A stretch of DNA of 64,000 nucleotides from a virus (Duplodnaviria; Heunggongvirae; Uroviricota; Caudoviricetes), in the IMG/VR virus record IMGVR_UViG_3300035492_000044, positions 46,179 to 110,178 of that record; one strand, 5' to 3'. The notes under the pieces were generated by a model, which saw only the letters and a program-made list of their open reading frames with translations, was not told the DNA's origin and ran no database searches. This document shows, piece after piece, positions 1 through 64,000 of this stretch; the first letter of the stretch is position 1, and the number at the start of each line of letters is the position of its first letter. The position numbers and the translations under genes were made by a program.

Positions 1-128
1 TCTTGAGAGACTTAAACAGCTTACTTAGTACGACGTTTAGGTACTCTGTAAGCCTGTTAGGTTGGGGTACGGGGTAAATCCGAGTATTCTAGTCCCCGTA
101 CATATTGTGAGAAAATGAGGTAAGTAAC

Positions 129-1049
129 GTGGATCTGAACAAACTGAAAGCTATTGCTGGTGATCTGAAGAAGAACCAGGAAGATCGTAAGAAGAATAGT
201 GGTGGGGGTGATTGGCCTAAGGCTACATTCCTCCCCGATGGTACCCACAAGGGTCGCTTCATCTTCGATCCGAATGAAGAAATCTATACCAAGTACGAGT
301 CCATCGGTTACTTTGCCAATGGTCTTCGTAACCCAGAGAACTACAAAGAGCAGTGGCCAGAAGGCTTCTACAATGAGATCCCCGATCTCAGCAAGGAGCT
401 GACTGGAGAGTACAAGATCTGGAAGTATGGTATGAAGACCAACTTCCTCGTATACTTCTACCTACTGGAGACTGATGCCAAGTCTGAGAACTGGCAGCCT
501 GGCACTCTGTATGCCATTATCGGCAACTGGAAGTTCGAAGATGCATTCACTGATCTTCTGACCAACATGGTGTCTGATGCCCCTGAGAAGATCCTGACCT
601 CCCTCGATCCGTCGAAGCCTGGTCCGGTATTCCAGATCACCTCTCAGGGTGGTAATCAGGGCAAGTGCAACATCTCGGCTACTTTCAAAGAGTCTCCGGA
701 GATCAGTATGGAAGGTCAGGGATACAAGTCCCTGGATGTCGCCTACATCCGTCCTGGCTTCGACCTCGAGAAGTACACCAAGATGGTCAAGGCTATGCGT
801 GAAGAACTGGCTCGATGCAAGCAGCGTCGTGCTGATGCTGGGTCTTCTGAGAAGAAGGAAGAGACTAAAGACGAGCCTAAGGCTCAAGAGTCTTCTTCTC
901 AAGCTCAGAGTGAGTCCACTCAGCAGGAACAATCTTCTACTGACGTGAAGCAGGAAGAAGCTAAGTCGGAGAATGTTGCAGAACAGGCTCAGTCTACTTC
1001 TACCGCTGAATCGACCGATGAGAATCCGTTCGCTAGATTCAAGCGTTAA
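129..1049 (+). CDS. ssDNA-binding protein, T4 gp32-like, with a long acidic S/E/Q-rich C-terminal tail
   Basis: N-terminal segment 'DWPKATFLPDGTHKGRFIFDPNEE' resembles the gp32 'W..L....G.AVIRFLP' region. Acidic low-complexity C-terminus is typical of SSBs. Preceded by a class-B motif at 31-65. Confidence 0.55.
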   Translation: MDLNKLKAIAGDLKKNQEDRKKNSGGGDWPKATFLPDGTHKGRFIFDPNEEIYTKYESIGYFANGLRNPENYKEQWPEGFYNEIPDLSKELTGEYKIWKYGMKTNFLVYFYLLETDAKSENWQPGTLYAIIGNWKFEDAFTDLLTNMVSDAPEKILTSLDPSKPGPVFQITSQGGNQGKCNISATFKESPEISMEGQGYKSLDVAYIRPGFDLEKYTKMVKAMREELARCKQRRADAGSSEKKEETKDEPKAQESSSQAQSESTQQEQSSTDVKQEEAKSENVAEQAQSTSTAESTDENPFARFKR

Positions 1050-1105
1050 GTGTTATGATGGGAGAGTTCGCAAGAGCTCTCCCATTTTATTTAGTGAGGA
1101 ATACC

Positions 1106-1963
1106 ATGCAACGAATAGTTATCGATGGCAACTGGCTAGGCATGAGAAACTTCCATGCTGCTGGTAAGATCCAGGATCGTAGTAAACTGGCCATCTCTAT
1201 CATGCAGTCCCTGTTGAAGATTATCCGGACAGATGAATATCGATCCCAGATTATTGTAGCATGGGACGGTGGTTCTTATCGGTATCGTGGATACCAAGAG
1301 GACTACAAAGAGGGTCGTGAGTATGACGAGGCATATAATTGTCTCTGGGAAGTACTGGCAACTCTACACGAACATCTACCTAAGATTGGCATCCACTCCA
1401 TTAGATGTAAGGGTGTTGAAGCAGATGATCTTGGGTACTATTACGGATGGCGTGCAGTTGAAGAGAATGTGTTCACTCTTCTTACTGCCATCGACCGTGA
1501 CTGGCTCATCTCCATAAATGAGAAGACATCGGTATTCCGTCCTGCTATCAATAAAGCACCTGAAGAGCTGGTTACTCACCAGAACATCGTTGAGAAGTTC
1601 CCTATCCAACACTTCTCCGAGTTCCTTATCTATAAGGCTATCTTCGGAGACGGTTCCGATAATATTCCAGGGGTAACTACTGGTGTTAATATTAACGAAG
1701 CTGTGTGCAAGTATAAGACAGGGCAACTCGGAGCTGATATTGTCGAGAAGATCGACAAGAACATCAACCTCATGCGACTTAATCACATTGTTACGGATAC
1801 AGAAGTCCATGAGATGATCAAAGAGTGTGAGAGTAAAATGGTACTTAATGTGCCTATCAGGGACCCTCTCACTGCTATTTGTGGCACCTTCCCTGAGTAC
1901 TTTAATGGTGTTGTTGGTAAATACCATCGTCTTCGCAAGTCAGAACTGATCGAGAGACTTTAG
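1106..1963 (+). CDS. 5'-3' exonuclease / flap endonuclease (T4 RNase H / PolI 5'-exo family)
   Basis: 'IVIDGNWLGMRNFHA', 'GVEADDL' and 'KAIFGDGSDNIPGV' match FEN/53EXO motifs. RBS 'gagga' before the ATG at 1106. Confidence 0.85.
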   Translation: MQRIVIDGNWLGMRNFHAAGKIQDRSKLAISIMQSLLKIIRTDEYRSQIIVAWDGGSYRYRGYQEDYKEGREYDEAYNCLWEVLATLHEHLPKIGIHSIRCKGVEADDLGYYYGWRAVEENVFTLLTAIDRDWLISINEKTSVFRPAINKAPEELVTHQNIVEKFPIQHFSEFLIYKAIFGDGSDNIPGVTTGVNINEAVCKYKTGQLGADIVEKIDKNINLMRLNHIVTDTEVHEMIKECESKMVLNVPIRDPLTAICGTFPEYFNGVVGKYHRLRKSELIERL

Positions 1964-1964
1964 C

Positions 1965-4742
1965 ATGAAATTTGTTATCTCAAGTGACGTACACATCTTC
2001 GACTTCCAACAGTTCAACTCTGGTGGTAATCGACTGAAGCAGTTCCCGCTTCTAGCTCATCGTCTTAATGCCATTGGTAGAGAGGAGGGGTCTAAGGACC
2101 TCATCCTCGCTGGTGACATTATTCACAAGGCAGTCCTCCGGCCATATGTAGTACACGTAGCTAAGGAGTTCTTCGATATCCTTCGGCTGCACTACACCAA
2201 CATCTATTACATCGTAGCTCAACACGATGCTGATAGTAAGGCTGAAGACTTAGGGTATGGTGATAGTCTTATCCCTATTATCTGCCCAGAAGCTAAGTAC
2301 ATGGACGGCCAGATCCTCGAGTTGGATAACAACCGTACTATGGCCTTCAGCAACTGGCGACCAGAGCAGAATTGGAGTTTCATTAAGGATAAGGTAGACA
2401 TTCTTATCGGGCATCTTACTCTGCATCCTATGTATGGCCAGGAGTACGATTGCAGCAAATACGAACTAGGATTCTTTGGTGACATACACCAGAAGTCCTC
2501 GTATGACAACGGTCGTACTAATACCATCAACGTTCCTATGCCTAACTACATCTCTGATGATCAGGAAGGCAGCGTAGTAGTTCTTGAGACTGATGACTTG
2601 TCATGGAAGCGTGTGCTGACTGAGTCTGAAGACTTCAAGTATCTGAAGATCTACTACGAAGACGAAGTACCTGCAGGTCTGGAAGGATATCCCAACCTAG
2701 CTCTGGTTGGACGATCGAAGGTGGATCCCTCCATTCAGCATATTCACACTTCAGTGAATGTTGATGAAGTAATCAAGGCGATTGTATCTAAGCTGGAGCT
2801 AGGTGAAATTCATAGCCAGCTTACTGGTCAAGTAGATCGTACTGATGTTTCTCCTCTCAATCTGAATTTCCGTCTCCGTACTATGGAGATCAACAACTTC
2901 AGGTCTATAGACAGGTTCGTATATGACTTTGATAGTGGTCTCACTACTATTACTGGCCATAATGGGGCTGGTAAGAGCTCCTTCATGGGAGCCCTTGACT
3001 ACGTACTTCGTGGATCATCCACGGCTCGTACTCTGGTTAAGAAAGGGACAGATAACATGTCTGTCACTATTACACTGGACTACGATGGTCGCTCTCACAC
3101 TATCATTCGTGGTGTTTCTGGTGGCAGCGGCATTATTAAGTACATTGTGGATGGTGAGGAGATGGTTGGAGCTGGCTCTCGTCAGATTGCAGCTGAAATC
3201 TCTGCCAAGCTTCCATTCTTAGCTCACTATGAGCTTATGTACCGTAGCCAGGAAGCTCCGGGACTACTTACCAGTTACGGTTATAATGACCGAATCAATA
3301 TGGTGAGTGAACTCCTGGGTCTTAGTCTGATCGGCAAATACCATGCAGTGGCTAAGACTAAGCTAGCTGAGGCTACCGCTCAGGTTAATCGTCGGAATAC
3401 TGAGATCGAAGGACTCAAGAGAGTTATTCTTGAGTACTCTGATGTTGATTTCTCTCTTCTTGACAATAAGAAGAACCTGGAAGATCAACTGGCATGGACC
3501 AATGAGTATCTCAAGTCCTATGAGGAGGATATGGGCAGACATAGAGAGCTTGCCCTAGTCCAGAATTCGATCAAGTCAACTCAGGACATGATCAATAGCC
3601 TTAATATTACCTTGACTGGTAATGAAGAGGCTGAAATCCAGGAACTACGTAAGCAGATTTCTGATGGGGAGAGCTTGATAGCTGAATTTACATCAGCCAA
3701 TAAGACTCACTCTGATGAAAGAGCAGCTAAGAAGCAGAGAGCCAAGTCCATTGAGAGTGATATTGAATCACTTAAGAAGCAGACTACTGGTGTTATGACT
3801 GCATGTCCTAGCTGTAAACGTGCATTCGATCCTTCGGATTATGAGAATGTTCTACAACACCTTCAGGATGAGATAGCCAAGAAGACTGAAGAGGCTAATC
3901 TGATACTCGAAGATATCCAGAAGACTGCTGAGCCTCCTCATGCAGAGTCTGATATCACTGAGATCAGAAATATCCTCAACGATCTTCGCAGCAAGATAAC
4001 CACTATCAATACTAAGATTGAGAACTACAATAAAGTTCGAGGTCTGGAAGAGAAGATGGTTACCCTCAAGCTACAGGAAGTTGGCATTCAAGCATCTATC
4101 AAGTATAAGCTGGATGAGATTACTAGTAAGAAGTCGGAGTTGCAAGGTCTGGCTGATGAATGCAATCGTCAACTGGGTGCTATCGATGGACTTCAGAAGC
4201 AATGGGATAAGCTCAAGTCATCTAAGACTGAACTGGCCGATGCTGAGAAGTGCTTAGAGGAGGATATTGCTACTAAGGAAGTACTTACTAAGTACGCAGG
4301 TATCTTCGCTCCGAGTGGTGATGTCACTGCATCTGTGTTCAAGTGTGTGGCTGATGAGATGACTGATGGTCGATTCAAGGTTCGTACCGTACGTGAGCTT
4401 GCTAGTGGTGAGACTCGCATTGACTTTGACATCGAACTCCAGGTTCACGATCTGATGCTACCTTATGGGGAACTGTCGGGAGGTCAACGTACCTATGCTG
4501 ACCTGTTCTTCATGAGTAAGCTGTTCAAGATGTCAGGTGTCGTAGGATGCTTGATTCTTGATGAATCACTTCGAGCTCTGGACCCAGATGCACTTGAAGA
4601 AGTTGTAGCTGAGATCAAGAGTGCTCCTATCAACAGCATCATTCTATCGACTCACGTAGAATCATTCCAGTTCTACGATGCCCGTCTGATGGCGCAACTG
4701 GTGGATAACACTACCAGATTCAGCGTTCACGGTAAGGTGTAA
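1965..4742 (+). CDS. Fused Mre11/SbcD-like phosphoesterase nuclease plus Rad50/SbcC-like ABC ATPase in one polypeptide
   Basis: N-terminus 'MKFVISSDVH..LILAGDIIH..IVAQHD..GHLTL' matches gp47/Mre11 metallophosphatase motifs. Then Walker A 'GHNGAGKSS', long coiled coil, zinc hook 'CPSCKRAF', signature 'LSGGQRTYADLFF', Walker B 'CLILDES'. Confidence 0.85.
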   Translation: MKFVISSDVHIFDFQQFNSGGNRLKQFPLLAHRLNAIGREEGSKDLILAGDIIHKAVLRPYVVHVAKEFFDILRLHYTNIYYIVAQHDADSKAEDLGYGDSLIPIICPEAKYMDGQILELDNNRTMAFSNWRPEQNWSFIKDKVDILIGHLTLHPMYGQEYDCSKYELGFFGDIHQKSSYDNGRTNTINVPMPNYISDDQEGSVVVLETDDLSWKRVLTESEDFKYLKIYYEDEVPAGLEGYPNLALVGRSKVDPSIQHIHTSVNVDEVIKAIVSKLELGEIHSQLTGQVDRTDVSPLNLNFRLRTMEINNFRSIDRFVYDFDSGLTTITGHNGAGKSSFMGALDYVLRGSSTARTLVKKGTDNMSVTITLDYDGRSHTIIRGVSGGSGIIKYIVDGEEMVGAGSRQIAAEISAKLPFLAHYELMYRSQEAPGLLTSYGYNDRINMVSELLGLSLIGKYHAVAKTKLAEATAQVNRRNTEIEGLKRVILEYSDVDFSLLDNKKNLEDQLAWTNEYLKSYEEDMGRHRELALVQNSIKSTQDMINSLNITLTGNEEAEIQELRKQISDGESLIAEFTSANKTHSDERAAKKQRAKSIESDIESLKKQTTGVMTACPSCKRAFDPSDYENVLQHLQDEIAKKTEEANLILEDIQKTAEPPHAESDITEIRNILNDLRSKITTINTKIENYNKVRGLEEKMVTLKLQEVGIQASIKYKLDEITSKKSELQGLADECNRQLGAIDGLQKQWDKLKSSKTELADAEKCLEEDIATKEVLTKYAGIFAPSGDVTASVFKCVADEMTDGRFKVRTVRELASGETRIDFDIELQVHDLMLPYGELSGGQRTYADLFFMSKLFKMSGVVGCLILDESLRALDPDALEEVVAEIKSAPINSIILSTHVESFQFYDARLMAQLVDNTTRFSVHGKV

Positions 4743-4750
4743 TTTGATTA

Positions 4751-4784
4751 GGGATAGTGGAGAAATCTGCTATCCCTTTTCATA
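4751..4784 (+). terminator. rho-independent terminator
   Basis: GGGATAG..CTATCCC hairpin + TTTTCAT after the SbcCD-like gene. Confidence 0.6.
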
Positions 4785-4796
4785 TGCAAAAATAGA

Positions 4797-4845
4797 GGGC
4801 GCTTACAGACGTCTAAAGCCAGTTAGGTTGGAAGGGGAATTCCCC
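4797..4845 (+). promoter_or_regulatory. Class-A conserved motif GGGCGCTTA-N9-AAAGCCAGTTARGGTGGAAG + GC hairpin (GGGGAATTCCCC)
   Basis: One of 9 near-identical copies: 4797, 16567, 22254, 28440, 32177, 57580, 61978, 62336, 63742. All on + strand, 25-60 nt upstream of a start codon. Confidence 0.6.
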
Positions 4846-4885
4846 AAATCAAAGCCAGTAAAAGGAAATGATCTTGAAAAATAAC

Positions 4886-5038
4886 ATGGTTCCGTTTGAT
4901 GCATCTTCGGTTGAATTCCTTATCACCAGCTACGACCCATTCGCTGGTGTATTCAACTGCGTTGACTCGGAGTTCAATGAATTCCGGGTATTCAAATGCA
5001 AGACTACTGGTAACCTGTTTATGGAGAAGTCGGTATGA
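4886..5038 (+). CDS. small hypothetical protein (50 aa)
   Basis: ORF found by eye below the track's size cutoff; lies between class-A motif 4797 and the next gene; ATGA overlap with the following ORF. Confidence 0.3.
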   Translation: MVPFDASSVEFLITSYDPFAGVFNCVDSEFNEFRVFKCKTTGNLFMEKSV

Positions 5039-5196
5039 AATTCAAATCTGGTCAGTCTTTCAAATATAAGGACAGGTACTTCGAAGTACTTGAACTGAAC
5101 ACTAATGAAGGGGCCTACATTTGCCTGGACGACCAGGAGGTTGTAGTTACCTTCCTAGTGACTGACGAGTCCGAGATGGAATTAGTGGAAGACTAA
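5035..5196 (+). CDS. small hypothetical protein (53 aa)
   Basis: ORF found by eye; translationally coupled to the upstream small ORF. Confidence 0.3.
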   Translation: MKFKSGQSFKYKDRYFEVLELNTNEGAYICLDDQEVVVTFLVTDESEMELVED

Positions 5197-5198
5197 AA

Positions 5199-5243
5199 CG
5201 ACGTTTTCTCATGTCGAAACCCTGTTAGGGGGAACGGTTCCCT
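5199..5243 (+). promoter_or_regulatory. Class-B conserved motif CGACGTTT-N7-10-TCGAAACCCTGTTAGGGTGGAAG + hairpin
   Basis: One of ~16 copies: 31, 5199, 8954, 9112, 12165, 17377, 26218, 33032, 34478, 35896, 36155, 36319, 41503, 43638, 47890, 52466. Some are degenerate. Confidence 0.6.
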
Positions 5244-5270
5244 TCCCTCTAACGTGATTGCGAGGACACT

Positions 5271-7268
5271 ATGTCGGCAGACATTAAGATTACAAAGTTG
5301 GTGTACCCGGAGACTATCCGCCAGAACGTGGGTATGTATCTGGGCGAGACTAAGGACTACACCACTCCGCTTCGTGAGATTATCAACAACTCCGAAGACG
5401 AAATCCTGAATAACCACGCCACTTGGATGCTGGTAGTCAACAAAGACAACGCCAAGATGGTCGTGGATAATGGCCGTGGTCTTCCAATCTACGAAGATCC
5501 TGACCATCCTGGTCGAGTGATTGCTCACTCCACCTTCACCGATGTCCACTCTGGTTCCAAGTTCGATAACCCGGATGAGGTTACTTCTGGTATCCACGGT
5601 GTAGGATCGTCGGCAGTAAACGCAGTAAGTGCACGCTACTGTGTGGCTGTCAACCTGAAGAAGAAAGATCTCAGCAAGACGACAGCAGCAATTCGTGCTG
5701 AAGTTGAGAACGAGAAGCTGAATAACCCCATCCTCTACATCGAGTACCAGAAGGGTCTGCTAGTGGCAGATCAAGTGCTGGATGGTGTCGAGTCTCTGAA
5801 GAATGTCTGGGGAGAAGATGTCCCTGAAGACTTTAGTACCGCAGTATTCATGGTACCGGACACCGATATCTACCAGTCCGGTCGAGCTAAGGTCTCGATG
5901 CTTCCGATTCAAATCATCCTGCAGGATAAGCCCAATGTGCGGATTACGGTGGACGGAGTAGAGGCTGAGCCCTACGACTTCGCTAAGTCCCTGGGTGATG
6001 AGGTAGCTCTATTCGAAGAAACTACTCTCAACTTCGAATACGAGCACAACTCCAGGCTGAAGATCAAAGGTGTGTTTGGTTTCGATACCAACACTATGAA
6101 CTACAACCACACCAGCTTGATTAACCTGATCGAGAACCCAGAAGGTGGTCTGATTGAGCGGGTAGTAACCCGAGCTCTTGGTGAATCCTTCAAGAAGCTG
6201 CATAGTGCACTTACCCCTTCGGATATCCGCATGGGGTTCAACCTGTTCACATCCAGCTTCAGCTCGTACAAGAAGAGCTTCGGATCTCAGACTAAGGAGA
6301 AACTGGTCAGCCTAGGTCTGCCAATGCACGAGGCATTGAGTAAGCTGAAGCTGCAGGGTCTGGAGGAGACTCCTGAGAATCTCTCGATTTACACCGTGAG
6401 TGAGGGGGAGATTCGTGATGGCCTGATCAAGTTCTTCGACAAGTTCATTAGCAAGAACAAGGCATTCTTCGAACTGCTAGCTGCTCGAGTAATTGAGTAT
6501 AAGCGTCAGATGAACCGCCTGTCTAGCATGGACTTCGTCAAGTCCAAGGTAATCATGGGCGATGAGAGTGACCGTAAGCGCTCTAATATCGCAGATGCTG
6601 CTAAGGTCTACGAGGCATCCTCGAGTGACTGGAAGCGACGTGAGCTCTACCTAACCGAGGGTCTCTCAGCATCAGGTGGCTTGATTAAGTTCCGTGATAA
6701 ACAACTTCAGTCCATTCTCCCACTTCGTGGTAAGATCCTGAACTGCTCTACCATGGAAGATGTTGACCTGGTGTCTAATGGTGAACTGCTGGCGGTGATT
6801 AACACCGTAGGTTGTGGTCTCGGAGAACTGGCCGATATCACCAAGTCCCGTTACGGCAAGATCATCATCGCAACAGACTCCGACTCGGACGGTAGCCATA
6901 TCGCCAACCTGATCCTTGCGATCTTCCTGATTCACGCCAGACCTCTGGTTGAAGCAGGTATGGTGTACAAGCTGACTCCTCCTTACTACCACGTGAAGAC
7001 AGGTAAGGAAGAGGCTTACTACAGCCACGCTGAACGTGACCTGATCGATTTCAATAAGTCGACGGTAACTAAGCGTAAGGGTCTTGGATCCTACAGCCCG
7101 GATGAAGTGAAAAAGTTCATGGTTAATCCGAGTACTCGCTGCCTTACCCAGATTACTCTGGATTCGGTGGATGAAGACACTCTGAAGCAAGCGATCTCCC
7201 TGCTCTACTCTAGCGCAGCACGTAAGAAGCTGATGATCGAAACTGGCGTACTGCGAGACGAGGAATAA
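5271..7268 (+). CDS. Type II DNA topoisomerase large subunit (GHKL ATPase + TOPRIM; T4 gp39/gp60-like)
   Basis: 'DNGRGLPI', 'IHGVGSSAVNAVS', TOPRIM 'YLTEGLSASG', 'IIIATDSDSDGSHI'. Confidence 0.9.
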   Translation: MSADIKITKLVYPETIRQNVGMYLGETKDYTTPLREIINNSEDEILNNHATWMLVVNKDNAKMVVDNGRGLPIYEDPDHPGRVIAHSTFTDVHSGSKFDNPDEVTSGIHGVGSSAVNAVSARYCVAVNLKKKDLSKTTAAIRAEVENEKLNNPILYIEYQKGLLVADQVLDGVESLKNVWGEDVPEDFSTAVFMVPDTDIYQSGRAKVSMLPIQIILQDKPNVRITVDGVEAEPYDFAKSLGDEVALFEETTLNFEYEHNSRLKIKGVFGFDTNTMNYNHTSLINLIENPEGGLIERVVTRALGESFKKLHSALTPSDIRMGFNLFTSSFSSYKKSFGSQTKEKLVSLGLPMHEALSKLKLQGLEETPENLSIYTVSEGEIRDGLIKFFDKFISKNKAFFELLAARVIEYKRQMNRLSSMDFVKSKVIMGDESDRKRSNIADAAKVYEASSSDWKRRELYLTEGLSASGGLIKFRDKQLQSILPLRGKILNCSTMEDVDLVSNGELLAVINTVGCGLGELADITKSRYGKIIIATDSDSDGSHIANLILAIFLIHARPLVEAGMVYKLTPPYYHVKTGKEEAYYSHAERDLIDFNKSTVTKRKGLGSYSPDEVKKFMVNPSTRCLTQITLDSVDEDTLKQAISLLYSSAARKKLMIETGVLRDEE

Positions 7269-7271
7269 GAA

Positions 7272-8519
7272 ATGACTGAAGCAATTCAAATCTCTGCTGA
7301 CAAGTTCCTGGTTGATAACTATCAGGACTACGGCAGTTACATCAACTTCAACCGAGTAATTCCTGGAGTTGATGGTCTCAAGCCATCGCTGCGTCGTATC
7401 CTGATGGCTCTTCATAAGGTAGCTGGTGGCTCACTTACCAGCACGGTGAATGCCATCGGTGCTACTCAGGTCTACCACCCATTCGGTGACATGTCCATCT
7501 TCAACACGATGACGGATATGGCCCGAGTTGGTGCAGTAGATAGCTTCGGTGACTTCGGAATCAAGCTGATCGAATCGGTCGATGCCTCTGCTCCTCGTTA
7601 TACCAAGGTAGGTCTGTCCAAGTCCCAAGACGACTACTACTTCAAGCTGCTGAACTACACTCCGCAGGTTGAAGGTGAAGAAACTATGGAGCCTGAGTTC
7701 CTTCTGGTTCCTGTTCCGTACTCTCTGATCTACGGCACCATGTCCTGGGGTCTGGGTATCAACGTCAGATCTCCGGCCTTCACTTACGACTCCATTGTGG
7801 AAGCGTATCGGTCAGATGACCCCAGCAAGCTAGTCCCTCAGTATGGCTATAAGATCAATCGTAGCCAGAGTGACCTAGAGGAACTCTGGAATAGAGGTAC
7901 TGGACGAGTAGCTCTGGGGTATAAGGTAGAGCGACTTGATTCGGACACCGTCCTTATGATTGGCTCTGGTGAGGTGTTTACTCCCAAGCTAGCTGCCTTC
8001 GGTAAATGGACTGAAGAGGGTCAGATCAAGGTAACTAACGAGTCCGACGAGAAGGTGATCATCCGGATTACCAGAATCAAGGGTGCTCGTAAGGTCAATA
8101 TGGACGAGGTCTACGAGACTGCAGTTCGAATTGGTACCAACATCCGACGCTACGATATCCGGATCGTACACGAGGGTAAGATTATCCGCCTCGGTATGAA
8201 GGACTGGCTGGATGTGACGATGACTCTGTTCAAGCAGAAGTACGAACAGTTCAAGTCAGATCGAGTTGCTAAGCTGGAAGAGGAGATCCGTGTACTGGAG
8301 ATCCTACCAGAAGTAGGTAAGCTGATTCTGGCTGGTAAGAGTAATGAGGAAATCGCTGATGCTGTCAAGGCTTCTGCCGAGGATGTAGCCAAGTGTATGA
8401 AGAAGCCTGTAGGCATGCTTCGTAAGGGTGAATTCACTGCAGAGATCAAGTCCAATGAAGACAAGATCAAGGCTATCAAAGCAGAGTCTGCCGAAGACCT
8501 GATTACCAAGGGCATGTAA
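7272..8519 (+). CDS. Type II DNA topoisomerase DNA breakage-reunion subunit (T4 gp52 / GyrA-like)
   Basis: 'GLKPSLRRILMAL' and the active-site region 'APRYTKVGLSKS'. Confidence 0.85.
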   Translation: MTEAIQISADKFLVDNYQDYGSYINFNRVIPGVDGLKPSLRRILMALHKVAGGSLTSTVNAIGATQVYHPFGDMSIFNTMTDMARVGAVDSFGDFGIKLIESVDASAPRYTKVGLSKSQDDYYFKLLNYTPQVEGEETMEPEFLLVPVPYSLIYGTMSWGLGINVRSPAFTYDSIVEAYRSDDPSKLVPQYGYKINRSQSDLEELWNRGTGRVALGYKVERLDSDTVLMIGSGEVFTPKLAAFGKWTEEGQIKVTNESDEKVIIRITRIKGARKVNMDEVYETAVRIGTNIRRYDIRIVHEGKIIRLGMKDWLDVTMTLFKQKYEQFKSDRVAKLEEEIRVLEILPEVGKLILAGKSNEEIADAVKASAEDVAKCMKKPVGMLRKGEFTAEIKSNEDKIKAIKAESAEDLITKGM

Positions 8520-8525
8520 TAAGTA

Positions 8526-8558
8526 GGGTGGGTGAAATATCCCACCCTATATTATTTT
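8526..8558 (+). terminator. rho-independent terminator (GGGTGGG..CCCACCC + TATATTATTTT)
   Basis: Hairpin + T-run after the topoisomerase genes. Confidence 0.65.
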
Positions 8559-8569
8559 GTAGGTGGCTC

Positions 8570-8938
8570 ATGATTGCATATCATTTCTCCCATCATGTGT
8601 TTAATCGTCCGGACTATGCCCAGATTCGAGCTAATCGAACTAACCATGAGAATGGCGCTCTAGGTCTATGGGTGGCGATGGAAGACACATGGGCCAGAGG
8701 CTTCGGAGAGAATAAGTATACTATCTGTTTTGATGATAGTCAAGCTTATCAGTTACCTGTCCATAAATTATCTCTAATGAGATTTGACGAGGAGCAGTTC
8801 TCGCAGATGAGAGATAATCTTATGGAGAAGGGGTATAAAGTAATTCACATAGTTGAGTCTAGTGGATCAATTGATATGATGGTCATTATGGACTTTGATT
8901 GTATCATTGATATCAAACATCAGAAAATAACTTCGTGA
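8570..8938 (+). CDS. hypothetical protein
   Basis: ORF; start moved to the ATG after RBS 'aggtgg' because the track start lies inside the terminator hairpin. Confidence 0.4.
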   Translation: MIAYHFSHHVFNRPDYAQIRANRTNHENGALGLWVAMEDTWARGFGENKYTICFDDSQAYQLPVHKLSLMRFDEEQFSQMRDNLMEKGYKVIHIVESSGSIDMMVIMDFDCIIDIKHQKITS

Positions 8939-9172
8939 AAAGTACAATCAGACCGACGTTTTAATCGCTCGAAACCCTGTTGGGGTGGAGGGCGGGTAGT
9001 AGGCCCAAGTGCTCTAGGATGCTCAGGCATCCTAGCCTACTTAATACACTACCACTATCAGGAGAGGAAAATAGAGGATATACATGAAGAGTGCACTTAT
9101 GAAAAATAGTACGACGTTCATGTACCTCGAAACCCTGTTAGGGTGGATTCCCCAATCACTAGGACCCAATAA

Positions 9173-10174
9173 ATGAACAATCTGGATTTACGTGCAGTAG
9201 TATTGCCAAAGGCAATCATCGAGAAATTCCTGAGCATCGAGAAAGAAGTACTCGAGTCTGGCAATCTGGCATGGTCAGTCTACGACAAGAACTGGTGGAA
9301 TGATGGTGGCATCTTCCGTATCCCAGTATCCAGCAATTGCACTGGTCAACTACTGGTAGCTATGTACCACATAGCTAAGCACGGTATCAAAGCTCTAGTC
9401 TACCCGAAGAATACCTTCGAGGGAATCAAGACTACTTATCGTATGCTTCATGCATTCGGTATTCAGACATACCAAGTGGATATGGGTCTCAATAACACCA
9501 ATATCCCATCTGCGGAAGATATCCGTGAACTCACTGGCCATTTTATCGATGACGTGCTTCTGGTAGCTACCAACATTGGTGGCATGAAGTTCGACTACGA
9601 TACCAGCGATTACCTCCATGTAATGCTGGATGGTGCACATGCCCAGTTCCTGGAATATGAAGAAGACGAGAACTACGACTCGGTAGTATACAGCTTCTTC
9701 GCTACTAAGTCTACTCCGGTGGGAGAAGGTGGTCTCATCGCTACTCGTGATGAAGAAATGGCTGACTGGCTCATCCAGACCCTTATGTACGACAAGCCTC
9801 ACTTCAAGGCTCTAGGTCTGAACTTCCGTGTATCTACGGCCACCGCTCTGAAGATGCGTTACCTCCTAACTAGTGGGGAGTCTACCAGTACTCTTCTCGA
9901 GCACAGAGTTGATATTTGGCAGATGTATGCCAAAGTATGTACTGAACTTGGAGTGAGCTTTGTCAATCCTCGTTCTGGTACCATGAACGGGTATAAGTTC
10001 ATGATTACCGATCCTCGGATCACTGACATGGAATGCCTGACTACCAGTAAGGCATTCGAACTGTACCACAACGTCTGCCCGGCTACTTATCCTCAACTGT
10101 CTGAGCAACTGCCAGAACTGGAAAGAGTATTCCGCAGTATCATCACCAAGAATCTGGAGAAAGCTTCAGCATGA
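9173..10174 (+). CDS. DegT/DnrJ/EryC1-like PLP sugar aminotransferase (short form)
   Basis: 'SFFATKSTPVGEGGLIATRDEEMADWL' resembles the DegT 'SFHxxKxxxxGEGG' lysine region. Preceded by two class-B motifs. Confidence 0.5.
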   Translation: MNNLDLRAVVLPKAIIEKFLSIEKEVLESGNLAWSVYDKNWWNDGGIFRIPVSSNCTGQLLVAMYHIAKHGIKALVYPKNTFEGIKTTYRMLHAFGIQTYQVDMGLNNTNIPSAEDIRELTGHFIDDVLLVATNIGGMKFDYDTSDYLHVMLDGAHAQFLEYEEDENYDSVVYSFFATKSTPVGEGGLIATRDEEMADWLIQTLMYDKPHFKALGLNFRVSTATALKMRYLLTSGESTSTLLEHRVDIWQMYAKVCTELGVSFVNPRSGTMNGYKFMITDPRITDMECLTTSKAFELYHNVCPATYPQLSEQLPELERVFRSIITKNLEKASA

Positions 10175-11307
10175 GTCACATGAACCTCAACCAACAAATC
10201 CCAGCTCGTCCTGTTCGTGAGTTCGACAAAGTAGTTGTCGTTACTGGTGGATCGGGATTCATCGGAGGTGCATGTGTCAAGCTCCTCAATGAAGATCCAT
10301 GCGTTTCTGAGATCCGAATCCTGGACGTAGCATTCCCTGACTACGAACTGACTTCGAAGATGCGCTACTTCCGAGTAGACGTCAACGATCTGGCAACTCT
10401 TCTGAAGTACTCTGTCGATGCTGACGAGTGGATCGACAACGTAGGTCTGCTCGGCACTGGTGATACTCATGAACTGGGTAGCTATCCTGCGACAGCTCTG
10501 GCGACTAACGTCAATGGCTTCCTCAATCAGCTGGAAGCTGCGTACCTCAACGGTGTACCTCGCTTCTTCCACCAGACCAAGAATCGCTTCGATACTACCA
10601 ATGGTACTGAAGGTGGTCTGTCTGAAAACTGGTATACTGCTACTAAGAGTATGGCGGAGATCGCTGCATTCTGGGCACGTAAGAGTCGTCATCAGCAGGT
10701 AACTGTAGTTCGTTACCTCAATGCATCCGGTCGTCGTCAGCATCTGGGTCCAGTTCGTAAGCTGTTCCCTCTGGCAGTAGTCAACGCTATTCTGGACATC
10801 GACTTCACTGTCTACGGTGATGGTCAGCAACTGGCCGACTTCATTCATGTGGAAGACCTGGCTTCTGCAGCTATGACCTTCATGCGTGCCGATAGCATGG
10901 ACAAGCCTGTCCGTATGCTGGATATCGGTACTGGTCAAGCTATCAGTATTCTTGATCTGGTCACCAAGATCAAGCAGAAGATTCCTAGCAGCAAGTCTGC
11001 TATCCAGTTCCTCCCTATGCGTAAGGGTGAGAAAGAGAATACTCGCATCGAAGCTGATCTTCGTGACATCGAGGAGGCTCGCAGCTATGGCTGGGAATGC
11101 AAGTTCTCTGAAGAAGATGTGATCAACGACTACATCCAGTACTACCTGTCTGGAGATGTGGACTACACTTACATCTACAATACCATGGTCTACTTCCAAG
11201 AGACCTACAGCCCATTCACTTCCAATGGTCAACCAATCAACATCCGTGATATGGGTGTCGAAGGTGTCCGTCAGAAGTTCATCGAGAAGATGCAGAACGA
11301 TGGCTAA
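10171..11307 (+). CDS. NAD-dependent sugar epimerase/dehydratase (extended SDR)
   Basis: 'VTGGSGFIGG' Rossmann motif and 'YTATKSMAE' YxxxK. Confidence 0.8.
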   Translation: MSHMNLNQQIPARPVREFDKVVVVTGGSGFIGGACVKLLNEDPCVSEIRILDVAFPDYELTSKMRYFRVDVNDLATLLKYSVDADEWIDNVGLLGTGDTHELGSYPATALATNVNGFLNQLEAAYLNGVPRFFHQTKNRFDTTNGTEGGLSENWYTATKSMAEIAAFWARKSRHQQVTVVRYLNASGRRQHLGPVRKLFPLAVVNAILDIDFTVYGDGQQLADFIHVEDLASAAMTFMRADSMDKPVRMLDIGTGQAISILDLVTKIKQKIPSSKSAIQFLPMRKGEKENTRIEADLRDIEEARSYGWECKFSEEDVINDYIQYYLSGDVDYTYIYNTMVYFQETYSPFTSNGQPINIRDMGVEGVRQKFIEKMQNDG

Positions 11308-12172
11308 ATACGACGTAGTGCTGACAGGTTCTGATGGCTACATTGGGACCTATGTCAAGAATGCTCTTTCCACTATGGGTCTGAGTGTTCTCTGTGTTGA
11401 CCTCAAGTCAGGTCTTCACATGGCTGACGTCATGGGTGTATCTGCTAAGTGGTTGATCCACTTAGCAGCACTTATTGATGTTCGAGAGAGCCATGACAAG
11501 AACCATGCTTACTTCGACAATAACTGTGGCGCCTACTACGATCTGGTGATGAAGAATGGTAACACATTCGAAAATATCATCTATGCTTCGAGTGCTGCAG
11601 TTTATGACGACCACGGGAACATCAATCCTCAGTCTGTCTACGGGATGACTAAGCTTAATGGGGAATACATCACTAAGATGGCTTCTCCTACTAATCACCT
11701 AGTTCTCCGGTTCGCTAACCCAGTTGGAGTCAGCCCGGTTAGTACTCCTAAGATGGGTGATGGTCTATTCTTCAAACTGGCTCAAGCAGCCGTTGATGAG
11801 AAGGTCTTCTCCATCCACAACTCCGAACATATGAAGCGGGACTTCTTCCCGGTAATCTGGATTCCTCTTCTGATCTCTGCGGTCATTAAGGATGAGAACT
11901 TCAGCATGTTCGGTACTCATGACCTATGTAGCGGAAAGCTGGTCACTGTTCGCAGTGTCGTTGAAGCTCTCTGCGATCTTCATGAGATCGGGTACAAACT
12001 GGTAGCACCTCCCATCGGAACTCTGGAGAATGTGGAAGAGCGTGATTGCCCTATCCTCAACCAGTACCTGGATATCGTTTATCGTGGGTATGATCCAGTT
12101 GCATTTGTTACTGAGCAGTTCCCCAACTATCTCAAGTTAGCAGCTAAGATCGCTATCAAGTCCAGCGTTTAA
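11300..12172 (+). CDS. NAD-dependent epimerase/reductase family (SDR)
   Basis: 'LTGSDGYIGTYV' and 'YGMTKLNGEY' YxxxK; ATG overlaps the upstream stop. Confidence 0.7.
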   Translation: MAKYDVVLTGSDGYIGTYVKNALSTMGLSVLCVDLKSGLHMADVMGVSAKWLIHLAALIDVRESHDKNHAYFDNNCGAYYDLVMKNGNTFENIIYASSAAVYDDHGNINPQSVYGMTKLNGEYITKMASPTNHLVLRFANPVGVSPVSTPKMGDGLFFKLAQAAVDEKVFSIHNSEHMKRDFFPVIWIPLLISAVIKDENFSMFGTHDLCSGKLVTVRSVVEALCDLHEIGYKLVAPPIGTLENVEERDCPILNQYLDIVYRGYDPVAFVTEQFPNYLKLAAKIAIKSSV

Positions 12173-12191
12173 GTACGGCGAAAGCCTGTTA

Positions 12192-12226
12192 GGGTAATGG
12201 CGCGAATGTCATTACCCTATTTATTT
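12192..12226 (+). terminator. terminator-like hairpin GGGTAATG..CATTACCC + TATTTATTTC, fused to a degenerate class-B motif
   Basis: The hairpin begins at the GGGT of the motif's GTTAGGGT. Confidence 0.5.
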
Positions 12227-12242
12227 CTAGGAGATATGATTC

Positions 12243-13385
12243 ATGAAGATTTCGTACATCCAGTCTGCGTATGGTGGTGCTCAATGTAAGCGTGGGTATC
12301 CACACGTACGTGACATCGTACCTCTTCTGAAAGGCCTGATGAATGATGGCCATGAAATCACCCAAGTATTCCCAGACTACGCTAAGGGTGGTCTGATTGA
12401 CCGTTACTGGCATGACCCTAAGGCTCGTCAAGAGAACTTGATGGAGCACTTCCGTCTAGGTGTTCGTCCGTATCACCATATCCAGAAGGAAGATACTGAC
12501 ATCGTTCTGATGTACGCTATGCCGTGGAGCGACATCAACACCAACTATGTAATCGAGGGTCTTCAGTGGTACACTGACCGCAAGATCCCCATCTATTACA
12601 TCTGCGCTGACTACGAGATCGAGAATACTCGCGCTGGTGATAGCGTGATCTTCAAGATCATTCGCACTCGTCATCCAGAAATCTGGGCGAATATCAAACA
12701 TATCTTCACGTGCATCCCGTTCTATCCAGAGAAGCTGAAGAATGAATTCGGTCTGGAGAATGTGACGTACATTCCGACTACTTATGACCCGAGCTATGAA
12801 CTTCCGATCCGTAATGTTCACGAACGTGACAGTACCCTAATTTTCGGAGGTCCTATCAGCTTCCGTCATAACCTGTTCGCTCATATGGACAAGCTGGTTA
12901 AGTCATCTGACCGACTGTGCCACTTCTATAATGAGTCGGACAAAGCTCGACGTAACTCTCGTGCCAAGGATCCGATCGATGTACGTGCTACGTACAAGGA
13001 CTCTCCGAACGTAGTAGTCTATGATGAGCCGATTTACATGGCTTATCCCGAGTATCTGGCCAAGCTGACTAATAGCTGCTTCGCTGTGGGTGATTCTACC
13101 TTTACTGATCTGAACATCGGTCATGATGTCAATCACCACACTACTCGCATCATCGATGGTCTCTATGCCGGCTGCCTGTCTCTGATGACTGAGACTCAGT
13201 CCATCAAGTTGTATGTAGGGAATCCTGATCAGTTCTTTATCGAGAGATTCGATCAGGACGATTTCATGGCAGTTCTGTCTAACAGTATCTTCTTTGATGA
13301 TGCAGTAAGAGCTCGTCGAGAAGCATTCAATGAGGCATTCGGTATCGATCGCTGGTACCCAATCTTCGCATCCAAACTGGTATAA
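12243..13385 (+). CDS. GT-B glycosyltransferase resembling T4 DNA beta-glucosyltransferase (Bgt)
   Basis: 'MKISYI', 'LIFGGPISFRH' vs Bgt 'VIYGGSFRSGQRE', and 'CFAVGDSTFTDL..RIIDGLYAGCLSLMTE' vs Bgt 'LIIGDKNYND..RVWETMASDAVMLIDE' (Bgt sequence recalled from memory). Confidence 0.45.
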   Translation: MKISYIQSAYGGAQCKRGYPHVRDIVPLLKGLMNDGHEITQVFPDYAKGGLIDRYWHDPKARQENLMEHFRLGVRPYHHIQKEDTDIVLMYAMPWSDINTNYVIEGLQWYTDRKIPIYYICADYEIENTRAGDSVIFKIIRTRHPEIWANIKHIFTCIPFYPEKLKNEFGLENVTYIPTTYDPSYELPIRNVHERDSTLIFGGPISFRHNLFAHMDKLVKSSDRLCHFYNESDKARRNSRAKDPIDVRATYKDSPNVVVYDEPIYMAYPEYLAKLTNSCFAVGDSTFTDLNIGHDVNHHTTRIIDGLYAGCLSLMTETQSIKLYVGNPDQFFIERFDQDDFMAVLSNSIFFDDAVRARREAFNEAFGIDRWYPIFASKLV

Positions 13386-13387
13386 TC

Positions 13388-14266
13388 ATGCTCAAGAATA
13401 CAGCTCTAGGCTACGTGATTGCATTCTACAATGAGACTGTGATCGATCGTTTCGTCAAGGGTGGTATTACTCGTCGTGTACCCCATGGGTACACTTCGGG
13501 TGACTCCACATACAGCACTCTGCTTCCTCTGGCTGAGTTCACTCCATACATAACTGTCTTCTTCGACCCAGCACTGGAAGATAAGATTAAGGAGTCTGGT
13601 GCATTCGATCTTATCAAGACCTTGTCTGATGAGTCGATGATCACTTATCACCATGAGATGTGCAAGCAATTCAAGGGTCGCTGGAGACTGATGCAGGAGA
13701 TGACTCAGCGTCAAGACGCTGAGTACCTGTTTATCGTCGAAGATGACTTTGTGCTGAACAAGCTGAACTATGACACCACTGTGCTTGATAATGCACTGGA
13801 GTCTGGCAAGTACGACTTCATCAGTCTTAATCGCAACTACAGCATGAAGGCCACTGAGGCTGAACATACTCATTCGTTCTATGGTATCCCCATGAGCGAG
13901 CGTGGTATGCGTGATGGATTTATTGTTCGTCGCACTATGACGAATGATCTCTTCGAGTATGCCATCAAGCACTTCTTCAAAGAATACAAGGCTGGTAACT
14001 ACAAGTACCACCACATCCATCAGTGGGATGACTGCCTCTGGGTTAGTGGAGTCAAGCACAATCCTCAGGTATTCTCCAGTGTAGTATACGAAGGAACTAT
14101 TCCTCTGATTCATGCTGAGTTCTATAGTAAGTCCGCCAGGTCTTCCTTCGTTCGTAACTACGAGATAGGTGGAGAGATTGCTCCACTGGAATCGTTCCTA
14201 CAAGAACTGATTGTGGAGTCTCATGTTGACTTCGCAACTAAACTCTATGGTGAACTCAATGTCTGA
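13388..14266 (+). CDS. putative GT-A fold glycosyltransferase (GT25-like)
   Basis: 'EYLFIVEDDFVL' DxD-like motif. Confidence 0.35.
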   Translation: MLKNTALGYVIAFYNETVIDRFVKGGITRRVPHGYTSGDSTYSTLLPLAEFTPYITVFFDPALEDKIKESGAFDLIKTLSDESMITYHHEMCKQFKGRWRLMQEMTQRQDAEYLFIVEDDFVLNKLNYDTTVLDNALESGKYDFISLNRNYSMKATEAEHTHSFYGIPMSERGMRDGFIVRRTMTNDLFEYAIKHFFKEYKAGNYKYHHIHQWDDCLWVSGVKHNPQVFSSVVYEGTIPLIHAEFYSKSARSSFVRNYEIGGEIAPLESFLQELIVESHVDFATKLYGELNV

Positions 14267-15071
14267 GATGCCAACAAGACAGAAATTAGTGATGTGTATT
14301 CTTAGTGGTGGATTCGATCCTATCCACTCTGCGCACATCGACATGATCAAAGATGCTGCAGAGAAGTATGACTTCGTCATTGTCGGTGTCAATAGTGACG
14401 AGTGGCTGACTCGCAAGAAGGGCATGAACTTCATGTCCATCAAGGATCGTATTGCAGTAGTCTCTCAATTCAAGGGAGTAACTGGTGTTCATACGTTCGA
14501 TGACTCTGACGATACAGCTAACCAGCTGATTCTGAAGATCCATGAAGAGTATGGGAATAACTACAAGATCGTCTTCGGTAATGGAGGTGATCGCGTAGCT
14601 GGTAAGACTATCCCAGAAGAAACCCTATGTAAGACTCTAGGTATCGACATCGTCGATGGCCTTGGCGGTACTACTAAGGGTAATAGCTCTTCGTGGATCC
14701 TGGGTCGCTGGTCTGACTTCGCACGTGAGGCTCAGCCAGTAGTCCGTAGATGGGGCAAGTTCTTCAGTCTGTTCAAGCAGGATGGAGTCAAGGTCAAGAA
14801 GCTGGTGATTGATTCTGGTAAGAGTATCAGTCTTCAGCTTCATCATCATCGTAGTGAGCACTGGATCGTAACTAGCGGCGCTGGTCTTTTCAGTGTAGAT
14901 GGACACGAACAATATCTGTCAGAAGGTAAGTCGGTATTCGTACCGGCATGTGCCCAGCACAAGATTACCAATACTGGCTCAATTCCTCTCGAGATCATTG
15001 AGGTTCAAACTGGCAAAATACTGTCAGAAGAGGACATCATCCGTTTCGAAACTATTGAAGGGTCTCTGTAA
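14259..15071 (+). CDS. Sugar-phosphate nucleotidyltransferase (cytidylyltransferase-like HxGH) fused to a C-terminal cupin domain
   Basis: 'SGGFDPIHSAHIDMI' nucleotidyltransferase motif. C-terminal 'HHHRSEHWIVTSGAG..VPACAQHKITNTG' is a cupin, like ManC/RfaE-type enzymes. Confidence 0.7.
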   Translation: MSEMPTRQKLVMCILSGGFDPIHSAHIDMIKDAAEKYDFVIVGVNSDEWLTRKKGMNFMSIKDRIAVVSQFKGVTGVHTFDDSDDTANQLILKIHEEYGNNYKIVFGNGGDRVAGKTIPEETLCKTLGIDIVDGLGGTTKGNSSSWILGRWSDFAREAQPVVRRWGKFFSLFKQDGVKVKKLVIDSGKSISLQLHHHRSEHWIVTSGAGLFSVDGHEQYLSEGKSVFVPACAQHKITNTGSIPLEIIEVQTGKILSEEDIIRFETIEGSL

Positions 15072-16567
15072 TGACACTCAAGATTGGCATCACTTCGTTT
15101 GGCTCTGGTGTACGTGGTATCTCCAAGTACGAGGAGAGTCTTAGTAATAGCGGTATCATCGATTCTGGTCTCTTCCAGATGTTGGTCCAAGAGATGGGTG
15201 CTGAACTCATCATTGTAGGTGCCATGCAGAAACGCTGTAAGGATATTGTGCAGGATGGCACTAATCCTTATCACGAGCCGTGGATGGACGGTATCCGAGT
15301 AGTTCAGTCATGGGCTGATATGCCAGAAGACCTGGATTGCCTAGTAGTGCAGCAAGGCGCTGAGAATCTTCGATTCACTGTCAGCTTTGATGGTGTCACC
15401 TGCACTGCTGCCTATCATGTCTACAAACTGATGGACGTATACCGCAACACTCCTGTTGTATACTTCCAGACAGACTTTGGCACTCCTCTCTGGATGCCAG
15501 AGACTTATGGTGGATTCTTCGCCAAGGCATTCAAGCCAGATGCTCTGTACAAGAAGCGTAAGGTGTATGTCCTTCCTGCTGGTCACATCAACAATGATGC
15601 AGCACGTAAGATCATGGTTAATACTCTGGCCTATCGTCATAGTGGAATCGAGATCCTGGACAACTATCCTGACATTCACTTCCTGACTGACATCAACTAC
15701 AAAGATAGTTACCCTATCACCAGTGCTCCGACAGGTCTGGCATTCGCTGGTAAGTCACGGAGATTCGGTGACAGATCTCCTCTCGTACGAGACATCATTA
15801 AGGCTCTGCCCAGTGAGATCAGCTTCACTCTCATGGGCAAGTGGTCTGAGATGGTAACTGAAGTCCTAAGAGAAAATGATGTCAATAAGGGTTATCTGCA
15901 GCAACATAGCGAAGTCTTGAAGACTTACAATGAAGCAGGATTCACTCTGTACATTACTGCCCCAGAGTATCGCACCATTCGAGCCTTCACGTCTCGTATG
16001 ACTGATGCCATTGTGGCTAATTGCCTGCCTATCATCTGGCACGAAGACTGGGATGTAATCAAGCATCAGTTCGGAGTTGATCCTGACGTAACTACTATCT
16101 TGGCTGGACTGGTAGTTGAAAAGGCAGAAGATATTCCCCATAAGATGGTTGAGTTCTACGATAAGGACAAGCGTGAGAGTATCCTGTCCATGCTTCGTAA
16201 TACTTTCCTCTATCAGTCGGATACTGCCAAGGAGAACATTGGTCGTAAGCTGGAGTACATCATCAATCACGACGATGCTGATGAGACTGTAGCGGTACCT
16301 ACTGAGATCTTCGGCTTGTACGTTGATGGGCAGTTGTCGGCACGTCGTAATAAGGCAGCCACTACTGAAGAAGCTCAAGCACGCTATGAAGAAGCATTCA
16401 ATAGCGAGCTGACAGCTAATGACATCTACAACGTTAAGATGCAGACTGGACTCTTCATGGAGTACGGTAGCAAGGAGACGTTCAAAGACGTACCTCAAGA
16501 GTGGCTGGAGAAGACCTTCAATACTCCATCTACTAAACGCTTCCTCGAGTACGCCCTATCCAACTAG
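15071..16567 (+). CDS. hypothetical; weak resemblance to T4 alpha-glucosyltransferase (Agt) N-terminus
   Basis: 'KIGITSFGSGVRGISKY' vs Agt 'RICIFMARGLEGCGVTKF'; 'RSPLVRDIIKA' vs 'RSPAFIAIKEKG'. Tentative. Confidence 0.3.
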   Translation: MTLKIGITSFGSGVRGISKYEESLSNSGIIDSGLFQMLVQEMGAELIIVGAMQKRCKDIVQDGTNPYHEPWMDGIRVVQSWADMPEDLDCLVVQQGAENLRFTVSFDGVTCTAAYHVYKLMDVYRNTPVVYFQTDFGTPLWMPETYGGFFAKAFKPDALYKKRKVYVLPAGHINNDAARKIMVNTLAYRHSGIEILDNYPDIHFLTDINYKDSYPITSAPTGLAFAGKSRRFGDRSPLVRDIIKALPSEISFTLMGKWSEMVTEVLRENDVNKGYLQQHSEVLKTYNEAGFTLYITAPEYRTIRAFTSRMTDAIVANCLPIIWHEDWDVIKHQFGVDPDVTTILAGLVVEKAEDIPHKMVEFYDKDKRESILSMLRNTFLYQSDTAKENIGRKLEYIINHDDADETVAVPTEIFGLYVDGQLSARRNKAATTEEAQARYEEAFNSELTANDIYNVKMQTGLFMEYGSKETFKDVPQEWLEKTFNTPSTKRFLEYALSN

Positions 16568-16642
16568 GGCGCTTAGAGTACTGGAGAGCCAGTTAGGGTG
16601 GGAGGAGTTTCGGCTCCCTCACCCTTCTACTTAGGAGACATC

Positions 16643-17362
16643 ATGAGCTACATGTCGTCACAAGAGATTCTGGATAGGTTAGTGGAATTGTCTGGTAAAG
16701 AAGACAAGACTGAGCTCATCCAGTTCGTAACTGATAAGCTGCCATGCATTAAGAATTCTGATATGTGCCAGCCTATCTTCGAATTCATCTACAAGAACGT
16801 ACCTGATCCATGGCATTACATGGATGACCGTCATAATGCCTTCAATATGAAGTTCATGAATGATCTTCGTCCACATATCGAAGGTAAGTCCGTAGTGGAT
16901 ATTGGATCTGGCGTAGGTGTTAAGTGGAACTATGCAGGATTTCCACTTCAGTCTGTTACTCTGGTGGATATTAGCCCAGAGTGCATTGAGAAGGCTAAGG
17001 AGCTGACTAAGCCTAATTCCTTCTTCGTGAACTACGTAGTCGGTGGATTCCAGGACTACGATATCCCAGAAGACTTGGATGTTCTCTATACGATGAACGC
17101 CCTGTACTATGTTCCGACCGGAGCACGTACTACCTTCTACCGTAATGTGGCTGTGAAGAAGCCTCGCATGATTATTACGGGATCGAATAATGTCGACCCT
17201 AATGACGACTGGCGTGACTACATGATCAAGTGGCCAGAACTCCTCAGCACCAGATACAAGTGTCAAGATGTACTTGGGGACAAGAAGTATGAGCTGGCTG
17301 GTGTAGTCCACACCGTTGACGGTGACTTGGATTACTACCTAAACGTCTACGTTTTGAAATAA
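16643..17362 (+). CDS. Class I SAM-dependent methyltransferase
   Basis: 'VVDIGSGVGV' motif I and 'DLDVLYTMNALYYV'. Start moved to the ATG after RBS 'aggaga', downstream of the class-A motif hairpin. Confidence 0.55.
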   Translation: MSYMSSQEILDRLVELSGKEDKTELIQFVTDKLPCIKNSDMCQPIFEFIYKNVPDPWHYMDDRHNAFNMKFMNDLRPHIEGKSVVDIGSGVGVKWNYAGFPLQSVTLVDISPECIEKAKELTKPNSFFVNYVVGGFQDYDIPEDLDVLYTMNALYYVPTGARTTFYRNVAVKKPRMIITGSNNVDPNDDWRDYMIKWPELLSTRYKCQDVLGDKKYELAGVVHTVDGDLDYYLNVYVLK

Positions 17363-17404
17363 AACGTGTAAAATCACGACGTTTAAGTCTCTTGAAAACC
17401 TGTT

Positions 17405-17436
17405 AGGGTAGGGGAACTCTTCCTCTACCCTATTTT
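17405..17436 (+). terminator. terminator-like hairpin GGGTAGGGGAA..TTCCTCTACCC + TATTTTTG, fused to class-B motif
   Basis: Hairpin + T-run immediately after the motif. Confidence 0.5.
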
Positions 17437-17451
17437 TGTGAGTAATTATTC

Positions 17452-18456
17452 ATGAGAAATAAGCCTGCAGACATACCTTATTGTGGGGTAGATAGAGCCA
17501 AGATTCTATCAGCACGCCCAATAATTAATGCTGATGTTCTCAGAATGTACGTGTCGTGGATCAAGCAGAGAGCTCACGTATACTACATGAAAGAGATTGT
17601 CGGAGAGCCTGGTCCATGGACCACTGATCCGATTCTTAGTAAGTACAAGTTCACCAATATCCGGCGAGAACTGGATCGGGAGACTAAGTGGCTTATTGAT
17701 AATGTGATCAACAGTGATAAGCTGTCTATCCTGGATAAGGCACTCAATTGTGCATTATTCCGGTGCATCAATACTGGGCAGTACTTCCAGGAAGTCTGGC
17801 ATGGTCCACTACGCCTTAGTAATATGAAGGATTTCGATTTCAATCATCTTAATGATATGGAACGAGATTCGGAATATTCTGGACCTCTGCAGTCTAATGC
17901 GTACTTCCTTTCTCAGATGAGACGAGTGGCTAACGACCTATGCAAGAGGCAGAATGCTAGTCATCTAGCATACAGCAATACTGCTCTAGCGTACTTCATA
18001 TGGTTCCATCGCCGGACTATTGAAGATGCATTAGCAGCTGATACTCCATCTAAGGCTACGATTCTTCTGGAGACTATCCCAGGATTCGGTAAGTTCATGT
18101 CATACCAAGTGTGGGTAGACTGGACTTACATGGAAGACTACGAGTTTAGTGAAAATGAGTTCGTACTATCTGGACCAGGATGTGACCTAGGCCTGTCGTA
18201 TCTATTCAAAGACCAGGATGGCATGTCTCCAGAAGAGACTCTATTCTGGATGAGAGACAATCTAGTTAAAGTCTGCAGAGACCTTGAAATAGATTTTGAT
18301 CCTGGAGTGATTCAGAGCTACTTACCACCAGATAAACGTAACTTTGGTGTTATGCAGCACGAAAATGGTCTATGTGAGCTAAGCAAGTATTACCGTCTTC
18401 ATACAGGTGAACGTATGAGGGCAAGATATTATGCCCCTGGTACTGATAGTAAATAA
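17452..18456 (+). CDS. hypothetical protein
   Basis: ORF preceded by class-B motif 17377 and RBS. Confidence 0.4.
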   Translation: MRNKPADIPYCGVDRAKILSARPIINADVLRMYVSWIKQRAHVYYMKEIVGEPGPWTTDPILSKYKFTNIRRELDRETKWLIDNVINSDKLSILDKALNCALFRCINTGQYFQEVWHGPLRLSNMKDFDFNHLNDMERDSEYSGPLQSNAYFLSQMRRVANDLCKRQNASHLAYSNTALAYFIWFHRRTIEDALAADTPSKATILLETIPGFGKFMSYQVWVDWTYMEDYEFSENEFVLSGPGCDLGLSYLFKDQDGMSPEETLFWMRDNLVKVCRDLEIDFDPGVIQSYLPPDKRNFGVMQHENGLCELSKYYRLHTGERMRARYYAPGTDSK

Positions 18457-18862
18457 GAGGACTTATCCTCTAACTGACATTGAGTATGTCGGGAGACCCT
18501 CTCCTCTTGGTAATCCGTTCGAGATAGGATGTGATGGTACCAGACGAGTTGTAATAGAAAAGTATCGATTGTGGTTACATGAGAAGATAAGTAATCGCGA
18601 CCCTCTTATTATTACTGAGCTGACAAGACTTCATAATGAGTTAGTCAGCAAGTATATGATTAAGTTAGCATGTTGGTGCTCCCCTCTTCAGTGTCATGCA
18701 TGTGTGATAAAACACGTTCTTGATAATTGGGAGAAGTATATGTCTACTGAAGTAGAAAGCTGTCTTGATGACATTAATGAAGTTATTCCGCCTGAGGATA
18801 AACCTCTGGAAGATGTAAATGACGGTGATGCTACACCGGCATATGTTAATCAAGACCGGTAA
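18431..18862 (+). CDS. hypothetical Cys-rich protein
   Basis: ORF overlapping the upstream gene end. Confidence 0.35.
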   Translation: MPLVLIVNKRTYPLTDIEYVGRPSPLGNPFEIGCDGTRRVVIEKYRLWLHEKISNRDPLIITELTRLHNELVSKYMIKLACWCSPLQCHACVIKHVLDNWEKYMSTEVESCLDDINEVIPPEDKPLEDVNDGDATPAYVNQDR

Positions 18863-18871
18863 GGACTAGTT

Positions 18872-21106
18872 ATGATTGAGTTAGTGACTAAGCGAGATGG
18901 ATCTGTAGTCCCATTTGATGCAGATAAACTCAATATGTGGGCTGAGTATGCTTCCAACGAGGGAGTATCTTGGTCGTCAGTAGTCCTTGAGGCTGTAGAT
19001 AAGCTTCATAATCTGATTGAAACACGCAAGATTCAGCAAGCCCTGGTTGATGTTCTTATCTCCAAGAAGACTGAGGCAGCTGCACGTATGGCAGCTAAAC
19101 TCACTATTGGTGATATTTACAAACAGGTTCATGGTGGACTGTGGCCATCTCCATTCTCCCAGAGATACCGTCAACTGGTAGCTGATGGCTACTGGAAGGA
19201 CTACAATCTGACTGATGAGGAACTGGCTCGACTAGAAGCAGAAATTGATCATGACTTTGATCACACGTACGAGTATGCTTCTCTCCATCAATGGGCCAGT
19301 AGATATGCACTGAGGCGTAAGTCTGATGAGGAACTCGTTGAGTCTCCACAAGAGACCCTTATGGGTATCGCTATCTGCCTATTCGAACATGAGAAAGGTG
19401 ATCGTGTTCATCAGATGCTGCGGTACTACCGTAAGTCTAAGCCACGTAAGCTCAATCAGGCTACTCCGATTCTAGCTGCCTCTCGTACCGGTGAGAATGC
19501 CCAGGCGTCCTGCTGTGTAATCACTGCGGGGGATAGTATCCCTAGTCTAATGGCGGCTGAGAACGTAGCATTCGGCATGACTGCTGCACGTGCAGGTCTA
19601 GGTGTCGAATTCGATATCCGCTCCTATGGGGATATCGTAGGTAATAATAAGTGCAAGCACTCAGGAAAGATACCTCAGTTTAATAAACTGCTGCATTCCA
19701 TCAAGTCTGTCACCCAAGGTGTACGAGCAGGTGCGGCTACAGTAAGCTTCAACTGCATGGACCCAGAGTTCGAAGATCTAATTCGACTCAAGCGAGTTAC
19801 TACTCCGGAAGATCGTCGTATCCTTCTTCTGGACTACTCTCTGGTTATCAATAACGACTTCCTGTCTCGAGTAGCTCGTAATGATGACTGGATGCTAGTC
19901 TCTAAGAGAGTTGCCCCAGACCTGTGGCATGCCTTCTACGAAGACAGAGATGCATTCCCAGGTATCATGCAGAGATATCTGGATGAGCGTAAGGTAGGTG
20001 TCGGTACTGTAGTTAAGGCTCGTGAAGTACTTACTGCGTACATTCAATCTCGTTACGATACTGGTCGTTACTACCGCTTCAATGTGGATAACGTCAATGA
20101 TCACACACCGTTCCGTGATGTTGTTCGTTTATCTAACCTATGCCAAGAGATTGCTCTGGTAACCAAGGAGTATGGTTCCGTCATGGAACTATTCCGTGAA
20201 TATCAGGATGGTGATGGTATTACTGCACTGTGCTTCCTCCTAGCTGTTGACGTAGCTAAGATTGAGGATGACGAAGACTATGCTGAGACCATTAGCATTG
20301 GTCAGCGTGCTCTTGATAATATCATCCAGCACATGCACTATCCATTCCCGAATATCGAATCCACTGCCAAAGGATTCAATAGCATTGGTATTGGTATCAC
20401 CAACTTAGCTTATCTGTTGGCTCGAGAAGACCTGACATATAGCAGCGAGGAAGGTCGTAACTTCATCCATCGTCTATCTGAAACTCACCTGTATCACTCC
20501 ATTAAGTCGTCCATTGAGCTGGCTAAGGAGAGAGGTGCATTCAAGTTTATTGATAAGACTAAGTGGGGTGATGGCTATCTACCCATTGACTCGTACAAGC
20601 GTGAAATTGACGAACATCACTCTCAACCTCTGCTGCGTGACTGGGAATCTCTGAGACCTCAGCTGAGAACCTATGGATGTCGCTTCAGTACTCACGTAGC
20701 TCATATGCCGTGTGAGTCTTCAAGCGTATTTGGTTACAGTACTAATGGTCTATATCCGATTCGTCAAGGTATCCTACTCAAAGGTAAGGAGAGACTTCTC
20801 TTCATCGCACCTGAGTGGGAACGTCTGCAAGATAAGTACGAGATGGCATGGGACATCGCTACTCGTGACTTGTATAAGTGCTATGGTCTTGTCCAGAAAT
20901 TCTCTGATCAAGCTATCAGTGCTGATACTTATGTGGACTTCAGCCAGTATCCAGACGGTAAGGTACCTCTTCGTGAGTCTATGTCTGACTTCCTATTTGG
21001 TAATAAGATAGGTATGAAGACAGATTACTACCTCACTCCAAAGACTAGTTTCGATCTAGGTGGTGACGAGGGAACTGATCCATGTGGCGGTGCATGTAAA
21101 ATGTAA
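18872..21106 (+). CDS. nrdA: Ribonucleotide reductase class I large subunit with ATP-cone
   Basis: N-terminal 'VTKRDGSVVPFDADKL' ATP-cone, 'SNLCQEI' active-site motif, C-terminal 'CGGACKM' redox tail. Confidence 0.9.
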   Translation: MIELVTKRDGSVVPFDADKLNMWAEYASNEGVSWSSVVLEAVDKLHNLIETRKIQQALVDVLISKKTEAAARMAAKLTIGDIYKQVHGGLWPSPFSQRYRQLVADGYWKDYNLTDEELARLEAEIDHDFDHTYEYASLHQWASRYALRRKSDEELVESPQETLMGIAICLFEHEKGDRVHQMLRYYRKSKPRKLNQATPILAASRTGENAQASCCVITAGDSIPSLMAAENVAFGMTAARAGLGVEFDIRSYGDIVGNNKCKHSGKIPQFNKLLHSIKSVTQGVRAGAATVSFNCMDPEFEDLIRLKRVTTPEDRRILLLDYSLVINNDFLSRVARNDDWMLVSKRVAPDLWHAFYEDRDAFPGIMQRYLDERKVGVGTVVKAREVLTAYIQSRYDTGRYYRFNVDNVNDHTPFRDVVRLSNLCQEIALVTKEYGSVMELFREYQDGDGITALCFLLAVDVAKIEDDEDYAETISIGQRALDNIIQHMHYPFPNIESTAKGFNSIGIGITNLAYLLAREDLTYSSEEGRNFIHRLSETHLYHSIKSSIELAKERGAFKFIDKTKWGDGYLPIDSYKREIDEHHSQPLLRDWESLRPQLRTYGCRFSTHVAHMPCESSSVFGYSTNGLYPIRQGILLKGKERLLFIAPEWERLQDKYEMAWDIATRDLYKCYGLVQKFSDQAISADTYVDFSQYPDGKVPLRESMSDFLFGNKIGMKTDYYLTPKTSFDLGGDEGTDPCGGACKM

Positions 21107-21156
21107 TATGAAGGGGAGTTGAAATATACTCCCCATCTCTTAATGTTGGAGATGTC

Positions 21157-22251
21157 ATGAGAGAGATTTTCAATCCGTCCAATAGTAATAACCTAAGAGG
21201 TCACTACCCTCTACTTCTGGGTGAAGACCTTGGATTCCATGATAACATCAACGTAACATATCCGAAGATAGCTAAGGTTCGTGACGAACTCAAAGCGAAT
21301 AACTGGGTGTGGGATGAGATCAAGCTGAAGCAGGATGCTCGTGACATCCTCAACCCAGCACTTGCTCCGTCAGTTGATGTAATGATCAAGACACTAAGTT
21401 TCCAGATGGCTGGTGATGCTATTGCGTCACGTAGCGTCCAGGATATCTTAGGTCTGTTCTGCAGTAATAACGAGTTAGATGGTCTTCTGAAGTACTGGGC
21501 ATGGAACGAGTATGTCCATGGCATGACTTACTCTGAGATTGTACGTGCAGCCTTCCGTAATAGCCAGGAAGTCTTCGAGTCGATTAAGAGCGACATGCAT
21601 GTACTTAAGAGAGCTAAGTCTGTAGCTAAGGTATTCAAAGAGACCTATGAACTAGGTCTTCGCTATAAGCTCGGTGAGAACATTCCTCGTGAAGTTCTGA
21701 TGAGAGCTATCCTGCGGTACCTGGTTGTACTGTACGCTCTGGAGACTATCAGCTTTGGTGCATCGTTCGCATCTACTTTTGCTCTGGTAGACTCTACTAA
21801 GAGCTTCGTAGGTATCGGATCTAATGTTCAGCTGATTGCCAAGGATGAGCTGAAGCACTCATTCGCTGGTAAGACTATTCTGATGATCCTGTTGAAGGAC
21901 ATTGAATGGCGTAAGGTGTATGCTTCTATCCTCCTTGAGGTTAAGTATCTTCTTGATGAAGTTATGACCCTTGAATTCTCATGGGGTCCATACTTGTTCA
22001 GTGAAGGTCGTCAGATCCTCGGTCTTAACTCCAAGCTACTGGCTAACTACACTACTCATCTGGCAGCTCCTGTCTATGATTTCCTGGAGATCAAGATGGA
22101 GTATCAAGCCCCGTCATCGAATCCTCTACCTTGGATGGATGATTGGCTTGATATGGATAAGTCCCAGAAAGCTGCTCAGGAAGAACAACTGGTTAACTAC
22201 AAAGTTAATAGTGTAGTTGACGATCTTGGTAGTGATGTTCTGACGTTCTAA
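21157..22251 (+). CDS. nrdB: Ribonucleotide reductase class I small subunit
   Basis: 'WNEYVHGMTYS' and 'ALETISFGASFASTFAL' ferritin-like motifs. Confidence 0.85.
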   Translation: MREIFNPSNSNNLRGHYPLLLGEDLGFHDNINVTYPKIAKVRDELKANNWVWDEIKLKQDARDILNPALAPSVDVMIKTLSFQMAGDAIASRSVQDILGLFCSNNELDGLLKYWAWNEYVHGMTYSEIVRAAFRNSQEVFESIKSDMHVLKRAKSVAKVFKETYELGLRYKLGENIPREVLMRAILRYLVVLYALETISFGASFASTFALVDSTKSFVGIGSNVQLIAKDELKHSFAGKTILMILLKDIEWRKVYASILLEVKYLLDEVMTLEFSWGPYLFSEGRQILGLNSKLLANYTTHLAAPVYDFLEIKMEYQAPSSNPLPWMDDWLDMDKSQKAAQEEQLVNYKVNSVVDDLGSDVLTF

Positions 22252-22253
22252 TC

Positions 22254-22307
22254 GGGGCGCTTACAGACTGTAAAAGCCAGTTAAGGTGCGAGGGGCGAAC
22301 TGCCCCT
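22254..22307 (+). promoter_or_regulatory. Class-A motif copy + hairpin AGGGGCGAACTGCCCCT
   Basis: 'GGGGCGCTTACAGACTGTAAAAGCCAGTTAAGGTGCGAGGGGCGAACTGCCCCT' upstream of 22330. Confidence 0.6.
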
Positions 22308-22329
22308 TCTACCTACTTTGGAGATCCAC

Positions 22330-22656
22330 ATGAGCAAGCAACTTGACCTTATCAAAGAAGCCTATGCCAAGCATAAGGATGTAATCGATGCCTACATAAT
22401 TGCTGTGGCAGACAAGTTCGTAGGTGAAGACCTCGATACGTCCTACGCCTACACCATGATGTTCGACGATGGATGCCTCGATGCATTCTCGAACTGCTAC
22501 GAGCCCTACCTGGAGTACGTAGCTGAATATGGAAATGACGATGATGATGCCGAGTTCGCCGGTCAAGTGTGGATTGATGTTCTGCGGGAAACTGGTGACG
22601 ATAAATACGAGGCAATCCTCGCTCGCTTCGTCGATATCCAGGAAAATGGTTTGTAA
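22330..22656 (+). CDS. small highly acidic protein
   Basis: D/E-rich composition ('GNDDDDAEFAG'); preceded by class-A motif 22254 and RBS 'ggaga'. Confidence 0.5.
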   Translation: MSKQLDLIKEAYAKHKDVIDAYIIAVADKFVGEDLDTSYAYTMMFDDGCLDAFSNCYEPYLEYVAEYGNDDDDAEFAGQVWIDVLRETGDDKYEAILARFVDIQENGL

Positions 22657-22717
22657 CCCTACGTGATCTAATGGGTGGAGAAATGTCCCTTCGCCCTATA
22701 CATAAGGAGATGCCCTC

Positions 22718-22978
22718 ATGAAATTCATTACCTCCCTCGCTATCGTAATGGCTATGGCTACTATCGCCCAGGCCGATCCTGTCAACTCTACCATGGATCT
22801 GAAGGAGTTCACTCCTCAGATTGTACTGGCGAAGTTCTACGACTTCGATGCCGACGTAATCTGCTACGCTCAAACTACCAATACCTTCTCGTGTGTCTCG
22901 GTAAATACCTTGACCACTGATGGCCAAGATCACTATCTGGAGAAGAAGGAACAATATCTCCGGTCGATAGATAAGTGA
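22718..22978 (+). CDS. small secreted protein with signal peptide
   Basis: 'MKFITSLAIVMAMATIAQA' signal-peptide-like N-terminus. Confidence 0.5.
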   Translation: MKFITSLAIVMAMATIAQADPVNSTMDLKEFTPQIVLAKFYDFDADVICYAQTTNTFSCVSVNTLTTDGQDHYLEKKEQYLRSIDK

Positions 22979-22986
22979 GGTAGCTT

Positions 22987-23400
22987 ATGAGTGCTCGAAG
23001 TCTAGGAGAGTTTAATCTCCTGTTAGAGGGAGCAGAGAGGGATGCGATGTGCTACCTAATACGTAAGCACTTGCCAGAGCACCTACATCTTCGACAAGAC
23101 CCAGAAGATCCATGCCTAGTAGCCACCGACCTTGAATGGGCTATTAAGATATTGGATGCCTGTCCTGAGTATTTAGTTCCTTATATGGAGCGAGTACTAG
23201 CCGAAGCGATAATCCGAGCTACTGCTCACATTGACCAGAAGATATTTAAGAAGTACTTCAATGAGCCCCTAACTGAGTTCACTGTCCAGAGAATGAACCA
23301 GACTCTGCGTGAATGGGAACATAAAGAGGTACGAGAAGGAAGATTTGGTCTTCGTGATTTGATTCTGCACTATTCTGGTGTAGTTCCAGCTAATAAATAA
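22987..23400 (+). CDS. hypothetical protein
   Basis: ORF; N-terminus 'MSARSLGEFNLLLEG' loosely fits the LxE paralog peptide. Confidence 0.4.
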   Translation: MSARSLGEFNLLLEGAERDAMCYLIRKHLPEHLHLRQDPEDPCLVATDLEWAIKILDACPEYLVPYMERVLAEAIIRATAHIDQKIFKKYFNEPLTEFTVQRMNQTLREWEHKEVREGRFGLRDLILHYSGVVPANK

Positions 23401-23672
23401 TAAGGAGAAGTTGCATGTGGTTGTTCATTGTATTTTCGTGTGGTCTGATGGATCATAATTGCCGGGTAGAGAAGACCCAGTATCCAACAGAAGAGTCATG
23501 CGGTATCCGATCGGAGTCATTTGCAGCTAGTCTCGAAGTAATTAAGCCTAAGGCACGTATTATCTACTACTGCCAAGAGGCTGCTCTGGAGGATGAACAA
23601 ACTCCATGAGAAAGAATTCCGTCTGGTATAACCAGTTAGAAAATAACTAACTTAAATATGAGGTTTATCACG

Positions 23673-23963
23673 ATGAGTAAAGCGAAAGAGGTGTTATCTC
23701 ACCTTAACGAGATAAACGAGGCTGCAGCTGTTGATATGCAGGGAGCAGCTAAGGCTATTAAGGCAGAGCTTGCCGGCAAGTATAACCGTGCAGTTCTATA
23801 CTCTGATCGAGATCAGCCAGGTGTGATCAATGTGGCTTTTAATATTGATATGGACGATGTTCCGGACTCTGTGGTTTATGGCCTAGAGAACATAGGGAAG
23901 AAGTTTAATGTTAAAGTGTGGTCAAGCCGAGCAATATACGGTGACAGCCTGGAGAGAATGTGA
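23673..23963 (+). CDS. paralog-family protein (N-terminal 'MSKAKEVLSHLNEI')
   Basis: Shares the N-terminal peptide with the four downstream paralogs; start chosen at the second ATG to match the family. Confidence 0.5.
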   Translation: MSKAKEVLSHLNEINEAAAVDMQGAAKAIKAELAGKYNRAVLYSDRDQPGVINVAFNIDMDDVPDSVVYGLENIGKKFNVKVWSSRAIYGDSLERM

Positions 23964-24862
23964 TGAGTAGGGCTAAATCTCTTATCGACTTATGTGAAGC
24001 AGTCGATAAATACGGGGTAGGTCAGGTGATTGATGTCGACTGGGATGGTCCCAGTAAGGCGCTAATTGCTAGTCGCGAAGGATCCGACAGCTACATACTG
24101 AAACGGGTTATCAATGGGAAGCCGTCTAATAAAGACGAAGACCATTGCGAAGTCAGTAAGGCTGAACTGGAAGATATGATGGAGTCCAAGACTGAATTCA
24201 ATCTAATCAAGTTCAACGACAGAAAGACTTACGACGCTGCCCTTCGTAAGTTCGATTCCCAGATCGAATTTGAGAATGAGGATCCGGACGAGCTTACTCT
24301 GAAGGTTCCATCGAGGGTATCCGATGCTATTGAAGACTACCTTAACGACAGTTCTCTGTACAAGGTGACCTTTAATATCCAAGAGGCAGTAGAAGATAAT
24401 GGATGCTACTGGGTTTGGACTAAGAGACTTAGTCACTTACAGAAATATGACTGGGTTATCGAGCGAGGCTATGAAACAGAGCAGGATGCCTATTCTGCCG
24501 CTAAGTCGATTATCCATAACGGTAAGAGGCCAGTGCTAGCGGCTATTGGCACTGAGACTATGCCTGGTTATCTGGTTAACTACGGGATGACTTTCAAAGA
24601 AGTCAAGAGTAAACCTCTAGCTAAAGCTGTTAATGAGGCCCTTGACCTTACTACTATGATGAAAGCGGGTAAGACTTATGCGGTCTACATGAATGATCCC
24701 CGTACTAATGAGTGGTCGTATCTTATGGGGTACTACGAAGCCAAACCTAATCAGGATCTCAAAGCATTCAAGAAGAGCATGCACCCAGACTGGGCGTACG
24801 TTTATGTGTTTGAAGAACCTGTCAGAGACAACAAGAAGGTAAAAGAGGTAGGTGAAAAATGA
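23960..24862 (+). CDS. paralog-family protein (N-terminal 'MSRAKSLIDLCEAV')
   Basis: Conserved N-terminal peptide; tandem array. Confidence 0.55.
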   Translation: MMSRAKSLIDLCEAVDKYGVGQVIDVDWDGPSKALIASREGSDSYILKRVINGKPSNKDEDHCEVSKAELEDMMESKTEFNLIKFNDRKTYDAALRKFDSQIEFENEDPDELTLKVPSRVSDAIEDYLNDSSLYKVTFNIQEAVEDNGCYWVWTKRLSHLQKYDWVIERGYETEQDAYSAAKSIIHNGKRPVLAAIGTETMPGYLVNYGMTFKEVKSKPLAKAVNEALDLTTMMKAGKTYAVYMNDPRTNEWSYLMGYYEAKPNQDLKAFKKSMHPDWAYVYVFEEPVRDNKKVKEVGEK

Positions 24863-25788
24863 ATAAGGCTAAGAAACTACTAAGCATATGTGAATCTATT
24901 CAGCAAGGAGATCGAGTTTTCCTGACTTCCGCTGGATGGTGGAAAAGCAGAGCCACTGCTATGACGGAAGAGTGGTCTCATGAGGACCGTCCAGGTCACG
25001 TCATTATTCTGAAGGACGATAGTTCAGATCCGTCTTACGTAGTAAATAGAAAGACAATTCACAATGGGCCTCTGGCTGGTAAGACCTTCCAGAATCTCAT
25101 TATGAAGGGGATTGAAGAATCGGGATCTCCGTACCAGGATCTGGTGGCTAAGTACATCAAAGAGAATGGTAAAGATGACAAGCCCGTCATCAATGCTCTT
25201 GAGAACTTCGCCAATATGTGCGATGATGGCGCAGATGAACAGGAAGCATTTGACGATGCTTTCCGTAAGTTCGCTCATGGTACCAAGGAGAATATCAAGC
25301 ATAAGCTGAAAGGCTTGGGTATTGATATTCAGGAGTCAAAGGACGAAGGATTCAAAGTTATTTGGACTGATCGTGACTATAAGGAGTTTAGCAAGAACTT
25401 TAGTAATAGCAAGTTAGGATCTCCAGATGAAGCTGAGAATAAAGCGCGTAGCTTCATGAAGAAACTGGAGAAGGATGAGAATATTCGCTCAGTGTCAATG
25501 AAGTCTATTAATGAGGCCCAAGCTGCTACGTGGGTAAAGACCACAGCTGACGGCAATCGTGCTCTCGAGTACTTTGATAAGTCAGGTAGCGGCGAGACTT
25601 ACGTTGTAGTTAAGGATCCTAAAGTATACAACAGATTCGAAGTGTATGCTATCGGATGGGAAGATGACTCTGTATCCTTCAAGGTAGATAATTACGACGC
25701 CTTCAAGAATACCTACGATAAGTCATTCGGCCATGGACCAGTTCCAGGAGAGAATGAGTATAATTATCTAGTAACAGGTAAGAAGTAG
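24859..25788 (+). CDS. paralog-family protein (N-terminal 'MNKAKKLLSICESI')
   Basis: Conserved N-terminal peptide; translationally coupled. Confidence 0.55.
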   Translation: MNKAKKLLSICESIQQGDRVFLTSAGWWKSRATAMTEEWSHEDRPGHVIILKDDSSDPSYVVNRKTIHNGPLAGKTFQNLIMKGIEESGSPYQDLVAKYIKENGKDDKPVINALENFANMCDDGADEQEAFDDAFRKFAHGTKENIKHKLKGLGIDIQESKDEGFKVIWTDRDYKEFSKNFSNSKLGSPDEAENKARSFMKKLEKDENIRSVSMKSINEAQAATWVKTTADGNRALEYFDKSGSGETYVVVKDPKVYNRFEVYAIGWEDDSVSFKVDNYDAFKNTYDKSFGHGPVPGENEYNYLVTGKK

Positions 25789-25789
25789 G

Positions 25790-26164
25790 ATGAATAGGTC
25801 TCAGAAACTAATATCTCTTTGTGAATCTATAAAACAAAAGAAGATTTCTGAAGAAGAGGCCAAGTCTAAAGGATGGTACTTACTCCCAGAACATAAGAAG
25901 TGGTTGGCAGACAATCTTTCAACTCTAGTTGAGGTTAATGTCGATGACTGTTATCAATGGGAATATAATCCACCTCTTGATGAAAACAACAAGACTGTGA
26001 TTAGTATAGTAGATGATATGAAACAGGGTTATCGTCTTCCTATTATCGAAATACGATATGACAGCTCTCGTAGAAAATACAAGATCTCTGACGGTCAGCA
26101 TAGATGGGTTGCATGGGGAAGTCTAGGTAATAAGACCATCCCAGCCTTGCTAACTAAAGAGTGA
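25790..26164 (+). CDS. paralog-family protein (N-terminal 'MNRSQKLISLCESI')
   Basis: Conserved N-terminal peptide. Confidence 0.55.
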   Translation: MNRSQKLISLCESIKQKKISEEEAKSKGWYLLPEHKKWLADNLSTLVEVNVDDCYQWEYNPPLDENNKTVISIVDDMKQGYRLPIIEIRYDSSRRKYKISDGQHRWVAWGSLGNKTIPALLTKE

Positions 26165-26286
26165 TTTAATGCTGGTACTCGATTTAGGGTACCAGCTTTT
26201 TATATGCCATTCATTCCAACGTCCAGATAAGTCGAAACCCTGTAAGGTCGGGGAAGGTCCTCCACTTAATTAGGAGTTTAATTAGT

Positions 26287-26571
26287 ATGTCCATTACTAT
26301 CAATGTCTTCAATGAGAATCGTGAGCTGGTATCTGATTATCCATTTCTGCGTATGTGGAAACAGTTCATTGATGCGTGGACTGGCAAGGACCTGTATATT
26401 GAGGAAGAAGGATGCTATCTCTGCGAGCTATCTCGTCTCGATGCTAAACACTTCTTCTCCTTCATTCTGAATGTAGGTACTAATGATAATGTCTGGGACA
26501 AGATGGATCTTCAGAAGCTCCTTCGTGACATCGAGTATTATAAAGACTGCACAGTGAGGATTGTTGGATGA
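26287..26571 (+). CDS. hypothetical protein
   Basis: ORF after class-B-like motif 26218. Confidence 0.4.
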   Translation: MSITINVFNENRELVSDYPFLRMWKQFIDAWTGKDLYIEEEGCYLCELSRLDAKHFFSFILNVGTNDNVWDKMDLQKLLRDIEYYKDCTVRIVG

Positions 26572-27101
26572 GTCATGTTCGGATCTACCACTACCACATA
26601 ACCGTGGAGTGTGATCGTGAAGAACTGATTAATTTCTCCAAACTATTAGGAGCTAAGGCAACTACTATCGATTTGCATCGAGATGCCAGGATGCAGATTG
26701 ACCGTATGCTAACCAAATACTCCACCGATCTGGCAGATATGAAGAGTATTACTGCCAGTCATTCAACCCAGATCCACGAATTAGGATATGAGGTAAAGAG
26801 AGCAAAGATCGAGGAAGTCCTTAGTACCTTCGTAGGTATTGACATAAAGGACTACTTGTATCTTGAGGCTCATATCAAAGTGGCTGATGACGGCCATCTC
26901 CCGGACGTAGATGGATTCTCAATGTCCACTAATCCATTCCAGGGAAATAGATTCTATAATGCTCGTATTTATACTGAGGAAGACCTCGTACGATACTGGC
27001 GGAATATTAAGTATCTACCTAACATAGTCAAGACTCAACTCGAAGGAGTAGTCTATGACTCAAACCAAGACCACGACAAGTGGTGGAGTAATCATGAATA
27101 A
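26568..27101 (+). CDS. hypothetical protein
   Basis: ORF, ATGA-coupled to the upstream gene. Confidence 0.4.
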   Translation: MSHVRIYHYHITVECDREELINFSKLLGAKATTIDLHRDARMQIDRMLTKYSTDLADMKSITASHSTQIHELGYEVKRAKIEEVLSTFVGIDIKDYLYLEAHIKVADDGHLPDVDGFSMSTNPFQGNRFYNARIYTEEDLVRYWRNIKYLPNIVKTQLEGVVYDSNQDHDKWWSNHE

Positions 27102-27588
27102 AGCACAGAAAGTTCTTAGTAAGCTTCGTAGCATTAATGAGGGCTATATCGCTATCTCATTTGATGCAGATACACGTCAGCGTCTGTCGGAGATCTGTGA
27201 TCTTATTGGCGAGACTTCTATCATGGAGGAAATCTCCTTCGTCGATAGTAACGAGTTCCATACGACCCTCATGTACTCTCCCACTACCCCGGTACTAGAC
27301 ATCATTCCGGAACTGGTAGGTAAGACTATCGTGGCACATAACCCACGATTCCAACTGTTCGGACCAGAAAATGATGTACTCGTAATTCAGTTCGAATCTC
27401 CCGAGCTGGATATTCTGAATCAGAAGTACAAGGATATGGGTGAGATTCCAAGTGAACTGAGTGCAGAGTACAAGCCTCACATTACTCTGGCTAAGGATGT
27501 AGTAGGCCTTGAAATGCCTACTCTTCCGGCACTACCTCTCAACATCCCATTGGTTATTACTGACCATTACGCTGAAGAAATCAAGTAG
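27094..27588 (+). CDS. 2H phosphoesterase (LigT/Acb1-like) carrying the paralog-family N-terminal peptide
   Basis: Two HxT/S motifs, 'FHTTLMYS' and 'PHITLAKD'; N-terminal 'MNKAQKVLSKLRSINEG'. Confidence 0.7.
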   Translation: MNKAQKVLSKLRSINEGYIAISFDADTRQRLSEICDLIGETSIMEEISFVDSNEFHTTLMYSPTTPVLDIIPELVGKTIVAHNPRFQLFGPENDVLVIQFESPELDILNQKYKDMGEIPSELSAEYKPHITLAKDVVGLEMPTLPALPLNIPLVITDHYAEEIK

Positions 27589-27593
27589 GTAAT

Positions 27594-28418
27594 ATGGCCA
27601 ATAAGGTTTATCGTGATGGCGAGCGAGACGGATACGGTCCTCGCCATACTAAGAACTTTAATCCCAATAACTACATCACTGTCTTTACTGATGCCTCCTA
27701 TTGTGATAGGACAGGTAAAGGAGGTATGGCTGCCTGGATCAAGGCAGCCGATGGAGTTACCCATAAACTGTACGAGAGCTTCCGAGCTAAGGACTCTGTA
27801 TCAGCAGAGAAGCAGGCTCTACAAACAGCGCTTGACTACATTATTCAGAACTTCCACACTGAGAACAAGACTCTTGTAATCAACTGTGACTGCATGCCTG
27901 TACTTGAGAGTCTGGATGTAGAGGAGATTGAAGAAGCTGGGATGTTCCTGAAGATTACTCTGAAACATGTCAAGGCTCACCGAGGTGTAAATGGACCTCG
28001 TTCATCAGTGAACACCTGGTGTGACAGCAGAGCTAAGGAGATCATGAGACTCTTCCGGGATCAGAATACGGAAGTAGGGTTTACTGTAGAAGTAGAAGAC
28101 TTCGCAGCCAGACATCGTGATAGTAAGAAGACAATAGAGGAACCATCTATGCAGGGTGAGTACAAGACATTCAACGAATGGAAGTCGTTGGGTAGAATAG
28201 TATGTAAGGGAGAACGCTCTCATAAGAGGAATGATGAGGGCAAGGCTGTATTTCATTATGACCAGACGGATAGTCTAGGTAAGAGTGAGGCTCCTCGTAA
28301 TGTCAATCACGTGAGAGGTTCCGGCATACCGGATCTTGAGAATTCTCGTGAGAATGAGAATCTGGTTAGTTCCTATACAATGTACGATGAGTACTGCAAG
28401 GAAGCTCCCTTCATGTAA
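27594..28418 (+). CDS. RNase H1-like ribonuclease with C-terminal extension
   Basis: 'VFTDASY' (D), 'AEKQAL' (E), 'INCDCM' (D), 'KAHRG..NTWCDSRAK' (H/D) catalytic pattern. Confidence 0.7.
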   Translation: MANKVYRDGERDGYGPRHTKNFNPNNYITVFTDASYCDRTGKGGMAAWIKAADGVTHKLYESFRAKDSVSAEKQALQTALDYIIQNFHTENKTLVINCDCMPVLESLDVEEIEEAGMFLKITLKHVKAHRGVNGPRSSVNTWCDSRAKEIMRLFRDQNTEVGFTVEVEDFAARHRDSKKTIEEPSMQGEYKTFNEWKSLGRIVCKGERSHKRNDEGKAVFHYDQTDSLGKSEAPRNVNHVRGSGIPDLENSRENENLVSSYTMYDEYCKEAPFM

Positions 28419-28511
28419 CGAAAAATAGTTTAGTATATCGGGGCGCTTAGGAGCCTCTAAAGCCAGTTAAGTTGGAAGGCGGGACTTCCCGCCGTACTTA
28501 CTACTTTAGAG

Positions 28512-28826
28512 GTGACAAGCATGGTTCGTCCAGTTTCGGTTATTATGCGCGAATATCGTCAGTCCACTGTTTCTTCGATTGCAGTATTCGACGAGCTTCT
28601 CAGCTACCTTCGACTGGAGGTTCGCCACGTATCTCTTGACGTGATCGCTGACCGCTGCAATATGCACCCGAATACTCTGGCTCGTTGGATGTCTGGTGAC
28701 ACCAAGTACCCCAGAACAATTTCTATCATGCAAGTGGCAGAGTACTTCGGTCTTGAACTCCAGCTTGTAGCTATCCGCAGCAAGACTATCAAGGCCAAGT
28801 CGAAGATCGATATCCGGAAAGTATGA
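28512..28826 (+). CDS. HTH DNA-binding protein (XRE-like)
   Basis: 'VSLDVIADRCNMHPNTLARWMSG' helix-turn-helix; preceded by class-A motif 28440. Confidence 0.5.
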   Translation: MTSMVRPVSVIMREYRQSTVSSIAVFDELLSYLRLEVRHVSLDVIADRCNMHPNTLARWMSGDTKYPRTISIMQVAEYFGLELQLVAIRSKTIKAKSKIDIRKV

Positions 28827-28833
28827 GGTAAAT

Positions 28834-29208
28834 ATGCAGCTTCCTTCAAATCTTCTTGAGATCCAACTTAACTCGTCCTCAGTCCAGACTGCTATTGAAG
28901 TGGTTCTGGACGAGATTATCGGGGCATATGTTCCAGTGAAAGCTAACCTGGAGATAGGGCCAGAAGGTCCCATGATTCAGGTTACCTCGACATCCGAGCT
29001 CAGTACTCCCCGTCCTCGAGTATTTAAGAGCCTCAAGCTCGAGAGTAAGGGTGGCTGCTGGGATGCTGAGAAAGAAGTTTACCGCATCCCGATGATCTAC
29101 GTTTACACCAACATCAACGATGAGTCTGGTGAGATCCCGATTGTCGAAATACGAGTTAACTCTCGCGGGACTTACCACAGTAATTCCAACGATGGGGAGA
29201 TTGTGTAA
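28834..29208 (+). CDS. hypothetical protein
   Basis: ORF. Confidence 0.35.
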   Translation: MQLPSNLLEIQLNSSSVQTAIEVVLDEIIGAYVPVKANLEIGPEGPMIQVTSTSELSTPRPRVFKSLKLESKGGCWDAEKEVYRIPMIYVYTNINDESGEIPIVEIRVNSRGTYHSNSNDGEIV

Positions 29209-29519
29209 TGAGAAAGTGTCTGAAGAATGGCGTCAACCTGCTGGTAGATGGCAAGCTGAGTCGTGGTGACCTCTACCTCGAAAATGGTGCTCTGATGGTT
29301 CGTGGAACTGATCCTATTGTTCACCCTGAGATGCACCACATCGACATGAAGATCCTGGCTCATAAGTCGGAGGAGGAACGTGGCTACGTCAACTTCTATC
29401 CTGACCCATCGGAGCAGATTATCTTCTCCATTCAGTTCTTAAATGAGGTCTGTAAAATCAACCCAGATCTGGATCTCAAGTCTTCCTGTCGTATTTCCGT
29501 CGTCGGAATAATCCACTAA
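29208..29519 (+). CDS. hypothetical protein
   Basis: ORF. Confidence 0.35.
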   Translation: MRKCLKNGVNLLVDGKLSRGDLYLENGALMVRGTDPIVHPEMHHIDMKILAHKSEEERGYVNFYPDPSEQIIFSIQFLNEVCKINPDLDLKSSCRISVVGIIH

Positions 29520-29532
29520 GTAGGACCCTGAA

Positions 29533-29724
29533 ATGATCAAGACGTTGACACTGCAGTGCTCAGGTATTCGGTCTACTGACCGAGGTGTAGTTGTCTCACA
29601 TGATGACTCCTTGGACATTGTAATTCACGGAAAGAATAGTTCTGTCAACTCACTTGTTCTTAGCCTCGAGGACACCATACGTCTTCGGGACTTCCTTAAT
29701 GACCACATAGAGAAGAGAACATAA
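29533..29724 (+). CDS. hypothetical protein
   Basis: ORF. Confidence 0.3.
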   Translation: MIKTLTLQCSGIRSTDRGVVVSHDDSLDIVIHGKNSSVNSLVLSLEDTIRLRDFLNDHIEKRT

Positions 29725-30065
29725 TGGAAGAGTTTAATGGGTATAAGGAAATCGTAACTCAGTTCTGGGGATTCGATGGCCGTTATGCCAGCCAGCTGAT
29801 GTATGCTCTCCCTGATAGGGAATTCCTGGAGAGTCCAGTATTGTTTCTAGATACTGACGAATGCCCTGAGGGCTTTATTGAGGGAAGCCGTCTCCTTAAG
29901 TATATGGGGACTGACATGGTGCGGGTCACTATCCCCATCAACGGCGAAGAGATACCGGCAGTTACTATGACAGCTGACGGCGGATTTATCAGCTTACTGT
30001 TTCTTGCCAAGCACAAAGACAAGATTGAAGCAGAGTTCCCTGGTATAGCGTGGGTGAAGAAGTGA
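29724..30065 (+). CDS. hypothetical protein
   Basis: ORF. Confidence 0.35.
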   Translation: MEEFNGYKEIVTQFWGFDGRYASQLMYALPDREFLESPVLFLDTDECPEGFIEGSRLLKYMGTDMVRVTIPINGEEIPAVTMTADGGFISLLFLAKHKDKIEAEFPGIAWVKK

Positions 30066-30232
30066 TTGAAGACGAGAAAGAGAAAGACTTCCATAAGCTT
30101 TCTGCAGCTAAACGATTCGGTGTACCTGTCGAGAAGGTGACTCCTGAACAGAGGAGGGCAGCTAAGTCTGCCAATTACTTCGATATGTACCACGATCCTG
30201 AATCCTTCAATAAGTTCTTCCAGTCTTTGTAG
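30050..30232 (+). CDS. hypothetical protein
   Basis: ORF, weak. Confidence 0.3.
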   Translation: MGEEVIEDEKEKDFHKLSAAKRFGVPVEKVTPEQRRAAKSANYFDMYHDPESFNKFFQSL

Positions 30233-30246
30233 AAGATAACAATAAA

Positions 30247-30579
30247 ATGACTAAATCCTTTATTGACCGGGTTGAGGACACTAGTATCCTCCAGTACATC
30301 GATCTCTCGTCAGATAACACCGAGTTCCATTGTGACGGAGAAGTTATCTGTCAAGTCGATGGAAATATGGCTTTCCTGACGGATAGCCTAGGTGTCCGCA
30401 TAGGTCGATTCCACCTCCATAATGGTGAAGGTGGATATCGCTGGGTATTCAAACGTGAAGAGTTCCCGGACGATGACTATGGTCGCTCAGTTCGTGATGA
30501 CCTGATCAGCTACGAACGAACTGTAGTCGCGAGACTAGTTGCTGAGAAAGTAATCAAAGTACCTGAGGTGTCTGAGTAA
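30247..30579 (+). CDS. hypothetical protein
   Basis: ORF. Confidence 0.35.
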   Translation: MTKSFIDRVEDTSILQYIDLSSDNTEFHCDGEVICQVDGNMAFLTDSLGVRIGRFHLHNGEGGYRWVFKREEFPDDDYGRSVRDDLISYERTVVARLVAEKVIKVPEVSE

Positions 30580-31112
30580 TGAATAAGCCCTGGATGATTC
30601 AAGTTGATAACGCAATGCAGACTAACTATCAGTACGCGCTTATCATGCCAGTTGGTGATCTAAGTGATCTTCCTAACTTCAAGCCAGAATTAACTCCATT
30701 CCAGATGCTGGAGTATGGAGTATTTGGTGGTAAGTACTTCGGTGATATCCCAGATACTACGGAGTACAACGAAGAGTTCAGGGAGCTTATTCGTCGTAAG
30801 TCGGCAGGGGTAGGTAAGCCCTACGATGTAAATCTCAATTACTTCAAGGTAGATGCAAGTCAGTCTCTGACTGATTGGGTAGCTAGTGGCTGGGTACGTG
30901 AGCAAGATCCTCGTGGATGGTTCGAGTGGTATTGCCGTACCTGGTTCGGTCGCAGAAGTCCCGACGATAATCGGCAGATTGGAAGATGGTCAGCCATTAC
31001 TCGCCATATTGGACAGATTAAGAAGCACTGTGAAATAGGTGACCATAACTGCCGTCCTCGTCAACGTCAAGCTCTACTTCACTGGGCTTATGACACTGTA
31101 GGTAAGTATTAA
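30579..31112 (+). CDS. hypothetical W/R-rich protein
   Basis: 'PRGWFEWYCRTWFGRRSPDDNRQIGRW'; no family recognised. Confidence 0.4.
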   Translation: MNKPWMIQVDNAMQTNYQYALIMPVGDLSDLPNFKPELTPFQMLEYGVFGGKYFGDIPDTTEYNEEFRELIRRKSAGVGKPYDVNLNYFKVDASQSLTDWVASGWVREQDPRGWFEWYCRTWFGRRSPDDNRQIGRWSAITRHIGQIKKHCEIGDHNCRPRQRQALLHWAYDTVGKY

Positions 31113-31543
31113 TGGAAAGAATAGATTCATTCAGAGGAGAGTATGAATTCCTCTCCAATATGTACCCAGTTAAGCTGGTGTACGAAGGGATCGAATATCC
31201 GTCTTCTGAGAATGCCTATCAAGCAGCTAAGTACACGGATGTCAAAGTCAAGATGCATATAGCTACCTTGACACCTAAGGAATCGAAGAAGTATTCACGT
31301 GAGCACCCAATTACTACTCCTAATTGGAATGCTGTTCGTCTCCACACTATGTACCGAATCCTTGAGATTAAGTTCTCTGTCCCTGAGTTGTTATTCAAGC
31401 TCTTGAAGACAGGTAATGCTGAGCTTGTTGAAGGGAACTGGTGGGGAGACATCTACTGGGGTAAAGTAGATGGATGTGGCCATAACTTCATGGGCAAGCT
31501 ATTAACCGGAATACGTGAAGTAAATAAGGACGTGAGGATATAA
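31112..31543 (+). CDS. NADAR (YbiA-like, DUF1768) domain protein
   Basis: 'FRGEYEFLSNMYP', 'SSENAYQAAKY', and the C-terminal 'ELVEGNWWGDIYWG' match the NADAR/YbiA pattern. Confidence 0.75.
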   Translation: MERIDSFRGEYEFLSNMYPVKLVYEGIEYPSSENAYQAAKYTDVKVKMHIATLTPKESKKYSREHPITTPNWNAVRLHTMYRILEIKFSVPELLFKLLKTGNAELVEGNWWGDIYWGKVDGCGHNFMGKLLTGIREVNKDVRI

Positions 31544-31545
31544 CG

Positions 31546-31947
31546 ATGTCTGACAACGAAGTTCAAATGAATCCCTATGAAGTCAAGTTCAAAGACCACT
31601 TCATGGCTGCTACTACCTTGACAAAGCAGATAATTCAGAAGAGTCAGGATACTGAGAACAAGATTATGCAGGCGTGCAGAGATCTTGATTCTCTCGATGC
31701 ATCTCTGAATCTCCTGGAAGATCAGGTAGCTAAGGATGCTATAACAGCCAAGATGGACTCTCTTCGCGAAGACATCAAGTCTTTGAATCGTCTCCTTGAG
31801 ACGTACAAGAGACAAGGTACGGAGAACTCGAATAAGATCCGTATTCTCCAGGAAGTATGCCCTCATACTGAAACTGTATGGGATCACGACAATCCTCATA
31901 CTCGTGAGGACTACTACCGCTGCACTCTGTGTAATTCTGTTAACTAA
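31546..31947 (+). CDS. hypothetical protein with C-terminal zinc ribbon
   Basis: 'CPHTE..CTLCNS' Cys pairs. Confidence 0.4.
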   Translation: MSDNEVQMNPYEVKFKDHFMAATTLTKQIIQKSQDTENKIMQACRDLDSLDASLNLLEDQVAKDAITAKMDSLREDIKSLNRLLETYKRQGTENSNKIRILQEVCPHTETVWDHDNPHTREDYYRCTLCNSVN

Positions 31948-32111
31948 TAAGGAACTTCTGTGGACACTTACGAATTCAATGTACTGATGAAGAACGGCAC
32001 TCAGGACAAGGTACGTGCTACCGGTCATGACTATAAGTCGGCTCACCAGACTGCAAAGAATAGTAATAAGAAGATCGTGAAGATTATCTCCGGTCGCAAG
32101 ATGTAAGTATA

Positions 32112-32146
32112 GTCGGGAGTGGGAAACTGCTCCCGACTATTATTTT
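32112..32146 (+). terminator. rho-independent terminator (GTCGGGAG..CTCCCGAC + TATTATTTT)
   Basis: Hairpin + T-run. Confidence 0.65.
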
Positions 32147-32253
32147 GATATTCACTGAAAAATATTTTCAAATACAGGGGCGCTTACAGACTCCAAAAGC
32201 CAGTTAAAGTGGAAGGGCCGGTTGGCCGCAACTAAATAAACTGGAGCTAAATC

Positions 32254-32718
32254 ATGGGTAACTTCTCTTACATCTCCCAGAACCGTAATGAAGCAGTAAC
32301 CAATCCGTGGCATAACGAGACTCTCTGCGAAATCCAATACGTGAAGGATGGCGTAGTTCGGGAGACCTTCCGCGGTATTTACGATGGTTACGGCTGCGTT
32401 AAGCTGGATCGTCAGTTCAAGCACATGGTCTGGAGCGGTGAGGTGAACTGCCTGGTTGACGTTACTGAGAATACCAGGTTCTCCTACGAGCAGAAGGAAT
32501 TCGCATGCTCCGGTAGTGCTTGGCAGTATGAGACTACCGAAAACTCCGATGGTTGGGGTGAAATGGTTGATGTCCACTTCGGTAATGGAACTGACGGTTT
32601 CGCTATCTGGCACCTGCGTGACATGAACGAGCTGGTGCCGATGGCTACCCAACGTAGTAAGAACGACCCTAATCAGGGTGACCTCTTCGACGATGAAGAA
32701 GACGACGAAGAATACTAA
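32254..32718 (+). CDS. hypothetical protein with acidic C-terminal tail
   Basis: Preceded by class-A motif 32177; ends 'DDEEDDEEY'. Confidence 0.45.
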   Translation: MGNFSYISQNRNEAVTNPWHNETLCEIQYVKDGVVRETFRGIYDGYGCVKLDRQFKHMVWSGEVNCLVDVTENTRFSYEQKEFACSGSAWQYETTENSDGWGEMVDVHFGNGTDGFAIWHLRDMNELVPMATQRSKNDPNQGDLFDDEEDDEEY

Positions 32719-32764
32719 TTTAAATAGGGGCTCTTAATTGAGCCCCTTATCTGGAGAAAAGAAG

Positions 32765-33022
32765 ATGATCGTTGAATACACTATCCGCCAAGTAAATCCG
32801 GAAATGCCGGTTAGTACCGTAACCGTTACTCGAGTTGACGGTAAGGTAGCTAGTATGGAAATCCCGGTAGCTGCTAGCAAGATCCTGAAGTGGTTCGGTA
32901 CTCCGAAGACTGTACGTCCCTTTGCACAGGATTACTTCCAGGAGCTCAATGCCAGTCAACGGGAATTCCTTATCAGTGGAATTACTCCTGAAGAATGGGA
33001 TGAAATGTTCAAGGAGATGTGA
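32765..33022 (+). CDS. hypothetical protein
   Basis: ORF; start at the ATG after RBS 'ggagaaaagaag'. Confidence 0.35.
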   Translation: MIVEYTIRQVNPEMPVSTVTVTRVDGKVASMEIPVAASKILKWFGTPKTVRPFAQDYFQELNASQREFLISGITPEEWDEMFKEM

Positions 33023-33135
33023 AACTCCAAACGACGTTTATGTCCTGCGAAAACCTGTTAGGGTGGCGGGTGGGTCCAGTACTCCCGCTTACTGTACTTA
33101 CTCAGAGACTACTTAGGAAGAGAGGAAAGAAGAGT

Positions 33136-33327
33136 ATGAATAGTGACACTAAGAATAAGAAGAGGTACACTGGTGCAGTACTGCTGGTGATCATTGTAGT
33201 CCTATACGGAATTACTGGGAATATGTCCTACGATGACGCTAAGGATAGTGTGTCTACCTATTGCTCAATGGTAGAGCAAGGGACATGGCCTGATTATAAC
33301 GAGAACTATAATCAGGTGTGTAAGTAG
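33136..33327 (+). CDS. small membrane protein
   Basis: TM helix 'AVLLVIIVVLYGI'; RBS 'aggaaagaagag'; class-B motif 33032 upstream. Confidence 0.4.
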   Translation: MNSDTKNKKRYTGAVLLVIIVVLYGITGNMSYDDAKDSVSTYCSMVEQGTWPDYNENYNQVCK

Positions 33328-33335
33328 GGAGTAGA

Positions 33336-33364
33336 TGGGGCCATCAAGGCCCCACTATATTTTT
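33336..33364 (+). terminator. rho-independent terminator (TGGGGCC..GGCCCCA + CTATATTTTT)
   Basis: Hairpin + T-run. Confidence 0.65.
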
Positions 33365-33384
33365 GACAATACCTGGAGATTAGC

Positions 33385-33636
33385 ATGGCGGTAATTCAGG
33401 GTATACTTTACTGGGATTTATTCAATCCCTCGTCAAGACCAAGTAGTCAGAAACTACGTGACGTACTTAAGAAGATGGGCTTCTCTGAAAGAGATATGCC
33501 TGGGGATCTACATTCCCTTATTGAATGGACCCAGACTAAAGTCCATCTGTTCATGGGGAGATATTTAGCATGTCCTCCTGAGGACTTCTTCCAGACAACG
33601 ATAGTACTTCCTACCGGAATTAGGGTAATAGCATAA
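33385..33636 (+). CDS. hypothetical protein
   Basis: ORF after terminator 33336. Confidence 0.35.
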   Translation: MAVIQGILYWDLFNPSSRPSSQKLRDVLKKMGFSERDMPGDLHSLIEWTQTKVHLFMGRYLACPPEDFFQTTIVLPTGIRVIA

Positions 33637-33998
33637 TGAAGCGTAAATACATCGAGCCTCCATATCCGGCCAAGATAAGCGACATAGTAAGGTTCTATGC
33701 TCAACTTCAGGCAGAGCATGGTGACATAGTTGTTCATCAAGATGCAGGTCATAATAATATCGAGACCTACATCAACGAGGAAGATAACTGGATCATCCAA
33801 GTACGCGACAAGTCTGCGAAGAGAAACGCTACTAAAGAGTATATCTTTAGTGTAAGAGCTTCAGTTGATTCTCTGGAAGTAGAGACTACCTTTGCTAAGG
33901 AGTCTGCTGAACAGTTTACAGATAGTAAAGTCGAAGTACTCCGGAAGCTAGCAGCACTGCTGGGGTATGACAAGATTATTGAGGCAATAAAGCTGTGA
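33636..33998 (+). CDS. hypothetical protein
   Basis: ORF. Confidence 0.35.
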   Translation: MKRKYIEPPYPAKISDIVRFYAQLQAEHGDIVVHQDAGHNNIETYINEEDNWIIQVRDKSAKRNATKEYIFSVRASVDSLEVETTFAKESAEQFTDSKVEVLRKLAALLGYDKIIEAIKL

Positions 33999-34243
33999 GG
34001 AAGTTAGTTATGAAGATCGATGACAATAGTCTCCCACGGTTCGCGGCTGATAAAGTAGCCGTTCAGCTGAGTAAGGGAGTTCAGAAAGGTTACTCCAGAT
34101 CTAGCTGGACTGACCCAGACCGTTGTGATACTGAACATCTCCACAGAATGGCAGAGCAGAAGTTAGCTGAGAAGGATTACGATTCGGCTATGACTTACTG
34201 TGCCATGCTCTCTGCCAGAGAACGTAATAAGGAAGCTAGCTAA
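33995..34243 (+). CDS. hypothetical protein
   Basis: ORF. Confidence 0.3.
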   Translation: MRKLVMKIDDNSLPRFAADKVAVQLSKGVQKGYSRSSWTDPDRCDTEHLHRMAEQKLAEKDYDSAMTYCAMLSARERNKEAS

Positions 34244-34470
34244 TGACTCTCGAAGAAGCTAAAGTATATAAGGCTTCACTCAAGCCTGAAGGCATGGATG
34301 AAATCTACGCTGAGATCAAGAAGAGCATAGACAAGAATCATTCATACACCACGTACTACAATCTTGATCATCTCCAGATACTTAAACTGGAGCAAGATGG
34401 CTATGAGGTCGTTAATCAGGGGAAGAATCAGATGGATCAGAACACTATGTTCAGAATCTCTGGTTGGTAA
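34243..34470 (+). CDS. hypothetical protein
   Basis: ORF. Confidence 0.3.
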   Translation: MTLEEAKVYKASLKPEGMDEIYAEIKKSIDKNHSYTTYYNLDHLQILKLEQDGYEVVNQGKNQMDQNTMFRISGW

Positions 34471-34556
34471 CTCCAAACGACGTTCAGATAAGTCGAAACC
34501 CTGTTAGTGTGTAAGTCCCGAAACTCTGTTCTCAACTAAATAAAGGAAATAGCTTC

Positions 34557-35885
34557 ATGCTCGTATCTATCGCTATTGGCGTAGTTATCGCTCTGCTGGC
34601 TCTGGCAGTTATCGTTGCATTCATGTTCCGTCGTGTAGTACCGACTAACATGGTGCATATCGTGCAGTCCTCCAAGAAGACTACGGCCTATGGTCGGGGT
34701 AAAGATGACGGCAACACCTACTATGAATGGCCGAGCTTCCTGCCATTCATCGGTGTCAATGTCACTACCTTCCCTGAGTCGATCTTCCAGGTGAACCTGT
34801 CCGACTATGAAGCCTATGATTCGGCACGTCTGCCATTCATGGTTGATGTTGGTGCATTCTTCCGTGTCGATGACGCTAGCACTGCAGCTCAGCGTGTATC
34901 CTCCTTCGGTGAACTGCAACAGCAACTGGTATCGGTACTGCAGGGTGCAGTTCGTCGTATCCTGGCTACTAACTCTCTGGAAGAGATTATGCAGGAGCGT
35001 AGCAGCTTCGGCGTACAATTCACCAATGAGGTGAAGGATCAAATCAAAGAGTGGGGTGTTCTGCCTGTCAAGACTATCGAGTTCATGGACATCCGTGACT
35101 CCAAGGGTTCTCAGGTGATTCAGAACATCATGGCTAAGGAGAAGTCTCGTATCGAGATGGAATCCCGTGTCCAGGTAGCTGAGAACATGCAGAATGCTCA
35201 GCTGAAAGAGATCGATGCTCAGCGTACTGTTGACGTTCAGCAACAGGATGCACTGCAGCAGGTAGGTATCCGTACTGCTGAGAAAGACAAGATCGTTGGT
35301 ATTGCTAAAGAGCAATCTCAGCAGGAGATCAAGGCTCAGGCCAAGATTACCACTGAGCGTTCGATGGAAGTTACCAAGGTCGAACAAGTCCGTCATGCAG
35401 AAATCGCACGTGATGTGGCTGTAGTTCATGCTGAACAGCAGGCCAAGGTAGCTGTAGTGGCAGCTGATGCTGACAAGCAGACTACCATCGTCCGTGCTGA
35501 CGGTCAGCTGGAAGCTGCTAAGCGTGAAGCTGAGGGTATCAAGGTCAATGGTCTGGCAGCAGCTGAAGCTGAGAAGGCCATGCTCATGGCACCGGTCGAT
35601 ACCCAGATTACTCTGGCGAAAGAGATCGGTGAGAATCAGGGTTATCAGCAGTACCTGATCACCATCGAGCAAGTCAAGGCCAATCAGTTCGTAGGTATCG
35701 AGATGGCGAAAGCTCTCGGCCAGTCGGATCTGAAGATCATCGCCAACTCCGGCGATATCGGTGGTGGTGTGAAGAACTTGGTAGATCTGCTGTCTCCTCA
35801 GGGCGGTACTGCTATTGGCGGTATGCTGGAAGCTCTGAAGAACACTGATGCTGGTAAGGCTCTGCTGTCGAAAGTCGGTCAGTAA
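34557..35885 (+). CDS. SPFH/Band-7 (flotillin/YqiK-like) membrane protein
   Basis: N-terminal TM 'IAIGVVIALLALAVIVAF', PHB domain, long Q/A/E-rich coiled-coil, Gly-rich C-terminus. Confidence 0.75.
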   Translation: MLVSIAIGVVIALLALAVIVAFMFRRVVPTNMVHIVQSSKKTTAYGRGKDDGNTYYEWPSFLPFIGVNVTTFPESIFQVNLSDYEAYDSARLPFMVDVGAFFRVDDASTAAQRVSSFGELQQQLVSVLQGAVRRILATNSLEEIMQERSSFGVQFTNEVKDQIKEWGVLPVKTIEFMDIRDSKGSQVIQNIMAKEKSRIEMESRVQVAENMQNAQLKEIDAQRTVDVQQQDALQQVGIRTAEKDKIVGIAKEQSQQEIKAQAKITTERSMEVTKVEQVRHAEIARDVAVVHAEQQAKVAVVAADADKQTTIVRADGQLEAAKREAEGIKVNGLAAAEAEKAMLMAPVDTQITLAKEIGENQGYQQYLITIEQVKANQFVGIEMAKALGQSDLKIIANSGDIGGGVKNLVDLLSPQGGTAIGGMLEALKNTDAGKALLSKVGQ

Positions 35886-35895
35886 GACTCCAGAA

Positions 35896-35934
35896 CGACG
35901 TTTTCATAAGTCGAAAACCTGTTAGGTTGGAAGT
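35896..35934 (+). promoter_or_regulatory. Class-B motif copy at the entrance of the tRNA island
   Basis: 'CGACGTTTTCATAAGTCGAAAACCTGTTAGGTTGGAAG'; further copies at 36155 and 36319 precede tRNAs. Confidence 0.6.
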
Positions 35935-36059
35935 GGGAATAACTGGTGCTATCAGTCTGGCAGATTAGTTCGCAACTAATTGTCAATTCACTAGTGAGAA
36001 CGAAAACGAGATCCTCAGGATAAACGTCTTCTCAAGTCAAGACTGAATTCCCACGATTT

Positions 36060-36144
36060 CCGGGTATGGTGAAATCGGTAGACACAAGAGCCTTAAACCC
36101 TCTGGACTATTGTCATGCCAGTTCGAGTCTGGCTACCCGGACCA
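36060..36144 (+). tRNA. tRNA-Leu (anticodon TAA), type II
   Basis: Acceptor CCGGGTA/TACCCGG, long variable arm, T-arm GCCAG-TTCGAGT-CTGGC, encoded CCA. Confidence 0.75.
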
Positions 36145-36359
36145 TATTTCTAAACGACGTTTTACTACGTCGAAACCCTGTTAGGGTGGAAGACGAGTGT
36201 ATTTGAGAAGGCTGGCCAGAATAGCTTCTGGTAGGGTGAACTCTCTGGAGACCGATGACGCCATGCTTCGGTAGCGCATGAAGATGATCCGTCAGTCCTT
36301 CTCCAATACAATCTAGACCGACGTCCAAATAAATCGAAACCCTGTTAGGTTGGAAGTGC

Positions 36360-36438
36360 GATTAAAAGGACCCTAGGCTAACCTCAGTAGGTCTCCCCCA
36401 GATGCTGAAGCTGGATGTCCTAGGATCCTTTTAATCTC
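36360..36438 (+). repeat. Long imperfect inverted repeat (~17 bp arms, ATTAAAAGGACCCTAGG / CCTAGGATCCTTTTAAT) forming an ~80 nt stem-loop
   Basis: Lies directly between class-B motif 36319 and tRNA-Arg. Confidence 0.5.
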
Positions 36439-36443
36439 ATTTC

Positions 36444-36520
36444 GCGTCCATAGCTCATCTGGATAGAGCAGGGGATTTCTAATCCCCTGGTGGTAGGTTC
36501 GAGTCCTACTGGACGCGCCA
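36444..36520 (+). tRNA. tRNA-Arg (anticodon TCT)
   Basis: Acceptor GCGTCCA/TGGACGC, anticodon loop TTTCTAA in stem GGGGA/TCCCC, GGTTCGAGTCC T-arm, CCA. Confidence 0.8.
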
Positions 36521-36969
36521 TATACCCGGCACTTACTGATGTCGTAGCTCGATAAACTCTAGTATCATTAGTTAGGATCGAAACCTCTACTAATGCTCTA
36601 TTAGATAAGGTTGGGTCAGTGGAGCAGTAGCCCTTACGTGGAGTGGGTATGTGTCAGAAGAGGCACTCCGCTCGATAACTGTCACGTGTGAATAATGAAT
36701 ACTATGCAGCTAGTTTTATTATTCTGGGTTTAGATGTCATGCTGCTACTCATGCATTATTTCTCCTGTTGGAGAGTGCAGGCGGAGAGGAGGCATCCTCG
36801 TAGAAGCCGAGTAGAGTCGACCACGGTCTAGCGGTGGAGGCAGTGCCCGTACTGTCATTTAGAATGATATCCTTCGGCTGTAAGGATGACGGGTAATAGA
36901 GCAAGCGGTGAGTACTAACTGCCTGCAGGACTTTGATGTGGTGTCAGAGTCCTGTGGAGTAAGTATTCT

Positions 36970-37046
36970 GCGGAATTAGCTCAGTTGGATAGAGCATCTG
37001 CCTTCCAAGCAGAGGGTCACGAGTTCGAGTCTCGTATTCCGCTCCA
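36970..37046 (+). tRNA. tRNA-Gly (anticodon TCC)
   Basis: Acceptor GCGGAAT/ATTCCGC, loop CTTCCAA, U73, CCA. Confidence 0.8.
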
Positions 37047-37050
37047 TTAT

Positions 37051-37127
37051 TGGGGTATAGCACAGTTGGTAGTTGCGTCTGACTGTTAATCAGAATGTCG
37101 TAGGTTCGAGCCCTACTACCCCAGCCA
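37051..37127 (+). tRNA. tRNA-Asn (anticodon GTT)
   Basis: Acceptor TGGGGTA/TACCCCA, loop CTGTTAA, GGTTCGAGCCC T-arm, CCA. Confidence 0.7.
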
Positions 37128-37371
37128 AATTTGGTGTTACTCCCGATCGAAAGATACTGAAACATGAAATCGTCTCCGCACGATGTAGGCCTTACGAGGT
37201 CATGATCAGCCAAGAGATGACAGGTCCGAGTAGATTAGTAGCACCGTCTTAATCACGCAGAGGCGGACTGCATCGAGAGCCATTAGAAAAGTGTAACTCC
37301 ACGAGAACCTCAGACTCTGGACTACATGACCGGCACTAGCTTCACTCGATCTAATAATTAAACGCAACCAT

Positions 37372-37456
37372 GCGGATGTGGTGAAATTGGTAGACACACC
37401 TGGTTTAGGTCCAGACGCCTACGGGCGTGAGAGTTCGAATCTCTCCATCCGCACCA
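37372..37456 (+). tRNA. tRNA-Leu (anticodon TAG), type II
   Basis: Acceptor GCGGATG/CATCCGC, long variable arm, loop TTTAGGT, CCA. Confidence 0.65.
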
Positions 37457-37711
37457 TATTCGAGACCCCACTAGTCAGCCGAAGTACTGGTGGAGATTAG
37501 TGTCATGAGCTAGTCTGCCCAGGTCTCGAATCAAAACAGGAGAGTCCTTAGATGGTGCTATCTAGCCAGTTGCATTCGTAGTCTACCCGTCGGCTACATT
37601 GAATGCCTAAGTGACTCTCCGCCTATTATGGGGTATGCCTCGTCTAAAGCATTGGGATCTGTGATGATACCAGGGTGGGTAACTACGTAGTCCCACATAC
37701 TCCACCAGTTT

Positions 37712-37787
37712 GCCGGTATAGCTCAGCTGGTAGAGCAGCTGACTTGTAATCAGCAGGTCGTGAGTTCGAATCCCACTGCCGGCACCA
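37712..37787 (+). tRNA. tRNA-Thr (anticodon TGT)
   Basis: Acceptor GCCGGTA/TGCCGGC, stem GCTGA/TCAGC with loop CTTGTAA, CCA. Confidence 0.8.
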
Positions 37788-37799
37788 TATTGTGGTTAC

Positions 37800-37916
37800 T
37801 GGTTCCTATCATTATGTGGTTGGAAGCAAAAAGTCTAGTAATCACAACCTAATTGCTGTAATCCCTCTTGAAGTGAAACATGATGGACGGGAGTTCGACT
37901 CTCCCCAGCTCCACCA
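37800..37916 (+). ncRNA. ssrA: tmRNA acceptor piece (3' half of a permuted ssrA): T-arm + 3' acceptor strand + CCA
   Basis: 'GGACGGGAGTTCGACTCTCCCCAGCTCCACCA' ends 37916 and closely matches the E. coli tmRNA 3' end '..GGGTTCAACTCCC.CCAGCTCCACCA'. No matching 5' acceptor strand upstream. Left boundary is approximate. Confidence 0.65.
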
Positions 37917-37986
37917 TAGTTACCCTGGTAGTGACAGCCTTTGAGTGCGGTCTTAATCTACCATGGCTATCAGAGTAACTATGATG

Positions 37987-38240
37987 GGGCTGATCTGGAT
38001 TCGACATTGTGCGTAGTGAATAGAGGCAGCACAGGTAGATGACTGCCTGAAGTTGAGCCACCTTGCGGAAGGTCTGGGCTCAGCTGAAATAGCATAAATC
38101 AAGTAACTGCCAACGATGAATCGTTCGCACCTCTGGCTCTGGTTGCTTAAGTAACCTGATGCTGGTCGGGTATCTTCGGATCGCTCTCCTGCTATAGCTA
38201 ATACCTATAGTTGCCTCGGAACAGAAAGAGAGCACCTATT
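37987..38240 (+). ncRNA. ssrA: tmRNA coding piece (5' acceptor strand GGGGCTGATCTGGATTCGAC..., tag ORF ANDESFAPLALVA-stop)
   Basis: 'GGGGCTGATCTGGATTCGAC' at 37987 matches the tmRNA 5' end 'GGGGCUGAUUCUGGAUUCGAC'. Tag frame 'GCC AAC GAT GAA TCG TTC GCA CCT CTG GCT CTG GTT GCT TAA' at 38109-38150. Lies downstream of the CCA end, so the gene is circularly permuted. 3' boundary approximate. Confidence 0.7.
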
Positions 38241-38257
38241 TCATTAGTGAGGACTAA

Positions 38258-38467
38258 ATGGAACATCACATCCTTAATCTCACTGCCCAGAAGGGTCGCC
38301 TGTATTACTACCAGGGTAATTTCTACCATCCGCTTGATCTGGTAGGTAACTCGGTAGGTCTAGTGAAGAGAGGAATTCGAGAGTTCCTCGCTAAGAATAA
38401 AGATATGGTAGCTCGTGACAGAGCTAGCCCAGACTACAAGACTCTGGTTGAATTATCAGGTCTTTAA
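38258..38467 (+). CDS. hypothetical small protein
   Basis: ORF within the tRNA island. Confidence 0.3.
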   Translation: MEHHILNLTAQKGRLYYYQGNFYHPLDLVGNSVGLVKRGIREFLAKNKDMVARDRASPDYKTLVELSGL

Positions 38468-38570
38468 CTAATCCTGTCGTTGGGACTACCCAGTAGCCAT
38501 GAACTTCTGGGCGTCAGTAGAAGATACTGGACCAGTACGAAACCTGGTAATAATTAATTAGGAGAGCAGC

Positions 38571-38774
38571 ATGATGCTATCTGAGTTGGGTCAACGTATC
38601 TTGGCCCACTATGTTGAAAGACGTAGCGGTAAGTCGGGTAACTACATCCCTACTGACTGTGATCGTAAAGCAGCTCAACTAGCTGCTGAGAATACCACGG
38701 ATCATCTACGTGGAGCTACTGTTATGGCTCGGATGTATGATGACAAGCTTGCTGGTAAGGCTCCTATTAAGTAG
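38571..38774 (+). CDS. hypothetical small protein
   Basis: ORF with RBS 'ggagag'. Confidence 0.3.
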   Translation: MMLSELGQRILAHYVERRSGKSGNYIPTDCDRKAAQLAAENTTDHLRGATVMARMYDDKLAGKAPIK

Positions 38775-38917
38775 GAGCCGACTCGTACTTTCTGATGAGT
38801 AGCCCGAGTATAAAAGGCACGAAACTGTAATAGTCAAAGAGCCACTGATGGTGGCCAGTTAGTAACTCACACTGTAGCTAACTGAATTACGTTTGCAGAG
38901 GACCGTCAATCTGAAGC

Positions 38918-39625
38918 ATGAAGTGTACGCCTATGGTACTGACACTACCTTGGAAGTTGTACTGTGCTGGCGCTATACCAGCACTTAATACAGTGCAGCC
39001 TACAATCTATTCTTGCCTCGAACTGGATGAGTCCACAGAGGATGCGCACTTGAGTAGATTGTGGGAAGTACTGGAGATAATCATGACCAGAGAAGATTTA
39101 ATAAATCTATCCAAGATACCTCCTTCAAATATATCAGTAGCAAAGTCTCTTGAAGCTAGAGGTTATCCATATTATGGTAACCTAAAATCTTCATATCCGA
39201 TTCATTGGGCCAGCTTCTCTGCTATGCACGGAAGAGTTAGAGATTTTGGCCTTGATTGTGATTTTCCTAGAAATGTGGATGGATTTATTGATTTTATCCT
39301 TTATGTCGGACCTGTTCCTGGAGATATGATTAGGCCAACTCTTGGTAGATCAGATCATTCAATTGGGTACTTAAAGGGTAATTTTAAGTGGCAGGAGTCC
39401 AGTGATAATACATCGGAGTCTGCTACAAGAAACAAGACTGTAGTCAAGATTCAAGAGTGTCGTTTAAATAGGTTGGAAGACCTAGTAAGTAGTCTAGGGG
39501 ATAAAGTTGAAATAGACTCCTTATTTACGACCTCTCACTTTAGATATAAGAAGGATTTGTACAGGCTACTTAGAAGTAGGGGATATAAAATATCTTCTGA
39601 CTATAAAGTAGCTAGTAAAGTTTAA
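38918..39625 (+). CDS. HNH homing endonuclease (paralog 1)
   Basis: 'LGRSDHSIGYLKGNFKWQ' resembles the HNH 'RIDNxxGYxxxNxRW' motif; AT-rich codon usage differs from the neighbours; embedded between tRNAs. Confidence 0.5.
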   Translation: MKCTPMVLTLPWKLYCAGAIPALNTVQPTIYSCLELDESTEDAHLSRLWEVLEIIMTREDLINLSKIPPSNISVAKSLEARGYPYYGNLKSSYPIHWASFSAMHGRVRDFGLDCDFPRNVDGFIDFILYVGPVPGDMIRPTLGRSDHSIGYLKGNFKWQESSDNTSESATRNKTVVKIQECRLNRLEDLVSSLGDKVEIDSLFTTSHFRYKKDLYRLLRSRGYKISSDYKVASKV

Positions 39626-39626
39626 T

Positions 39627-39716
39627 GGAGAGTTGGCCGAGTGGTTTAAGGCACCTGACTTGAAATCAGACGGATCAGCAATGGTCCCCAGGGTTCGAAT
39701 CCCTGGCTCTCCACCA
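39627..39716 (+). tRNA. tRNA-Ser (anticodon TGA), type II
   Basis: Acceptor GGAGAG../..CTCTCC, long variable arm, loop CTTGAAA, GGTTCGAATCC T-arm, CCA. Confidence 0.7.
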
Positions 39717-40045
39717 TATTGACCTAAGAAGATTACACTCATCATGGGTGGGATTAGCCTCTTATCTTCTTGGTCAATATTCTCTGTTACTCACAAGTAC
39801 CTTAACTAACAACTGCACAGACGTTAGCCAACCAGATGTGAGTAATCGAGGTTCCACTCTCATTCCGAGAGTGTTGATAAGGGGGTGATCCTTATCTCCG
39901 GCTGCAGCTACGGATACTGCAGAAAGGCTAGTTAATGTCGTGAGACATCGACAGGCCTACCGTTGTACCAGAGGCGAATAGGGTAGCTCCCGTTCCAGCA
40001 CTGCTTTGCTGGATAGCCTCTTCTTATACCTAAGCAGAGGTTAGT

Positions 40046-40585
40046 ATGAACATACCTGAAATAAAATATGATACCGAGTACCTAATAAAAATAGCTTTCC
40101 ATAATTTTGATTTATGGAGCCATCACGAGCAAATGGCCGTTAAGTCTATGGAAGCTAGAGGTATTCCATGTTATGGTTTATTACCTAAAATGTTTCCGAT
40201 TCATCGGAACCGTTTTAGAAATATGCATAATAGAATAGACGAACAGTGTTTAGAGACTTCGTTTAAAAGAGATTTAGAAGGTTTTGCTAAATTTGTGGAA
40301 TATCTTGGACCAGTTCCTACTGAAATGAAAGTCCCGTCTTTAGGAAGAATCGATCATTCTAAAGGTTATGTAATAGGCAACTTTACATGGCAGGAACTTA
40401 GAGATAATATAGAAGAAATGGCCAATAGAACCAAGTCTTCAGATAATAAGTTCTGGGTAAACAGCCCAGGATGCACAGGTTATAGATGGTATAACGACGG
40501 ACAGACTGAATTCTTTCTGAGAGAAAATAATCCTTTAATTGAAGACGCTGGTCTAGTTAGAGGTCGGTTTTCTAATCGACGTTAA
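40046..40585 (+). CDS. HNH homing endonuclease (paralog 2)
   Basis: 'SLGRIDHSKGYVIGNFTWQ' HNH motif; clear paralogy to 38918-39625 ('EARGIPCYG', 'LGPVPTEMKVPSLGR'). Confidence 0.55.
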   Translation: MNIPEIKYDTEYLIKIAFHNFDLWSHHEQMAVKSMEARGIPCYGLLPKMFPIHRNRFRNMHNRIDEQCLETSFKRDLEGFAKFVEYLGPVPTEMKVPSLGRIDHSKGYVIGNFTWQELRDNIEEMANRTKSSDNKFWVNSPGCTGYRWYNDGQTEFFLRENNPLIEDAGLVRGRFSNRR

Positions 40586-40638
40586 TCCATCAGAAGCCAC
40601 TAATGCTGTGGAAAACTCTGCAAAAATTTAGGTGACTT

Positions 40639-40932
40639 ATGAATAAGGTAGTTAGATTCCTTAATGCCATTCGTAGGTCACACCCAGATATGGTCGAGTT
40701 GTATACTCAGGGCCAATGCTACAACTTCCATCTTATCCTCCGAGAGGTCTTCCCAGATGCTGTTGCCTGGTATGACCCAGTTGAGGGCCATGTGTACTCC
40801 AAGATTGGAGACTGCTGGTACGATATAAGAGGAAGACATTTCAAACTGGATCCACGAGCTAGTATTCTGGATCATCGTATGTCCGACAAACCTCATCGCT
40901 GGGGTGGACGTGATAGAAGAAGACTAAGGTGA
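40639..40932 (+). CDS. hypothetical protein
   Basis: ORF. Confidence 0.4.
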   Translation: MNKVVRFLNAIRRSHPDMVELYTQGQCYNFHLILREVFPDAVAWYDPVEGHVYSKIGDCWYDIRGRHFKLDPRASILDHRMSDKPHRWGGRDRRRLR

Positions 40933-40935
40933 GTT

Positions 40936-41502
40936 ATGGCTCGTAAATCATTCAAGGACATGACCCAGTTTCAAGTAGGCCAGCACTTCTGTGAATGTGA
41001 TCTAGGCCAGGTACTCGAGTTCGCTATCACTACCGAACCTGTAGTTAAGGACGTGGATGGTCGACGCCAGATTACCTGGACAGGTCGTGACGTGAAGACT
41101 CAGCGGGATATTGAGTATCTCGTTACTGAGGGCTTCGAACATTATGGCCCTAAGATCTACGACCCAGCTGACATGTTCAGCCCAGAGGATGTAGCTCTTG
41201 CTCTCCGACAGTTGCGCCAGTCTCCTAATGTCCTTCAGAAGGTCGAGGTAGATCCTGGTGCACCTGGTGGTGATGAGACGGTAGTTAGCTGTATAGTTCC
41301 TATTAATGGAAAAGATCATCACCTAGTCCTACCGGTTACATTGCATTATCGTGGTATCTGCAGACTGGCTGGATATAATGACGACAGACTGTACACCATT
41401 ACCTACGTCTCTCAGCAAGGTAGTGGTATAGTCGGGCCTAATGACTCTCTCCAGATTACAGCTGGTACAAAGATAAATGTGGCATTGACCAACAATGCAT
41501 AA
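40936..41502 (+). CDS. hypothetical protein
   Basis: ORF. Confidence 0.4.
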   Translation: MARKSFKDMTQFQVGQHFCECDLGQVLEFAITTEPVVKDVDGRRQITWTGRDVKTQRDIEYLVTEGFEHYGPKIYDPADMFSPEDVALALRQLRQSPNVLQKVEVDPGAPGGDETVVSCIVPINGKDHHLVLPVTLHYRGICRLAGYNDDRLYTITYVSQQGSGIVGPNDSLQITAGTKINVALTNNA

Positions 41503-41546
41503 CGACTTCCAGATAGTCCGAAACCCTGTTAGGGTGGAAGTCGGAA

Positions 41547-41888
41547 ATGGAGAGAGTTATGCTTGGTAAACCCATGAAGTCGATTAAGGTTCAATATGAG
41601 CCTGGCTGGAATGGTGGAACTTGGTCTGTAGTCAGTCGGAAGATTGATGCAGTATCTAAAGTCCACGATCTTCCTATGGATGTCAAGGTCAAGATACGGG
41701 GTATCCTAATCGACGCCTGTAAATCTACTCGAAAGGGTACTGACTATGACATGGGCCATCAGTACGACTGGGAATCCTGGGACCTGACTCTTAAGGTCAA
41801 GACTGAACTGGGTGTAATGGAGTTCAGTTTCTATGAGTATGCCCAGAAGCATCCTCGAGTCAAGACCTGGGAGATCTTCTACGAATAA
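41547..41888 (+). CDS. hypothetical protein
   Basis: ORF after class-B motif 41503. Confidence 0.4.
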   Translation: MERVMLGKPMKSIKVQYEPGWNGGTWSVVSRKIDAVSKVHDLPMDVKVKIRGILIDACKSTRKGTDYDMGHQYDWESWDLTLKVKTELGVMEFSFYEYAQKHPRVKTWEIFYE

Positions 41889-41966
41889 GGGCCTCTAGCA
41901 TAACTGGTAAATGCGTCCGGCTCATAACCGGAGGACAGATCGGTTCGAATCCGACGGGGCCCACCA
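41889..41966 (+). tRNA. tRNA-Met/Ile2 (anticodon CAT)
   Basis: Acceptor GGGCCTC/GGGGCCC, stem TCCGG/CCGGA with loop CTCATAA, GGTTCGAATCC T-arm, CCA. G1-C72 pair means it is not an initiator. Confidence 0.75.
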
Positions 41967-42484
41967 CACATCCTTGTCAAAAGTGCCTACTGGGAACAAA
42001 TAATCCAAGAGGCTGGAATGGCGTAATGGCCTACTGCACACATGTTGACCCGAATGTGTTAAGACATGAAATAATCGGGTCCTGAATCTAAATAACACGA
42101 GGTGTGTATTATGTTGCTAGCAGCCTACTGCGCTGCGGTGATTATGATGCATACTCAGATTCCAACGATAGACATCTGCACTGCGCCGTCTCTGTACGCC
42201 GCTCCTGATGTCATTCTGCGGAATATCGTGCAACCTGCCATAGTCAAATTATCCTCACCTGATAAGAAGACTATTGGTGTTTTCATAATCGACCTGACTA
42301 TCCCGGGACCTGTCGAGGTATTCCGGGACATGGCTAGACGGCCAACTAATAGTACGGATCGAATATGAAGCTCGGGTTGTCGCTGAGTGAGCAGCTAATC
42401 CCGCCAGCAAATTATCATGAAGGTCAGATACTTATCCCCCATATCCGTGTAGCTATGGCAGGGTGAGATAAGTCAGTGCCTAGT

Positions 42485-42510
42485 AAAAGCCCGCTCAGTG
42501 CGGGCTTTTA
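42485..42510 (+). terminator. rho-independent terminator (AAAAGCCCGC..GCGGGCTTTT)
   Basis: Perfect bidirectional-type hairpin flanked by A and T runs. Confidence 0.8.
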
Positions 42511-42688
42511 TGTAGTCATCATAGTAGTCCACTATCACACGTACTGACCATCTCTTCATCTCGAAGGTAGGTGCCGTTAGTAGAGTCGGACTAAGTAGCT
42601 CATTAATGAGACCACCGATTCCAGGAGTACCCATTGAATGGTACTTGATAGTGGACTCCTATGATGATTCCTACTGAGGAAGTGTAGT

Positions 42689-42880
42689 ATGAACGGTGAG
42701 ACTCTGGTACAGAAGTACCGTAAAGCTATCGCCAGTTATTATGCAGAGGTTGAGAAGGTAGACCGGTGCCGTCGTCTCAACCTCCGTCATAAGGACAAGC
42801 GTGACCTTATTAAGGTCAAGGTAGCTAAACTCAAGAAGCAACTGGATCAACAAGCTAAGGGTGTGGTAATCAAACCATGA
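42689..42880 (+). CDS. small basic protein
   Basis: ORF translationally coupled to the dUTPase gene. Confidence 0.35.
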   Translation: MNGETLVQKYRKAIASYYAEVEKVDRCRRLNLRHKDKRDLIKVKVAKLKKQLDQQAKGVVIKP

Positions 42881-43581
42881 ATGAAGCACAACTACGTACA
42901 ATGCTAGGTCTGCAATATGACCTGAACAAGGCCATCTTCCCAGACTTCCTGGAACGTAAGCTACCGTACTATCGAGCTACCTGGATCGAAGCAGGTGAGC
43001 TGATGGACCACGTAGGTTACAAGTGGTGGAAGAAGCGTAATGATGACCTGAGTCAGGCTCGCCTGGAACTGGTTGACATGTGGCACTTCATCCTCAGTGA
43101 ACTGATGGTCGGTGCTTATGTACTGATCAAGACCACTGATCGTGACCGCATCATCGAGACTGCTATCGATATGGTGCTCGATGACGTTACCTCTGAGATG
43201 GGTGTCATTGAGGGTGTCGATGTACTCGACCTGATCGAGCAGTTCACCTGTAATCTCCTCCAGACTCGTCTTGGTCAGGGAGCTAACTTCTGCAGTGACA
43301 TCAGTATGTTCCGTCAACTGTGCCTGACTCTGGGCCTGACTGATGAGCAGCTGTTCCTGCAGTATATCGGCAAGAATACCCTGAATCACTTCCGTCAGCA
43401 ACATGGGTACAAAGAAGGTACCTATCGGAAGAATACCTGGGGTATGTCGTCCAATCAGGAAGACAATGAATTCCTGACCGACGTCCTGAATGCATATCAG
43501 GAACAGCTGCTGAGCTCCAATCCGGAAGAGGTCTCGGAGAAGGTATATGACCTGCTCCGGATCAACTATCCGAAGATGTAA
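42877..43581 (+). CDS. All-alpha (dimeric-type) dUTPase/dCTPase, T4 gp56-like NTP pyrophosphatase
   Basis: 'YYRATWIEAGELMDHVGYKWWKK' and 'ARLELVDMWHFILS' are hallmark motifs of dimeric dUTPase/dCTPase. Confidence 0.7.
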   Translation: MNEAQLRTMLGLQYDLNKAIFPDFLERKLPYYRATWIEAGELMDHVGYKWWKKRNDDLSQARLELVDMWHFILSELMVGAYVLIKTTDRDRIIETAIDMVLDDVTSEMGVIEGVDVLDLIEQFTCNLLQTRLGQGANFCSDISMFRQLCLTLGLTDEQLFLQYIGKNTLNHFRQQHGYKEGTYRKNTWGMSSNQEDNEFLTDVLNAYQEQLLSSNPEEVSEKVYDLLRINYPKM

Positions 43582-43590
43582 GTGAAGATA

Positions 43591-43626
43591 GGGTAGATTC
43601 CTCACGGGGTCTACCCTATTTATTTA
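43591..43626 (+). terminator. rho-independent terminator (GGGTAGA..TCTACCC + TATTTATTT)
   Basis: Hairpin + T-run after the dUTPase gene, immediately before class-B motif 43638. Confidence 0.65.
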
Positions 43627-43697
43627 CCTATTTATTCCGACGTTTATGTGCTTCGAAACCCTGTTAGGGTGTAGGTTGTTCAACGTGAGGTATAACC

Positions 43698-44438
43698 ATG
43701 TCAAGTAAGAAACACTCAGTAGTGTTTACTGGACCTCAGGGATCTGGTAAGACTACTCTCGCACAAGCCTGGAGTCAGCACTACGATGTACCGTATGCTG
43801 GTATTGAGACTCGCAAGTTCCTACCACCAGGTATCAAGAGCCATCTGGACGTACTGAGTCTCGCAGTAAACGAGCCTGACTCTGGTATCTCATTCCAGGA
43901 GAATCTCATCCGCAAGAGAGCCGAACTATTCAAGGATCTCCGGGATACTAAGAAAGTGTATACTAGTGATCGAGCTGTCATTGATAGCTTCGTCTACTAC
44001 GCTATGCACAACTCGATGTTCTCCTCTGCTGAGAAGAGTAAGGAACTCGAAGAGATCACTCGTGAGGCTCTGTGCTACCCAGATATCACGATCATGCTCT
44101 ACCCATCGTCCATCCAGATCGCTGATGACGGTGTTCGTATTCACAGTAGCCCATACTACTCTGCATTCGGCGCTACTATGAACTACGTAATGAATGCCAT
44201 GCTGCGAGAGAAGACATCTCCTGATCTTCCTCCTGTCCAGATTACTATCAGTGACAAGCTGACTGTTCAAGTGGCAGTAACGACAGAAGGTAGTCTGGTA
44301 GCATTCTTCCTGGAGAATAATGGATTCTCTAGCATGGAAGATCGTATTGCTGGAGTCGAGTGGCTTACTCACTTCAAGAGTAATCCGAAGGCTACCTATG
44401 GTAACCACTATCCTGTCAATGTTCAGACTGTTCACTGA
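43698..44438 (+). CDS. Deoxynucleoside/deoxynucleotide kinase-like P-loop kinase
   Basis: Walker A 'FTGPQGSGKTTLA' and dNK-type 'TSDRAVIDSFVYY' (ERS-like) motif. Confidence 0.6.
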   Translation: MSSKKHSVVFTGPQGSGKTTLAQAWSQHYDVPYAGIETRKFLPPGIKSHLDVLSLAVNEPDSGISFQENLIRKRAELFKDLRDTKKVYTSDRAVIDSFVYYAMHNSMFSSAEKSKELEEITREALCYPDITIMLYPSSIQIADDGVRIHSSPYYSAFGATMNYVMNAMLREKTSPDLPPVQITISDKLTVQVAVTTEGSLVAFFLENNGFSSMEDRIAGVEWLTHFKSNPKATYGNHYPVNVQTVH

Positions 44439-44449
44439 GAGTTCATCCC

Positions 44450-45514
44450 ATGCACGTAGTAAAGGCACGTGGCATTAATGATGCCGTCAAGCAACTGATC
44501 CATGATGTTCACCATTTCGGTACTGAGACTAAGTCCGATAAGGGGACAGTGAAGGAAATCAATCGTCTACTACTGGAGATCGAGCGGCCTGTCAATCGAT
44601 ATCTGTGCATCCCTGGACGTAAGAACAACATCTACGCCATGATCGCCGAGACCATGTGGGTACTGTCAGGCACCAATCTGATTGAACCATTGCTGTCGGC
44701 AGTTCTCCCAAGAGCTAAGGACTTTAGTGATGATGGAGTTTCCTGGAGAGCTGGCTACGGTCCTCGACTCTATAAGGATGGGCAGCTCGATACTGCTATT
44801 AATCGTCTTAGGAAGTCACCTGCTACTCGCCAGTCTGTTATCTCGATTTACGATCCTGCTCTTGATACCGATAGTGCAATTCACGCGCAGCTTGGTGTAT
44901 CTGCTAGTAAGGATGTACCTTGCAACAATATGCTGTATCTCTATACTGACCCTGATAATCGCAATAGACTCAATCTGAGTGTGATTCAGCGCAGTGGTGA
45001 TGCACTATGGGGCTTTGGTAGCATCAATATCTTCGAGTGGTCGTTCCTCCAGGAAGTGGTGGCATCTGTTCTGGGTATGGATGTGGGTACTTACGCCCAC
45101 TACTGCAACAATACCCATATCTACTACGACAAGCCGGTAGTGCTCCGCCAAGTCCAGGATATCGTCGCCAATACTGATGCCGTATCGCCGAATATGGCTA
45201 CTGGAATGCAGATGGACATTGGTGTCATTCACAGTGCTCACGATATCCGCATGTTCTTCAATCTGGTATGCCAGGTTATGGGACGAGTGGCTATCAAAGA
45301 GCTCGACCGTGAAGCAGGCATGTCTGCTATTCGTAATGTCTTCGAGACTTACCGAGTAGCTCGCACTACTAACAAGCTGTGGCACTACTGCGAACTGGTA
45401 GTAGCTCAGTTGACTCCGGAAGAAGAGGAACAGATCGATCTCTCTGGGTATTCTCAGGACTTGATCAATGCTGTATGCTGCAGCACGTTCACTAAGTTCA
45501 AGTACATTATTTAA
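44450..45514 (+). CDS. Thymidylate synthase family enzyme (ThyA or dUMP hydroxymethylase) with ~80 aa C-terminal extension
   Basis: Catalytic Cys 'DVPCNNMLYLY' (vs 'APCHAFFQFYV'), 'IQRSGDALWGFGSINIFEWSF' (vs '[20 protein letters not shown]'). Asn at the pyrimidine-discriminating position suggests a uracil substrate. Confidence 0.85.
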   Translation: MHVVKARGINDAVKQLIHDVHHFGTETKSDKGTVKEINRLLLEIERPVNRYLCIPGRKNNIYAMIAETMWVLSGTNLIEPLLSAVLPRAKDFSDDGVSWRAGYGPRLYKDGQLDTAINRLRKSPATRQSVISIYDPALDTDSAIHAQLGVSASKDVPCNNMLYLYTDPDNRNRLNLSVIQRSGDALWGFGSINIFEWSFLQEVVASVLGMDVGTYAHYCNNTHIYYDKPVVLRQVQDIVANTDAVSPNMATGMQMDIGVIHSAHDIRMFFNLVCQVMGRVAIKELDREAGMSAIRNVFETYRVARTTNKLWHYCELVVAQLTPEEEEQIDLSGYSQDLINAVCCSTFTKFKYII

Positions 45515-45526
45515 GGTAGGTTCGTT

Positions 45527-46192
45527 ATGAGCATTGCTCAGTTAGTTACTTTCATGAAGGAAGTTGATGGTCTCCGATTCACTGGTCGCTGGAATGGCCA
45601 CTTTATGTTCGATCGGAGTAATGTTGCTGAGCACAGCTTCCGGGTAGCATGGTGGGCTAGTCTCATCACCGACACGTACACCACTACCGATCGTGGTGAT
45701 AATACTCCTCTCTGCACAGTGAACGAGCATGAGCTCTACTCCTGTGTCCAGCGTACCATCCTGTCTCACGACATGGCTGAGAAGTACACTGGTGATGTTC
45801 GTCATGACATCAAGCGTGAGTACCCCACTCTGAAGGCAGTGCTGGATGATGTGGAAGAGGATCTCCTCAATCGTGTCATGCCATTCCGGAATAAGGTCAC
45901 TTATAGTGACGAAGTCCGTAAGATCACCAAGGCTATCTACAAGGGAGCTGACATTCTCGACTTCACTCTGGAGGCATTGAAAGAGATGAAGCGTGGTAAT
46001 GAGATCGTCGACTTCCCAGTAGCAGTAGTCCGTGGTCTGGTTCATATCCAGAGCCTTCCAGTCGAGGATGTTTCCTACATCTGCGAGGCTATGTTCTCCT
46101 ACATGCTGAACTCGTACGGTTATGAGTACAATAAACTCCGTGACCAGTACGCCAGTCAAGCTCAGTTCCACACTGATGGCGTTAGTGCCTAA
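45527..46192 (+). CDS. HD-domain phosphohydrolase (YfbR-like 5'-deoxynucleotidase)
   Basis: 'VAEHSFRVA' (H) and 'ILSHDMAE' (HD) motifs. Confidence 0.65.
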   Translation: MSIAQLVTFMKEVDGLRFTGRWNGHFMFDRSNVAEHSFRVAWWASLITDTYTTTDRGDNTPLCTVNEHELYSCVQRTILSHDMAEKYTGDVRHDIKREYPTLKAVLDDVEEDLLNRVMPFRNKVTYSDEVRKITKAIYKGADILDFTLEALKEMKRGNEIVDFPVAVVRGLVHIQSLPVEDVSYICEAMFSYMLNSYGYEYNKLRDQYASQAQFHTDGVSA

Positions 46193-46207
46193 TAAGTTGA
46201 GGTAGGT

Positions 46208-47182
46208 ATGAAGATCGACCTTGCTCGTATGATCAAACAGCCTACTTCAATGTTAGTGAATACTTCCACATTATCGAAGAAGGTGTTTGAGTTCGATCCT
46301 GCTGAACATGAGGTTCATGGCCACAGTAAGAATCACGAGCACTACATCTGTCCGTTGTGTAAGGAAGAACATGGAGATGACTACGCTAAGGTCAAGCTCT
46401 ATTGGAACTACGAGAAGCTAATTGGGTTCTGCTTCATATGTGAACATGTGGCAATCCTCAAGACTGATCGTCCACGCTACGAGGTGGCTCTGACAGTAAT
46501 TCTAAATAGGTTGCTGTCAGACCTCTCTCATAATCCCGAGATTATGGAGCGTGAGCTTAGGAGCTTCAGTGAAATCAATTATTCTGGGATAGCTAAAGCA
46601 CCTACTGATGTAGCGGTCGAGTACTTAGCTCATCGTGTACCTATCTACCCAGACTTACTTGATGTCTTCAGATTCGGAGAGGTGCCGAAGACAGGAGTAA
46701 CTGTACCTGTCTTCATTAATGGCAAGATAGTGTCGTACATCCTCCGGTTCTACAAGCCGCCAGGTAAGATGAAGTACTACCTGCCTGAGAACTCCAAGGT
46801 ATTGTATTCGCCTACTGGGGATCTCTGGATAGGTAAGCATGTCGAAGAGATTACTCTAGTTGAGGGTCCATTCGATGCGATAGCTGCGGCTATTGATGGC
46901 TTCCCTAATCCTATGGCAGTATTTGGCAAGACTATTACTCCATTCCAGACCTATCTGCTTCGCAGTATGGCCCCAGATAAGATTAACTTCTATCTGGACG
47001 AGACTGAGTTATCTCAGAAGATGAGGATGGAAGTACGTGGCCAGTTGCCGACTGTTAGTAGTACTCGTGTAATTAGATCTCCTGGAGACGATCCTGAGGA
47101 GAGGCTATTGTGGAAATTAATGAACTACGGAGACGACTATCTTCAAAAGTTAAGTGAGAATATTCAGAGACTAAAAGGGTAA
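46208..47182 (+). CDS. DNA primase (N-terminal zinc ribbon + TOPRIM)
   Basis: 'CPLCKEEHGDD..CFICEH' Zn ribbon; TOPRIM 'ITLVEGPFDAIAAAIDG'. Confidence 0.6.
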   Translation: MKIDLARMIKQPTSMLVNTSTLSKKVFEFDPAEHEVHGHSKNHEHYICPLCKEEHGDDYAKVKLYWNYEKLIGFCFICEHVAILKTDRPRYEVALTVILNRLLSDLSHNPEIMERELRSFSEINYSGIAKAPTDVAVEYLAHRVPIYPDLLDVFRFGEVPKTGVTVPVFINGKIVSYILRFYKPPGKMKYYLPENSKVLYSPTGDLWIGKHVEEITLVEGPFDAIAAAIDGFPNPMAVFGKTITPFQTYLLRSMAPDKINFYLDETELSQKMRMEVRGQLPTVSSTRVIRSPGDDPEERLLWKLMNYGDDYLQKLSENIQRLKG

Positions 47183-47186
47183 TCTG

Positions 47187-47903
47187 ATGAGTAAGATACT
47201 TGAGATAGCTCTTAAGTCAAAGATATGCAGACCATCGAAGAAGGTGGTGGATGACTACAAGCCATGGGGCATCTCCATCACCCAAACGATGAATTGCATG
47301 AGGTTCAACTGGATTAACTACAATCGACCTAAGGAGATTGATGGGTACGAATTCGTCTACATGAAGGATGACCCTTACAACTACTCTGGTTCGCTGATTG
47401 TAGGTATGGGGTACTGTGTTGAGAATATTGTGGCAGAGTTCCTCAAGGAGTCTGGCATCTTCATCTCCACTCAGGATAAGGTCCGGGACCTAGGTAACAA
47501 GTGGAGAGGTAACCTCGACTACCTAGTCAATCTCAAGCCATGGGGTTATGGTATTGGTGACTGTAAGGGTATGTCAGAGAGGAAGTTCCAGGGATTCCTG
47601 GAGAGACCACTCAAAGAGGTTATGTTCGACTACTACGTCCAGTTGACCTCTTACATCCACATCATGGATGTACCGTACGGATTCATCGTTGGAGTAAACC
47701 GAAGTAATGGCAAGGTAGAAGTACGTGTCATTACTAAGGAAGAGACCAAGGATGACTTCCTGTTCTATCGTGGTCGAGTCAAGCAGACCCTAGATGCTCA
47801 GAGTGTGTACGATCTCCCTATCGAGGAAGATAAGTGCCATGGGTGCAGTAATGTACCTTTCTGTCATCGAGGTAAGCCTGAATTGATTGCGACGTTCACG
47901 TAA
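47187..47903 (+). CDS. Cas4/RecB-like PD-(D/E)xK nuclease with Cys cluster
   Basis: 'LDYLVN..IGDCKG' (D..DxK) and 'YYVQLTSY' (QxxxY). One N-terminal Cys plus C-terminal 'CHGCSNVPFCH' (Fe-S-like). Confidence 0.5.
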   Translation: MSKILEIALKSKICRPSKKVVDDYKPWGISITQTMNCMRFNWINYNRPKEIDGYEFVYMKDDPYNYSGSLIVGMGYCVENIVAEFLKESGIFISTQDKVRDLGNKWRGNLDYLVNLKPWGYGIGDCKGMSERKFQGFLERPLKEVMFDYYVQLTSYIHIMDVPYGFIVGVNRSNGKVEVRVITKEETKDDFLFYRGRVKQTLDAQSVYDLPIEEDKCHGCSNVPFCHRGKPELIATFT

Positions 47904-47950
47904 CTCGAGAACCTGTTAGGGTGTTGGAAGACACCCTACTGGAGGTATGT

Positions 47951-48199
47951 ATGAGTGACAACGAAACATCTGGTGCATGTATCGGAACATTCGATCGACG
48001 AGTGTCCTTTGATGTAACCAGTCAGCGACATGGTAACCACAGCTTCTGTATCGATCTGGACGACCTCTCGGCAGCTAAGTTCGAGGATGACCCCATGACC
48101 ATTATCGTGAAGCATCGTGGTACTACGGAGAAGACCAATATCCTCTTCGAAGATAAGGCTCAGTACGAGTCTGCTAAGGCTCTCCTCACCGGCAAGTAA
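47951..48199 (+). CDS. hypothetical protein
   Basis: ORF; start after RBS 'ggagg', downstream of class-B motif 47890. Confidence 0.4.
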   Translation: MSDNETSGACIGTFDRRVSFDVTSQRHGNHSFCIDLDDLSAAKFEDDPMTIIVKHRGTTEKTNILFEDKAQYESAKALLTGK

Positions 48200-48210
48200 T
48201 AGGTACCGTT

Positions 48211-49830
48211 ATGTCAGATGTTGAACGTCTGTTAGATTCTGTAGTGGCGGATGTATTTCCGTCATTCCAGTGGCGTCCTAACCAGAAAGAAGCAGTGATG
48301 GAAGTGCTCACTGCCTTTCTGGTGGATAACTACACCAAGGTAGTCCTGGATGCACCTACTGGTGCTGGTAAGTCATGGATTGCACGGATCATCGCTGAGT
48401 GTCTGAATCGGGTAGTGGGTCAGGTAGCATCTACTCTGTTCCTCACCAAGACCATCAGTCTCCAGAATCAGTATCTTCGTGACTTCCCTAGCATGAAGAA
48501 GTTGATGGGAGCTAGTAACTACAGCTGCCATACTGATAATCCGCCGGCAATTCTCCCAGCACATAAACACCATACGTCGTGTAAGTATTCCACTTCTGAT
48601 GGTCAGTGTGAGTACAATATCGCCCGTAGTGAGTACAAGGCTGCTCCTCTCAAGACCCTGAACTATGCATTCTATTTTACTGGGTATCCTCGCTATGCAG
48701 GCGTTGATACTCTTATTGTGGATGAGTGCCACAATCTACCAGATTTCCTCATTGATTATACGAAGGTCGAGTTCAACCTTAATCGTATTAATGAGATGAC
48801 TCCTGAAGTCACCATGACGGATTACTTCAATCCGATCGAACTGAATAAGCGTGGTCTTCAGTTCAGTGACCTACCGGAGATCTATGAGTTCATTCGTGAT
48901 ACTCAATCCGCAGTTCAAATGGCATTCAATGAACTGATGGACTCCATTGAGAATATGCCTGAAGATAGTAAGCTGGCTAAGCTACTGTCCGATAAGCTGA
49001 TTCCTCTAGAGAAGGATGTTAAGTATCTTCAGGGTCTAGGTGGCAAGCTACTGAATATGGCTAGCCAGGACAAGAGTAATCTGGTGATCGATAGTGACGA
49101 GAATGAGAGCCTGAAGTTCTCCATTACTCCTATCTTCATTCCGGATTATGCCATGGAGATTCTGGATAAGAGCACATTCACTCTGCTTATGTCCGCTACT
49201 CCATTCCTGATGGTACGTGAACTGGATCGCTGCAAGGTACGCTACAAGCGTGTCATCATGCCGTACTCCTACCCAGTTGAGCATCGTCCGTTCATCATCC
49301 AAGGTGAGATGCCGAAGATCAACCACAGTACTCGTCAGCAAGTAATTCAAGAGTACGTTGAGCAAGTAGACAAGATTCTGGACCAGGCTACTGAGTCCGG
49401 ACTTATTCACTCCTCATCGTACAGCTATGCTGAAGATGTACTTAAGTACTCTCGTCATCGTAACCGTCTGTATATCCCACGTGGTGAAGAGCTACGTAAC
49501 ATCAAGTCCGTAGTCCGTCCAGGTCGAGTACTGGTGAGTCCATCTCTCATTGAAGGTGTTGACTTCGCTGGTGATATGGCTGAGTTCCAGATTATTCTCA
49601 AGGTACCGTATCCGGCACTGGGTGATAACTGGATCAAGACTAAGATGGATGTGGATGAAGGGTGGTATGATGCAGTCACCATCACCAATATCATTCAGGC
49701 CTCTGGTCGACCTATCCGTAGTGCTGAGGATGTGGCAGTAACTATCTGTCTGGACCCATCCTTCAAGTGGCTACTCAATCGAGTTAGAAATGACGTACCG
49801 TCCTGGTTCATGGACTCCGTCAGTCAATAG
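48211..49830 (+). CDS. SF2 DNA helicase, DinG/Rad3 (XPD)-like
   Basis: Q-motif, Walker A 'DAPTGAGKSW', 'LIVDECHNL' DEAH box, motif VI 'QASGRPIRS'. Confidence 0.75.
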   Translation: MSDVERLLDSVVADVFPSFQWRPNQKEAVMEVLTAFLVDNYTKVVLDAPTGAGKSWIARIIAECLNRVVGQVASTLFLTKTISLQNQYLRDFPSMKKLMGASNYSCHTDNPPAILPAHKHHTSCKYSTSDGQCEYNIARSEYKAAPLKTLNYAFYFTGYPRYAGVDTLIVDECHNLPDFLIDYTKVEFNLNRINEMTPEVTMTDYFNPIELNKRGLQFSDLPEIYEFIRDTQSAVQMAFNELMDSIENMPEDSKLAKLLSDKLIPLEKDVKYLQGLGGKLLNMASQDKSNLVIDSDENESLKFSITPIFIPDYAMEILDKSTFTLLMSATPFLMVRELDRCKVRYKRVIMPYSYPVEHRPFIIQGEMPKINHSTRQQVIQEYVEQVDKILDQATESGLIHSSSYSYAEDVLKYSRHRNRLYIPRGEELRNIKSVVRPGRVLVSPSLIEGVDFAGDMAEFQIILKVPYPALGDNWIKTKMDVDEGWYDAVTITNIIQASGRPIRSAEDVAVTICLDPSFKWLLNRVRNDVPSWFMDSVSQ

Positions 49831-49842
49831 GAAGTACCCTTT

Positions 49843-50385
49843 ATGTCTATGTTGAGCTACCGTCGTATTATGGAACTGGTTGAGGCTGGTTCTATCCTGG
49901 TCGATAAGAAGTATGTTCAGAGTGCTAGTGTGGATGTTCACTTGAGTGAGAACCTCAAGCTGGAGAGTCCATTCGCTGCACTACTGGACCCCATGAATCC
50001 ATCGAATACTCCCCATCTGCGTGATATCAAGATCCACAAGAGTGGGTACATGCTACGTCCTCGCCAGATCTTCCTAGGTGTTACTGTGGAGCGATTCAAT
50101 CTCCCCAATAACATCGTAGGTGAGTTCACCATGAAGTCATCGATCGCTCGTTGCTTCCTGAATCACCTGCACAGTGATCACATGGATCCAGGCTTCAATG
50201 GTCACTTGACTCTGGAGATGGTGAACATGAATGAACAGCATTCTATTCGCCTGAGTGCAGGTATGCCTATTGGCCAGATCAAGTTCTACGAAGTAGAGCC
50301 GGTACCTGACCACATCCTGTACTCCAATGTGGGCCAGTACAACAATCAGTCTGAGATGCCTGTAGCTAGTAAGGGCGCTCGATAG
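49843..50385 (+). CDS. dcd: dCTP deaminase (Dcd/dUTPase trimeric superfamily)
   Basis: 'SSIARCFLNHLHSDHMDPGFNGHLTLEMVN' and 'AGMPIGQIKF' match Dcd signature regions. Confidence 0.75.
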   Translation: MSMLSYRRIMELVEAGSILVDKKYVQSASVDVHLSENLKLESPFAALLDPMNPSNTPHLRDIKIHKSGYMLRPRQIFLGVTVERFNLPNNIVGEFTMKSSIARCFLNHLHSDHMDPGFNGHLTLEMVNMNEQHSIRLSAGMPIGQIKFYEVEPVPDHILYSNVGQYNNQSEMPVASKGAR

Positions 50386-50394
50386 GAGTCTATT

Positions 50395-50850
50395 ATGGGC
50401 GATGTTATCAATGCCGGAATTATTCACGCTGAGACTGGAGACCTCTTCGATGTCAACGTAGAGGGTAAGAAGAGAGTTAATCTTCATCTTATCTGCCGAG
50501 ACTACAATGCTATCGAGGAAGGTAGTAAGCCTTATGTGGTATTCCGGTTTGATAGCATCGGTGTCCCATGGCCTAAGGAAGTAGCTCCTGATGTAGTGAC
50601 TCAGGTACTCCGGCCACTGCTGACTAAGTACCGTCTTCATAAGTGTCAGCTCCGGGCTGATGAGCTAAGAGCTGACATTGAGAAGATAGGTAGAATTAGA
50701 AAAGAAGTGGAGACCCTCTCCGAAGAAGCACAGGATACTCTGAAATCCCTACTTGAGGATGAGGAGAATGAGACCGAGGGATATCTCCGGAATAAACTGA
50801 TCGAAATACGTGATCTTAGTAAACAGCTTGGAGTGAAGAGTAATGGGTAA
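50395..50850 (+). CDS. hypothetical protein
   Basis: ORF. Confidence 0.4.
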   Translation: MGDVINAGIIHAETGDLFDVNVEGKKRVNLHLICRDYNAIEEGSKPYVVFRFDSIGVPWPKEVAPDVVTQVLRPLLTKYRLHKCQLRADELRADIEKIGRIRKEVETLSEEAQDTLKSLLEDEENETEGYLRNKLIEIRDLSKQLGVKSNG

Positions 50851-51229
50851 GTATGTCAAGAAGCCTATCGTAATCGAGGCACACCAGTGGTTCAAGAATG
50901 GTGATCATCCTCTGGACTACAGTAAGGAACATGATGGCCTACGTGATGGTGTGATGAGTGTCTTCACTCCAGAAGAGCGTAAGGCTAATAACTGGGAGGG
51001 AGATATCGTACGGTACTTCCGCCATCCAGATATCCCAGGTGACTGCAAGTGTGAGATCTGCGGTGTAACTATGCATAACCACGGTTATATCGAAACTCAG
51101 ACTGGTGGTAATATCGTATGCCCTGGTGACTATGTAGTTGAGACACACTCTGGATGGTATGGAGCGATTAAGAAGGATATCTTCGAGGCTACCTACGATA
51201 AGGTAACTGAAGATGAACAGACCGTTTAA
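50843..51229 (+). CDS. hypothetical Cys-containing protein
   Basis: ORF. Confidence 0.4.
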   Translation: MGKYVKKPIVIEAHQWFKNGDHPLDYSKEHDGLRDGVMSVFTPEERKANNWEGDIVRYFRHPDIPGDCKCEICGVTMHNHGYIETQTGGNIVCPGDYVVETHSGWYGAIKKDIFEATYDKVTEDEQTV

Positions 51230-51497
51230 TCTGGAAGACCTGATCGCTCTTCGAGAGAAGATGAAGGAGCTAAATCCTATTAGCCCTGCTCTCCAGGAAA
51301 TTCTCAATAGGATGGGTGCTAAGTGCGACTTCGATCCAGCTAAGCATACTATGATCCTCCATAGTCGATTTCAGAGCATGATCCCTCACCCGCCAGAGTG
51401 GCTATCATTCTCCTCTATGATTGAGCCTAATCAGGTAATCATGATGGAGAGACCTAACATCGACTTCCTCGATATTGAGATGAAGTTCACTTACTGA
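51213..51497 (+). CDS. hypothetical protein
   Basis: ORF. Confidence 0.35.
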   Translation: MNRPFNLEDLIALREKMKELNPISPALQEILNRMGAKCDFDPAKHTMILHSRFQSMIPHPPEWLSFSSMIEPNQVIMMERPNIDFLDIEMKFTY

Positions 51498-51504
51498 GGT
51501 AAGC

Positions 51505-51714
51505 ATGAATAGTCTACTGTCTCTTCTAATAGGCATGGTCCTAGGAGTTACTCTGGCTGCTAGCTTAATGCAATCCAATTTCAAGACAGACTGCACTGAA
51601 GCCGGTGAGACTAGAATCGGTGATACCTTCTATAGCTGCGATCCAGTAGGAGCTATGGTTAATGGTGAACGACGTGCATTTAATGATGCATTCAACGATC
51701 CGTCTAATGACTAA
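51505..51714 (+). CDS. small membrane/secreted protein
   Basis: Hydrophobic N-terminus 'LLSLLIGMVLGVTLAASL'. Confidence 0.4.
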   Translation: MNSLLSLLIGMVLGVTLAASLMQSNFKTDCTEAGETRIGDTFYSCDPVGAMVNGERRAFNDAFNDPSND

Positions 51715-51756
51715 CTAAGTGTTAGTTTTAGTTTATCTCTCCATAAGGAGTTAGTA

Positions 51757-52275
51757 ATGAAACAGTCTAAGTTGATGTCTCTTATCGAGACTATCGTCAA
51801 TACCATCATCGGATTTCTCCTGTCACTGTTCGTAGTATGGCCTTTAGTGAGTATTGTCCTAGGTCTCGAGCATAGTGCTAAGGAGGACTTCCTCATCGTT
51901 ACTCTGTTCACTGTCGTAAGTATCATCCGGGGGTATGTAATCCGTAGATGGTTCGAGACTAAGATCCATGGACTATCTGCCTGGATCACTGAGTTCTTCG
52001 ATACTGAACCAGAGAACTCACCTACTCGGATAGTGAAGAAGTACGTACTATTCCCTGGATGGATACGTAGCCGTAGCGATAATCAACGGCACTACATCAG
52101 TTATGTCAAGCTAGCTAATCTGTATGGAGTCGACCTTAAGGAGTGCATAGTCATGCCTGATGTTGACAGTCCTCAGTACCACACTGAACTACAGAGACTG
52201 GCTGATATGAGAGAGTTGATCATGCTCCATCCTCAGTACGACGGTAACTACACTATCTCGGAGGTTCTCGCATGA
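51757..52275 (+). CDS. membrane protein (2 TM)
   Basis: 'IVNTIIGFLLSLFVVWPLVSIVLGL' and 'FLIVTLFTVVSIIRGYVI'. Confidence 0.45.
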   Translation: MKQSKLMSLIETIVNTIIGFLLSLFVVWPLVSIVLGLEHSAKEDFLIVTLFTVVSIIRGYVIRRWFETKIHGLSAWITEFFDTEPENSPTRIVKKYVLFPGWIRSRSDNQRHYISYVKLANLYGVDLKECIVMPDVDSPQYHTELQRLADMRELIMLHPQYDGNYTISEVLA

Positions 52276-52409
52276 AATACGAAGTATCGGTAGCCATCAT
52301 CTGCCTAACTATTCTGGGTATCTTCTTTGCAGGTGAACATGACCTGATGGATAGTATCAAGGAGAGGATGGCTACTCCAGTATGTGAAGTAGTAGATCGT
52401 TCAGAATAA
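52272..52409 (+). CDS. small membrane protein (45 aa)
   Basis: ORF found by eye; ATGA-coupled; 'VAIICLTILGIFFAG' TM segment. Confidence 0.3.
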   Translation: MKYEVSVAIICLTILGIFFAGEHDLMDSIKERMATPVCEVVDRSE

Positions 52410-52465
52410 AGTAGTATGGGTAGCCTCTTGATGAGCCTACCCTATTACTGTGGGTACTGTCAGTA

Positions 52466-52503
52466 CGACGTTTTACTGTCTCGAAACCCTGTTAGGTTGG
52501 AGC
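52466..52503 (+). promoter_or_regulatory. Class-B motif copy upstream of the DNA polymerase gene
   Basis: 'CGACGTTTTACTGTCTCGAAACCCTGTTAGGTTGGAGCAG'. Confidence 0.6.
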
Positions 52504-52525
52504 AGTCCTACACTAGGAATCAACA

Positions 52526-55500
52526 ATGAAGTTAATCACTGAACCATCGAAGAGTAAGTATGCTGTCGTAGGTATCGGTCTGGGGCAGAGTGAGGGTGCA
52601 TTCTCCACTGATGCTGGCGACATGATGCGAGCTATCTTCCTCTCCCAGACCGTCTTCCCGCACTATGTAGAACTCCGTAAGGATAACTTCGATGACGAAG
52701 AAATTCCTGATGAGCTAAAGTCTGCTGTTTATTCGTATCTGGCAGACAACGGTATCGAGAAAGTCATCCTACTGGGTTCTCAGACTGCACGGCAGCTAGC
52801 ACCTAGTCTTACTGCCAAGTCCACTATCGCTAAGCTCAACAGTATGCCATTCCTAGGCGTACAAGAGTTTACTGCACAGGCAGCAGTGATCCACCATCCT
52901 CGATTCGTAGTGCATGCACTGAAGAATAACCCTGACTCCGAGATCGAGTATTCCAATCGTATTCAAGGTCTACTGAAGCACACACCTCAAGCCTACAATA
53001 TCCACATCAATAGTATCTCGATCGATGGACTGATATCGGATATCCTACCATGGCTACTCAATAACTATCGAGGCAAGATAGGGGTAGACTTCGAGACTAA
53101 TGGAGAGGAGATCTGGCATAAGGACTTCAAGATCACCCTATTCAGTCTATCGATGAAGGATGACGATGGATCCCACATTACATGGTGGATACCTGTAACG
53201 GGTAATGAGACCGAATGGGAATTAGAACAGCTGCGCTCATTCTTTTTGGGAACTAAGGATAGGCTGTGGGCATTCAACTGTCCATTCGAGATGAAGGTAT
53301 TCTGGCGATGGCTAGGAGTATTTATCGGGATCAACGACTCGATGGTACTGATCACGATGGAGTCCTCGCGTAGTAGCTTGAAGGACGCAGTACGTCGTCA
53401 CCTAGCATCAGACTTCTGGGAAGCTGAAGTACACGAGCAGCTGAACGCATTCTCAGCTACCTTTAAGCAGATGACCAAGATGATTAAGGGTCAACCTGAA
53501 CTCATCGAGACTCTTCGTAATGGTGGATATCCTGCCATGGAAGAGATTCAGCACAACGAGAGTCTGCAATTCATCCGTGAAAACCACGAGGATATTCTCG
53601 AGGATTACGGTATTGAAGAACTAGCACGATGCATTACTGGATACCCGTATCACTGGGCGGCAGTTCCCCACGAGATTCTGGGACCATACTGCTGTCGTGA
53701 CTCGGCGTACGGTGTAATCCTAGCTGAGAAGTTCGAAGACAAGTTCCGTGATGGATATCCGGTGTATATCCGCCATCCATGGCTTGCAACAGTGTTCGAA
53801 TCGTATGGAATCACCTACGATCGTGATGTTTCCTATGAGGAACAGAACAAATTCACTCAAGAAATGATCGCGTCGCTGAACCTAATCATCCAAGACTTGG
53901 ACATTCCGATTGAGTCAAAGATGAAGGCTAACGACATCCTGTCATGGAACCTTCCGCATACGATCGTGTCATATACCGAGAAGACCAAGAAGGAGAAGCG
54001 TAGGGTCATTAAGGATGAAGGTGATCGTCACGAAGAACTGAAGGGTATCTTCAATCCTGCGAGTAACCATAGTACTACTCGGGATATGTTCTGGAACCAC
54101 TATCTTGATGAAAGTATCGAGATGGCAACTATTCTGTGGGCATTCGTAACCGAATTGCGTAATCGGGATATCTGGCCTGAAGTATTGAAGAACTTGAGTA
54201 CCTTCAGTACCGAGGAAGAGTTCCTTAGGTCCAAGCCTGCTGATGAAATGATGGATTCCCTTATTGGGCTAATGCAGCAGCATCAGGGCAAAATATTCGG
54301 TATCGATATTCAGAACTGTCTGGTCGAGGCTACGAACAACTACAAGGAGCTTTATACTGGTCGATTTGCACGTGATGTAATGGAAGCTCAGTACAAGGTC
54401 CACACTTACTTCTTCGGCGTCAATGTCGACGATAAGTCAACGTGGAATCCTAAGTTCGAGCTACTGTTCAACCTGCATAAGTGGAAGAAGCTAGCTAAGA
54501 CGGTAAGTACTTACATCACGGGTTCTATCGGCCGTGACTCAGTCTACCTGTCTAAGTACGATCCCAAGGACATTACTAAACCGCCAATTCGGATAGCTAA
54601 GGCTGACCTCCTGCCTCTGGATTACCAATTGAAGGAGGATGAGTGCTGGGTATTCAACGTAGGGTTCAACTCTCTATCGGCGATTACTCATCGTTGGTCA
54701 TCGGGAGCACATACGATCCCTTCGGGATCATCAGTAAGACGCATGCTCATTCCGCGTAATCCTGACGGTGTGTGGTTCCATGCTGACTTCAGTCAGGCTG
54801 AACTAGTTATCCTATCGTTCTTCAGTCAAGACCCGAAGATGCTTCAGGTATTCTTGTCTGGTGGTGACATGCACCGTTATGTTGCTAGCCAGGTATTCAA
54901 GAAGCCCGAAGATGAGGTTACTAGTGAGGAGCGACGTGGAGCTAAGGCAGTATCGTTCGGTATTATTTACGGTAAGTCCATTGAATCTACTGCGGTAGAG
55001 ATCTTCGGTGGTGACGTAGGTCGTACTCAAGCGATGTTCGATGCATTCTTCCTCCAGTTCCCTGGTATTAAGGTCTGGATGGAGGAGCGTTACAAGGAGG
55101 TCGATACTCACGGTAAGGTAACCAACATGTTTGGTGCACTTATCCAGGTTGAGACTGACGCGCCAGGTAACGCTAAGTACCGTCAAGGCTGCAACTATCC
55201 GATTCAGTCATCAAGTAGCATGCTTGCTGGTACTTCCATGTGGAACTTGCATGAGCACTGCCAGACGATTGATCTGACTCAGCTGTCTCACAACTTCACC
55301 CATGACGCCCTCGATTCTGAGTGCGAAGTAAGAAGGATATTCGACTACACCAAAGCTCTGCGATTCAAGATGCAGGACGAGTTGTATGAGCAGCTTGGTG
55401 CACCTATGCGTATTGACCACGAGGTAGGTATTAACTGCTTCCACATCTGCGGTATTGGAGATATCGAGGAGACCCCTGACGGGATCAAATTCGAGCTTGA

Positions 55501-55702
55501 AGGCACTCAAGAGGCAGTTGATCTTCTTCTGGACAAGATGAATAAGCATAGTCCATGGGTAGTTGACAGTACCGAGATCGTTAAGACTAAGGAACTGTAC
55601 ACTAGCTGGGATGAGATGTTCACTACCAAGTCAGCTTACAAGAGCTACTGGGGTGTTACTCAGACCAAGATCGTTGCACATATTCAACTGAAGAATAAGT
55701 GA
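52526..55702 (+). CDS. Family A DNA polymerase with 3'-5' exonuclease and an N-terminal UDG-like domain
   Basis: Motif A 'HADFSQAELVIL', motif B 'RRGAKAVSFGIIYGKS', motif C 'THDALDSE', Exo I 'GVDFETNG'. N-terminal 'VVGIGLGQSEGAFSTDAGDMMRAIF ... VIHHPRF' loosely resembles family-4 UDG motifs. Confidence 0.9.
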   Translation: MKLITEPSKSKYAVVGIGLGQSEGAFSTDAGDMMRAIFLSQTVFPHYVELRKDNFDDEEIPDELKSAVYSYLADNGIEKVILLGSQTARQLAPSLTAKSTIAKLNSMPFLGVQEFTAQAAVIHHPRFVVHALKNNPDSEIEYSNRIQGLLKHTPQAYNIHINSISIDGLISDILPWLLNNYRGKIGVDFETNGEEIWHKDFKITLFSLSMKDDDGSHITWWIPVTGNETEWELEQLRSFFLGTKDRLWAFNCPFEMKVFWRWLGVFIGINDSMVLITMESSRSSLKDAVRRHLASDFWEAEVHEQLNAFSATFKQMTKMIKGQPELIETLRNGGYPAMEEIQHNESLQFIRENHEDILEDYGIEELARCITGYPYHWAAVPHEILGPYCCRDSAYGVILAEKFEDKFRDGYPVYIRHPWLATVFESYGITYDRDVSYEEQNKFTQEMIASLNLIIQDLDIPIESKMKANDILSWNLPHTIVSYTEKTKKEKRRVIKDEGDRHEELKGIFNPASNHSTTRDMFWNHYLDESIEMATILWAFVTELRNRDIWPEVLKNLSTFSTEEEFLRSKPADEMMDSLIGLMQQHQGKIFGIDIQNCLVEATNNYKELYTGRFARDVMEAQYKVHTYFFGVNVDDKSTWNPKFELLFNLHKWKKLAKTVSTYITGSIGRDSVYLSKYDPKDITKPPIRIAKADLLPLDYQLKEDECWVFNVGFNSLSAITHRWSSGAHTIPSGSSVRRMLIPRNPDGVWFHADFSQAELVILSFFSQDPKMLQVFLSGGDMHRYVASQVFKKPEDEVTSEERRGAKAVSFGIIYGKSIESTAVEIFGGDVGRTQAMFDAFFLQFPGIKVWMEERYKEVDTHGKVTNMFGALIQVETDAPGNAKYRQGCNYPIQSSSSMLAGTSMWNLHEHCQTIDLTQLSHNFTHDALDSECEVRRIFDYTKALRFKMQDELYEQLGAPMRIDHEVGINCFHICGIGDIEETPDGIKFELEGTQEAVDLLLDKMNKHSPWVVDSTEIVKTKELYTSWDEMFTTKSAYKSYWGVTQTKIVAHIQLKNK

Positions 55703-55816
55703 CTTGAAGGGAGACTTGGGTAACCATTTCTCCCTAATAGTCGTTTATGAGAAGTGTACTGATGATCCTAAGTGCATGGTTAATCCTGGATCAAACTGTC
55801 TATTTAGGAGAGATAA

Positions 55817-56974
55817 ATGGACTCCAACCCTATGAATGGCGGTATCCATACGATTGAGGAGGCTCTGGGGGATATTACTCGATATCTTGACGAACAGACC
55901 ATTGCCCACCTCATTGCGGATCAGAAACAGGCTGATCAACGAGGCGTAATGTCTCAGTATCAGCGTTTCTCCCGTATGGCTGAACAAGAGCCTGATGCTC
56001 GCAAGAAGATCTACTACGAGTTCCGGGCACTTCTCCCAGAAGACCTAGCTCGTAAGCTAGCTATGGAGTATTACCAGAAGGAGATCCGTAATGGGGTTTA
56101 CTCTCTGGACTCGATGATGGATAGCCCTGATGGTGAAGGTGAGATGGAATCATCCGCACTGAACATCAAGGGATCCTACGGTAATCCGAATATCACCAAG
56201 GGCATGTTCGAGACTATGCTCAATAAGGGCATGGACACTCCTGAACGTCGTCTTGAGGTATCGGACCTGTTCGAGAAACTCATCGATAATCTGGGCAGAG
56301 CTGCACGAATCATCCTGATTACTCGCCTCGTAACTGGGGCAAGTACTGGTAAAATACGTCAGAAGGAAGGTAGTCCGATGTTTGGACTCGACCTTACCCA
56401 GATCGTTCGTAAGATCCCTGCCGAGTACAATCTGGTGATGAATCAGATTAAGGCTCTCGAGAAGGAGACTCTGGTTAAGCCTGAGCACATCACTTCTACT
56501 CTTATCTTCAACGGCACCACTAAGATGGTTGGTAACGATGAACGTAAGGTCGAGCGGATTATCGGTAAGCGAGAAATCACTTCTGGTAATGAGGAGCTTC
56601 AGAAGGCTCTGATGAAGCTATCTGGTGCATCGGATCTGAAAGAGCTAGTTGCATTCCTGGATGTTCGTGAGTCTAAGGACGACGTTCCGGCTGGAGCTAT
56701 GCTGAAGGCTATCGAAGCTATCCTGTCGGGGGGTAAGGTAGAACTCAGTACTCTTATTCGTGTAATCGTGATGGCTGTTAGTGCGAATATCAAAGGAGCT
56801 ACCGACCTAAGTCTGAGTAAGGCATGGTCTGGTCGTCCTCTGAAAGAGATCGCCAGGAGCTACCTCAATATGGCCAAGATAGCTCGTACTGAGCTTGACT
56901 GGATGCCTCTTCAAGATCTAATTATGGCTCCGGTTTTTGATAAAGAGAATCCGTTAGCTAAATTAGTTAAGTAA
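55817..56974 (+). CDS. hypothetical protein
   Basis: ORF. Confidence 0.4.
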   Translation: MDSNPMNGGIHTIEEALGDITRYLDEQTIAHLIADQKQADQRGVMSQYQRFSRMAEQEPDARKKIYYEFRALLPEDLARKLAMEYYQKEIRNGVYSLDSMMDSPDGEGEMESSALNIKGSYGNPNITKGMFETMLNKGMDTPERRLEVSDLFEKLIDNLGRAARIILITRLVTGASTGKIRQKEGSPMFGLDLTQIVRKIPAEYNLVMNQIKALEKETLVKPEHITSTLIFNGTTKMVGNDERKVERIIGKREITSGNEELQKALMKLSGASDLKELVAFLDVRESKDDVPAGAMLKAIEAILSGGKVELSTLIRVIVMAVSANIKGATDLSLSKAWSGRPLKEIARSYLNMAKIARTELDWMPLQDLIMAPVFDKENPLAKLVK

Positions 56975-57024
56975 AATGGAGAGGGGTGAGTTAATACCCA
57001 CCCCTCTCTTACGAGAACTTAGAT

Positions 57025-57486
57025 ATGGAAGATATTGGTCTACTTAGGCGAAAATATAAGCAGAAAATAATCAATGCCCAAAAGGATGGTTTTAATGTCT
57101 ACCTGACATTCGAAGAGTATTTAGCCAAGGCAGAAGAAGCTGGGATTAAACATCCTGATGAGATATCTCCTAGTGGGTTTCATTTATCTCGAGTTAATGA
57201 CGAGGGAGATTACAGAAATGATAACTGCCGATTCTTACCGTGTAAGGAGAATCATAGAGAGAAGAAACACTTACGTGGGGTTAATCACCCATGTTATGGG
57301 AAGCCTGGTAATTTACTAGGTAAGAAGGTAGTGAGGAGTTGTAATAGAAAGCTCTCTGACGATATGGTAGTTGCTATCTTTAATGACACCAGAAAAGTAG
57401 GTGAAATATGCAAAGAGTATAATGTAGTTGTCTCTACTGTCAATAAGATAAAGAGACGAGAAATTTATAGCTATCTTACAAGTTAG
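57025..57486 (+). CDS. putative HNH homing endonuclease
   Basis: 'GFHLSRVNDEGDYRNDNCRF' HNH-like; AT-rich codons differ from neighbours; free-standing between large conserved genes. Confidence 0.45.
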   Translation: MEDIGLLRRKYKQKIINAQKDGFNVYLTFEEYLAKAEEAGIKHPDEISPSGFHLSRVNDEGDYRNDNCRFLPCKENHREKKHLRGVNHPCYGKPGNLLGKKVVRSCNRKLSDDMVVAIFNDTRKVGEICKEYNVVVSTVNKIKRREIYSYLTS

Positions 57487-57645
57487 TTCTCTGGGTATCA
57501 GTGTTGAGTACTCAGAGATTCGGAGGATAAATTATTTTTCTGAAATACGAAAAATACTTTATCTATTCGTGGTTTTTCAGGGCGCTTACAGACTGTTAAA
57601 GCCAGTTAGTTTGGCCTTGGAGGCCTAACCTCTTGCAATAAGGCA

Positions 57646-58233
57646 ATGCTAATGTCAGACCAACGGAAATTATCAACACTAAAACTGGATACCTCGGGGG
57701 AATTCCTTGACCTTAGCTTCTACGATACGGTGCTTAAAGAGAAGTCCGTTGACCGGATGGACTACTACTTAAGTCGGGTTACTAATAACCCAGCCTACTC
57801 TGAATCTCTTCGTCTCGAAGCATACAACCACTTCCATCCGCGATTTGGTAAGTTCTGCTCTCTTGGTGAAGTGTCCGACTCGGTGGCTACTACGCCCACC
57901 TCTCAAGTTACGGTACTTGAGTCCACTTCTGTTAAGCAAGCAAGTCCTTCTTCTGACGCTAAGACCGACTTGACCTTAACTCGGTTAGTACGTATTATCA
58001 GCACTAAGCCGAATTCTGACAACCTACTCAAAGTCCTTGCATGGCATCTGGTGATGTGCAACATTACATTCTCCAATCCCATGCTGGATGAGCTTATCGC
58101 ACAATTCCGTCGTATATCCAATCTCACCTTCAACCACTTAATAGAGTGTATTGGATCGCGGTACGGTGCAGAACGAGCTAGAGAGAGTTTCAAATCGGTT
58201 TACAATAAGCACGTTCTGGGACAAATGGAGTAA
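57646..58233 (+). CDS. hypothetical protein
   Basis: ORF after class-A motif 57580. Confidence 0.4.
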   Translation: MLMSDQRKLSTLKLDTSGEFLDLSFYDTVLKEKSVDRMDYYLSRVTNNPAYSESLRLEAYNHFHPRFGKFCSLGEVSDSVATTPTSQVTVLESTSVKQASPSSDAKTDLTLTRLVRIISTKPNSDNLLKVLAWHLVMCNITFSNPMLDELIAQFRRISNLTFNHLIECIGSRYGAERARESFKSVYNKHVLGQME

Positions 58234-58239
58234 TTAGGG

Positions 58240-59694
58240 ATGCGTCCTGTACTTAAGATCAAACTTATGTCAGACAGCAATATTAAGTCTGTCAGTTCTG
58301 GGGAAATTGAGTCCTACCGTCTGTACAACTTCAAGTACAAGACACCTCGCCCAGTACCGGGTGGTCTATTCTGCGAGAAGATCTTTGGTCCTATCCAGGA
58401 TTACACCTGTGCCTGCGGTATCCGTCACTCTATTGCCTTGAAAGTATGCGAGACCTGCGGTGTGCCTATTCTTAGTGCACGTGAACGCCGTAATCGTATG
58501 GGGCATATCAATTGTCGCCTCCCCTACCTAAATCCAATTGCCTCTGACCTAGTCGGCGGTATCTTCGGAGTTAGTGGTAAGGCTCTCCTCGATGTGGCAG
58601 TAGGTACCTCGCGGTACTACATAGAGGAGGCAGCTGGTTCAGGTCCATTGATCAGTTCGAGCGGTGTGCGTTATCGCATTCAAATCGTAGGTAAGGAAGA
58701 TCCTGAGTGGGAGAACTCCGATTACTCGATTTACTCGCTTCTCTCTGACCTGATTGACCTGGACATTAGTGGTGAGGAGACACTCTCCAAGCACAAAAAT
58801 CCTGATGTTCGTCGGTATTATGAAAACGGGTTCACTTCGGTCCTGAATTTCTTCAATACCTCAGTTCTTGTTCCGCCACCTCTCCACCGAGATATCTCCA
58901 TCTCGAATGGTGAGATTTCGTATCACCCCACTAATATCCTCTACCTTCGACTCATTCGAGTAGCTCATCGATTCCAGGTTATTATGGAATCGGAGAACGA
59001 GGATATGTTGGTTCTACTCCGTGAAGAAGCTCGAGTTCTCCAGCATCTGGTGAATTCAGTTTACACTGAAGGAGCTAAGGACCATCGCGGTAACGCTATC
59101 CCAGCCATTATGGACAAACTGGGAGGTAAAGAGGGTCTGTTTCGTGGTAATATGCTAGGCAAGCGTATTGACTACTCCGGACGTTCCTCGATTACTACAG
59201 GTCCCGATCTCCCGATTGATACCTGCGCTGTACCGTTCAAAATGATGTACACTCTGCTTGAACCCCATATCCTCGGAAGGCTAGTTACTCTGGCAGAAGA
59301 GCGATTCAATGGGGAGGCTAATCCGTACACTGTGGCTTCTCGTTGGTATAAGAGGCAGACCACTGAGGCGGTTGAAGCCTGCTATGACCTTGCCAAGGAG
59401 GCTATTGTAATCCTTAACCGAGCTCCATCGCTCCATCGCTATTCGGTAATGGGATTTAAGGTAGTTCTTCACTCTGGTAAGAGTATCCGGATACCTCCGC
59501 TAATCTGCTCCCCATTCAACGCAGACCATGATGGCGACACCATGGCGATTCACCTGCCGTTGTCTAAGCAGGCACTAGCTGAGTTCCCTCTGTATTCGGT
59601 TCAGCATAATCTGATGAGTTCTATCGATTATGACACCCCGAATATGTCTCCGTCCCACGAGGCTGTAGTGGGTCTGTACCAGCTCACCCTGTGA
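58240..59694 (+). CDS. Multisubunit RNA polymerase beta' subunit, N-terminal half
   Basis: Zn-binding 'DYTCACGIRHS..CETCGV', 'ARERRNRMGHINCRLPYLNPI' (vs 'RRERMGHIELASPTAHIW'), catalytic 'NADHDGDTMAIHLPLS' (vs 'NADFDGDQMAVHVPLT'). Confidence 0.9.
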   Translation: MRPVLKIKLMSDSNIKSVSSGEIESYRLYNFKYKTPRPVPGGLFCEKIFGPIQDYTCACGIRHSIALKVCETCGVPILSARERRNRMGHINCRLPYLNPIASDLVGGIFGVSGKALLDVAVGTSRYYIEEAAGSGPLISSSGVRYRIQIVGKEDPEWENSDYSIYSLLSDLIDLDISGEETLSKHKNPDVRRYYENGFTSVLNFFNTSVLVPPPLHRDISISNGEISYHPTNILYLRLIRVAHRFQVIMESENEDMLVLLREEARVLQHLVNSVYTEGAKDHRGNAIPAIMDKLGGKEGLFRGNMLGKRIDYSGRSSITTGPDLPIDTCAVPFKMMYTLLEPHILGRLVTLAEERFNGEANPYTVASRWYKRQTTEAVEACYDLAKEAIVILNRAPSLHRYSVMGFKVVLHSGKSIRIPPLICSPFNADHDGDTMAIHLPLSKQALAEFPLYSVQHNLMSSIDYDTPNMSPSHEAVVGLYQLTL

Positions 59695-59775
59695 TTTAGA
59701 AGGATTTAGAATGTAATCTGACTAACAATAAGTTAGAATTACTTAGTCTTGTTAATTAATCTGAGGTAATCCATA

Positions 59776-61299
59776 ATGCTGGTAAATAACGTTCATTATT
59801 TCAACAATCCTCAAGCAATTCACGAAGCGTATGAGAACGGGTTGATTACTTACCATACCGAGGTTAAGTATAAGTTCCGGGACACTACTGAGTGGGTTGA
59901 CATTACTTATGGGCGATTCCTGATCTGGGAATTCACTGGGTACCTCCCAGAGGGTGCCCTTAGTAAGAAGGGTGTGAAGAATCTCGTTATCCACATTAAC
60001 CGGGAGTACAGCCCTGAAGTAGCTGTTAAGAAGATGAAACAGCTACAAGATCTGGCTTTCAAGATCGCCACTGAGAAGGGAATTACCCTTGGGATGGACG
60101 ACTTCCACCCAATGCCTGGTACTAACGAGATCATGGCAGAAGAGCAGGTCCGTATCTCGGCTCTTCCTATCGAAGAGCGAGCTGAAGAGTGGGATACCGT
60201 TATTAACGGCCAGGTAGATCGCTGGATTAACGAGGTCGATCGAAATAACCCTCTCTACGCCATGTACCAGTCAGGTGCTCGAGTAACTCCCTCCCAGATA
60301 CGCCAGATGGTTGTTGGTAAGGGTCTTCTCACTAAGATGAACGGTGAGATTAACCCGGATGCAGTTACTCAGTCTCTGGCAACAGGACTTAGTGTGTACA
60401 ATTACTTCATGACATGTGGGCCTGCTCGGAGAGGTCTGGCTAACAACTTCTTCGTAGTTCCTGCCTCTGGATACTTCGCACGGCAGCTGGTTAATGCTGC
60501 GCGTGACCTTACCATCGTAGAAGAGGACTGCGGTACTCGAGAGGGGGTAGAGGTCAAGTCGAAATACGCAGTAGGTCGCTACCTTGCAGGTACATCCGAA
60601 CTCTGGACTAAGGACAGCAAGACTGACATGCCTTACCTCAAGGTGAGGAGTCCTCTTACCTGCTCCTCTGTTCTAGGTGGACTCTGCGCTAAGTGCTGTG
60701 GACAGGATCCTGCCACTAACGAGGATTGGAGAGTAGGTTTCGGTATGGGGACAGCGTCGGCTCAGCATATCTCGGAACCAGCTACTCAGGCCGGTCTACG
60801 TGGTAAGCATACCTCAGGTTCGGTTACTCTGGCGGATTACCGTAACTCGGTTGATAACGTACTTCCGAACATCATCAGGGCTTTCGGTGGTATCGGTACT
60901 CAGTTCGTAACTACTGAGGGAGCTACTTCGAAGACCCTATACGACTTCAGCAAGACTGAGAAGGATCCTATTACTGCAGCTGAGAAGCTCTGCCAGCACA
61001 TTAAGGACCTGTTCGTGGAGGGTGGTCTGGGTGTAGCTAGCATCCACATCGAGGTAATTATTCGCTCCTGTATTGAGCAGGTAATTAAGAAAGATGGTGA
61101 AGTAGGTCTTCGGTCTCATGGAGATGAGGGCCGAATCAAGTGCCTCAACGTGAGTCAGGTTCCTCTTAATTACCCGAGCTGGCTGAAGTCTATCAGCTTC
61201 GGCTACACCTCCAGCCGACTCCGTAAGGCAGTATGCCGGATGGAGAAGACTTACGGCGTAATGACGGAGCAGATTATGACAACTGCGTTCCAACACTAA
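59776..61299 (+). CDS. Multisubunit RNA polymerase beta' subunit, C-terminal half
   Basis: 'VPASGYFARQLVNAARDLTIVEEDCGT' (vs '[26 protein letters not shown]') and trigger-loop 'SEPATQAGLRGKHTSG' (vs 'GEPGTQLTMRTFHIGG'). Confidence 0.85.
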   Translation: MLVNNVHYFNNPQAIHEAYENGLITYHTEVKYKFRDTTEWVDITYGRFLIWEFTGYLPEGALSKKGVKNLVIHINREYSPEVAVKKMKQLQDLAFKIATEKGITLGMDDFHPMPGTNEIMAEEQVRISALPIEERAEEWDTVINGQVDRWINEVDRNNPLYAMYQSGARVTPSQIRQMVVGKGLLTKMNGEINPDAVTQSLATGLSVYNYFMTCGPARRGLANNFFVVPASGYFARQLVNAARDLTIVEEDCGTREGVEVKSKYAVGRYLAGTSELWTKDSKTDMPYLKVRSPLTCSSVLGGLCAKCCGQDPATNEDWRVGFGMGTASAQHISEPATQAGLRGKHTSGSVTLADYRNSVDNVLPNIIRAFGGIGTQFVTTEGATSKTLYDFSKTEKDPITAAEKLCQHIKDLFVEGGLGVASIHIEVIIRSCIEQVIKKDGEVGLRSHGDEGRIKCLNVSQVPLNYPSWLKSISFGYTSSRLRKAVCRMEKTYGVMTEQIMTTAFQH

Positions 61300-61312
61300 T
61301 AAGGCGGAGTAG

Positions 61313-61978
61313 ATGTCCGGTCGAGTTTACAACATAGCTAAACTCACCAGTTCTCCCTCGAAGATATTCTTCGAGGGAGATATTTTAATATCTGGTGATA
61401 GTCTAACGGTTAGGAGTAAGAATCTGGAGTCAGATGTATTTGCTAACTCACGTAGAGGCCGGAATGTTAATCTCCGAGTCACTGAGGAAGCATGCGTAAG
61501 ACTACTCCAGACATTTGATAATCCTCAATATCCATATAACGATTTCATCTGCTATTCCATACTCACAGTTAAGAAGATAAGGCTATCGAGTTACAGAGAG
61601 GTTGCTCATGACCTTAAGTATCTAGATCTTCTTCTGATGAAGCCAGGTATAACGAACATCGTTACTAGAATCTGCCATCAATTTGACGTTATACTTACAG
61701 ACTACCCCACTCTGATTGGTAAGACACAGTCGAAGATAATTGATCTTAATAAGGTATCCCTAGATGGAATTCCTCTTCCTAAGGTCAGATCCCGAGATAT
61801 TCTAGTAGAGAAGAATATTATGCAGGAGATAAACAACCAGACTAATGCTGGGATAAATCACAGGCATAAAGTTCTAGTACTGCTATATGACAATCAGTTA
61901 GTGGCCCATGATATATCTATGTTCGATAGACATAAGATTCTACCTTGTACACTCCTGAAATATCCAGGGTGTATTTAG
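61313..61978 (+). CDS. hypothetical protein
   Basis: ORF directly downstream of the beta' genes. Confidence 0.4.
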   Translation: MSGRVYNIAKLTSSPSKIFFEGDILISGDSLTVRSKNLESDVFANSRRGRNVNLRVTEEACVRLLQTFDNPQYPYNDFICYSILTVKKIRLSSYREVAHDLKYLDLLLMKPGITNIVTRICHQFDVILTDYPTLIGKTQSKIIDLNKVSLDGIPLPKVRSRDILVEKNIMQEINNQTNAGINHRHKVLVLLYDNQLVAHDISMFDRHKILPCTLLKYPGCI

Positions 61979-62053
61979 GGGCGCTTACAGAGCTCTAAAG
62001 CCAGTTAAGGTGAGGGGGAAGTTCCCCAGACTTCTGTTTAGGTGGAGAAAATT

Positions 62054-62317
62054 ATGTTTCGTGAACGTGATGAAGGTTTTACTTACGCACCCACTCTCAC
62101 TTCTGAGAAGGGTCGAGTGACTCTTACTTGGGACCATTCCGACAACATGTACTACGTTTTCGTACATGGTGAGGATGAAAATCCTCGAGCTTACCGGAAT
62201 ATCCTTGATAGCATTATCGGAGCCAAGGCTGCTGCAGATCACCTTCTGGACTCGTTCAGTCAGGTTGATATGGAGAAGTTTATTGACTTCCGAGTCGGTC
62301 ATCCTCACGCAGCGTAA
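62054..62317 (+). CDS. hypothetical protein
   Basis: ORF after class-A motif 61978; RBS 'aggtggag'. Confidence 0.4.
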   Translation: MFRERDEGFTYAPTLTSEKGRVTLTWDHSDNMYYVFVHGEDENPRAYRNILDSIIGAKAAADHLLDSFSQVDMEKFIDFRVGHPHAA

Positions 62318-62335
62318 AAATAATTTGCTGTTTGA

Positions 62336-62392
62336 GGGCGCTTAGAACGTCCAAAAGCCAGTTAAAGTGGAAGGGCGGACTTACCGCTTTCC
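62336..62392 (+). promoter_or_regulatory. Class-A motif copy + hairpin
   Basis: 'GGGCGCTTAGAACGTCCAAAAGCCAGTTAAAGTGGAAGGGCGGACTTACCGCTTTCC' upstream of 62419. Confidence 0.6.
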
Positions 62393-62418
62393 TTTAGTAC
62401 TTACTTAGGAGAAACATC

Positions 62419-62799
62419 ATGGTTGCTGCAACTACTACCCCGAAGAAGAAAAACACCACTAAGCCGATGGGTGCTAAGGCCCGGTCTTTCCTGAATCAGG
62501 TGGCTGAGACCGTAGAGTCCAAGTCCAAGACAGCGGCTACTGAGGAGCTCTTCACCGGCCAGAAGCAGGAGGAGGCTCCTGTAGCTCCGGTAGCTGCTCC
62601 GTCGGTTACTGAGGAAATGGCCAAGAAAGGTCTTCAGTGCTGGGCCTGGATCGAAGAGCACAGTAAGTACTACCGTGCTCGAATCACTGAAGTGGTGGAA
62701 CCTGGTAAGTACAACGTGATCTACCGTGACTTCAAGGCAACTGTCGGCCTGGATGACCTCCAGCTGGAGAAGCCGAGTAATCTCAAGGCTAAGGCCTGA
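62419..62799 (+). CDS. small basic protein (Lys-rich N-terminus)
   Basis: After class-A motif 62336; 'TTTPKKKNTTKPMGAKAR'. Confidence 0.45.
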   Translation: MVAATTTPKKKNTTKPMGAKARSFLNQVAETVESKSKTAATEELFTGQKQEEAPVAPVAAPSVTEEMAKKGLQCWAWIEEHSKYYRARITEVVEPGKYNVIYRDFKATVGLDDLQLEKPSNLKAKA

Positions 62800-62811
62800 T
62801 TCAAATCCCTA

Positions 62812-62846
62812 GGGTGAGTGTACTTTGTGTACTCACCCTATTTTTG
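62812..62846 (+). terminator. rho-independent terminator (GGGTGAGTGTAC..GTACTCACCC + TATTTTTG)
   Basis: Hairpin + T-run. Confidence 0.7.
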
Positions 62847-62857
62847 TGCTAAATTAA

Positions 62858-63738
62858 TGAGGTTGAAAATGAAGTGCCGTAGAATTATTTCTCATCTCCT
62901 TGCTGAAGCTCGTCGTCTGGAGGATGAGGGAGATAAATGGCGTAGTATCGCCCATCGTAAGGGTGCTTCTGCCATTAGTCAAGTTCTTAAGTCGAACGAG
63001 GAAGTACCTAAGGATTTTGACTGGATGAGCATAAGTGGAATAGGTCCAAGTCTTAATTCCAAGATTCAAGCAGTATTGGCCGGAGAAGTGAGTACAAATA
63101 CATCTTGGATGGACTGGATGAGTAAGGAAGATAGAGCCGAAATTCTTAAATACTTTGACTGTCAGAGTGATCACGAATTTCTACTCGAGATTAGAAAATC
63201 TCCGTACTATACCCACGTGTCCGATGCCGTACTAAAGCACTACGGGCTATTTAGGATCCCAGAATTATTATACCCGTTGACTCAGGTACTAGAGACCTAC
63301 TTGGGAGACTTGGTAATCCAAGTTACTGGAGGTATACGTAGGAAGAACAATGTGGGGCACGATATTGATTACGTAGCTGCGTGCTCACATGAGGAGTTGA
63401 TGAAGAGGATTGACAAGATAAATAATTCCTCTAAAGTGCAATTGACTCCAATTAATCAGGGTGAGAGCTTCCCTCGATTTATAGCTGATTTCCGAGGACA
63501 TAAAATCAATGTGGACTTCCGTCTCTGTGAACCCAGATTCTTCGCATCCATGGTCCTTTATTTAACTGGGTCTAAGGAGCATAATATTCGGCTTCGTTCG
63601 ATAGCCAAGAAGAAGGGATTCCTTCTTAATGAGTATGGACTTACCAGAATAGGTGCAGAATCCCCTATGGAAATATGGTCTGAGATGGGAATATTTGAGG
63701 TACTTGGTGAGCCTTATATAAAACCAGAGTACCGCTGA
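62858..63738 (+). CDS. Family X DNA polymerase (Pol beta-like, minimal)
   Basis: HhH 'ISGIGPSLNSKI', 'GGIRRKNNVGHDIDYV' (vs Pol beta 'GSFRRGAESSGDMDVLL'), 'YLTGSKEHNIRLRSIAKKKGFLLNEYGL' (vs '[28 protein letters not shown]'). Confidence 0.8.
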
Positions 63739-63825
63739 TTAGGGGCGCTTAGAAGCTTCTAAAGCCAGTTAAAGTGCAGGGGAAGCGCCGCCGCTTACCT
63801 AATTATTTCCTTCGGAGAATGTAAA

Positions 63826-64000
63826 ATGGAAAACGTTGACTTCAATAAGATTAAAGACAAAATCCGTAAGCTGCTGGCTGTAGCTAATGGCAAGGCTAAT
63901 GAGAACGAGTCGCTGATTGCAGCTCGTCAAGCTAACAAGCTAATGGAGAAGTACAACCTCTCGATGGCTGACGTGATTGTCAAGGATCTGGAGAAGGACG
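63826..64000 (+). CDS. DUF2786-like protein (5' partial, runs off the window)
   Basis: 'KIRKLLAVANGKANENESLIAARQANKLMEKYNLS' after class-A motif 63742. Confidence 0.4.
   Translation, partial: MENVDFNKIKDKIRKLLAVANGKANENESLIAARQANKLMEKYNLSMADVIVKDLEKD

Follow-up and report, generated by a model that had tools for sequence, protein, structure and literature searches.

Phage NADAR proteins were predicted bioinformatically to act against DarTG1 before this role was demonstrated experimentally (PMC11825919). The gp30.3 protein of phage T4 (AdfN, for anti-DarT factor NADAR) strips the ADP-ribose made by DarT1 from DNA and shields T-even phages from DarTG1 (Johannesman et al. 2025, PMC11825919). 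In the same study two unrelated proteins, AdfN-Bas32 and AdfN-Bas60, neutralised DarT1 in uninfected E. coli and rescued three unrelated phages (RB69, T5 and Bas25) on DarTG1 hosts; they did not rescue T5 on DarTG2 (PMC11825919). AdfN-T4 requires the T-even context for full activity and does not rescue uninfected cells from DarT1 toxicity; its catalytic Glu and Lys have been studied by mutagenesis (PMC11825919). Hydrolysis of ADP-ribose from guanine in DNA, which was the premise of the original prediction made for the locus described here, has been demonstrated for AdfN-T4, AdfN-Bas32 and AdfN-Bas60 (PMC11825919).

All NADAR subtypes tested, including E. coli YbiA, hydrolyse guanine-linked but not thymine-linked ADP-ribose in vitro (Cihlova et al. 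2024, PMC11125620). Rescue in vivo is subtype-specific, and YbiA does not relieve DarT1 toxicity (PMC11125620). In the Phytophthora nicotianae protein (PnNADAR) the ADP-ribose is contacted by E43, K50, K75, R79, W89, R93, E125, D130 and W133 (Schuller et al. 2023, PMC11543638). In the same work, mutants of E. coli C7 DarG1 showed that hydrolysis of guanine-ADP-ribose requires E88 and K95, the counterparts of PnNADAR E43 and K50, together with a subfamily-specific acidic residue, D171 (PMC11543638). The position of PnNADAR E125 is diagnostic, being occupied by Glu in the YbiA subfamily and by His in the T4-type phage NADARs; in the DarT1-associated (BC4488) antitoxins an Asp takes over the role of this Glu (PMC11543638).

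The NADAR gene considered here lies in a 64,000-nucleotide stretch of DNA (the window), which represents about 64 kb of a phage genome of approximately 110 kb; the gene absences reported below apply to the window. A protein identical to the NADAR was located on a Logan contig of 30 kb, in a record whose longest contig measures 110 kb. Every called gene is on the + strand, and the window carries eight tRNAs and a permuted tmRNA. Its replication and nucleotide genes specify an SbcC-like nuclease subunit, topoisomerase II subunits, a class Ia ribonucleotide reductase and a helicase, in addition to which it encodes two RNA polymerase beta-like proteins and a PolA-type polymerase. A candidate NMN adenylyltransferase was discarded, its CTP_transf_like match belonging to a mannose-phosphate isomerase-type sugar enzyme. 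The phage is novel. The PolA most like its own, with 38.7% identity, comes from Acinetobacter phage Ab1-TPeters, and a megablast of a 4-kb region against phage genomes returned no match. Phage Ab1-TPeters also encodes a NADAR, 48.5% identical to the one described here and likewise situated in a block of small ORFs. Since a gene for a 5-hmdU DNA kinase adjoins genes for sugar-nucleotide enzymes, thymidine hypermodification is implied, and the DNA of this phage is probably modified in this way.

The NADAR gene (31112–31543, + strand) begins with an ATG at 31112, ends with a TAA stop at 31541–31543 and specifies a protein of 143 amino acids. The coordinates first proposed for it coincide exactly with a single ORF, and the family assignment is borne out by Pfam, PHROGs, phmmer, AlphaFold2 and Foldseek alike. 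The start codon is correctly placed, since the N-terminus (MERIDSFRGEY) lines up with the starts of the homologues. The product is the core domain alone, beginning at the first beta-strand and carrying neither an N-terminal nor a C-terminal extension. It matches Pfam PF08719 with 61.6 bits (E=1.4e-16; gathering score 35.1) over positions 9–160 of the 163 in the profile, and phrog_1017 with an E value of 4e-41. Against the PDB, phmmer recovered E. coli YbiA (2B3W; 1.1e-10) and PnNADAR (8BAU; 5e-4). The AlphaFold2 model, for which 75 homologues served as input, has a mean pLDDT of 96.3 and a YbiA-like alpha+beta fold; it superposes on YbiA and on the Phytophthora protein with its bound ADP-ribose. 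Foldseek gave TM scores of 0.84 to 2B3W and 0.80 to 8BAU, and no further significant match to a solved structure. The protein is divergent, with an identity of at most 55% to any other sequence in the databases searched.

The NADAR/YbiA signature motifs on which the prediction had drawn are intact in the alignments. The first, SSENAYQAAK, is found at 31208–31231 (+ strand), with the catalytic Glu33 at 31208–31210 and the phosphate-binding Lys40 at 31229–31231. These two residues, which correspond to E43/K50 of PnNADAR, E36/K43 of AdfN-T4 and E88/K95 of E. coli C7 DarG1, are unchanged in all 84 aligned sequences. The second motif, EGNWWGDIYW (31430–31459, + strand), contains Glu107 (31430–31432), Asp113 (31448–31450) and Trp116 (31457–31459), equivalent to E125, D130 and W133 of PnNADAR; Glu107 is the YbiA-type Glu at the diagnostic position. 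When the PnNADAR residues were mapped through the 84-sequence alignment, all nine ADP-ribose-contacting and catalytic positions proved to be kept (E33, K40, K59, R63, W72, R76, E107, D113 and W116). None of the 75 homologues departs from E33, K40 or E107, and D113 and W116 are almost as constant. Since all nine active-site positions are conserved, the protein is very probably an active hydrolase rather than a decayed copy, and we are confident of its enzyme class and catalytic competence. The same conservation bears on the idea that the protein is a non-catalytic ADP-ribose-binding inhibitor of an ADP-ribose-dependent defence such as Retron-Eco1. An inhibitor of that system reportedly binds ADP-ribose. 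The catalytic residues are, however, strictly conserved throughout the clade, which argues for catalysis, and an inhibitor of this kind seems to us a far-fetched reading.

Several described NADARs invite comparison. AdfN-T4 (gp30.3; Phage_30_3, phrog_652) is, like our protein, a phage orphan with the catalytic Glu/Lys pair; unlike it, AdfN-T4 has a His (His123) in place of Glu107, lacks the D113/W116 segment and falls into another PHROG and Pfam family. A T4-type identity was rejected on these grounds, the score to PF08010 (Phage_30_3) being 19.5 bits against a cut-off of 36 and the match to phrog_652 having an E value of 2e-4. DarG1 (E. coli C7, Geobacter lovleyi; BC4488) belongs to the same superfamily, and its chemistry, the removal of ADP-ribose from guanine (PMC11543638), is taken to be the same in our protein. 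DarG1 carries a basic, DNA-binding extension at its N-terminus, its catalytic Asp stands two positions ahead of the superfamily Glu, and darT1 is the neighbouring gene (PMC11543638). None of the three is found here, the protein consisting of the 143-residue core, with Leu105 two residues before E107 and no ADP-ribosyltransferase (ART) gene as neighbour; a DarG1/BC4488 identity was likewise rejected. In the PDB, a profile built from the clade recovered YbiA and PnNADAR alone and did not extend to the DarG1 structures. Among defence-related models, the NADAR anti-phage protein NF053876 (DS32_2) was discarded (47.6 bits against a cut-off of 240, with the gene sitting in a phage), and the PADLOC model PDC-M42C matched weakly, at 26 bits.

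The closest of the experimentally tested proteins appears to be AdfN-Bas32 of Escherichia phage IrisVonRoten (MZ501075: 61641–62090). The comparison set comprised Bas32 (MZ501075, bas32_0066), Bas60 (MZ501100, bas60_0111) and T4 gp30.3. AdfN-Bas32 is also a stand-alone phage NADAR, of about 145 amino acids, without extension; the two proteins have the same catalytic set, including an EGNxWGDxYWG motif (LIEGNTWGDTYWG in AdfN-Bas32, LVEGNWWGDIYWG in the window protein) from which YbiA differs (LVEHTENDAYWG). Each of the two genes is surrounded by small genes of the early or accessory kind, and in both genomes RNase H is encoded a little way upstream. Membership of phrog_1017 is common to Bas32, Bas60, YbiA and the window protein. 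In contrast, AdfN-Bas32 is just 36% identical to our protein and comes from a T5-like siphovirus, whereas the present phage is a novel one of about 110 kb with RNA polymerase beta-like genes and a 5-hmdU kinase. The corresponding identities to YbiA, Bas60 and T4 gp30.3 are 33%, 21% and 18%. In a simple neighbor-joining tree, computed from 33 taxa and 139 columns and with its root on the long branch of T4, Bas32 nests among the homologues of the window protein, and the smallest clade containing both leaves out YbiA, PnNADAR and Bas60 in 73–78 of 100 bootstraps; a clade uniting the window protein with YbiA and leaving out Bas32 was recovered in 2 of 100. The sequences thus place the protein, with moderate support, in the sub-clade of AdfN-Bas32.

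YbiA (2B3W) is the best structural match to our protein, a minimal NADAR core with Glu at the position of E107, and the original prediction had offered a role in riboflavin-intermediate metabolism as an alternative. The enzyme would then be an auxiliary metabolic N-glycosidase of the YbiA type, clearing reactive intermediates of the riboflavin pathway, and it does produce a match to the riboflavin equivalog TIGR02464. This match (50.9 bits) lies under the NCBIfam cut-off of 73.7, though, and the equivalog was not accepted. No Pfam family of the riboflavin pathway was found in the window, and the protein is a single domain with no fusion to RibA or RibD. YbiA has Ala where our protein has Lys59, a residue shared with the ADP-ribose-binding PnNADAR, and HTEND where ours has GNWWGD; the tree joins the protein to AdfN-Bas32, away from YbiA. 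The ybiA gene is chromosomal and in a LexA-controlled operon (PMC11125620), whereas the present gene is phage-borne, and YbiA itself also hydrolyses guanine-ADP-ribose (PMC11125620). The riboflavin alternative has therefore found little support and is, in our opinion, very improbable.

The prediction had also described the gene as phage-encoded and surrounded by small accessory genes, and this agrees with the single coding strand, the tRNAs and tmRNA, the phage replication genes and a tight run of ORFs of 45–180 amino acids. The run extends from 28512 to 32106, its members being separated by 14 nt or less or overlapping. It is followed by a strong hairpin resembling an intrinsic terminator (32109–32140, + strand), with a 14-bp stem and then a T-run, which ends the NADAR block; a second terminator-like site lies upstream at 26171–26196. 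Both were located by pattern scan alone. A scan of the window for sigma-70 promoters performed no better than on shuffled sequences. Between the two terminator-like sites, and hence in the same block as the NADAR gene, are an RNase H-like gene and a homologue of the Acb1-like anti-CBASS 2H phosphodiesterases (27055–27588, + strand; PF23474, 46.8 bits against a cut-off of 27). This terminator-bounded stretch fits the description of an accessory or counter-defence block.

Immediately upstream of the NADAR gene is one for a 177-amino acid protein (30579–31112, + strand). The stop codon of this gene, TAA, shares its last base with the NADAR start codon (TAATG). The two genes are co-transcribed and probably coupled in translation. 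The 177-residue protein matched nothing in Pfam, PHROGs, NCBIfam or PADLOC, and its model matched no solved structure. The unannotated family of which it is part is very large and comprises bacterial and phage proteins (at least 8000 scored candidates). Even between distant bacterial phyla its members share about 55% identity, and 46 columns are invariant in an alignment of 41 sequences. The two proteins might work together, the upstream one serving either as a potentiating partner of the kind AdfN-T4 seems to need or as a new enzyme of ADP-ribose or modified nucleotides, and so adapt de-ADP-ribosylation to thymidine-hypermodified DNA. The pairing was absent from Cobetia phage Carin-5, Yersinia phage YerA41, the bacterial loci and the loci that encode the nearest homologues of the NADAR, and the bacterial neighbourhoods of the family are not conserved. 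A conserved two-gene module was therefore rejected, and the upstream gene is treated as a chance neighbour. The evidence does not favour a partnership, the pairing being unseen in the other loci examined, and we consider one very unlikely. Downstream, a gene for a 133-amino acid protein (31546–31947, + strand) begins 2 nt past the NADAR stop; its product is predicted to form a coiled coil with a C-terminal Cys/His cluster, the coiled-coil matches being weak and sub-threshold.

A Pfam scan of the window ORFs revealed no ART, macro, Nudix, NAMPT, RNA-ligase, Tpt1 or riboflavin gene, and neither the NADAR neighbours nor the scanned ORFs matched DarT/ART or DUF4433. The NADAR is consequently an orphan, phage-encoded and without an adjacent ART. 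T4-like phages encode NADARs near phage ARTs, as with alt close to 30.3 (PMC9503650), and one could imagine that the present enzyme reverses or limits modification by an ART of its own phage, as self-immunity or regulation. With no ART domain detected within the 64-kb window, this is the least probable of the explanations considered here.

A different class of substrate was favoured in the survey of viral NADARs by Iyer et al. (2022), who argued that the NADAR, Macro and Nudix domains of phages are mostly directed at diffusible ADP-ribose derivatives and who pointed out connections with the salvage of NAD and the repair of RNA (PMC9503650). Applied to this locus, the enzyme would act mainly on small molecules such as immune signals derived from NAD, toxic by-products, or the intermediates that arise as the phage salvages NAD+ or repairs RNA, and not on ADP-ribosylated DNA. 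The loci of close homologues lend themselves to such a reading. The NADAR gene of the closest homologue (P0002) is flanked by NAMPT and Nudix genes, and that of another (P0004) is accompanied by RlaP, an RNA ligase, Acb5, a PolyA_pol-type nucleotidyltransferase and a Nudix gene. The window itself has, besides the signal-degrading Acb1 homologue, a DUF4326 protein (18431–18862; Pfam), a domain which Iyer et al. tie to ADP-ribose processing (PMC9503650). On the other hand, NAMPT, Nudix, RNA ligase and Tpt1 were the very families missing from the Pfam results for the window. So far no NADAR has been demonstrated to hydrolyse a small-molecule ADP-ribose signal, and NADARs showed no activity on ADP-ribose at the phosphate ends of RNA and DNA, which is the kind of product that Tpt1 makes (PMC11833690). 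The clade-mate Bas32, moreover, has proven anti-DarT1 activity of the DNA-repair type (PMC11825919). A small-molecule substrate is accordingly judged unlikely, though it deserves to be kept in mind.

The enzyme might also reverse other base modifications, namely ADP-ribosylation of guanine in RNA or of cytidine in DNA or RNA, and so counter RNA-targeting or pierisin-like ARTs in place of DarT1. NADARs including YbiA and the T4 protein remove guanosine-ADP-ribose from RNA (PMC11833690), and cytidine-ADP-ribose is removed by NADARs of the YbiA type (PMC12945103); our protein carries the YbiA-type Glu107. The chemistry is the same, so that this would be a refinement of the preferred explanation more than a competitor to it. 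Phage defence by ADP-ribosylation of guanine or cytidine in RNA is undocumented in the literature surveyed, and the sequence gives no verdict on specificity. As an account of the main function we find it quite unlikely.

The reading that we prefer, and think somewhat better than an even bet, is that this NADAR is a counter-defence protein against DarT1-like ADP-ribosylation of guanine in DNA. We infer this in vivo target from homology. The original proposal of an anti-DarTG role needs narrowing: the portion concerning DarTG1-like systems is upheld by homology to AdfN-Bas32, by phrog_1017 and by the complete active site, while the portion that would extend to DarTG2 falls away, thymine adducts being untouched by published NADARs. 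Because those enzymes act on guanine and not on thymine adducts, "anti-DarTG1-like" is the appropriate term. Counting in favour of the role are the active site, the phrog_1017 membership shared with Bas32 and Bas60, the position in the Bas32 clade, the accessory block with its Acb1 homologue and the orphan status of the gene. Counting against it, hydrolysis of guanine-ADP-ribose in vitro is no guarantee of rescue in vivo, as YbiA and T4 gp30.3 illustrate (PMC11125620, PMC11825919). In addition, E107 is of the YbiA type, the identity to Bas32 (36%) is little above that to YbiA (33%) and support for the clade is moderate; the NAD-salvage/Nudix and RNA-ligase neighbourhoods of close homologues suit other roles in ADP-ribose metabolism equally well.

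In the proposed mechanism the protein would be a stand-alone ADP-ribosyl-nucleobase glycohydrolase, expressed together with the other small accessory genes. A DarT1-like ADP-ribosyltransferase of the host would place ADP-ribose on guanine in single-stranded phage DNA and replication would be blocked. The NADAR would then grip the ADP-ribose linked to N2 of guanine, holding its diphosphate through K40, K59, R63, W72 and R76, with E33, E107 and D113 surrounding the distal ribose. Hydrolysis of the N-glycosidic bond between ribose and guanine would give back unmodified DNA. In this scheme guanine-ADP-ribose on DNA as the substrate, the timing of expression and the occurrence of a DarT1-like system in the host are presumed. 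As the enzyme would target the lesion rather than the toxin, it should counter any guanine-directed ART, in the manner of AdfN-Bas32.

The anti-DarT idea has already been published, and this gene is a further example of it and not a new mechanism. For the specialist it is otherwise unsurprising; what is unusual is the phage lineage, which is novel and probably thymidine-hypermodified, and the conserved, uncharacterised gene beside it. The protein provides one more candidate enzyme for studies of NADAR specificity; its practical value is modest and it opens no new question. It would be a divergent addition to the AdfN clade of the Bas32 type, contributed by an uncultivated lineage of phages, and as such supports the idea that large phages are widely under pressure from guanine ADP-ribosylation of their DNA. 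A phage that modifies its thymidines would keep vulnerable guanines, to which a guanine-specific eraser may be a useful complement.

The NADAR gene, encoding a predicted ADP-ribose-removing enzyme of 143 amino acids, shares a block bounded by terminator-like sites with a homolog of the Acb1-like anti-CBASS phosphodiesterases (27055-27588, +; PF23474, 46.8 bits where 27 is the cut-off). Directly after the latter comes a gene of RNase H-like type (27594-28418, +). A small ORF of 60 amino acids (30050-30232, +; 56 amino acids in the gene call on the 30-kb Logan assembly contig that carries the identical NADAR protein) gave a weak Pfam match to family-A DNA polymerases (PF00476, 2.3e-7). This ORF appears to be a free-standing piece of PolA; the full-length polymerase is encoded at a distance, at 52526-55702.

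Upstream of NADAR lies a gene (30579-31112, +) for a 177-amino acid protein without a match in Pfam, PHROG, NCBIfam or PADLOC. A homolog search revealed a very large family of at least 8000 candidates, with approximately 55% identity between members from Patescibacteria, Alphaproteobacteria, Kiritimatiellia and others, and 46 invariant columns, among which are the motifs DPRGWFQWYCRYYMGRR and QRQALLHWAYD. Its AF2 model (pLDDT 82.5) returned no match in a fold search of the PDB. The T-hypermodified phages Carin-5 (Cobetia) and YerA41 (Yersinia) encode homologs, that of YerA41 being annotated as a ‘structural protein’. Downstream, and beginning 2 nt past the NADAR stop codon, is a gene (31546-31947, +) for a predicted coiled-coil protein of 133 amino acids, the C-terminal end of which carries a Cys/His cluster (CPH...H...CTLC); its sole matches were weak ones to SMC/LmuB-like coiled coils.

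The closest NADAR homologs (55% and 51% identical) are found on two metagenomic contigs which look phage-derived, L013 (ERZ27257345, 111 kb) and L015 (ERZ27275342). Since one of them adjoins NAMPT, purine-synthesis (AIRC/SAICAR), DFP/flavoprotein and Nudix genes, and the other RlaP, RNA ligase, Acb5, PolyA_pol-type nucleotidyltransferase and NadR-like/Nudix genes, the gene neighborhood of this NADAR clade is variable.

Eight tRNA genes and a phage-encoded tmRNA are clustered at 36060-41966 (+). The tmRNA (ca. 37807-38241, +) is of the permuted, two-piece type (Rfam RF04321, 104 bits; beta_tmRNA, 86.6 bits) and specifies the tag peptide ANDESFAPLALVA; it may hint at a betaproteobacterial host. 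Two adjoining genes with matches to PHROGs of phage multisubunit RNA polymerase beta subunits (58240-61299, +; phrog_25354, 2987 and 3015) are carried by this phage of only approximately 110 kb.

A DUF4326 gene (18431-18862, +; 69 bits) is flanked by those for a 5-hmdU DNA kinase (17452-18456, +; PF18723, 6e-57) and the ribonucleotide reductase large subunit. Iyer et al. (2022, PMC9503650) predict that DUF4326 domains process ADP-ribose phosphates, and describe frequent fusions with NADAR, Macro or SLOG domains in viruses. Upstream of the kinase (region 9173-18456, +) are epimerase/dehydratase, mannose-6-P isomerase/cytidylyltransferase-like, DegT aminotransferase and methyltransferase genes; elsewhere in the window, dUTPase_2, thymidylate-synthase-like, YfbR-like nucleotidase and dCTP-deaminase-like genes occur at about 43-64 kb. 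Taken together, the kinase, the sugar-type genes and those of nucleotide metabolism point to a putative pathway of sugar-decorated thymidine hypermodification in this phage.

Follow-up and report, generated by a model that had tools for sequence, protein, structure and literature searches.

What a protein of the flotillin type is doing in a phage genome is the question raised by the locus described here. The gene lies in a stretch of 64,000 nucleotides (hereafter the window; positions 46,179 to 110,178 of IMG/VR record IMGVR_UViG_3300035492_000044), and it had been described in an initial annotation, made from the sequence alone, as an atypical phage copy of a flotillin homologue. Solved SPFH proteins, including flotillin, stomatin, HflK/C, QmcA, prohibitin and erlin, form a membrane-anchored ring or dome, in which long helices make up the wall and a patch of membrane or a client protein is enclosed. 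Members of other SPFH subfamilies have been documented in jumbo phages and giant viruses. The papers on phages X1, GIB1, Erwinia Eneladusvirus and RisingSun merely mention the SPFH gene, and two papers on those SPFH-bearing phages call its role in phages unclear or poorly understood. We found no experimental studies of a phage SPFH protein in the literature.

The gene and its product

The gene and the parts of the protein it encodes are as follows.

34543..34547, + strand: Shine-Dalgarno sequence AAGGA, read from the sequence, 9 nt 5' of the start codon
34557..35885, + strand: coding sequence of the 442-aa flotillin-like SPFH protein, with an ATG start and the stop codon included
34560..34628, + strand: N-terminal transmembrane helix (aa 2-24, then RR), from hydropathy and the AF2 model, predicted N-out/C-in
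34635..35114, + strand: SPFH/Band-7 domain (aa ~27-186), from Pfam, AF2, invariant columns and Foldseek
35115..35627, + strand: long Ala/Gln/Val/Glu-rich helical region of coiled-coil type (aa 187-357), from composition and AF2
35628..35882, + strand: conserved C-terminal region (aa 358-442), including the Gly-rich tail (aa 401-442)

The sole hydrophobic segment of the protein lies at residues 2-24, where the Kyte-Doolittle mean over 19-mers reaches 3.17 and a helix is also modelled by AF2, in agreement with the N-terminal transmembrane helix reported previously for this gene. This segment is kept in 115 of 117 family members. Since lysine and arginine flank it only on its C-terminal side (none before and a median of two after, in the same 117 proteins), the positive-inside rule predicts an N-out/C-in topology that would place the SPFH domain and the helices in the cytoplasm.

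In the family alignment the SPFH domain starts with the invariant motif RVVPTNMVH.VQ, the C-terminal region carries the motif ...DLK.IAN.GD...GG...ML.AL., and around 100 positions are invariant across the full length. The composition of residues 211-345 (A 19%, Q 13%, V 11%, E 10%, K 9%) and the 21% glycine of the last 42 residues (401-442) bear out the long Ala/Gln/Glu coiled coil and the Gly-rich tail that had been noted from the sequence. An opposite-strand ORF of 378 aa (34536..35672) was considered and rejected as a separate gene; it is a shadow ORF of the flotillin-like gene, and all homologous loci have such shadow ORFs within the gene.

Domain searches and predicted structure

The proposed PHB/Band-7 domain was recovered with Pfam Band_7 (PF01145) at residues 56-210, with 53.3 bits and E=4.5e-14 (cutoff 23.6), and four further family members matched the same model with 51-69 bits. 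The AF2 monomer model, for which 45 homologues were used as input (mean pLDDT 71.9), consists of a helix at residues 2-24, an alpha/beta domain at 32-181, two long helices at 187-272 and 281-357 and shorter C-terminal helices; pLDDT is 80-92 over residues 70-260 and confidence is low past residue 260. The break between the two long helices has a pLDDT below 50, so that the two may be one helix.

Foldseek matched the model with a probability of 1.00 to stomatin, flotillin, HflK/C, QmcA, prohibitin and erlin, and gave TMt values of 0.65-0.85 against isolated SPFH domains. The top matches were the flotillin-1/2 complexes 9l3g and 9bq2 (404-434 columns, E 1e-10 to 1e-8), which among the SPFH cage proteins in the PDB are the only ones that align over essentially the whole length, while the other cages (stomatin, HflK/C, QmcA, prohibitin and erlin) mostly gave 180-310 columns. 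The large RMSD of the full-length flotillin alignment arises because the helices are folded back in the monomer model. At the sequence level, matches to PDB entries were weak and limited to the SPFH core: the family profile was closest to QmcA (E=1e-8), followed by the stomatins (1e-4 to 1e-6), and the match to flotillin-2 was weak (E=0.0075, residues 118-347).

Whether the protein should be called a flotillin depends on how strictly the name is used. Pfam Flot (PF15975) gave no match at E<=1 in the 442-aa protein or in four relatives, with E. coli YqiK as positive control at 139.8 bits. The NCBIfam FloT equivalog scored 28.2 bits, below its cutoff of 700, and a comparison by hhalign of the C-terminal domain with the YqiK C-terminus, as a sign of remote Flot homology, was not significant (E=0.16). 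An NfeD/YqiJ-type partner was sought in the ten flanking ORFs scanned and gave no Pfam match there, the YqiJ control being detected. Because the Flot domain, the FloT model match and the NfeD partner are all missing, we class the protein as an SPFH superfamily member that is flotillin-like but divergent, and not as a canonical flotillin; the flotillin-like architecture proposed in the initial annotation thus stands, and flotillin identity in the strict sense does not. No PHROG family was matched by the protein, and none of the PADLOC defence models was matched at E<=0.01.

Genomic setting, promoter-like motif and codon usage

All large ORFs of the window are on the + strand. PHROG matches comprise an SbcC/SbcD-type nuclease and an exonuclease, a two-gene T4-type topoisomerase II, both ribonucleotide reductase (RNR) subunits, a primase, a helicase, a family-A DNA polymerase, a thymidylate synthase and two genes that correspond to the split RNA-polymerase beta subunits of the jumbo-phage type. 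Directly downstream of the flotillin-like gene are eight tRNA genes and a permuted tmRNA (Rfam tmRNA_permuted 104 bits; beta_tmRNA 86.6 bits, above its gathering threshold of 84). Acinetobacter phage Ab1-TPeters and Ralstonia phage RP13 have the most similar DNA polymerases, at 36-39% identity. Together with the replication genes, the split RNA polymerase and the tRNA and tmRNA genes, the similarity of the polymerase to phage enzymes supports a phage origin of the window.

No close relative of the phage was found among GenBank phages or in IMG/VR, and megablast of the gene region against phages returned tRNA matches only; an identical protein (P0001) is present in public metagenome assemblies, where its JGI name is 'flotillin'. 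The window is part of a large, novel phage. The type of the tmRNA, and the place that a Burkholderia sequence takes in the family tree, hint at a betaproteobacterial host. The GC3 of the flotillin-like gene is inside the range of the window (z=0.8) and so gives no signal of recent transfer, and its high GC1 is explained by the content of Ala, Gly, Glu and Val.

A motif of about 40 bp, aCGACGTT-N8-TCGAAAnCCTGTTAG(GGTGGAAG), was observed 16 times in the window against 0.09 copies expected by chance, and all 16 copies are intergenic and on the + strand. Copies end 30-50 nt 5' of the start codons of topoisomerase II, the DNA polymerase and several other genes, and copies also flank tRNA genes. Those around the flotillin-like gene are the following.

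34476..34515, + strand: upstream motif copy, with its conserved core ending 49 nt before the ATG
35894..35933, + strand: downstream motif copy, beginning 9 nt past the stop codon
36153 and 36317, + strand: further motif copies, around tRNA-Leu and tRNA-Arg

With copies on both sides, the gene appears as a self-contained unit that shares its signal with the replication genes. The simplest reading of the motif is a phage-specific promoter, and we infer its timing class, early or middle, from the genes that lie downstream of its copies. It was absent from the other homologous loci and from IMG/VR, save for the same phage in another assembly. A sigma70 promoter scan near the gene gave nothing above shuffled expectation, and a scan for a terminator after the gene found none.

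The flotillin-like gene has an effective number of codons of 34.6, the lowest of the 45 ORFs of at least 150 aa (38.4-56.5 in the others). Its preferred codons are the same as those of the phage, used more strictly: CTG makes up 86% in this gene compared with 36% in the pooled genes, CGT 95% compared with 42%, and ATC 79% compared with 53%. Six A-ending codons that are matched by phage tRNAs (TTA, AGA, GGA, CTA, ACA and TCA) are not used at all (0/124, against 19.9 expected; P=4e-10). This codon pattern suggests abundant translation that may be independent of the tRNAs supplied by the phage. Among 44 CDS sampled from RP13, the homologue is again the most codon-biased. The homologue in Vibrio phage Brizo, at rank 13 of 39, indicates that extreme codon bias is not universal in the family; being the most codon-biased gene was accordingly rejected as a general family property, as it holds for the window and for RP13 and fails for Brizo. 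The bracketing motif, the extreme codon bias and the avoidance of phage-tRNA codons are new in this analysis.

The setting bears on whether the protein could be part of the particle. A tape-measure or tail structural protein, which might also contain a long coiled coil, is ruled out by the Band_7 domain, the transmembrane anchor, the location in the replication and tRNA arm and the existence of cellular orthologues. A broader proposal is an association with the virion, in which the protein would be packaged or ejected and would function during entry or assembly. SPFH proteins of other subfamilies have been detected by mass spectrometry in preparations of the Erwinia jumbo phages RisingSun (gp131) and Eneladusvirus, but at least the RisingSun samples were crude. 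The gene described here sits in the replication/tRNA arm behind a motif common to the DNA polymerase and topoisomerase II, its product has a transmembrane anchor, its cellular orthologues occur in housekeeping contexts, and in the T5-like Vibrio phages the gene is found in the tRNA region, away from the structural genes of the first 50 kb. A role in the virion is therefore regarded as very improbable.

Distribution and evolution of the family

By tblastn, full-length homologues (47-61% identity) were found in 51 of 50,697 GenBank phage records, with genomes of 120-635 kb and at least five host genera. Thirty-seven of the 51 are T5-like Thalassavirus phages of Vibrio harveyi/campbellii, whose hosts are V. 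harveyi BAA-1116 / V. campbellii BB120. The remaining records are Brevundimonas jumbo phages, Ralstonia RP13, Xanthomonas X1 and the PhiXhv phages, Erwinia Ep032 and one uncultured phage of 635 kb. In most of the listed GenBank records, including all listed Vibrio phages, the protein is annotated as 'hypothetical'. The Brevundimonas phages Domovoi, Kabachok, Bambus and Marchewka have it as 'flotillin protein' and Xanthomonas phage X1 as 'SPFH domain-containing protein'; Ralstonia phage RP13 ORF243 and the proteins of the Vibrio Thalassavirus phages (e.g. Brizo gp105) belong to the same family over their full length. The annotated phage homologues are 49-61% identical to the window protein and, as in the window, are encoded by single genes amid small accessory ORFs, in Brizo also embedded in a tRNA array, but they come from different lineages and genomic positions and share no neighbours with the window.

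A further 29 loci were found in IMG/VR, on contigs of up to 455 kb. A collection of 5.8 billion proteins holds at least 1954 relatives, the best 120 of them at 61-72% identity, and an exhaustive search of representatives at 50% identity returned 656 clusters at E<=0.001 and 170 at E<=1e-30. A single-sequence scan of genome contigs gave two MAG loci only, a number too small to survey the taxa that carry the gene, and no member was found in the plasmid collection at E<1e-20. The family is one coherent and highly conserved group, restricted to large phages and some environmental bacteria. The previous description of the phage copy as atypical holds in that the gene is rare (51 of 50,697 records) and is overstated in that it recurs in large phages, in some of which it was already annotated. 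The window gene is a new example of a known oddity, the family being present already in dozens of large phages and in some bacteria.

For the close relatives on long contigs, five of the eight contexts inspected are phage-like (P0003, P0011, P0043, P0101 and P0049) and three are cellular. Neighbours in the phage-like contexts include NMNAT-NUDIX, NAMPT, GroES, DNA and RNA ligases, PNKP and IF3, as well as ClpX, ClpP, PhoH, HNH homing endonucleases and 7-deazaguanine genes. Of the cellular copies, one adjoins IspD/IspF/thioredoxin, one lies amid FliP/FliR/CorA/MCP genes, and that of Burkholderia ubonensis lies at the margin of a phage-like island, with AAA_21 and VRR_NUC genes as neighbours. 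An all-versus-all BLASTP of the ORFs of 47 phage and cellular loci revealed no conserved neighbour gene, the sole recurrent matches being the shadow ORFs inside the gene itself; NMNAT and NAMPT recur in a few related phages in this comparison.

Sequences from phages and from cells are interleaved in the neighbour-joining tree, with phage sequences in at least six clades and the clade of the window itself mixed (60-72% identity). The family is absent from the nearest DNA-polymerase relative, Ab1-TPeters, and present in RP13. No Vibrio orthologue is among the 120 best matches to the Brizo protein, in which the named matches are Arenimonas and Pseudobdellovibrionaceae MAGs, and recent capture from the present hosts therefore does not by itself account for the phage copies. 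Roughly one in three phage loci has the gene in or beside a tRNA array (the window and, as clear clusters, 7 of the 28 scanned), and in three the gene is beside a tmRNA; none of four cellular loci has this arrangement. Such siting fits a place in plastic accessory regions.

Such a location, and the patchy presence of the gene among related phages, would be expected of a recently captured bacterial gene carried as a functionless passenger with no role in infection. The family is conserved over its full length in 51 phage records and 29 viral contigs, however, with some 100 invariant columns; one split ORF (in L043) is the only exception to an absence of frameshifted copies, and the codon usage of the window gene is fully adapted to the phage and more biased than that of the phage genome. 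On these grounds a passenger is considered highly improbable.

The accessory regions, often tRNA islands, in which the gene sits have also to be considered with regard to superinfection exclusion or competition between phages, in which cages would block the entry of secondary phage DNA or protect the envelope of the infected cell against lysis from without. The protein is a membrane protein with presumably early-type expression, and the Burkholderia ubonensis copy at an island edge is the kind of placement that such a function might have. Known superinfection exclusion proteins are small and lineage-specific. The protein described here is, unlike these, large and highly conserved across unrelated phages; the family is also found in ordinary chromosomal neighbourhoods, and PADLOC gave no matches. 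Exclusion is consequently regarded as quite unlikely.

Putative role

On balance, we consider it somewhat probable that this is a divergent flotillin-like accessory, non-structural gene of a large lytic-type phage, whose product forms cytoplasmic cages on the inner membrane that condition the host membrane. The SPFH domain and helices would lie on the cytoplasmic side of the host inner membrane, as expected from the positive-inside rule, and oligomerisation through the long helix would, by analogy with solved SPFH proteins, give a ring or dome. Anchored to the cytoplasmic face of this membrane, the dome would set a patch of it apart. We infer both the formation of cages and their cytoplasmic orientation, and the confidence of the monomer model (mean pLDDT 71.9) is low past residue 260. 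Synthesis of the protein would be abundant and would coincide with expression of the replication genes, in the early or middle phase of infection. The roles put forward in the initial annotation, namely the organisation of replication or assembly sites or an effect on host membrane signalling, are speculative and gain no specific support from the present results.

The most speculative step is that the cages would condition the host membrane in a long infection cycle, which could concern its integrity, its fluidity, the organisation of membrane machines or the energy supply. The tRNAs, tmRNA, NAD salvage, GroES and ClpP/ClpX genes of such phages may be comparable as host-maintenance genes. Strong codon bias as a support for this role does not generalise, given the rank of the Brizo homologue, and the notion that the phage supplements the host's own copy is weakened for the Vibrio phages by the lack of an orthologue among the 120 best Brizo matches.

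A more specific possibility is that the cage encloses or sequesters one particular membrane protein of the host or phage. HflK/C cages FtsH, prohibitin acts on the m-AAA protease and stomatin on channels, and all solved SPFH cages that match the model (HflK/C-FtsH, prohibitin, erlin) act in this manner. Candidate clients would be FtsH-type proteases, a holin, with an effect on the timing of lysis, or a membrane-acting abortive-infection effector, in which case the protein would serve counter-defence. The presumed early or middle co-regulation with replication genes and the presumed high expression would suit a takeover or counter-defence factor, and an apparent lack of an orthologue in the Vibrio host would mean that the phage brings a new function and not an extra dose. 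No candidate client has been linked to the protein, however; no neighbour is conserved in the 47 loci, and PADLOC models were not matched. In addition, the interleaving of phage and cellular copies that are 60-72% identical argues for a generic interaction surface and against one tailored to the phage. A cage for one specific client is thus possible but doubtful.

It has also been considered that a flotillin-type cage has been domesticated by large phages and has spread among them, in which case it would build phage-controlled membrane compartments early in infection and represent a new class of host takeover, beyond a mere supplement to a host function; we regard this as unlikely. Possible purposes of such compartments would be to neutralise membrane-acting defences or proteases, to fix the timing of lysis or to anchor a phage process. 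Several observations are compatible with a domesticated cage, namely the mostly phage-borne contexts sampled in the closest clade (5/8), the Vibrio host apparently without an orthologue, and the gene's own cassette with its extreme codon optimisation independent of phage tRNAs.

If the cages do manage the integrity of the host membrane, or sequester specific membrane proteins, they would add a layer of membrane organisation to phage host takeover. The family was missed by PHROGs and is now defined as a coherent group across phages, with tractable phages for its study in the 37 Vibrio phage records, Ralstonia RP13, Xanthomonas X1 and the Brevundimonas phages. For the window itself the result is mainly an improvement in annotation, the gene being ordinary for such phages.

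Comparison with known SPFH systems

Other viral SPFH/Band-7 proteins, found in RaK2-like phages, Erwinia jumbo phages, Rhizobium phage Pasto, Vibrio phage pVa5 and giant viruses, share the fold with the protein described here, but they belong to different subfamilies and are mostly shorter (~260-340 aa, stomatin/HflC-like), and the Foldseek alignment with them is limited to the SPFH part and the first helix. Amongst bacterial systems, HflK/HflC and QmcA are SPFH cages anchored by a transmembrane helix, as the phage protein appears to be, but both are much shorter. HflK/C is a heteromer with its SPFH domain in the periplasm, whereas the phage protein is the product of one gene and is predicted, from its K/R distribution, to be cytoplasmic. 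QmcA works with the NfeD partner YbbJ, of which there is no counterpart near the phage gene.

E. coli YqiK and B. subtilis FloT have the order of parts in common with the phage protein: an N-terminal anchor, the SPFH domain, an Ala/Glu/Gln-rich helix and a Gly-rich C-terminus. YqiK is collinear with it in BLASTP at 24-27% identity, the helical region corresponding to YqiK residues 283-501 at 27% identity. YqiK contains Pfam Flot and has the NfeD-like partner YqiJ, and the phage family has neither; YqiK-YqiJ, QmcA-YbbJ and FloT-YuaF are all SPFH-NfeD pairs, in contrast to the phage gene, which is without such a partner.

The best structural match is the eukaryotic flotillin-1/flotillin-2 cage, with only 16-18% identity in sequence. 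The flotillins are attached to the membrane by acylation or a hairpin and form a heteromer of two paralogues, while the phage protein has a transmembrane helix and a single gene. Shared by both are the SPFH domain, a very long wall helix, with which the long helix of the phage protein (aa 187-357) aligns, and the C-terminal cap region. The phage protein therefore has the overall architecture of a canonical flotillin, with an SPFH domain, a helix of more than 150 residues and a C-terminal cap within a total of about 420-550 aa.

Genomic neighbourhood of the flotillin-like gene

The family of the window's flotillin-like protein has no PHROG in PHROGs v4, and among the GenBank phage records listed as carrying it the majority, including all of the listed Vibrio phages, label it 'hypothetical protein', which is an annotation gap. 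The gene itself lies opposite a long open reading frame:

34536-35672, minus strand, 378-aa ORF antisense to most of the flotillin-like gene

Matching shadow ORFs were found opposite the gene in 39 of the 47 homologous loci; this recurrence merely reflects the conservation of the sense gene, and the antisense ORF was rejected as a gene.

A recurrent feature of the neighbourhood is the presence of tRNA genes. In the window, these are accompanied by a tmRNA:

36060-41966, plus strand, phage tRNAs (Leu-UAA, Arg-UCU, Gly-UCC, Leu-UAG, Thr-UGU, Ser-UGA, Asn, Met)
37807-38241, plus strand, permuted (two-piece) tmRNA of betaproteobacterial type (Rfam tmRNA_permuted, 104 bits; beta_tmRNA, 86.6 bits)

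The flotillin-like gene was located within or beside tRNA arrays in the window and in seven further loci of unrelated large phages (L012, L026, L033, L036, L039, L043 and L051), with 19 tRNAs in about 5 kb in each of L012 and L026; none of the four cellular loci showed this placement. A phage tmRNA also adjoins the gene in L033, L036 and the window, and the L033 tag, ANDESFAVAA, is similar to the window tag, ANDESFAPLALVA. The betaproteobacterial type of the window tmRNA hints at a betaproteobacterial host for this phage.

In Brevundimonas-type phages and viral contigs related to them (L009, L014, L018, L021 and L023/L024), NAD-salvage genes (NMN adenylyltransferase/NUDIX and NAMPT) occur no more than a few kb from the flotillin-like gene. 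In Xanthomonas phage X1, and again in Burkholderia ubonensis, the flotillin-like gene is followed immediately by an ATP-grasp gene, an adjacency that may be coincidental.

The Burkholderia ubonensis homologue (L001-L003; LPAX01000060.1, locus coordinates 1-9494) is situated between ordinary genes and a phage-like or defence-like island:

Ordinary-gene side: D-Ala-D-Ala ligase-like, MFS, MCP
Island side: Metallophos, AAA_21 and an unknown 280-aa protein, VRR_NUC, many ORFs with no Pfam match

The Metallophos protein of this island falls in the same cluster as those from the phage contigs L014 and L028.

Codon use and transcription

The phage tRNA set of the window mainly targets A-ending codons. 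Use of these codons ranges from 0% in the flotillin-like gene to 40-47% in two ORFs located within the tRNA cluster (38918-39625 and 40046-40585), a spread suggesting that the genes of this phage fall under two translation regimes.

An intergenic motif of about 40 bp, aCGACGTT-N8-TCGAAAnCCTGTTAG(GGTGGAAG), is repeated 16 times in the window:

Core starts, all plus strand: 4811, 5213, 8968, 9126, 12177, 17391, 26231, 33046, 34492, 35910, 36169, 36333, 41517, 43652, 47904, 52480

Copies precede replication genes, tRNAs and the flotillin-like gene, ending 30-50 nt upstream, and some (12177 and 17391) run on at their 3' side into a hairpin and T-run. An IMG/VR search for the motif returned no match. 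The motif is probably a phage-specific promoter or the boundary of a regulatory cassette.

Two adjoining genes matched split RNA-polymerase beta-subunit families (phrog_25354, 2987 and 3015):

58240-59694, plus strand, split beta-subunit match
59776-61299, plus strand, split beta-subunit match

These matches make it probable that a multisubunit RNA polymerase is encoded by the phage itself, and the repeated motif could be read by this enzyme; the split beta-subunit families concerned are those of jumbo-type phages.

Follow-up and report, generated by a model that had tools for sequence, protein, structure and literature searches.

The 64,000-nucleotide stretch of DNA analysed here (the window) comes from a large phage that has its own multisubunit RNA polymerase, with split beta-prime RNAP genes at 58240-61299, and in which thymidine is probably hypermodified. 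It contains a probable translation-RNA island, in which two putative selfish nuclease genes accompany eight tRNA genes and a two-piece tmRNA. The eight tRNAs listed in the initial annotation were all returned by ARAGORN, and together with Rfam RF00005 (47-72 bits) this search found exactly these genes, all on the + strand and each with an encoded CCA.

36060..36144, +, tRNA-Leu (UAA); ARAGORN, Rfam tRNA 46.9 bits
36444..36520, +, tRNA-Arg (UCU); ARAGORN, Rfam
36970..37046, +, tRNA-Gly (UCC); ARAGORN, Rfam
37051..37127, +, tRNA-Asn (GUU); ARAGORN, Rfam
37372..37456, +, tRNA-Leu (UAG); ARAGORN, Rfam
37712..37787, +, tRNA-Thr (UGU); ARAGORN, Rfam
39627..39716, +, tRNA-Ser (UGA); ARAGORN, Rfam
41889..41966, +, tRNA with anticodon CAU; ARAGORN, Rfam

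The permuted tmRNA was likewise recovered, with an Rfam tmRNA_permuted score of 104 bits vs a gathering score of 47. An inverted repeat (I2; 37906-37931 with 37967-37992) forms its acceptor stem and precursor hairpin. Two-piece tmRNAs have been described in phages (PMC9004378).

37824..38241, +, permuted (two-piece) tmRNA gene; ARAGORN, Rfam RF04321 104 bits, RF01850 86.6 bits
37914-37916, +, CCA end of the acceptor piece
37917-37985, +, intervening segment
37986, +, GGGG start of the coding piece
38109-38150, +, tag ORF, encoding ANDESFAPLALVA*

The protein-coding genes of the island are the following.

38258..38467, +, ORF of 69 aa; no family found
38571..38774, +, ORF of 67 aa; no family found
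39083..39625, +, HNH-like endonuclease paralog 1, 180 aa from 39083; stop codon abuts tRNA-Ser
40046..40585, +, HNH-like endonuclease paralog 2, 179 aa
40639..40932, +, YunG-like phage protein, 97 aa; Pfam PF24591 (7e-24), phrog_4814
40936..41502, +, ORF of 188 aa; N-terminal part matches phrog_11618, 0 homologs in a large protein database
41547..41888, +, ORF of 113 aa; weak GH-E (HNH/EndoVII superfamily) match under the Pfam cut-off

The reading frame of the first nuclease gene is open from the ATG at 38918, but the start at 39083 is favoured because of the homology between the paralogs, a GGAG ribosome-binding site and the drop in GC. The two genes had been annotated as AT-rich HNH paralogs. 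Their paralogy (50% identity over 101 aa) and AT-richness (GC 35-40% vs 47-50% in the surroundings) hold, whereas the HNH label comes from remote evidence: neither gene matched the Pfam HNH models, and the Foldseek matches to HNH enzymes were not significant. By analogy with the T4 mob elements, it is plausible that they encode HNH homing endonucleases, and they would most likely be free-standing, potentially mobile genes that invaded the island.

The tRNA set and its probable role in codon supply

The tRNA with anticodon CAU is of the elongator type (G1-C72). Because it has the pairs C4-G69 and C5-G68, a comparison with the published TilS determinants suggests that it is tRNA-Ile2, which would read AUA after lysidine modification, and not tRNA-Met. 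A-ending or rare codons (UUA, AGA, GGA, CUA, ACA, UCA and probably AUA) are read by seven of the eight tRNAs, and six of these seven anticodons also occur in the tRNA set of T4. In the codon use of this phage these codons account for 5-20% per family, and their use is very heavy in the inserted AT-rich genes. The anticodon set fits the earlier idea that the tRNAs may compensate for host codon bias.

The same annotation had proposed, as an alternative, that the tRNAs might restore cleaved host tRNAs. In such an anti-defence device, nuclease-resistant copies would replace the host tRNAs destroyed by host anticodon nucleases. T5 provides a precedent, since its tRNA-Lys and tRNA-Tyr rescue infection from tRNA-cleaving defences, and tRNA-Asn(GUU) and tRNA-Arg(UCU) of the present set belong to classes cut by colicins E5 and D. 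However, ARAGORN detected neither tRNA-Lys nor tRNA-Tyr, no RNA-repair gene (RNA ligase or polynucleotide kinase) was seen among the window ORFs scanned, and the anticodons show the classic codon-supply pattern. Since the set of A-ending-codon readers is as in T4, codon supply is favoured over the repair of cleaved host tRNAs, and we consider the anti-defence role unlikely. Under codon supply, the tRNAs would provide readers for A-ending or rare codons.

Conserved RNA elements in the spacers

The four non-coding spacers that had been delimited correspond exactly to the gaps separating RNA genes, and no plausible ORFs were found in them. They had been described as structured. Their fold z-scores were calculated as −3.15 (36521-36969), −0.07 (37128-37371), −4.30 (37457-37711) and −4.95 (39717-40045). 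These values are unexceptional, and folding energy does not establish the description, because the whole + strand already averages z = −1.36 (sd 1.38; 12% of the 200-nt windows fall below −3). What stands of the description is the presence of conserved elements: comparison with other phages exposed three in the island spacers, namely an alanine-tRNA-like RNA, a predicted hammerhead ribozyme and a three-hairpin motif with a ribosome-binding-site mimic. All three recur in unrelated phages. The Rfam scan found the tRNAs and the permuted tmRNA, but none of the three elements reached its threshold.

36521..36969, +, non-coding spacer, 449 nt, unexplained; z within the genome background
37128..37371, +, non-coding spacer, 244 nt, unexplained; not unusually structured
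37457..37629, +, non-coding stretch, 173 nt, unexplained; folds into two hairpin domains of ~75 nt each
37630..37707, +, alanine-tRNA-like RNA, 78 nt; 4 nt upstream of tRNA-Thr
38782..38842, +, predicted hammerhead ribozyme, stem I open (type I); descriptor search, covariation
39717..39779, +, 16-bp hairpin starting right after the tRNA-Ser CCA; MFE and centroid structures agree
39878..39957, +, Shine-Dalgarno-like three-hairpin motif; leader of the second nuclease gene

The acceptor stem of the alanine-tRNA-like RNA (GGGGUAU/AUACUCC) contains G3·U70 and is followed by discriminator A and an encoded CCA. The molecule also has a conserved single-stranded CGUCUAAA, a variable hairpin, and a T-like arm (GUGGG-UA-ACU-ACGU-AGU-CCCAC) whose T-loop is non-canonical. 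Homologs, restricted to phages, were found in Acinetobacter phage Ab1-TPeters, Alteromonas phage AD45-P1, Klebsiella N4-like phages and 14 IMG/VR loci. In an alignment of 11 distinct phage sequences (A6), G3·U and ACCA were retained in all 11 and compensatory changes occurred at 12 of the 22 pairs; 90.5% of the cells were paired, vs 35-47% when the partners were slid, and none of 500 shuffles matched the covariation score. The corresponding covariance model (R1) gave 71.8 bits at 37630..37707. The element lies on the same strand as the tRNA genes of its locus in 7 of the 11 cases, in four of them at a distance of 20 nt or less.

This RNA was missed by ARAGORN, Rfam returned nothing at E ≤ 10, and it lacks canonical D- and T-loops, all of which would suit a non-functional remnant, either a decayed tRNA-Ala pseudogene or an integration-site half that derives from a tRNA. 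Nevertheless, at least 11 divergent forms exist across unrelated phage groups, and the covarying acceptor and T-like stems, the replacement T-loop invariant at 12 nt and the conserved single strand are not pseudogene-like; unlike an attachment-site fragment, the element has both acceptor strands. We therefore regard a remnant as very improbable. Given its tRNA end architecture, the alanine-tRNA-like RNA would be expected to mature as a tRNA does, and it may be aminoacylated.

The hammerhead lies downstream of the tmRNA and the two small ORFs, and its parts are as follows.

38782-85 (CUCG, 5' strand) with 38805-08 (CGAG, stem II loop), pseudoknot
38788-91 with 38836-39, stem I
38792-98 (CUGAUGA), 38821-23 (GAA) and 38835 (C17), core
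38799-38820, stem II hairpin
38824-34, stem III hairpin
38835/38836, predicted cleavage site

It was the only full match to the type-I descriptor on both strands of the window (128 kb), vs 0.035 expected per shuffled strand. Through a 43-nt match it is linked with 17 Erwinia Agricanvirus phages and with contig L064 of IMG/VR, where a tRNA-Arg carries the element fused to its 3' end. Across four sequences from four phage lineages (the window, Ea35-70, AH06 and L064), covariation was observed in stem I, stem III and the loop II pseudoknot. Alternatively, the sequence could resemble a hammerhead by chance, or be an inactive leftover of a conserved element that serves another function. In line with this are the low Rfam score (12 bits vs a gathering score of 48.5; E = 6.5 in a 141-nt scan), an MFE folding of the region that preferred a different structure, the shortness of stems I and III (just 4 bp each in this phage), the bulged A in stem II, and the frequency of CTGANGA in the coding DNA of this genome. 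On the other hand, the catalytic core is complete (13/13 consensus positions) with its adjacent pairs intact, the sole descriptor match falls in non-coding DNA, and the core is preserved in four lineages despite compensatory changes in stem I, stem III and the pseudoknot. Taken together, this makes chance or relic status a slim prospect compared with a ribozyme that may be active.

The three-hairpin motif begins with UAAGGGGGUGAUCC (39878-39891), which could pair with the 3' end of 16S rRNA (13-nt complement).

39881-87 with 39893-99, H1
39902-07 with 39917-22, H2
39926-29 with 39954-57, H3; inner stem 39935-39/39944-48, GUGA cap

No Rfam match was found for this motif, but Pseudomonas phage LUZ100 has a copy with 80.6% identity over 70 nt (E = 3e-6) just downstream of its tRNA-Asn, and the motif is common to T7-like Pseudomonas phages and present on 13 IMG/VR contigs. 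RNAalifold revealed compensatory changes in 6 of the 22 pairs, and 97% of the cells were paired, vs 28-48% when slid. The motif resembles a perfect ribosome-binding site, and it would most likely be an RNA 3'-end or ribosome-interaction element.

The spacers had also been proposed to give small RNAs or processing substrates. The three elements with covariation support this in part, whereas another part of the island, ~950 nt of spacer (36521-36969, 37128-37371 and 37457-37629), is without explanation. For spacer 36521..36969, neither Rfam nor the phage database nor the fetched loci gave a match; Rfam and homolog searches with 37128..37371 and 37457..37629 found nothing, and no homolog of the 16-bp hairpin was found. 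These three stretches are devoid also of exceptional folding energy. Apart from the tRNAs and the tmRNA, the spacers could be non-functional filler, that is, decayed tRNA genes, homing-endonuclease remnants or precursor that is simply degraded, and the conserved pieces could be hitch-hiking fragments carried between phages by recombination. The absence of a syntenic island from the closest relatives, picked by the neighbouring flotillin-like (SPFH) gene, agrees with this, as does the near-identity of H1 and H2 in very distant phages, as from horizontal transfer. Translated searches, a weak test limited to the fetched loci, found no nuclease-like remnants in the spacers. However, in all three elements compensatory base changes preserve pairing despite sequence divergence, which argues for selection on RNA structure and not drift, and the invariant G3·U70 and ACCA of the alanine-tRNA-like RNA point in the same direction. 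Filler is therefore a serious alternative, but the less probable one, to functional RNA elements.

Promoter-like repeats and proposed expression of the island

The motif previously called class B proved to be a 54-nt direct repeat (family D1) with four copies within the island. The window has 12 copies of its 22-nt core, on the + strand every time, vs 0 expected; the aligned copies have a common consensus of ~40 nt and elsewhere lie 25-60 nt upstream of start codons. Judging from position and copy number, the repeat may be a promoter.

35889..35942, +, promoter-like copy 1; core CGAAAACCTGTTAGGTTGGAAG at 35912-35933, upstream box ACGACGTT
36148..36201, +, promoter-like copy 2; core 36171-36192
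36312..36365, +, promoter-like copy 3; core 36335-36356
36353..36443, +, long stem-loop (~90 nt, inverted repeat I1); leader directly abutting tRNA-Arg
41496..41549, +, promoter-like copy 4; core 41519-41540

The inverted-repeat stem-loop reported earlier is real, with 25-nt arms (36353-36377 and 36419-36443) that are 88% complementary. The region around it (36145-36443) has a fold z of −5.04, and a homolog search with the stem-loop found none.

We propose that the three tandem phage-specific copies at the island head would drive rightward transcription into long precursors; the fourth copy is at 41519. On the basis of known tRNA biology, RNase P of the host would cleave at every tRNA 5' end, and host endo- and exonucleases would trim the A/U-rich trailers after the encoded CCA ends. 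This processing would free the eight tRNAs, both pieces of the permuted tmRNA and the 78-nt alanine-tRNA-like RNA. The hammerhead would cut the precursor at 38835/38836, splitting the upstream RNA-gene block from the nuclease mRNA and tRNA-Ser and leaving 2',3'-cyclic phosphate and 5'-OH ends. Hammerheads beside genes on polycistronic phage RNAs (PMC3088659) and ribozymes adjoining phage tRNAs (PMC10879173) are precedents for this arrangement. Islands of this type are already known, and the RNA contents of this one are new; overall, we consider it probable that a large lytic phage has its translation-RNA island at this locus, with the transcription, processing and codon-supply steps proposed here.

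The phage and the RNA genes of its island

Every gene in the window is oriented rightward. They include a family A DNA polymerase, with 36-39% identity to those of Ralstonia phage RP13 and Acinetobacter phage Ab1-TPeters, topoisomerase II subunits, a ribonucleotide reductase, and the following:

58240-59694 and 59776-61299, rightward: split beta-prime RNA polymerase subunit (two genes)
17452-18456, 44450-45514 and 9173-15071 (coordinates listed jointly), rightward: 5-hmdU DNA kinase, thymidylate-synthase homolog and sugar-nucleotide enzyme block

Given this gene content, the phage is large and lytic with its own multisubunit RNA polymerase, and the thymidine in its DNA is probably hypermodified. 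The split beta-prime subunit, together with the 5-hmdU kinase, the thymidylate-synthase homolog and the sugar-nucleotide enzymes, also suggests a jumbo-type phage in which thymidine is possibly glycosylated.

The same phage was found in Logan run SRR11791770, with 100% identity across the island, and in a 110-kb JGI contig; it was also the sole return of the protein look-up (locus L007, 100% identical). No close relative was present in the collections searched. The island matched other phages in megablast and blastn searches through its tRNAs only, the 188-aa ORF and the YunG-like ORF retrieved no related loci when used as queries, and scans with the promoter-like core described below gave only single chance matches. 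For the SPFH/flotillin-like gene located just upstream of the island (34557-35885), 1,950 homologs were counted at E<=1e-30, the majority of them on phage-like contigs, and the homolog loci fetched for comparison (L001-L013) have neither the island nor other genes in common with the window. The closest of these homologs (72%, L011) is flanked by tRNA-Arg, tRNA-Met and tRNA-Arg. Separately, an intergenic stretch of 44 nt downstream of the CAU tRNA (42039-42082) shows 81-87% identity (E = 5e-3) to intergenic sequences of Ackermannviridae-like phages of Salmonella, Klebsiella and Escherichia.

The "class-B motif" of the initial annotation is a 54-nt direct repeat with a 22-nt core, CGAAACCCTGTTAGGKTGGAAG, of which the window has 12 copies, all on the + strand, against none expected by chance. 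Aligned copies share about 40 nt, consisting of ACGACGTT, about 10 nt, and then the core.

Starts of the promoter-like core
4813, 5215, 8970, 9128, 33048, 34494, 35912, 36171, 36335, 41519, 43654 and 52482, + strand: 22-nt core of the repeat

Outside the island, the copies usually lie 25-60 nt upstream of start codons; at the island head, three copies stand in tandem (35912, 36171 and 36335), and a fourth is found at 41519. The core can form a small hairpin (ACCCU-GUU-AGGGU). Sigma-70-like sites are scarcer in the island than expected by chance (6 vs 11.7). The repeat is probably a promoter of the phage's own RNA polymerase, and in the simplest reading its copies would drive strong transcription of the RNA genes.

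In the window, ARAGORN called nine RNA genes; all are on the + strand and fall within 36060-41966. Eight of them are the tRNAs already listed in the initial annotation (Leu-UAA, Arg-UCU, Gly-UCC, Asn-GUU, Leu-UAG, Thr-UGU, Ser-UGA and a CAU tRNA), for which Rfam RF00005 gave 46.9-72.3 bits against a gathering score of 29; every one encodes its CCA end. Directly 3' of the tmRNA acceptor piece and of most tRNAs (36145, 36521, 37457, 37788, 37917, 39717) stands UAU or UAG, and in several cases a long-range helix closing the next spacer domain comes immediately after it. The trailer and the closing helix may constitute a shared processing signal.

The ninth gene is the permuted tmRNA, which ARAGORN places at 37824-38241 with the tag ANDESFAPLALVA*. 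Rfam agrees with this call (tmRNA_permuted RF04321, 104 bits vs a gathering score of 47; beta_tmRNA RF01850, 86.6 vs 84). The acceptor piece, CAGCUCCACCA, ends at 37916 and the coding piece starts at 37986 with GGGGCUG; both pair within inverted repeat I2, forming an acceptor stem with a G·U at the third pair. The tag is encoded as follows:

38109-38150, + strand: tmRNA tag ORF, ANDESFAPLALVA* (ARAGORN)

No SmpB-like gene was detected among the window ORFs scanned, and the SmpB partner is presumed to be that of the host. The 3' part of the tmRNA past the tag stop (38188-38228) shows 85% identity over 41 nt to unannotated DNA of the ~93-kb Pseudomonas phages PaMx31 and SM1, which, judging from this match, may carry a related RNA. 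The arrangement resembles the two-piece tmRNA of methylophage Melnitz in having a permuted ssrA gene in a lytic phage with adjoining tRNA genes (PMC9004378), but it has no attached riboswitch and differs in its tag, ANDESFAPLALVA, and in phage lineage. Two-piece tmRNAs were reported in just 53 of 18,146 phage genomes (PMC9004378) and are thus uncommon but known.

Conserved RNA elements between the RNA genes

The four long stretches regarded as non-coding (36521-36969, 37128-37371, 37457-37711 and 39717-40045) correspond exactly to the intervals separating RNA genes and lack any credible ORF. The inverted-repeat stem-loop reported near the island head was likewise borne out, with 25-nt arms (36353-36377 and 36419-36443) that are 88% complementary. 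Folded as single sequences, the four spacers had z-scores of -3.15, -0.07, -4.30 and -4.95. As a control, the whole + strand of the window was folded in 200-nt segments and compared with dinucleotide shuffles. The mean z was -1.36 (sd 1.38), with 12% of the segments below -3 and 4% below -4, most of such segments being coding. Since the genome itself is shifted, folding energy does not single out the spacers, and z-scores of -3 to -5 were dropped as evidence of spacer structure. In this genome, z-scores alone are unable to flag structured RNAs.

Comparison was more informative. The concatenated spacers were searched by blastn against 50,697 phage genomes, and the short significant matches obtained led to three conserved elements: an alanine-tRNA-like RNA (37630-37707), a hammerhead ribozyme (38782-38842) and a three-hairpin motif (39878-39957). 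The view that the spacers are structured and may encode small RNAs is supported, for part of the spacer DNA, by these three conserved, covarying elements and not by folding energy, which is unexceptional relative to the window; the support does not extend to 36521-36969, 37128-37371 and 37457-37629, for which neither Rfam nor any of the other collections searched gave a match. The same was true of the stem-loop at 36353-36443 and of a hairpin after tRNA-Ser. These sequences could serve as leaders, trailers or processing structures, or could encode RNAs specific to this lineage. The Rfam check of the spacers, run at gathering thresholds and in five permissive scans, returned nothing except a 12-bit hammerhead match. 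An origin of the spacers as decayed tRNAs was unsupported, with no weak tRNA matches in the permissive scans.

The 3' half of the alanine-tRNA-like RNA matches unannotated DNA of Acinetobacter phage Ab1-TPeters, Alteromonas phage AD45-P1 and Klebsiella N4-like phages, and an 18-mer from it, used as query, retrieved 14 IMG/VR loci. The same 18-mer had three matches in bacterial genomes, where only those 18-20 bases match and the RNA is absent; in the collections searched, the RNA is phage-restricted. The family comprises 11 distinct sequences of 78-92 nt. Its acceptor stem has 7 bp and begins with GGGG, G3·U is kept in all 11 members, the discriminator is A, and the encoded ACCA end is invariant, the 3' end being CUCCACCA. 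A conserved single-stranded CGUCUAAA occupies the place of the D-region and is followed by a variable hairpin; the T-like stem has 5 bp, and its loop is an invariant UAACUACGUAGU, not a T-loop. RNAalifold predicted 22 pairs, 12 of them with compensatory changes. In the alignment, 90.5% of the cells are paired, vs 35-47% when the partners are slid, and the covariation score (0.458, vs at most 0.123) was reached by none of 500 shuffles. A covariance model found one copy in the window (71.8 bits). A generic scan for an acceptor stem plus NCCA gave about 45 background matches per strand and was uninformative alone.

In seven of the 11 members, the RNA is encoded on the strand that also carries the tRNA genes of the locus, and in four of these seven, including that of the window, a tRNA gene is found within 20 nt; the window copy ends 4 nt before tRNA-Thr. 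ARAGORN made no call for the 78-nt RNA, and Rfam gave no match at E<=10 in a 98-nt scan. Because its loops are non-canonical and neither tool recognizes it, we class it as neither a tRNA nor a tmRNA. The combination of G3·U70 and A73 is the alanine identity set common to tRNA-Ala and tmRNA. For this reason, the 78-nt RNA is predicted to undergo tRNA-like maturation and to accept alanine. It has the same GGGG 5' end, G3·U70, discriminator A and CUCCACCA 3' end as these molecules, but carries UAACUACGUAGU for the T-loop and CGUCUAAA for the D-region, and the tRNA and tmRNA models miss it. Like the domain-only tmRNA of mycobacteriophage DS6A (PMC4131195), it has no message part; it also has no conserved anticodon loop. 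The exact alanine identity set is thus kept while the tRNA elbow is discarded.

The second element was reached through a match of 43 nt, shared with 17 Agricanvirus jumbo phages of Erwinia, that spans CUGAUGAG...CGAAAC. Read with stem I open, every core nucleotide of a hammerhead is present in the window: CUGAUGA at 38792-98, GAA at 38821-23, A15.1-U16.1 as A38824/U38834, and C17 as C38835, which stands in the classic GUC triplet. The core-adjacent pairs used as a criterion in PMC3088659 are intact (G38799-C38820, U38791-A38836 and A38824-U38834). Stems I and III have 4 bp each, and stem II has one bulged A. A strand upstream of stem I forms a pseudoknot with loop II, as is typically seen in natural hammerheads (PMC3088659). 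The descriptor found this site as its sole full match on both strands of the window, with 0.035 expected per shuffled strand. A viral pattern scan revealed a fourth independent sequence, on an IMG/VR contig (L064), in which the element starts right after the CCA of a tRNA-Arg(UCU). The core is constant across the four, and the helices change compensatorily:

Helices of the four hammerheads
Window: stem I UUUC/GAAA; stem III ACUG/UAGU; pseudoknot CUCG/CGAG
Erwinia phage Ea35-70: stem I CCUCA/UGAGG; stem III a long helix (ACGGG../..CCCGU), 11th pair A-U; pseudoknot GUCG/CGAC
AH06: stem I GUACUCC/GGAGUAC (7 bp); stem III the Ea35-70 helix, 11th pair G-C; pseudoknot GUCU/AGAC
L064: stem I AAAUUU/AGAUUU; stem III ACCC/GGGU; pseudoknot GUCC/GGAC

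Counting against this assignment, the minimum-free-energy fold of the region differs from a hammerhead. The Rfam model Hammerhead_3 gave 12 bits, below its gathering score of 48.5, and Rfam returned no match for the Erwinia phage homolog. In Ea35-70 (L028), a gene-free region of about 920 nt (1893-2815) contains a tRNA-like element without CCA at about 2342-2422, and the homologous hammerhead is found about 80 nt downstream of it; both are unannotated.

Cleavage is predicted at 38835/38836, and it would part the tRNAs, the tmRNA and two small ORFs from the nuclease mRNA and tRNA-Ser. Phage hammerheads have been proposed to cut polycistronic or long RNAs into gene-sized units (PMC3088659). The present ribozymes share with the phage and prophage hammerheads of Perreault et al. 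(2011, PMC3088659) the canonical core, the pseudoknot between loop II and the stem I region, and the intergenic position in what would be a polycistronic phage transcript. Unlike those, this subgroup is missed by the Rfam models and sits in tRNA islands, the L064 copy is fused to a tRNA 3' end, and the Erwinia jumbo phage copies have a stem III insertion of about 110 nt. Theta ribozymes, an HDV-like class, cleave precisely where the tRNA ends at its 3' side (Kienbeck et al. 2024, PMC10879173). Both are small self-cleaving classes in phage tRNA arrays for which processing independent of host RNases has been proposed (PMC10879173), but the hammerhead is another ribozyme class, and its predicted cut lies some 50-70 nt further downstream of the tRNA 3' end. 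Given that distance, it would separate transcripts and would not form a mature tRNA end. Permissive Rfam scans of the spacers gave no match to the HDV family.

The three-hairpin motif is 80.6% identical over 70 nt to a sequence of the Pseudomonas T7-like phage LUZ100 (E = 3e-6), where it starts 10 nt after tRNA-Asn and overlaps the experimentally annotated 3'-end region "terminator T15", the annotated end falling shortly past the motif. It was also found on 13 IMG/VR contigs, after tRNA-Asn, tRNA-Arg or a coding gene. The consensus has 22 pairs, six with compensatory changes, and 97% of the alignment cells are paired, vs 28-48% when slid. Hairpin H1 holds UAAGGAGGUGAUCC, a 13-14-nt complement of the 16S rRNA 3' end. 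The window has UAAGGGGGUGAUCC and one group from IMG/VR has UAAGGAGGUGGUCC; both are A-to-G variants that would keep the pairing to 16S rRNA through G·U. No start codon lies at a usable distance downstream of the motif. Among possible roles, we favour one at RNA 3' ends or in RNA stability, or one in ribosome interaction, over one in translation initiation. In the same LUZ100 locus (L030, 454-553), the "terminator T14" of the record is centred on the tRNA-Asn 5' end; the RNA 3' end mapped there may be an RNase P processing product and not a termination site.

The nuclease genes and codon use

The two AT-rich ORFs inserted in the island are paralogs with 50% identity over 101 aa, and their GC content is 35-40%, vs 47-50% in the surroundings. 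The first probably starts at the ATG at 39083, where a GGAG site, the onset of homology and the drop in GC are found. Neither protein had a Pfam match or a PDB sequence match. An exhaustive profile search defined a family of 289 representatives with the conserved core G-R-x-D-H-S-x-G-Y-x-x-G-N-F-x-W-Q-E-x-x-D-N. Among 51 family members, 28 matched phrog_8790 ("restriction endonuclease", best 1.7e-10) and 15 matched phrog_3377 ("HNH endonuclease", best 2.6e-7), a few matched phrog_374, 314 and 655, and four contained NUMOD3 repeats, which are typical of homing endonucleases. The Pfam HNH models matched 0/51, and the family profile matched nothing among the sequences of solved structures. The HNH label given to these genes thus agrees with remote profile similarity to the phrogs and NUMOD3, and not with any curated HNH model, and the paralogs are likely HNH-like nucleases. 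They differ from PacI, I-HmuI and phage HNH homing endonucleases in having no Pfam HNH or solved-structure sequence match. As AT-rich, paralogous, intergenic insertions, they can reasonably be taken as putative homing endonucleases. A search for a close relative of the phage that would allow a presence/absence comparison at the nuclease sites found none. A first structure prediction, from a two-sequence input, was unusable (pLDDT 41.5).

The anticodons UAA, UCU, UCC, UAG, UGU and UGA are readers of A-ending codons. The CAU tRNA (41889-41966) is of the elongator type with C4-G69 and C5-G68 pairs, features that suggest a tRNA-Ile2 reading AUA. The codons read by the island tRNAs make up 5-20% of their families in 79 phage ORFs and 18-67% in the two nuclease genes. 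In the latter (39083-39625 and 40046-40585), AGA accounts for 67% of Arg, AUA for 54% of Ile, ACA for 42% of Thr and UUA for 30% of Leu codons. The tRNA set is consistent with a role in supplying codons seldom used by a putative host of higher GC content. Another role that had been put forward, the replacement of cleaved host tRNAs, found no supporting evidence.

The island among phage tRNA arrays

In T4, the tRNA cluster comprises eight tRNAs together with the stable 'species 1 and 2' RNAs and segB, a homing endonuclease gene, and it shares six anticodons with the island (Leu-UAA, Gly-UCC, Ser-UGA, Thr-UGU, Ile-CAU and Arg-UCU); the T5 tRNA region carries HNH endonucleases. The island resembles both in its polycistronic tRNA array, with presumed processing by host RNase P, in its extra small, putatively stable RNAs and in its free-standing endonuclease genes between tRNA genes. 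No sequence relationship to T4 was found in the megablast and blastn searches against phages. In comparison with T4, a two-piece tmRNA, a hammerhead and the three-hairpin motif are additional here, the putative promoters are phage-specific and not sigma-70-like, and the endonuclease family is not that of SegB (GIY-YIG). Arrays of the T4 and T5 type, with inserted endonuclease genes and further stable RNAs, phage tmRNAs, two-piece forms included (PMC4131195, PMC9004378), phage hammerheads (PMC3088659) and ribozymes beside phage tRNAs (PMC10879173) are already known, and therefore the island as a whole is of a known kind. What is new relative to Rfam 15 and the literature searched is the alanine-tRNA-like RNA family, the three-hairpin motif, and the link of the present hammerhead subgroup to tRNA islands.

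A bolder reading, which we consider rather improbable, is that the island goes beyond codon supply and is a translation-takeover module in which the 78-nt RNA serves as a tRNA/tmRNA mimic and the three-hairpin motif binds the 16S 3' end. The 78-nt RNA would then be a new, phage-specific class of AlaRS-chargeable mimic that has no anticodon. Its target could be trans-translation, where it might, for instance, engage SmpB or stalled ribosomes beside the phage tmRNA, or alternatively another Ala-tRNA-dependent process. The three-hairpin motif, through its 13-nt complementarity to the 16S 3' end, could recruit or sequester 30S subunits. If the takeover reading were true, these two would be RNA families without a described counterpart.

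Annotations of phage tRNA clusters usually list the tRNAs and treat the rest as junk, and here the junk holds three conserved RNA elements that covary across unrelated groups (jumbo, N4-like and T7-like phages), are absent from Rfam, and are all open to simple biochemical tests. The hammerhead represents a second ribozyme class in phage tRNA arrays, after the theta ribozymes, and the three-hairpin motif provides a testable link to the anti-Shine-Dalgarno sequence of the ribosome. Through the alanine-tRNA-like RNA, phages may interfere with the translation of the host, or exploit it, in a new way.
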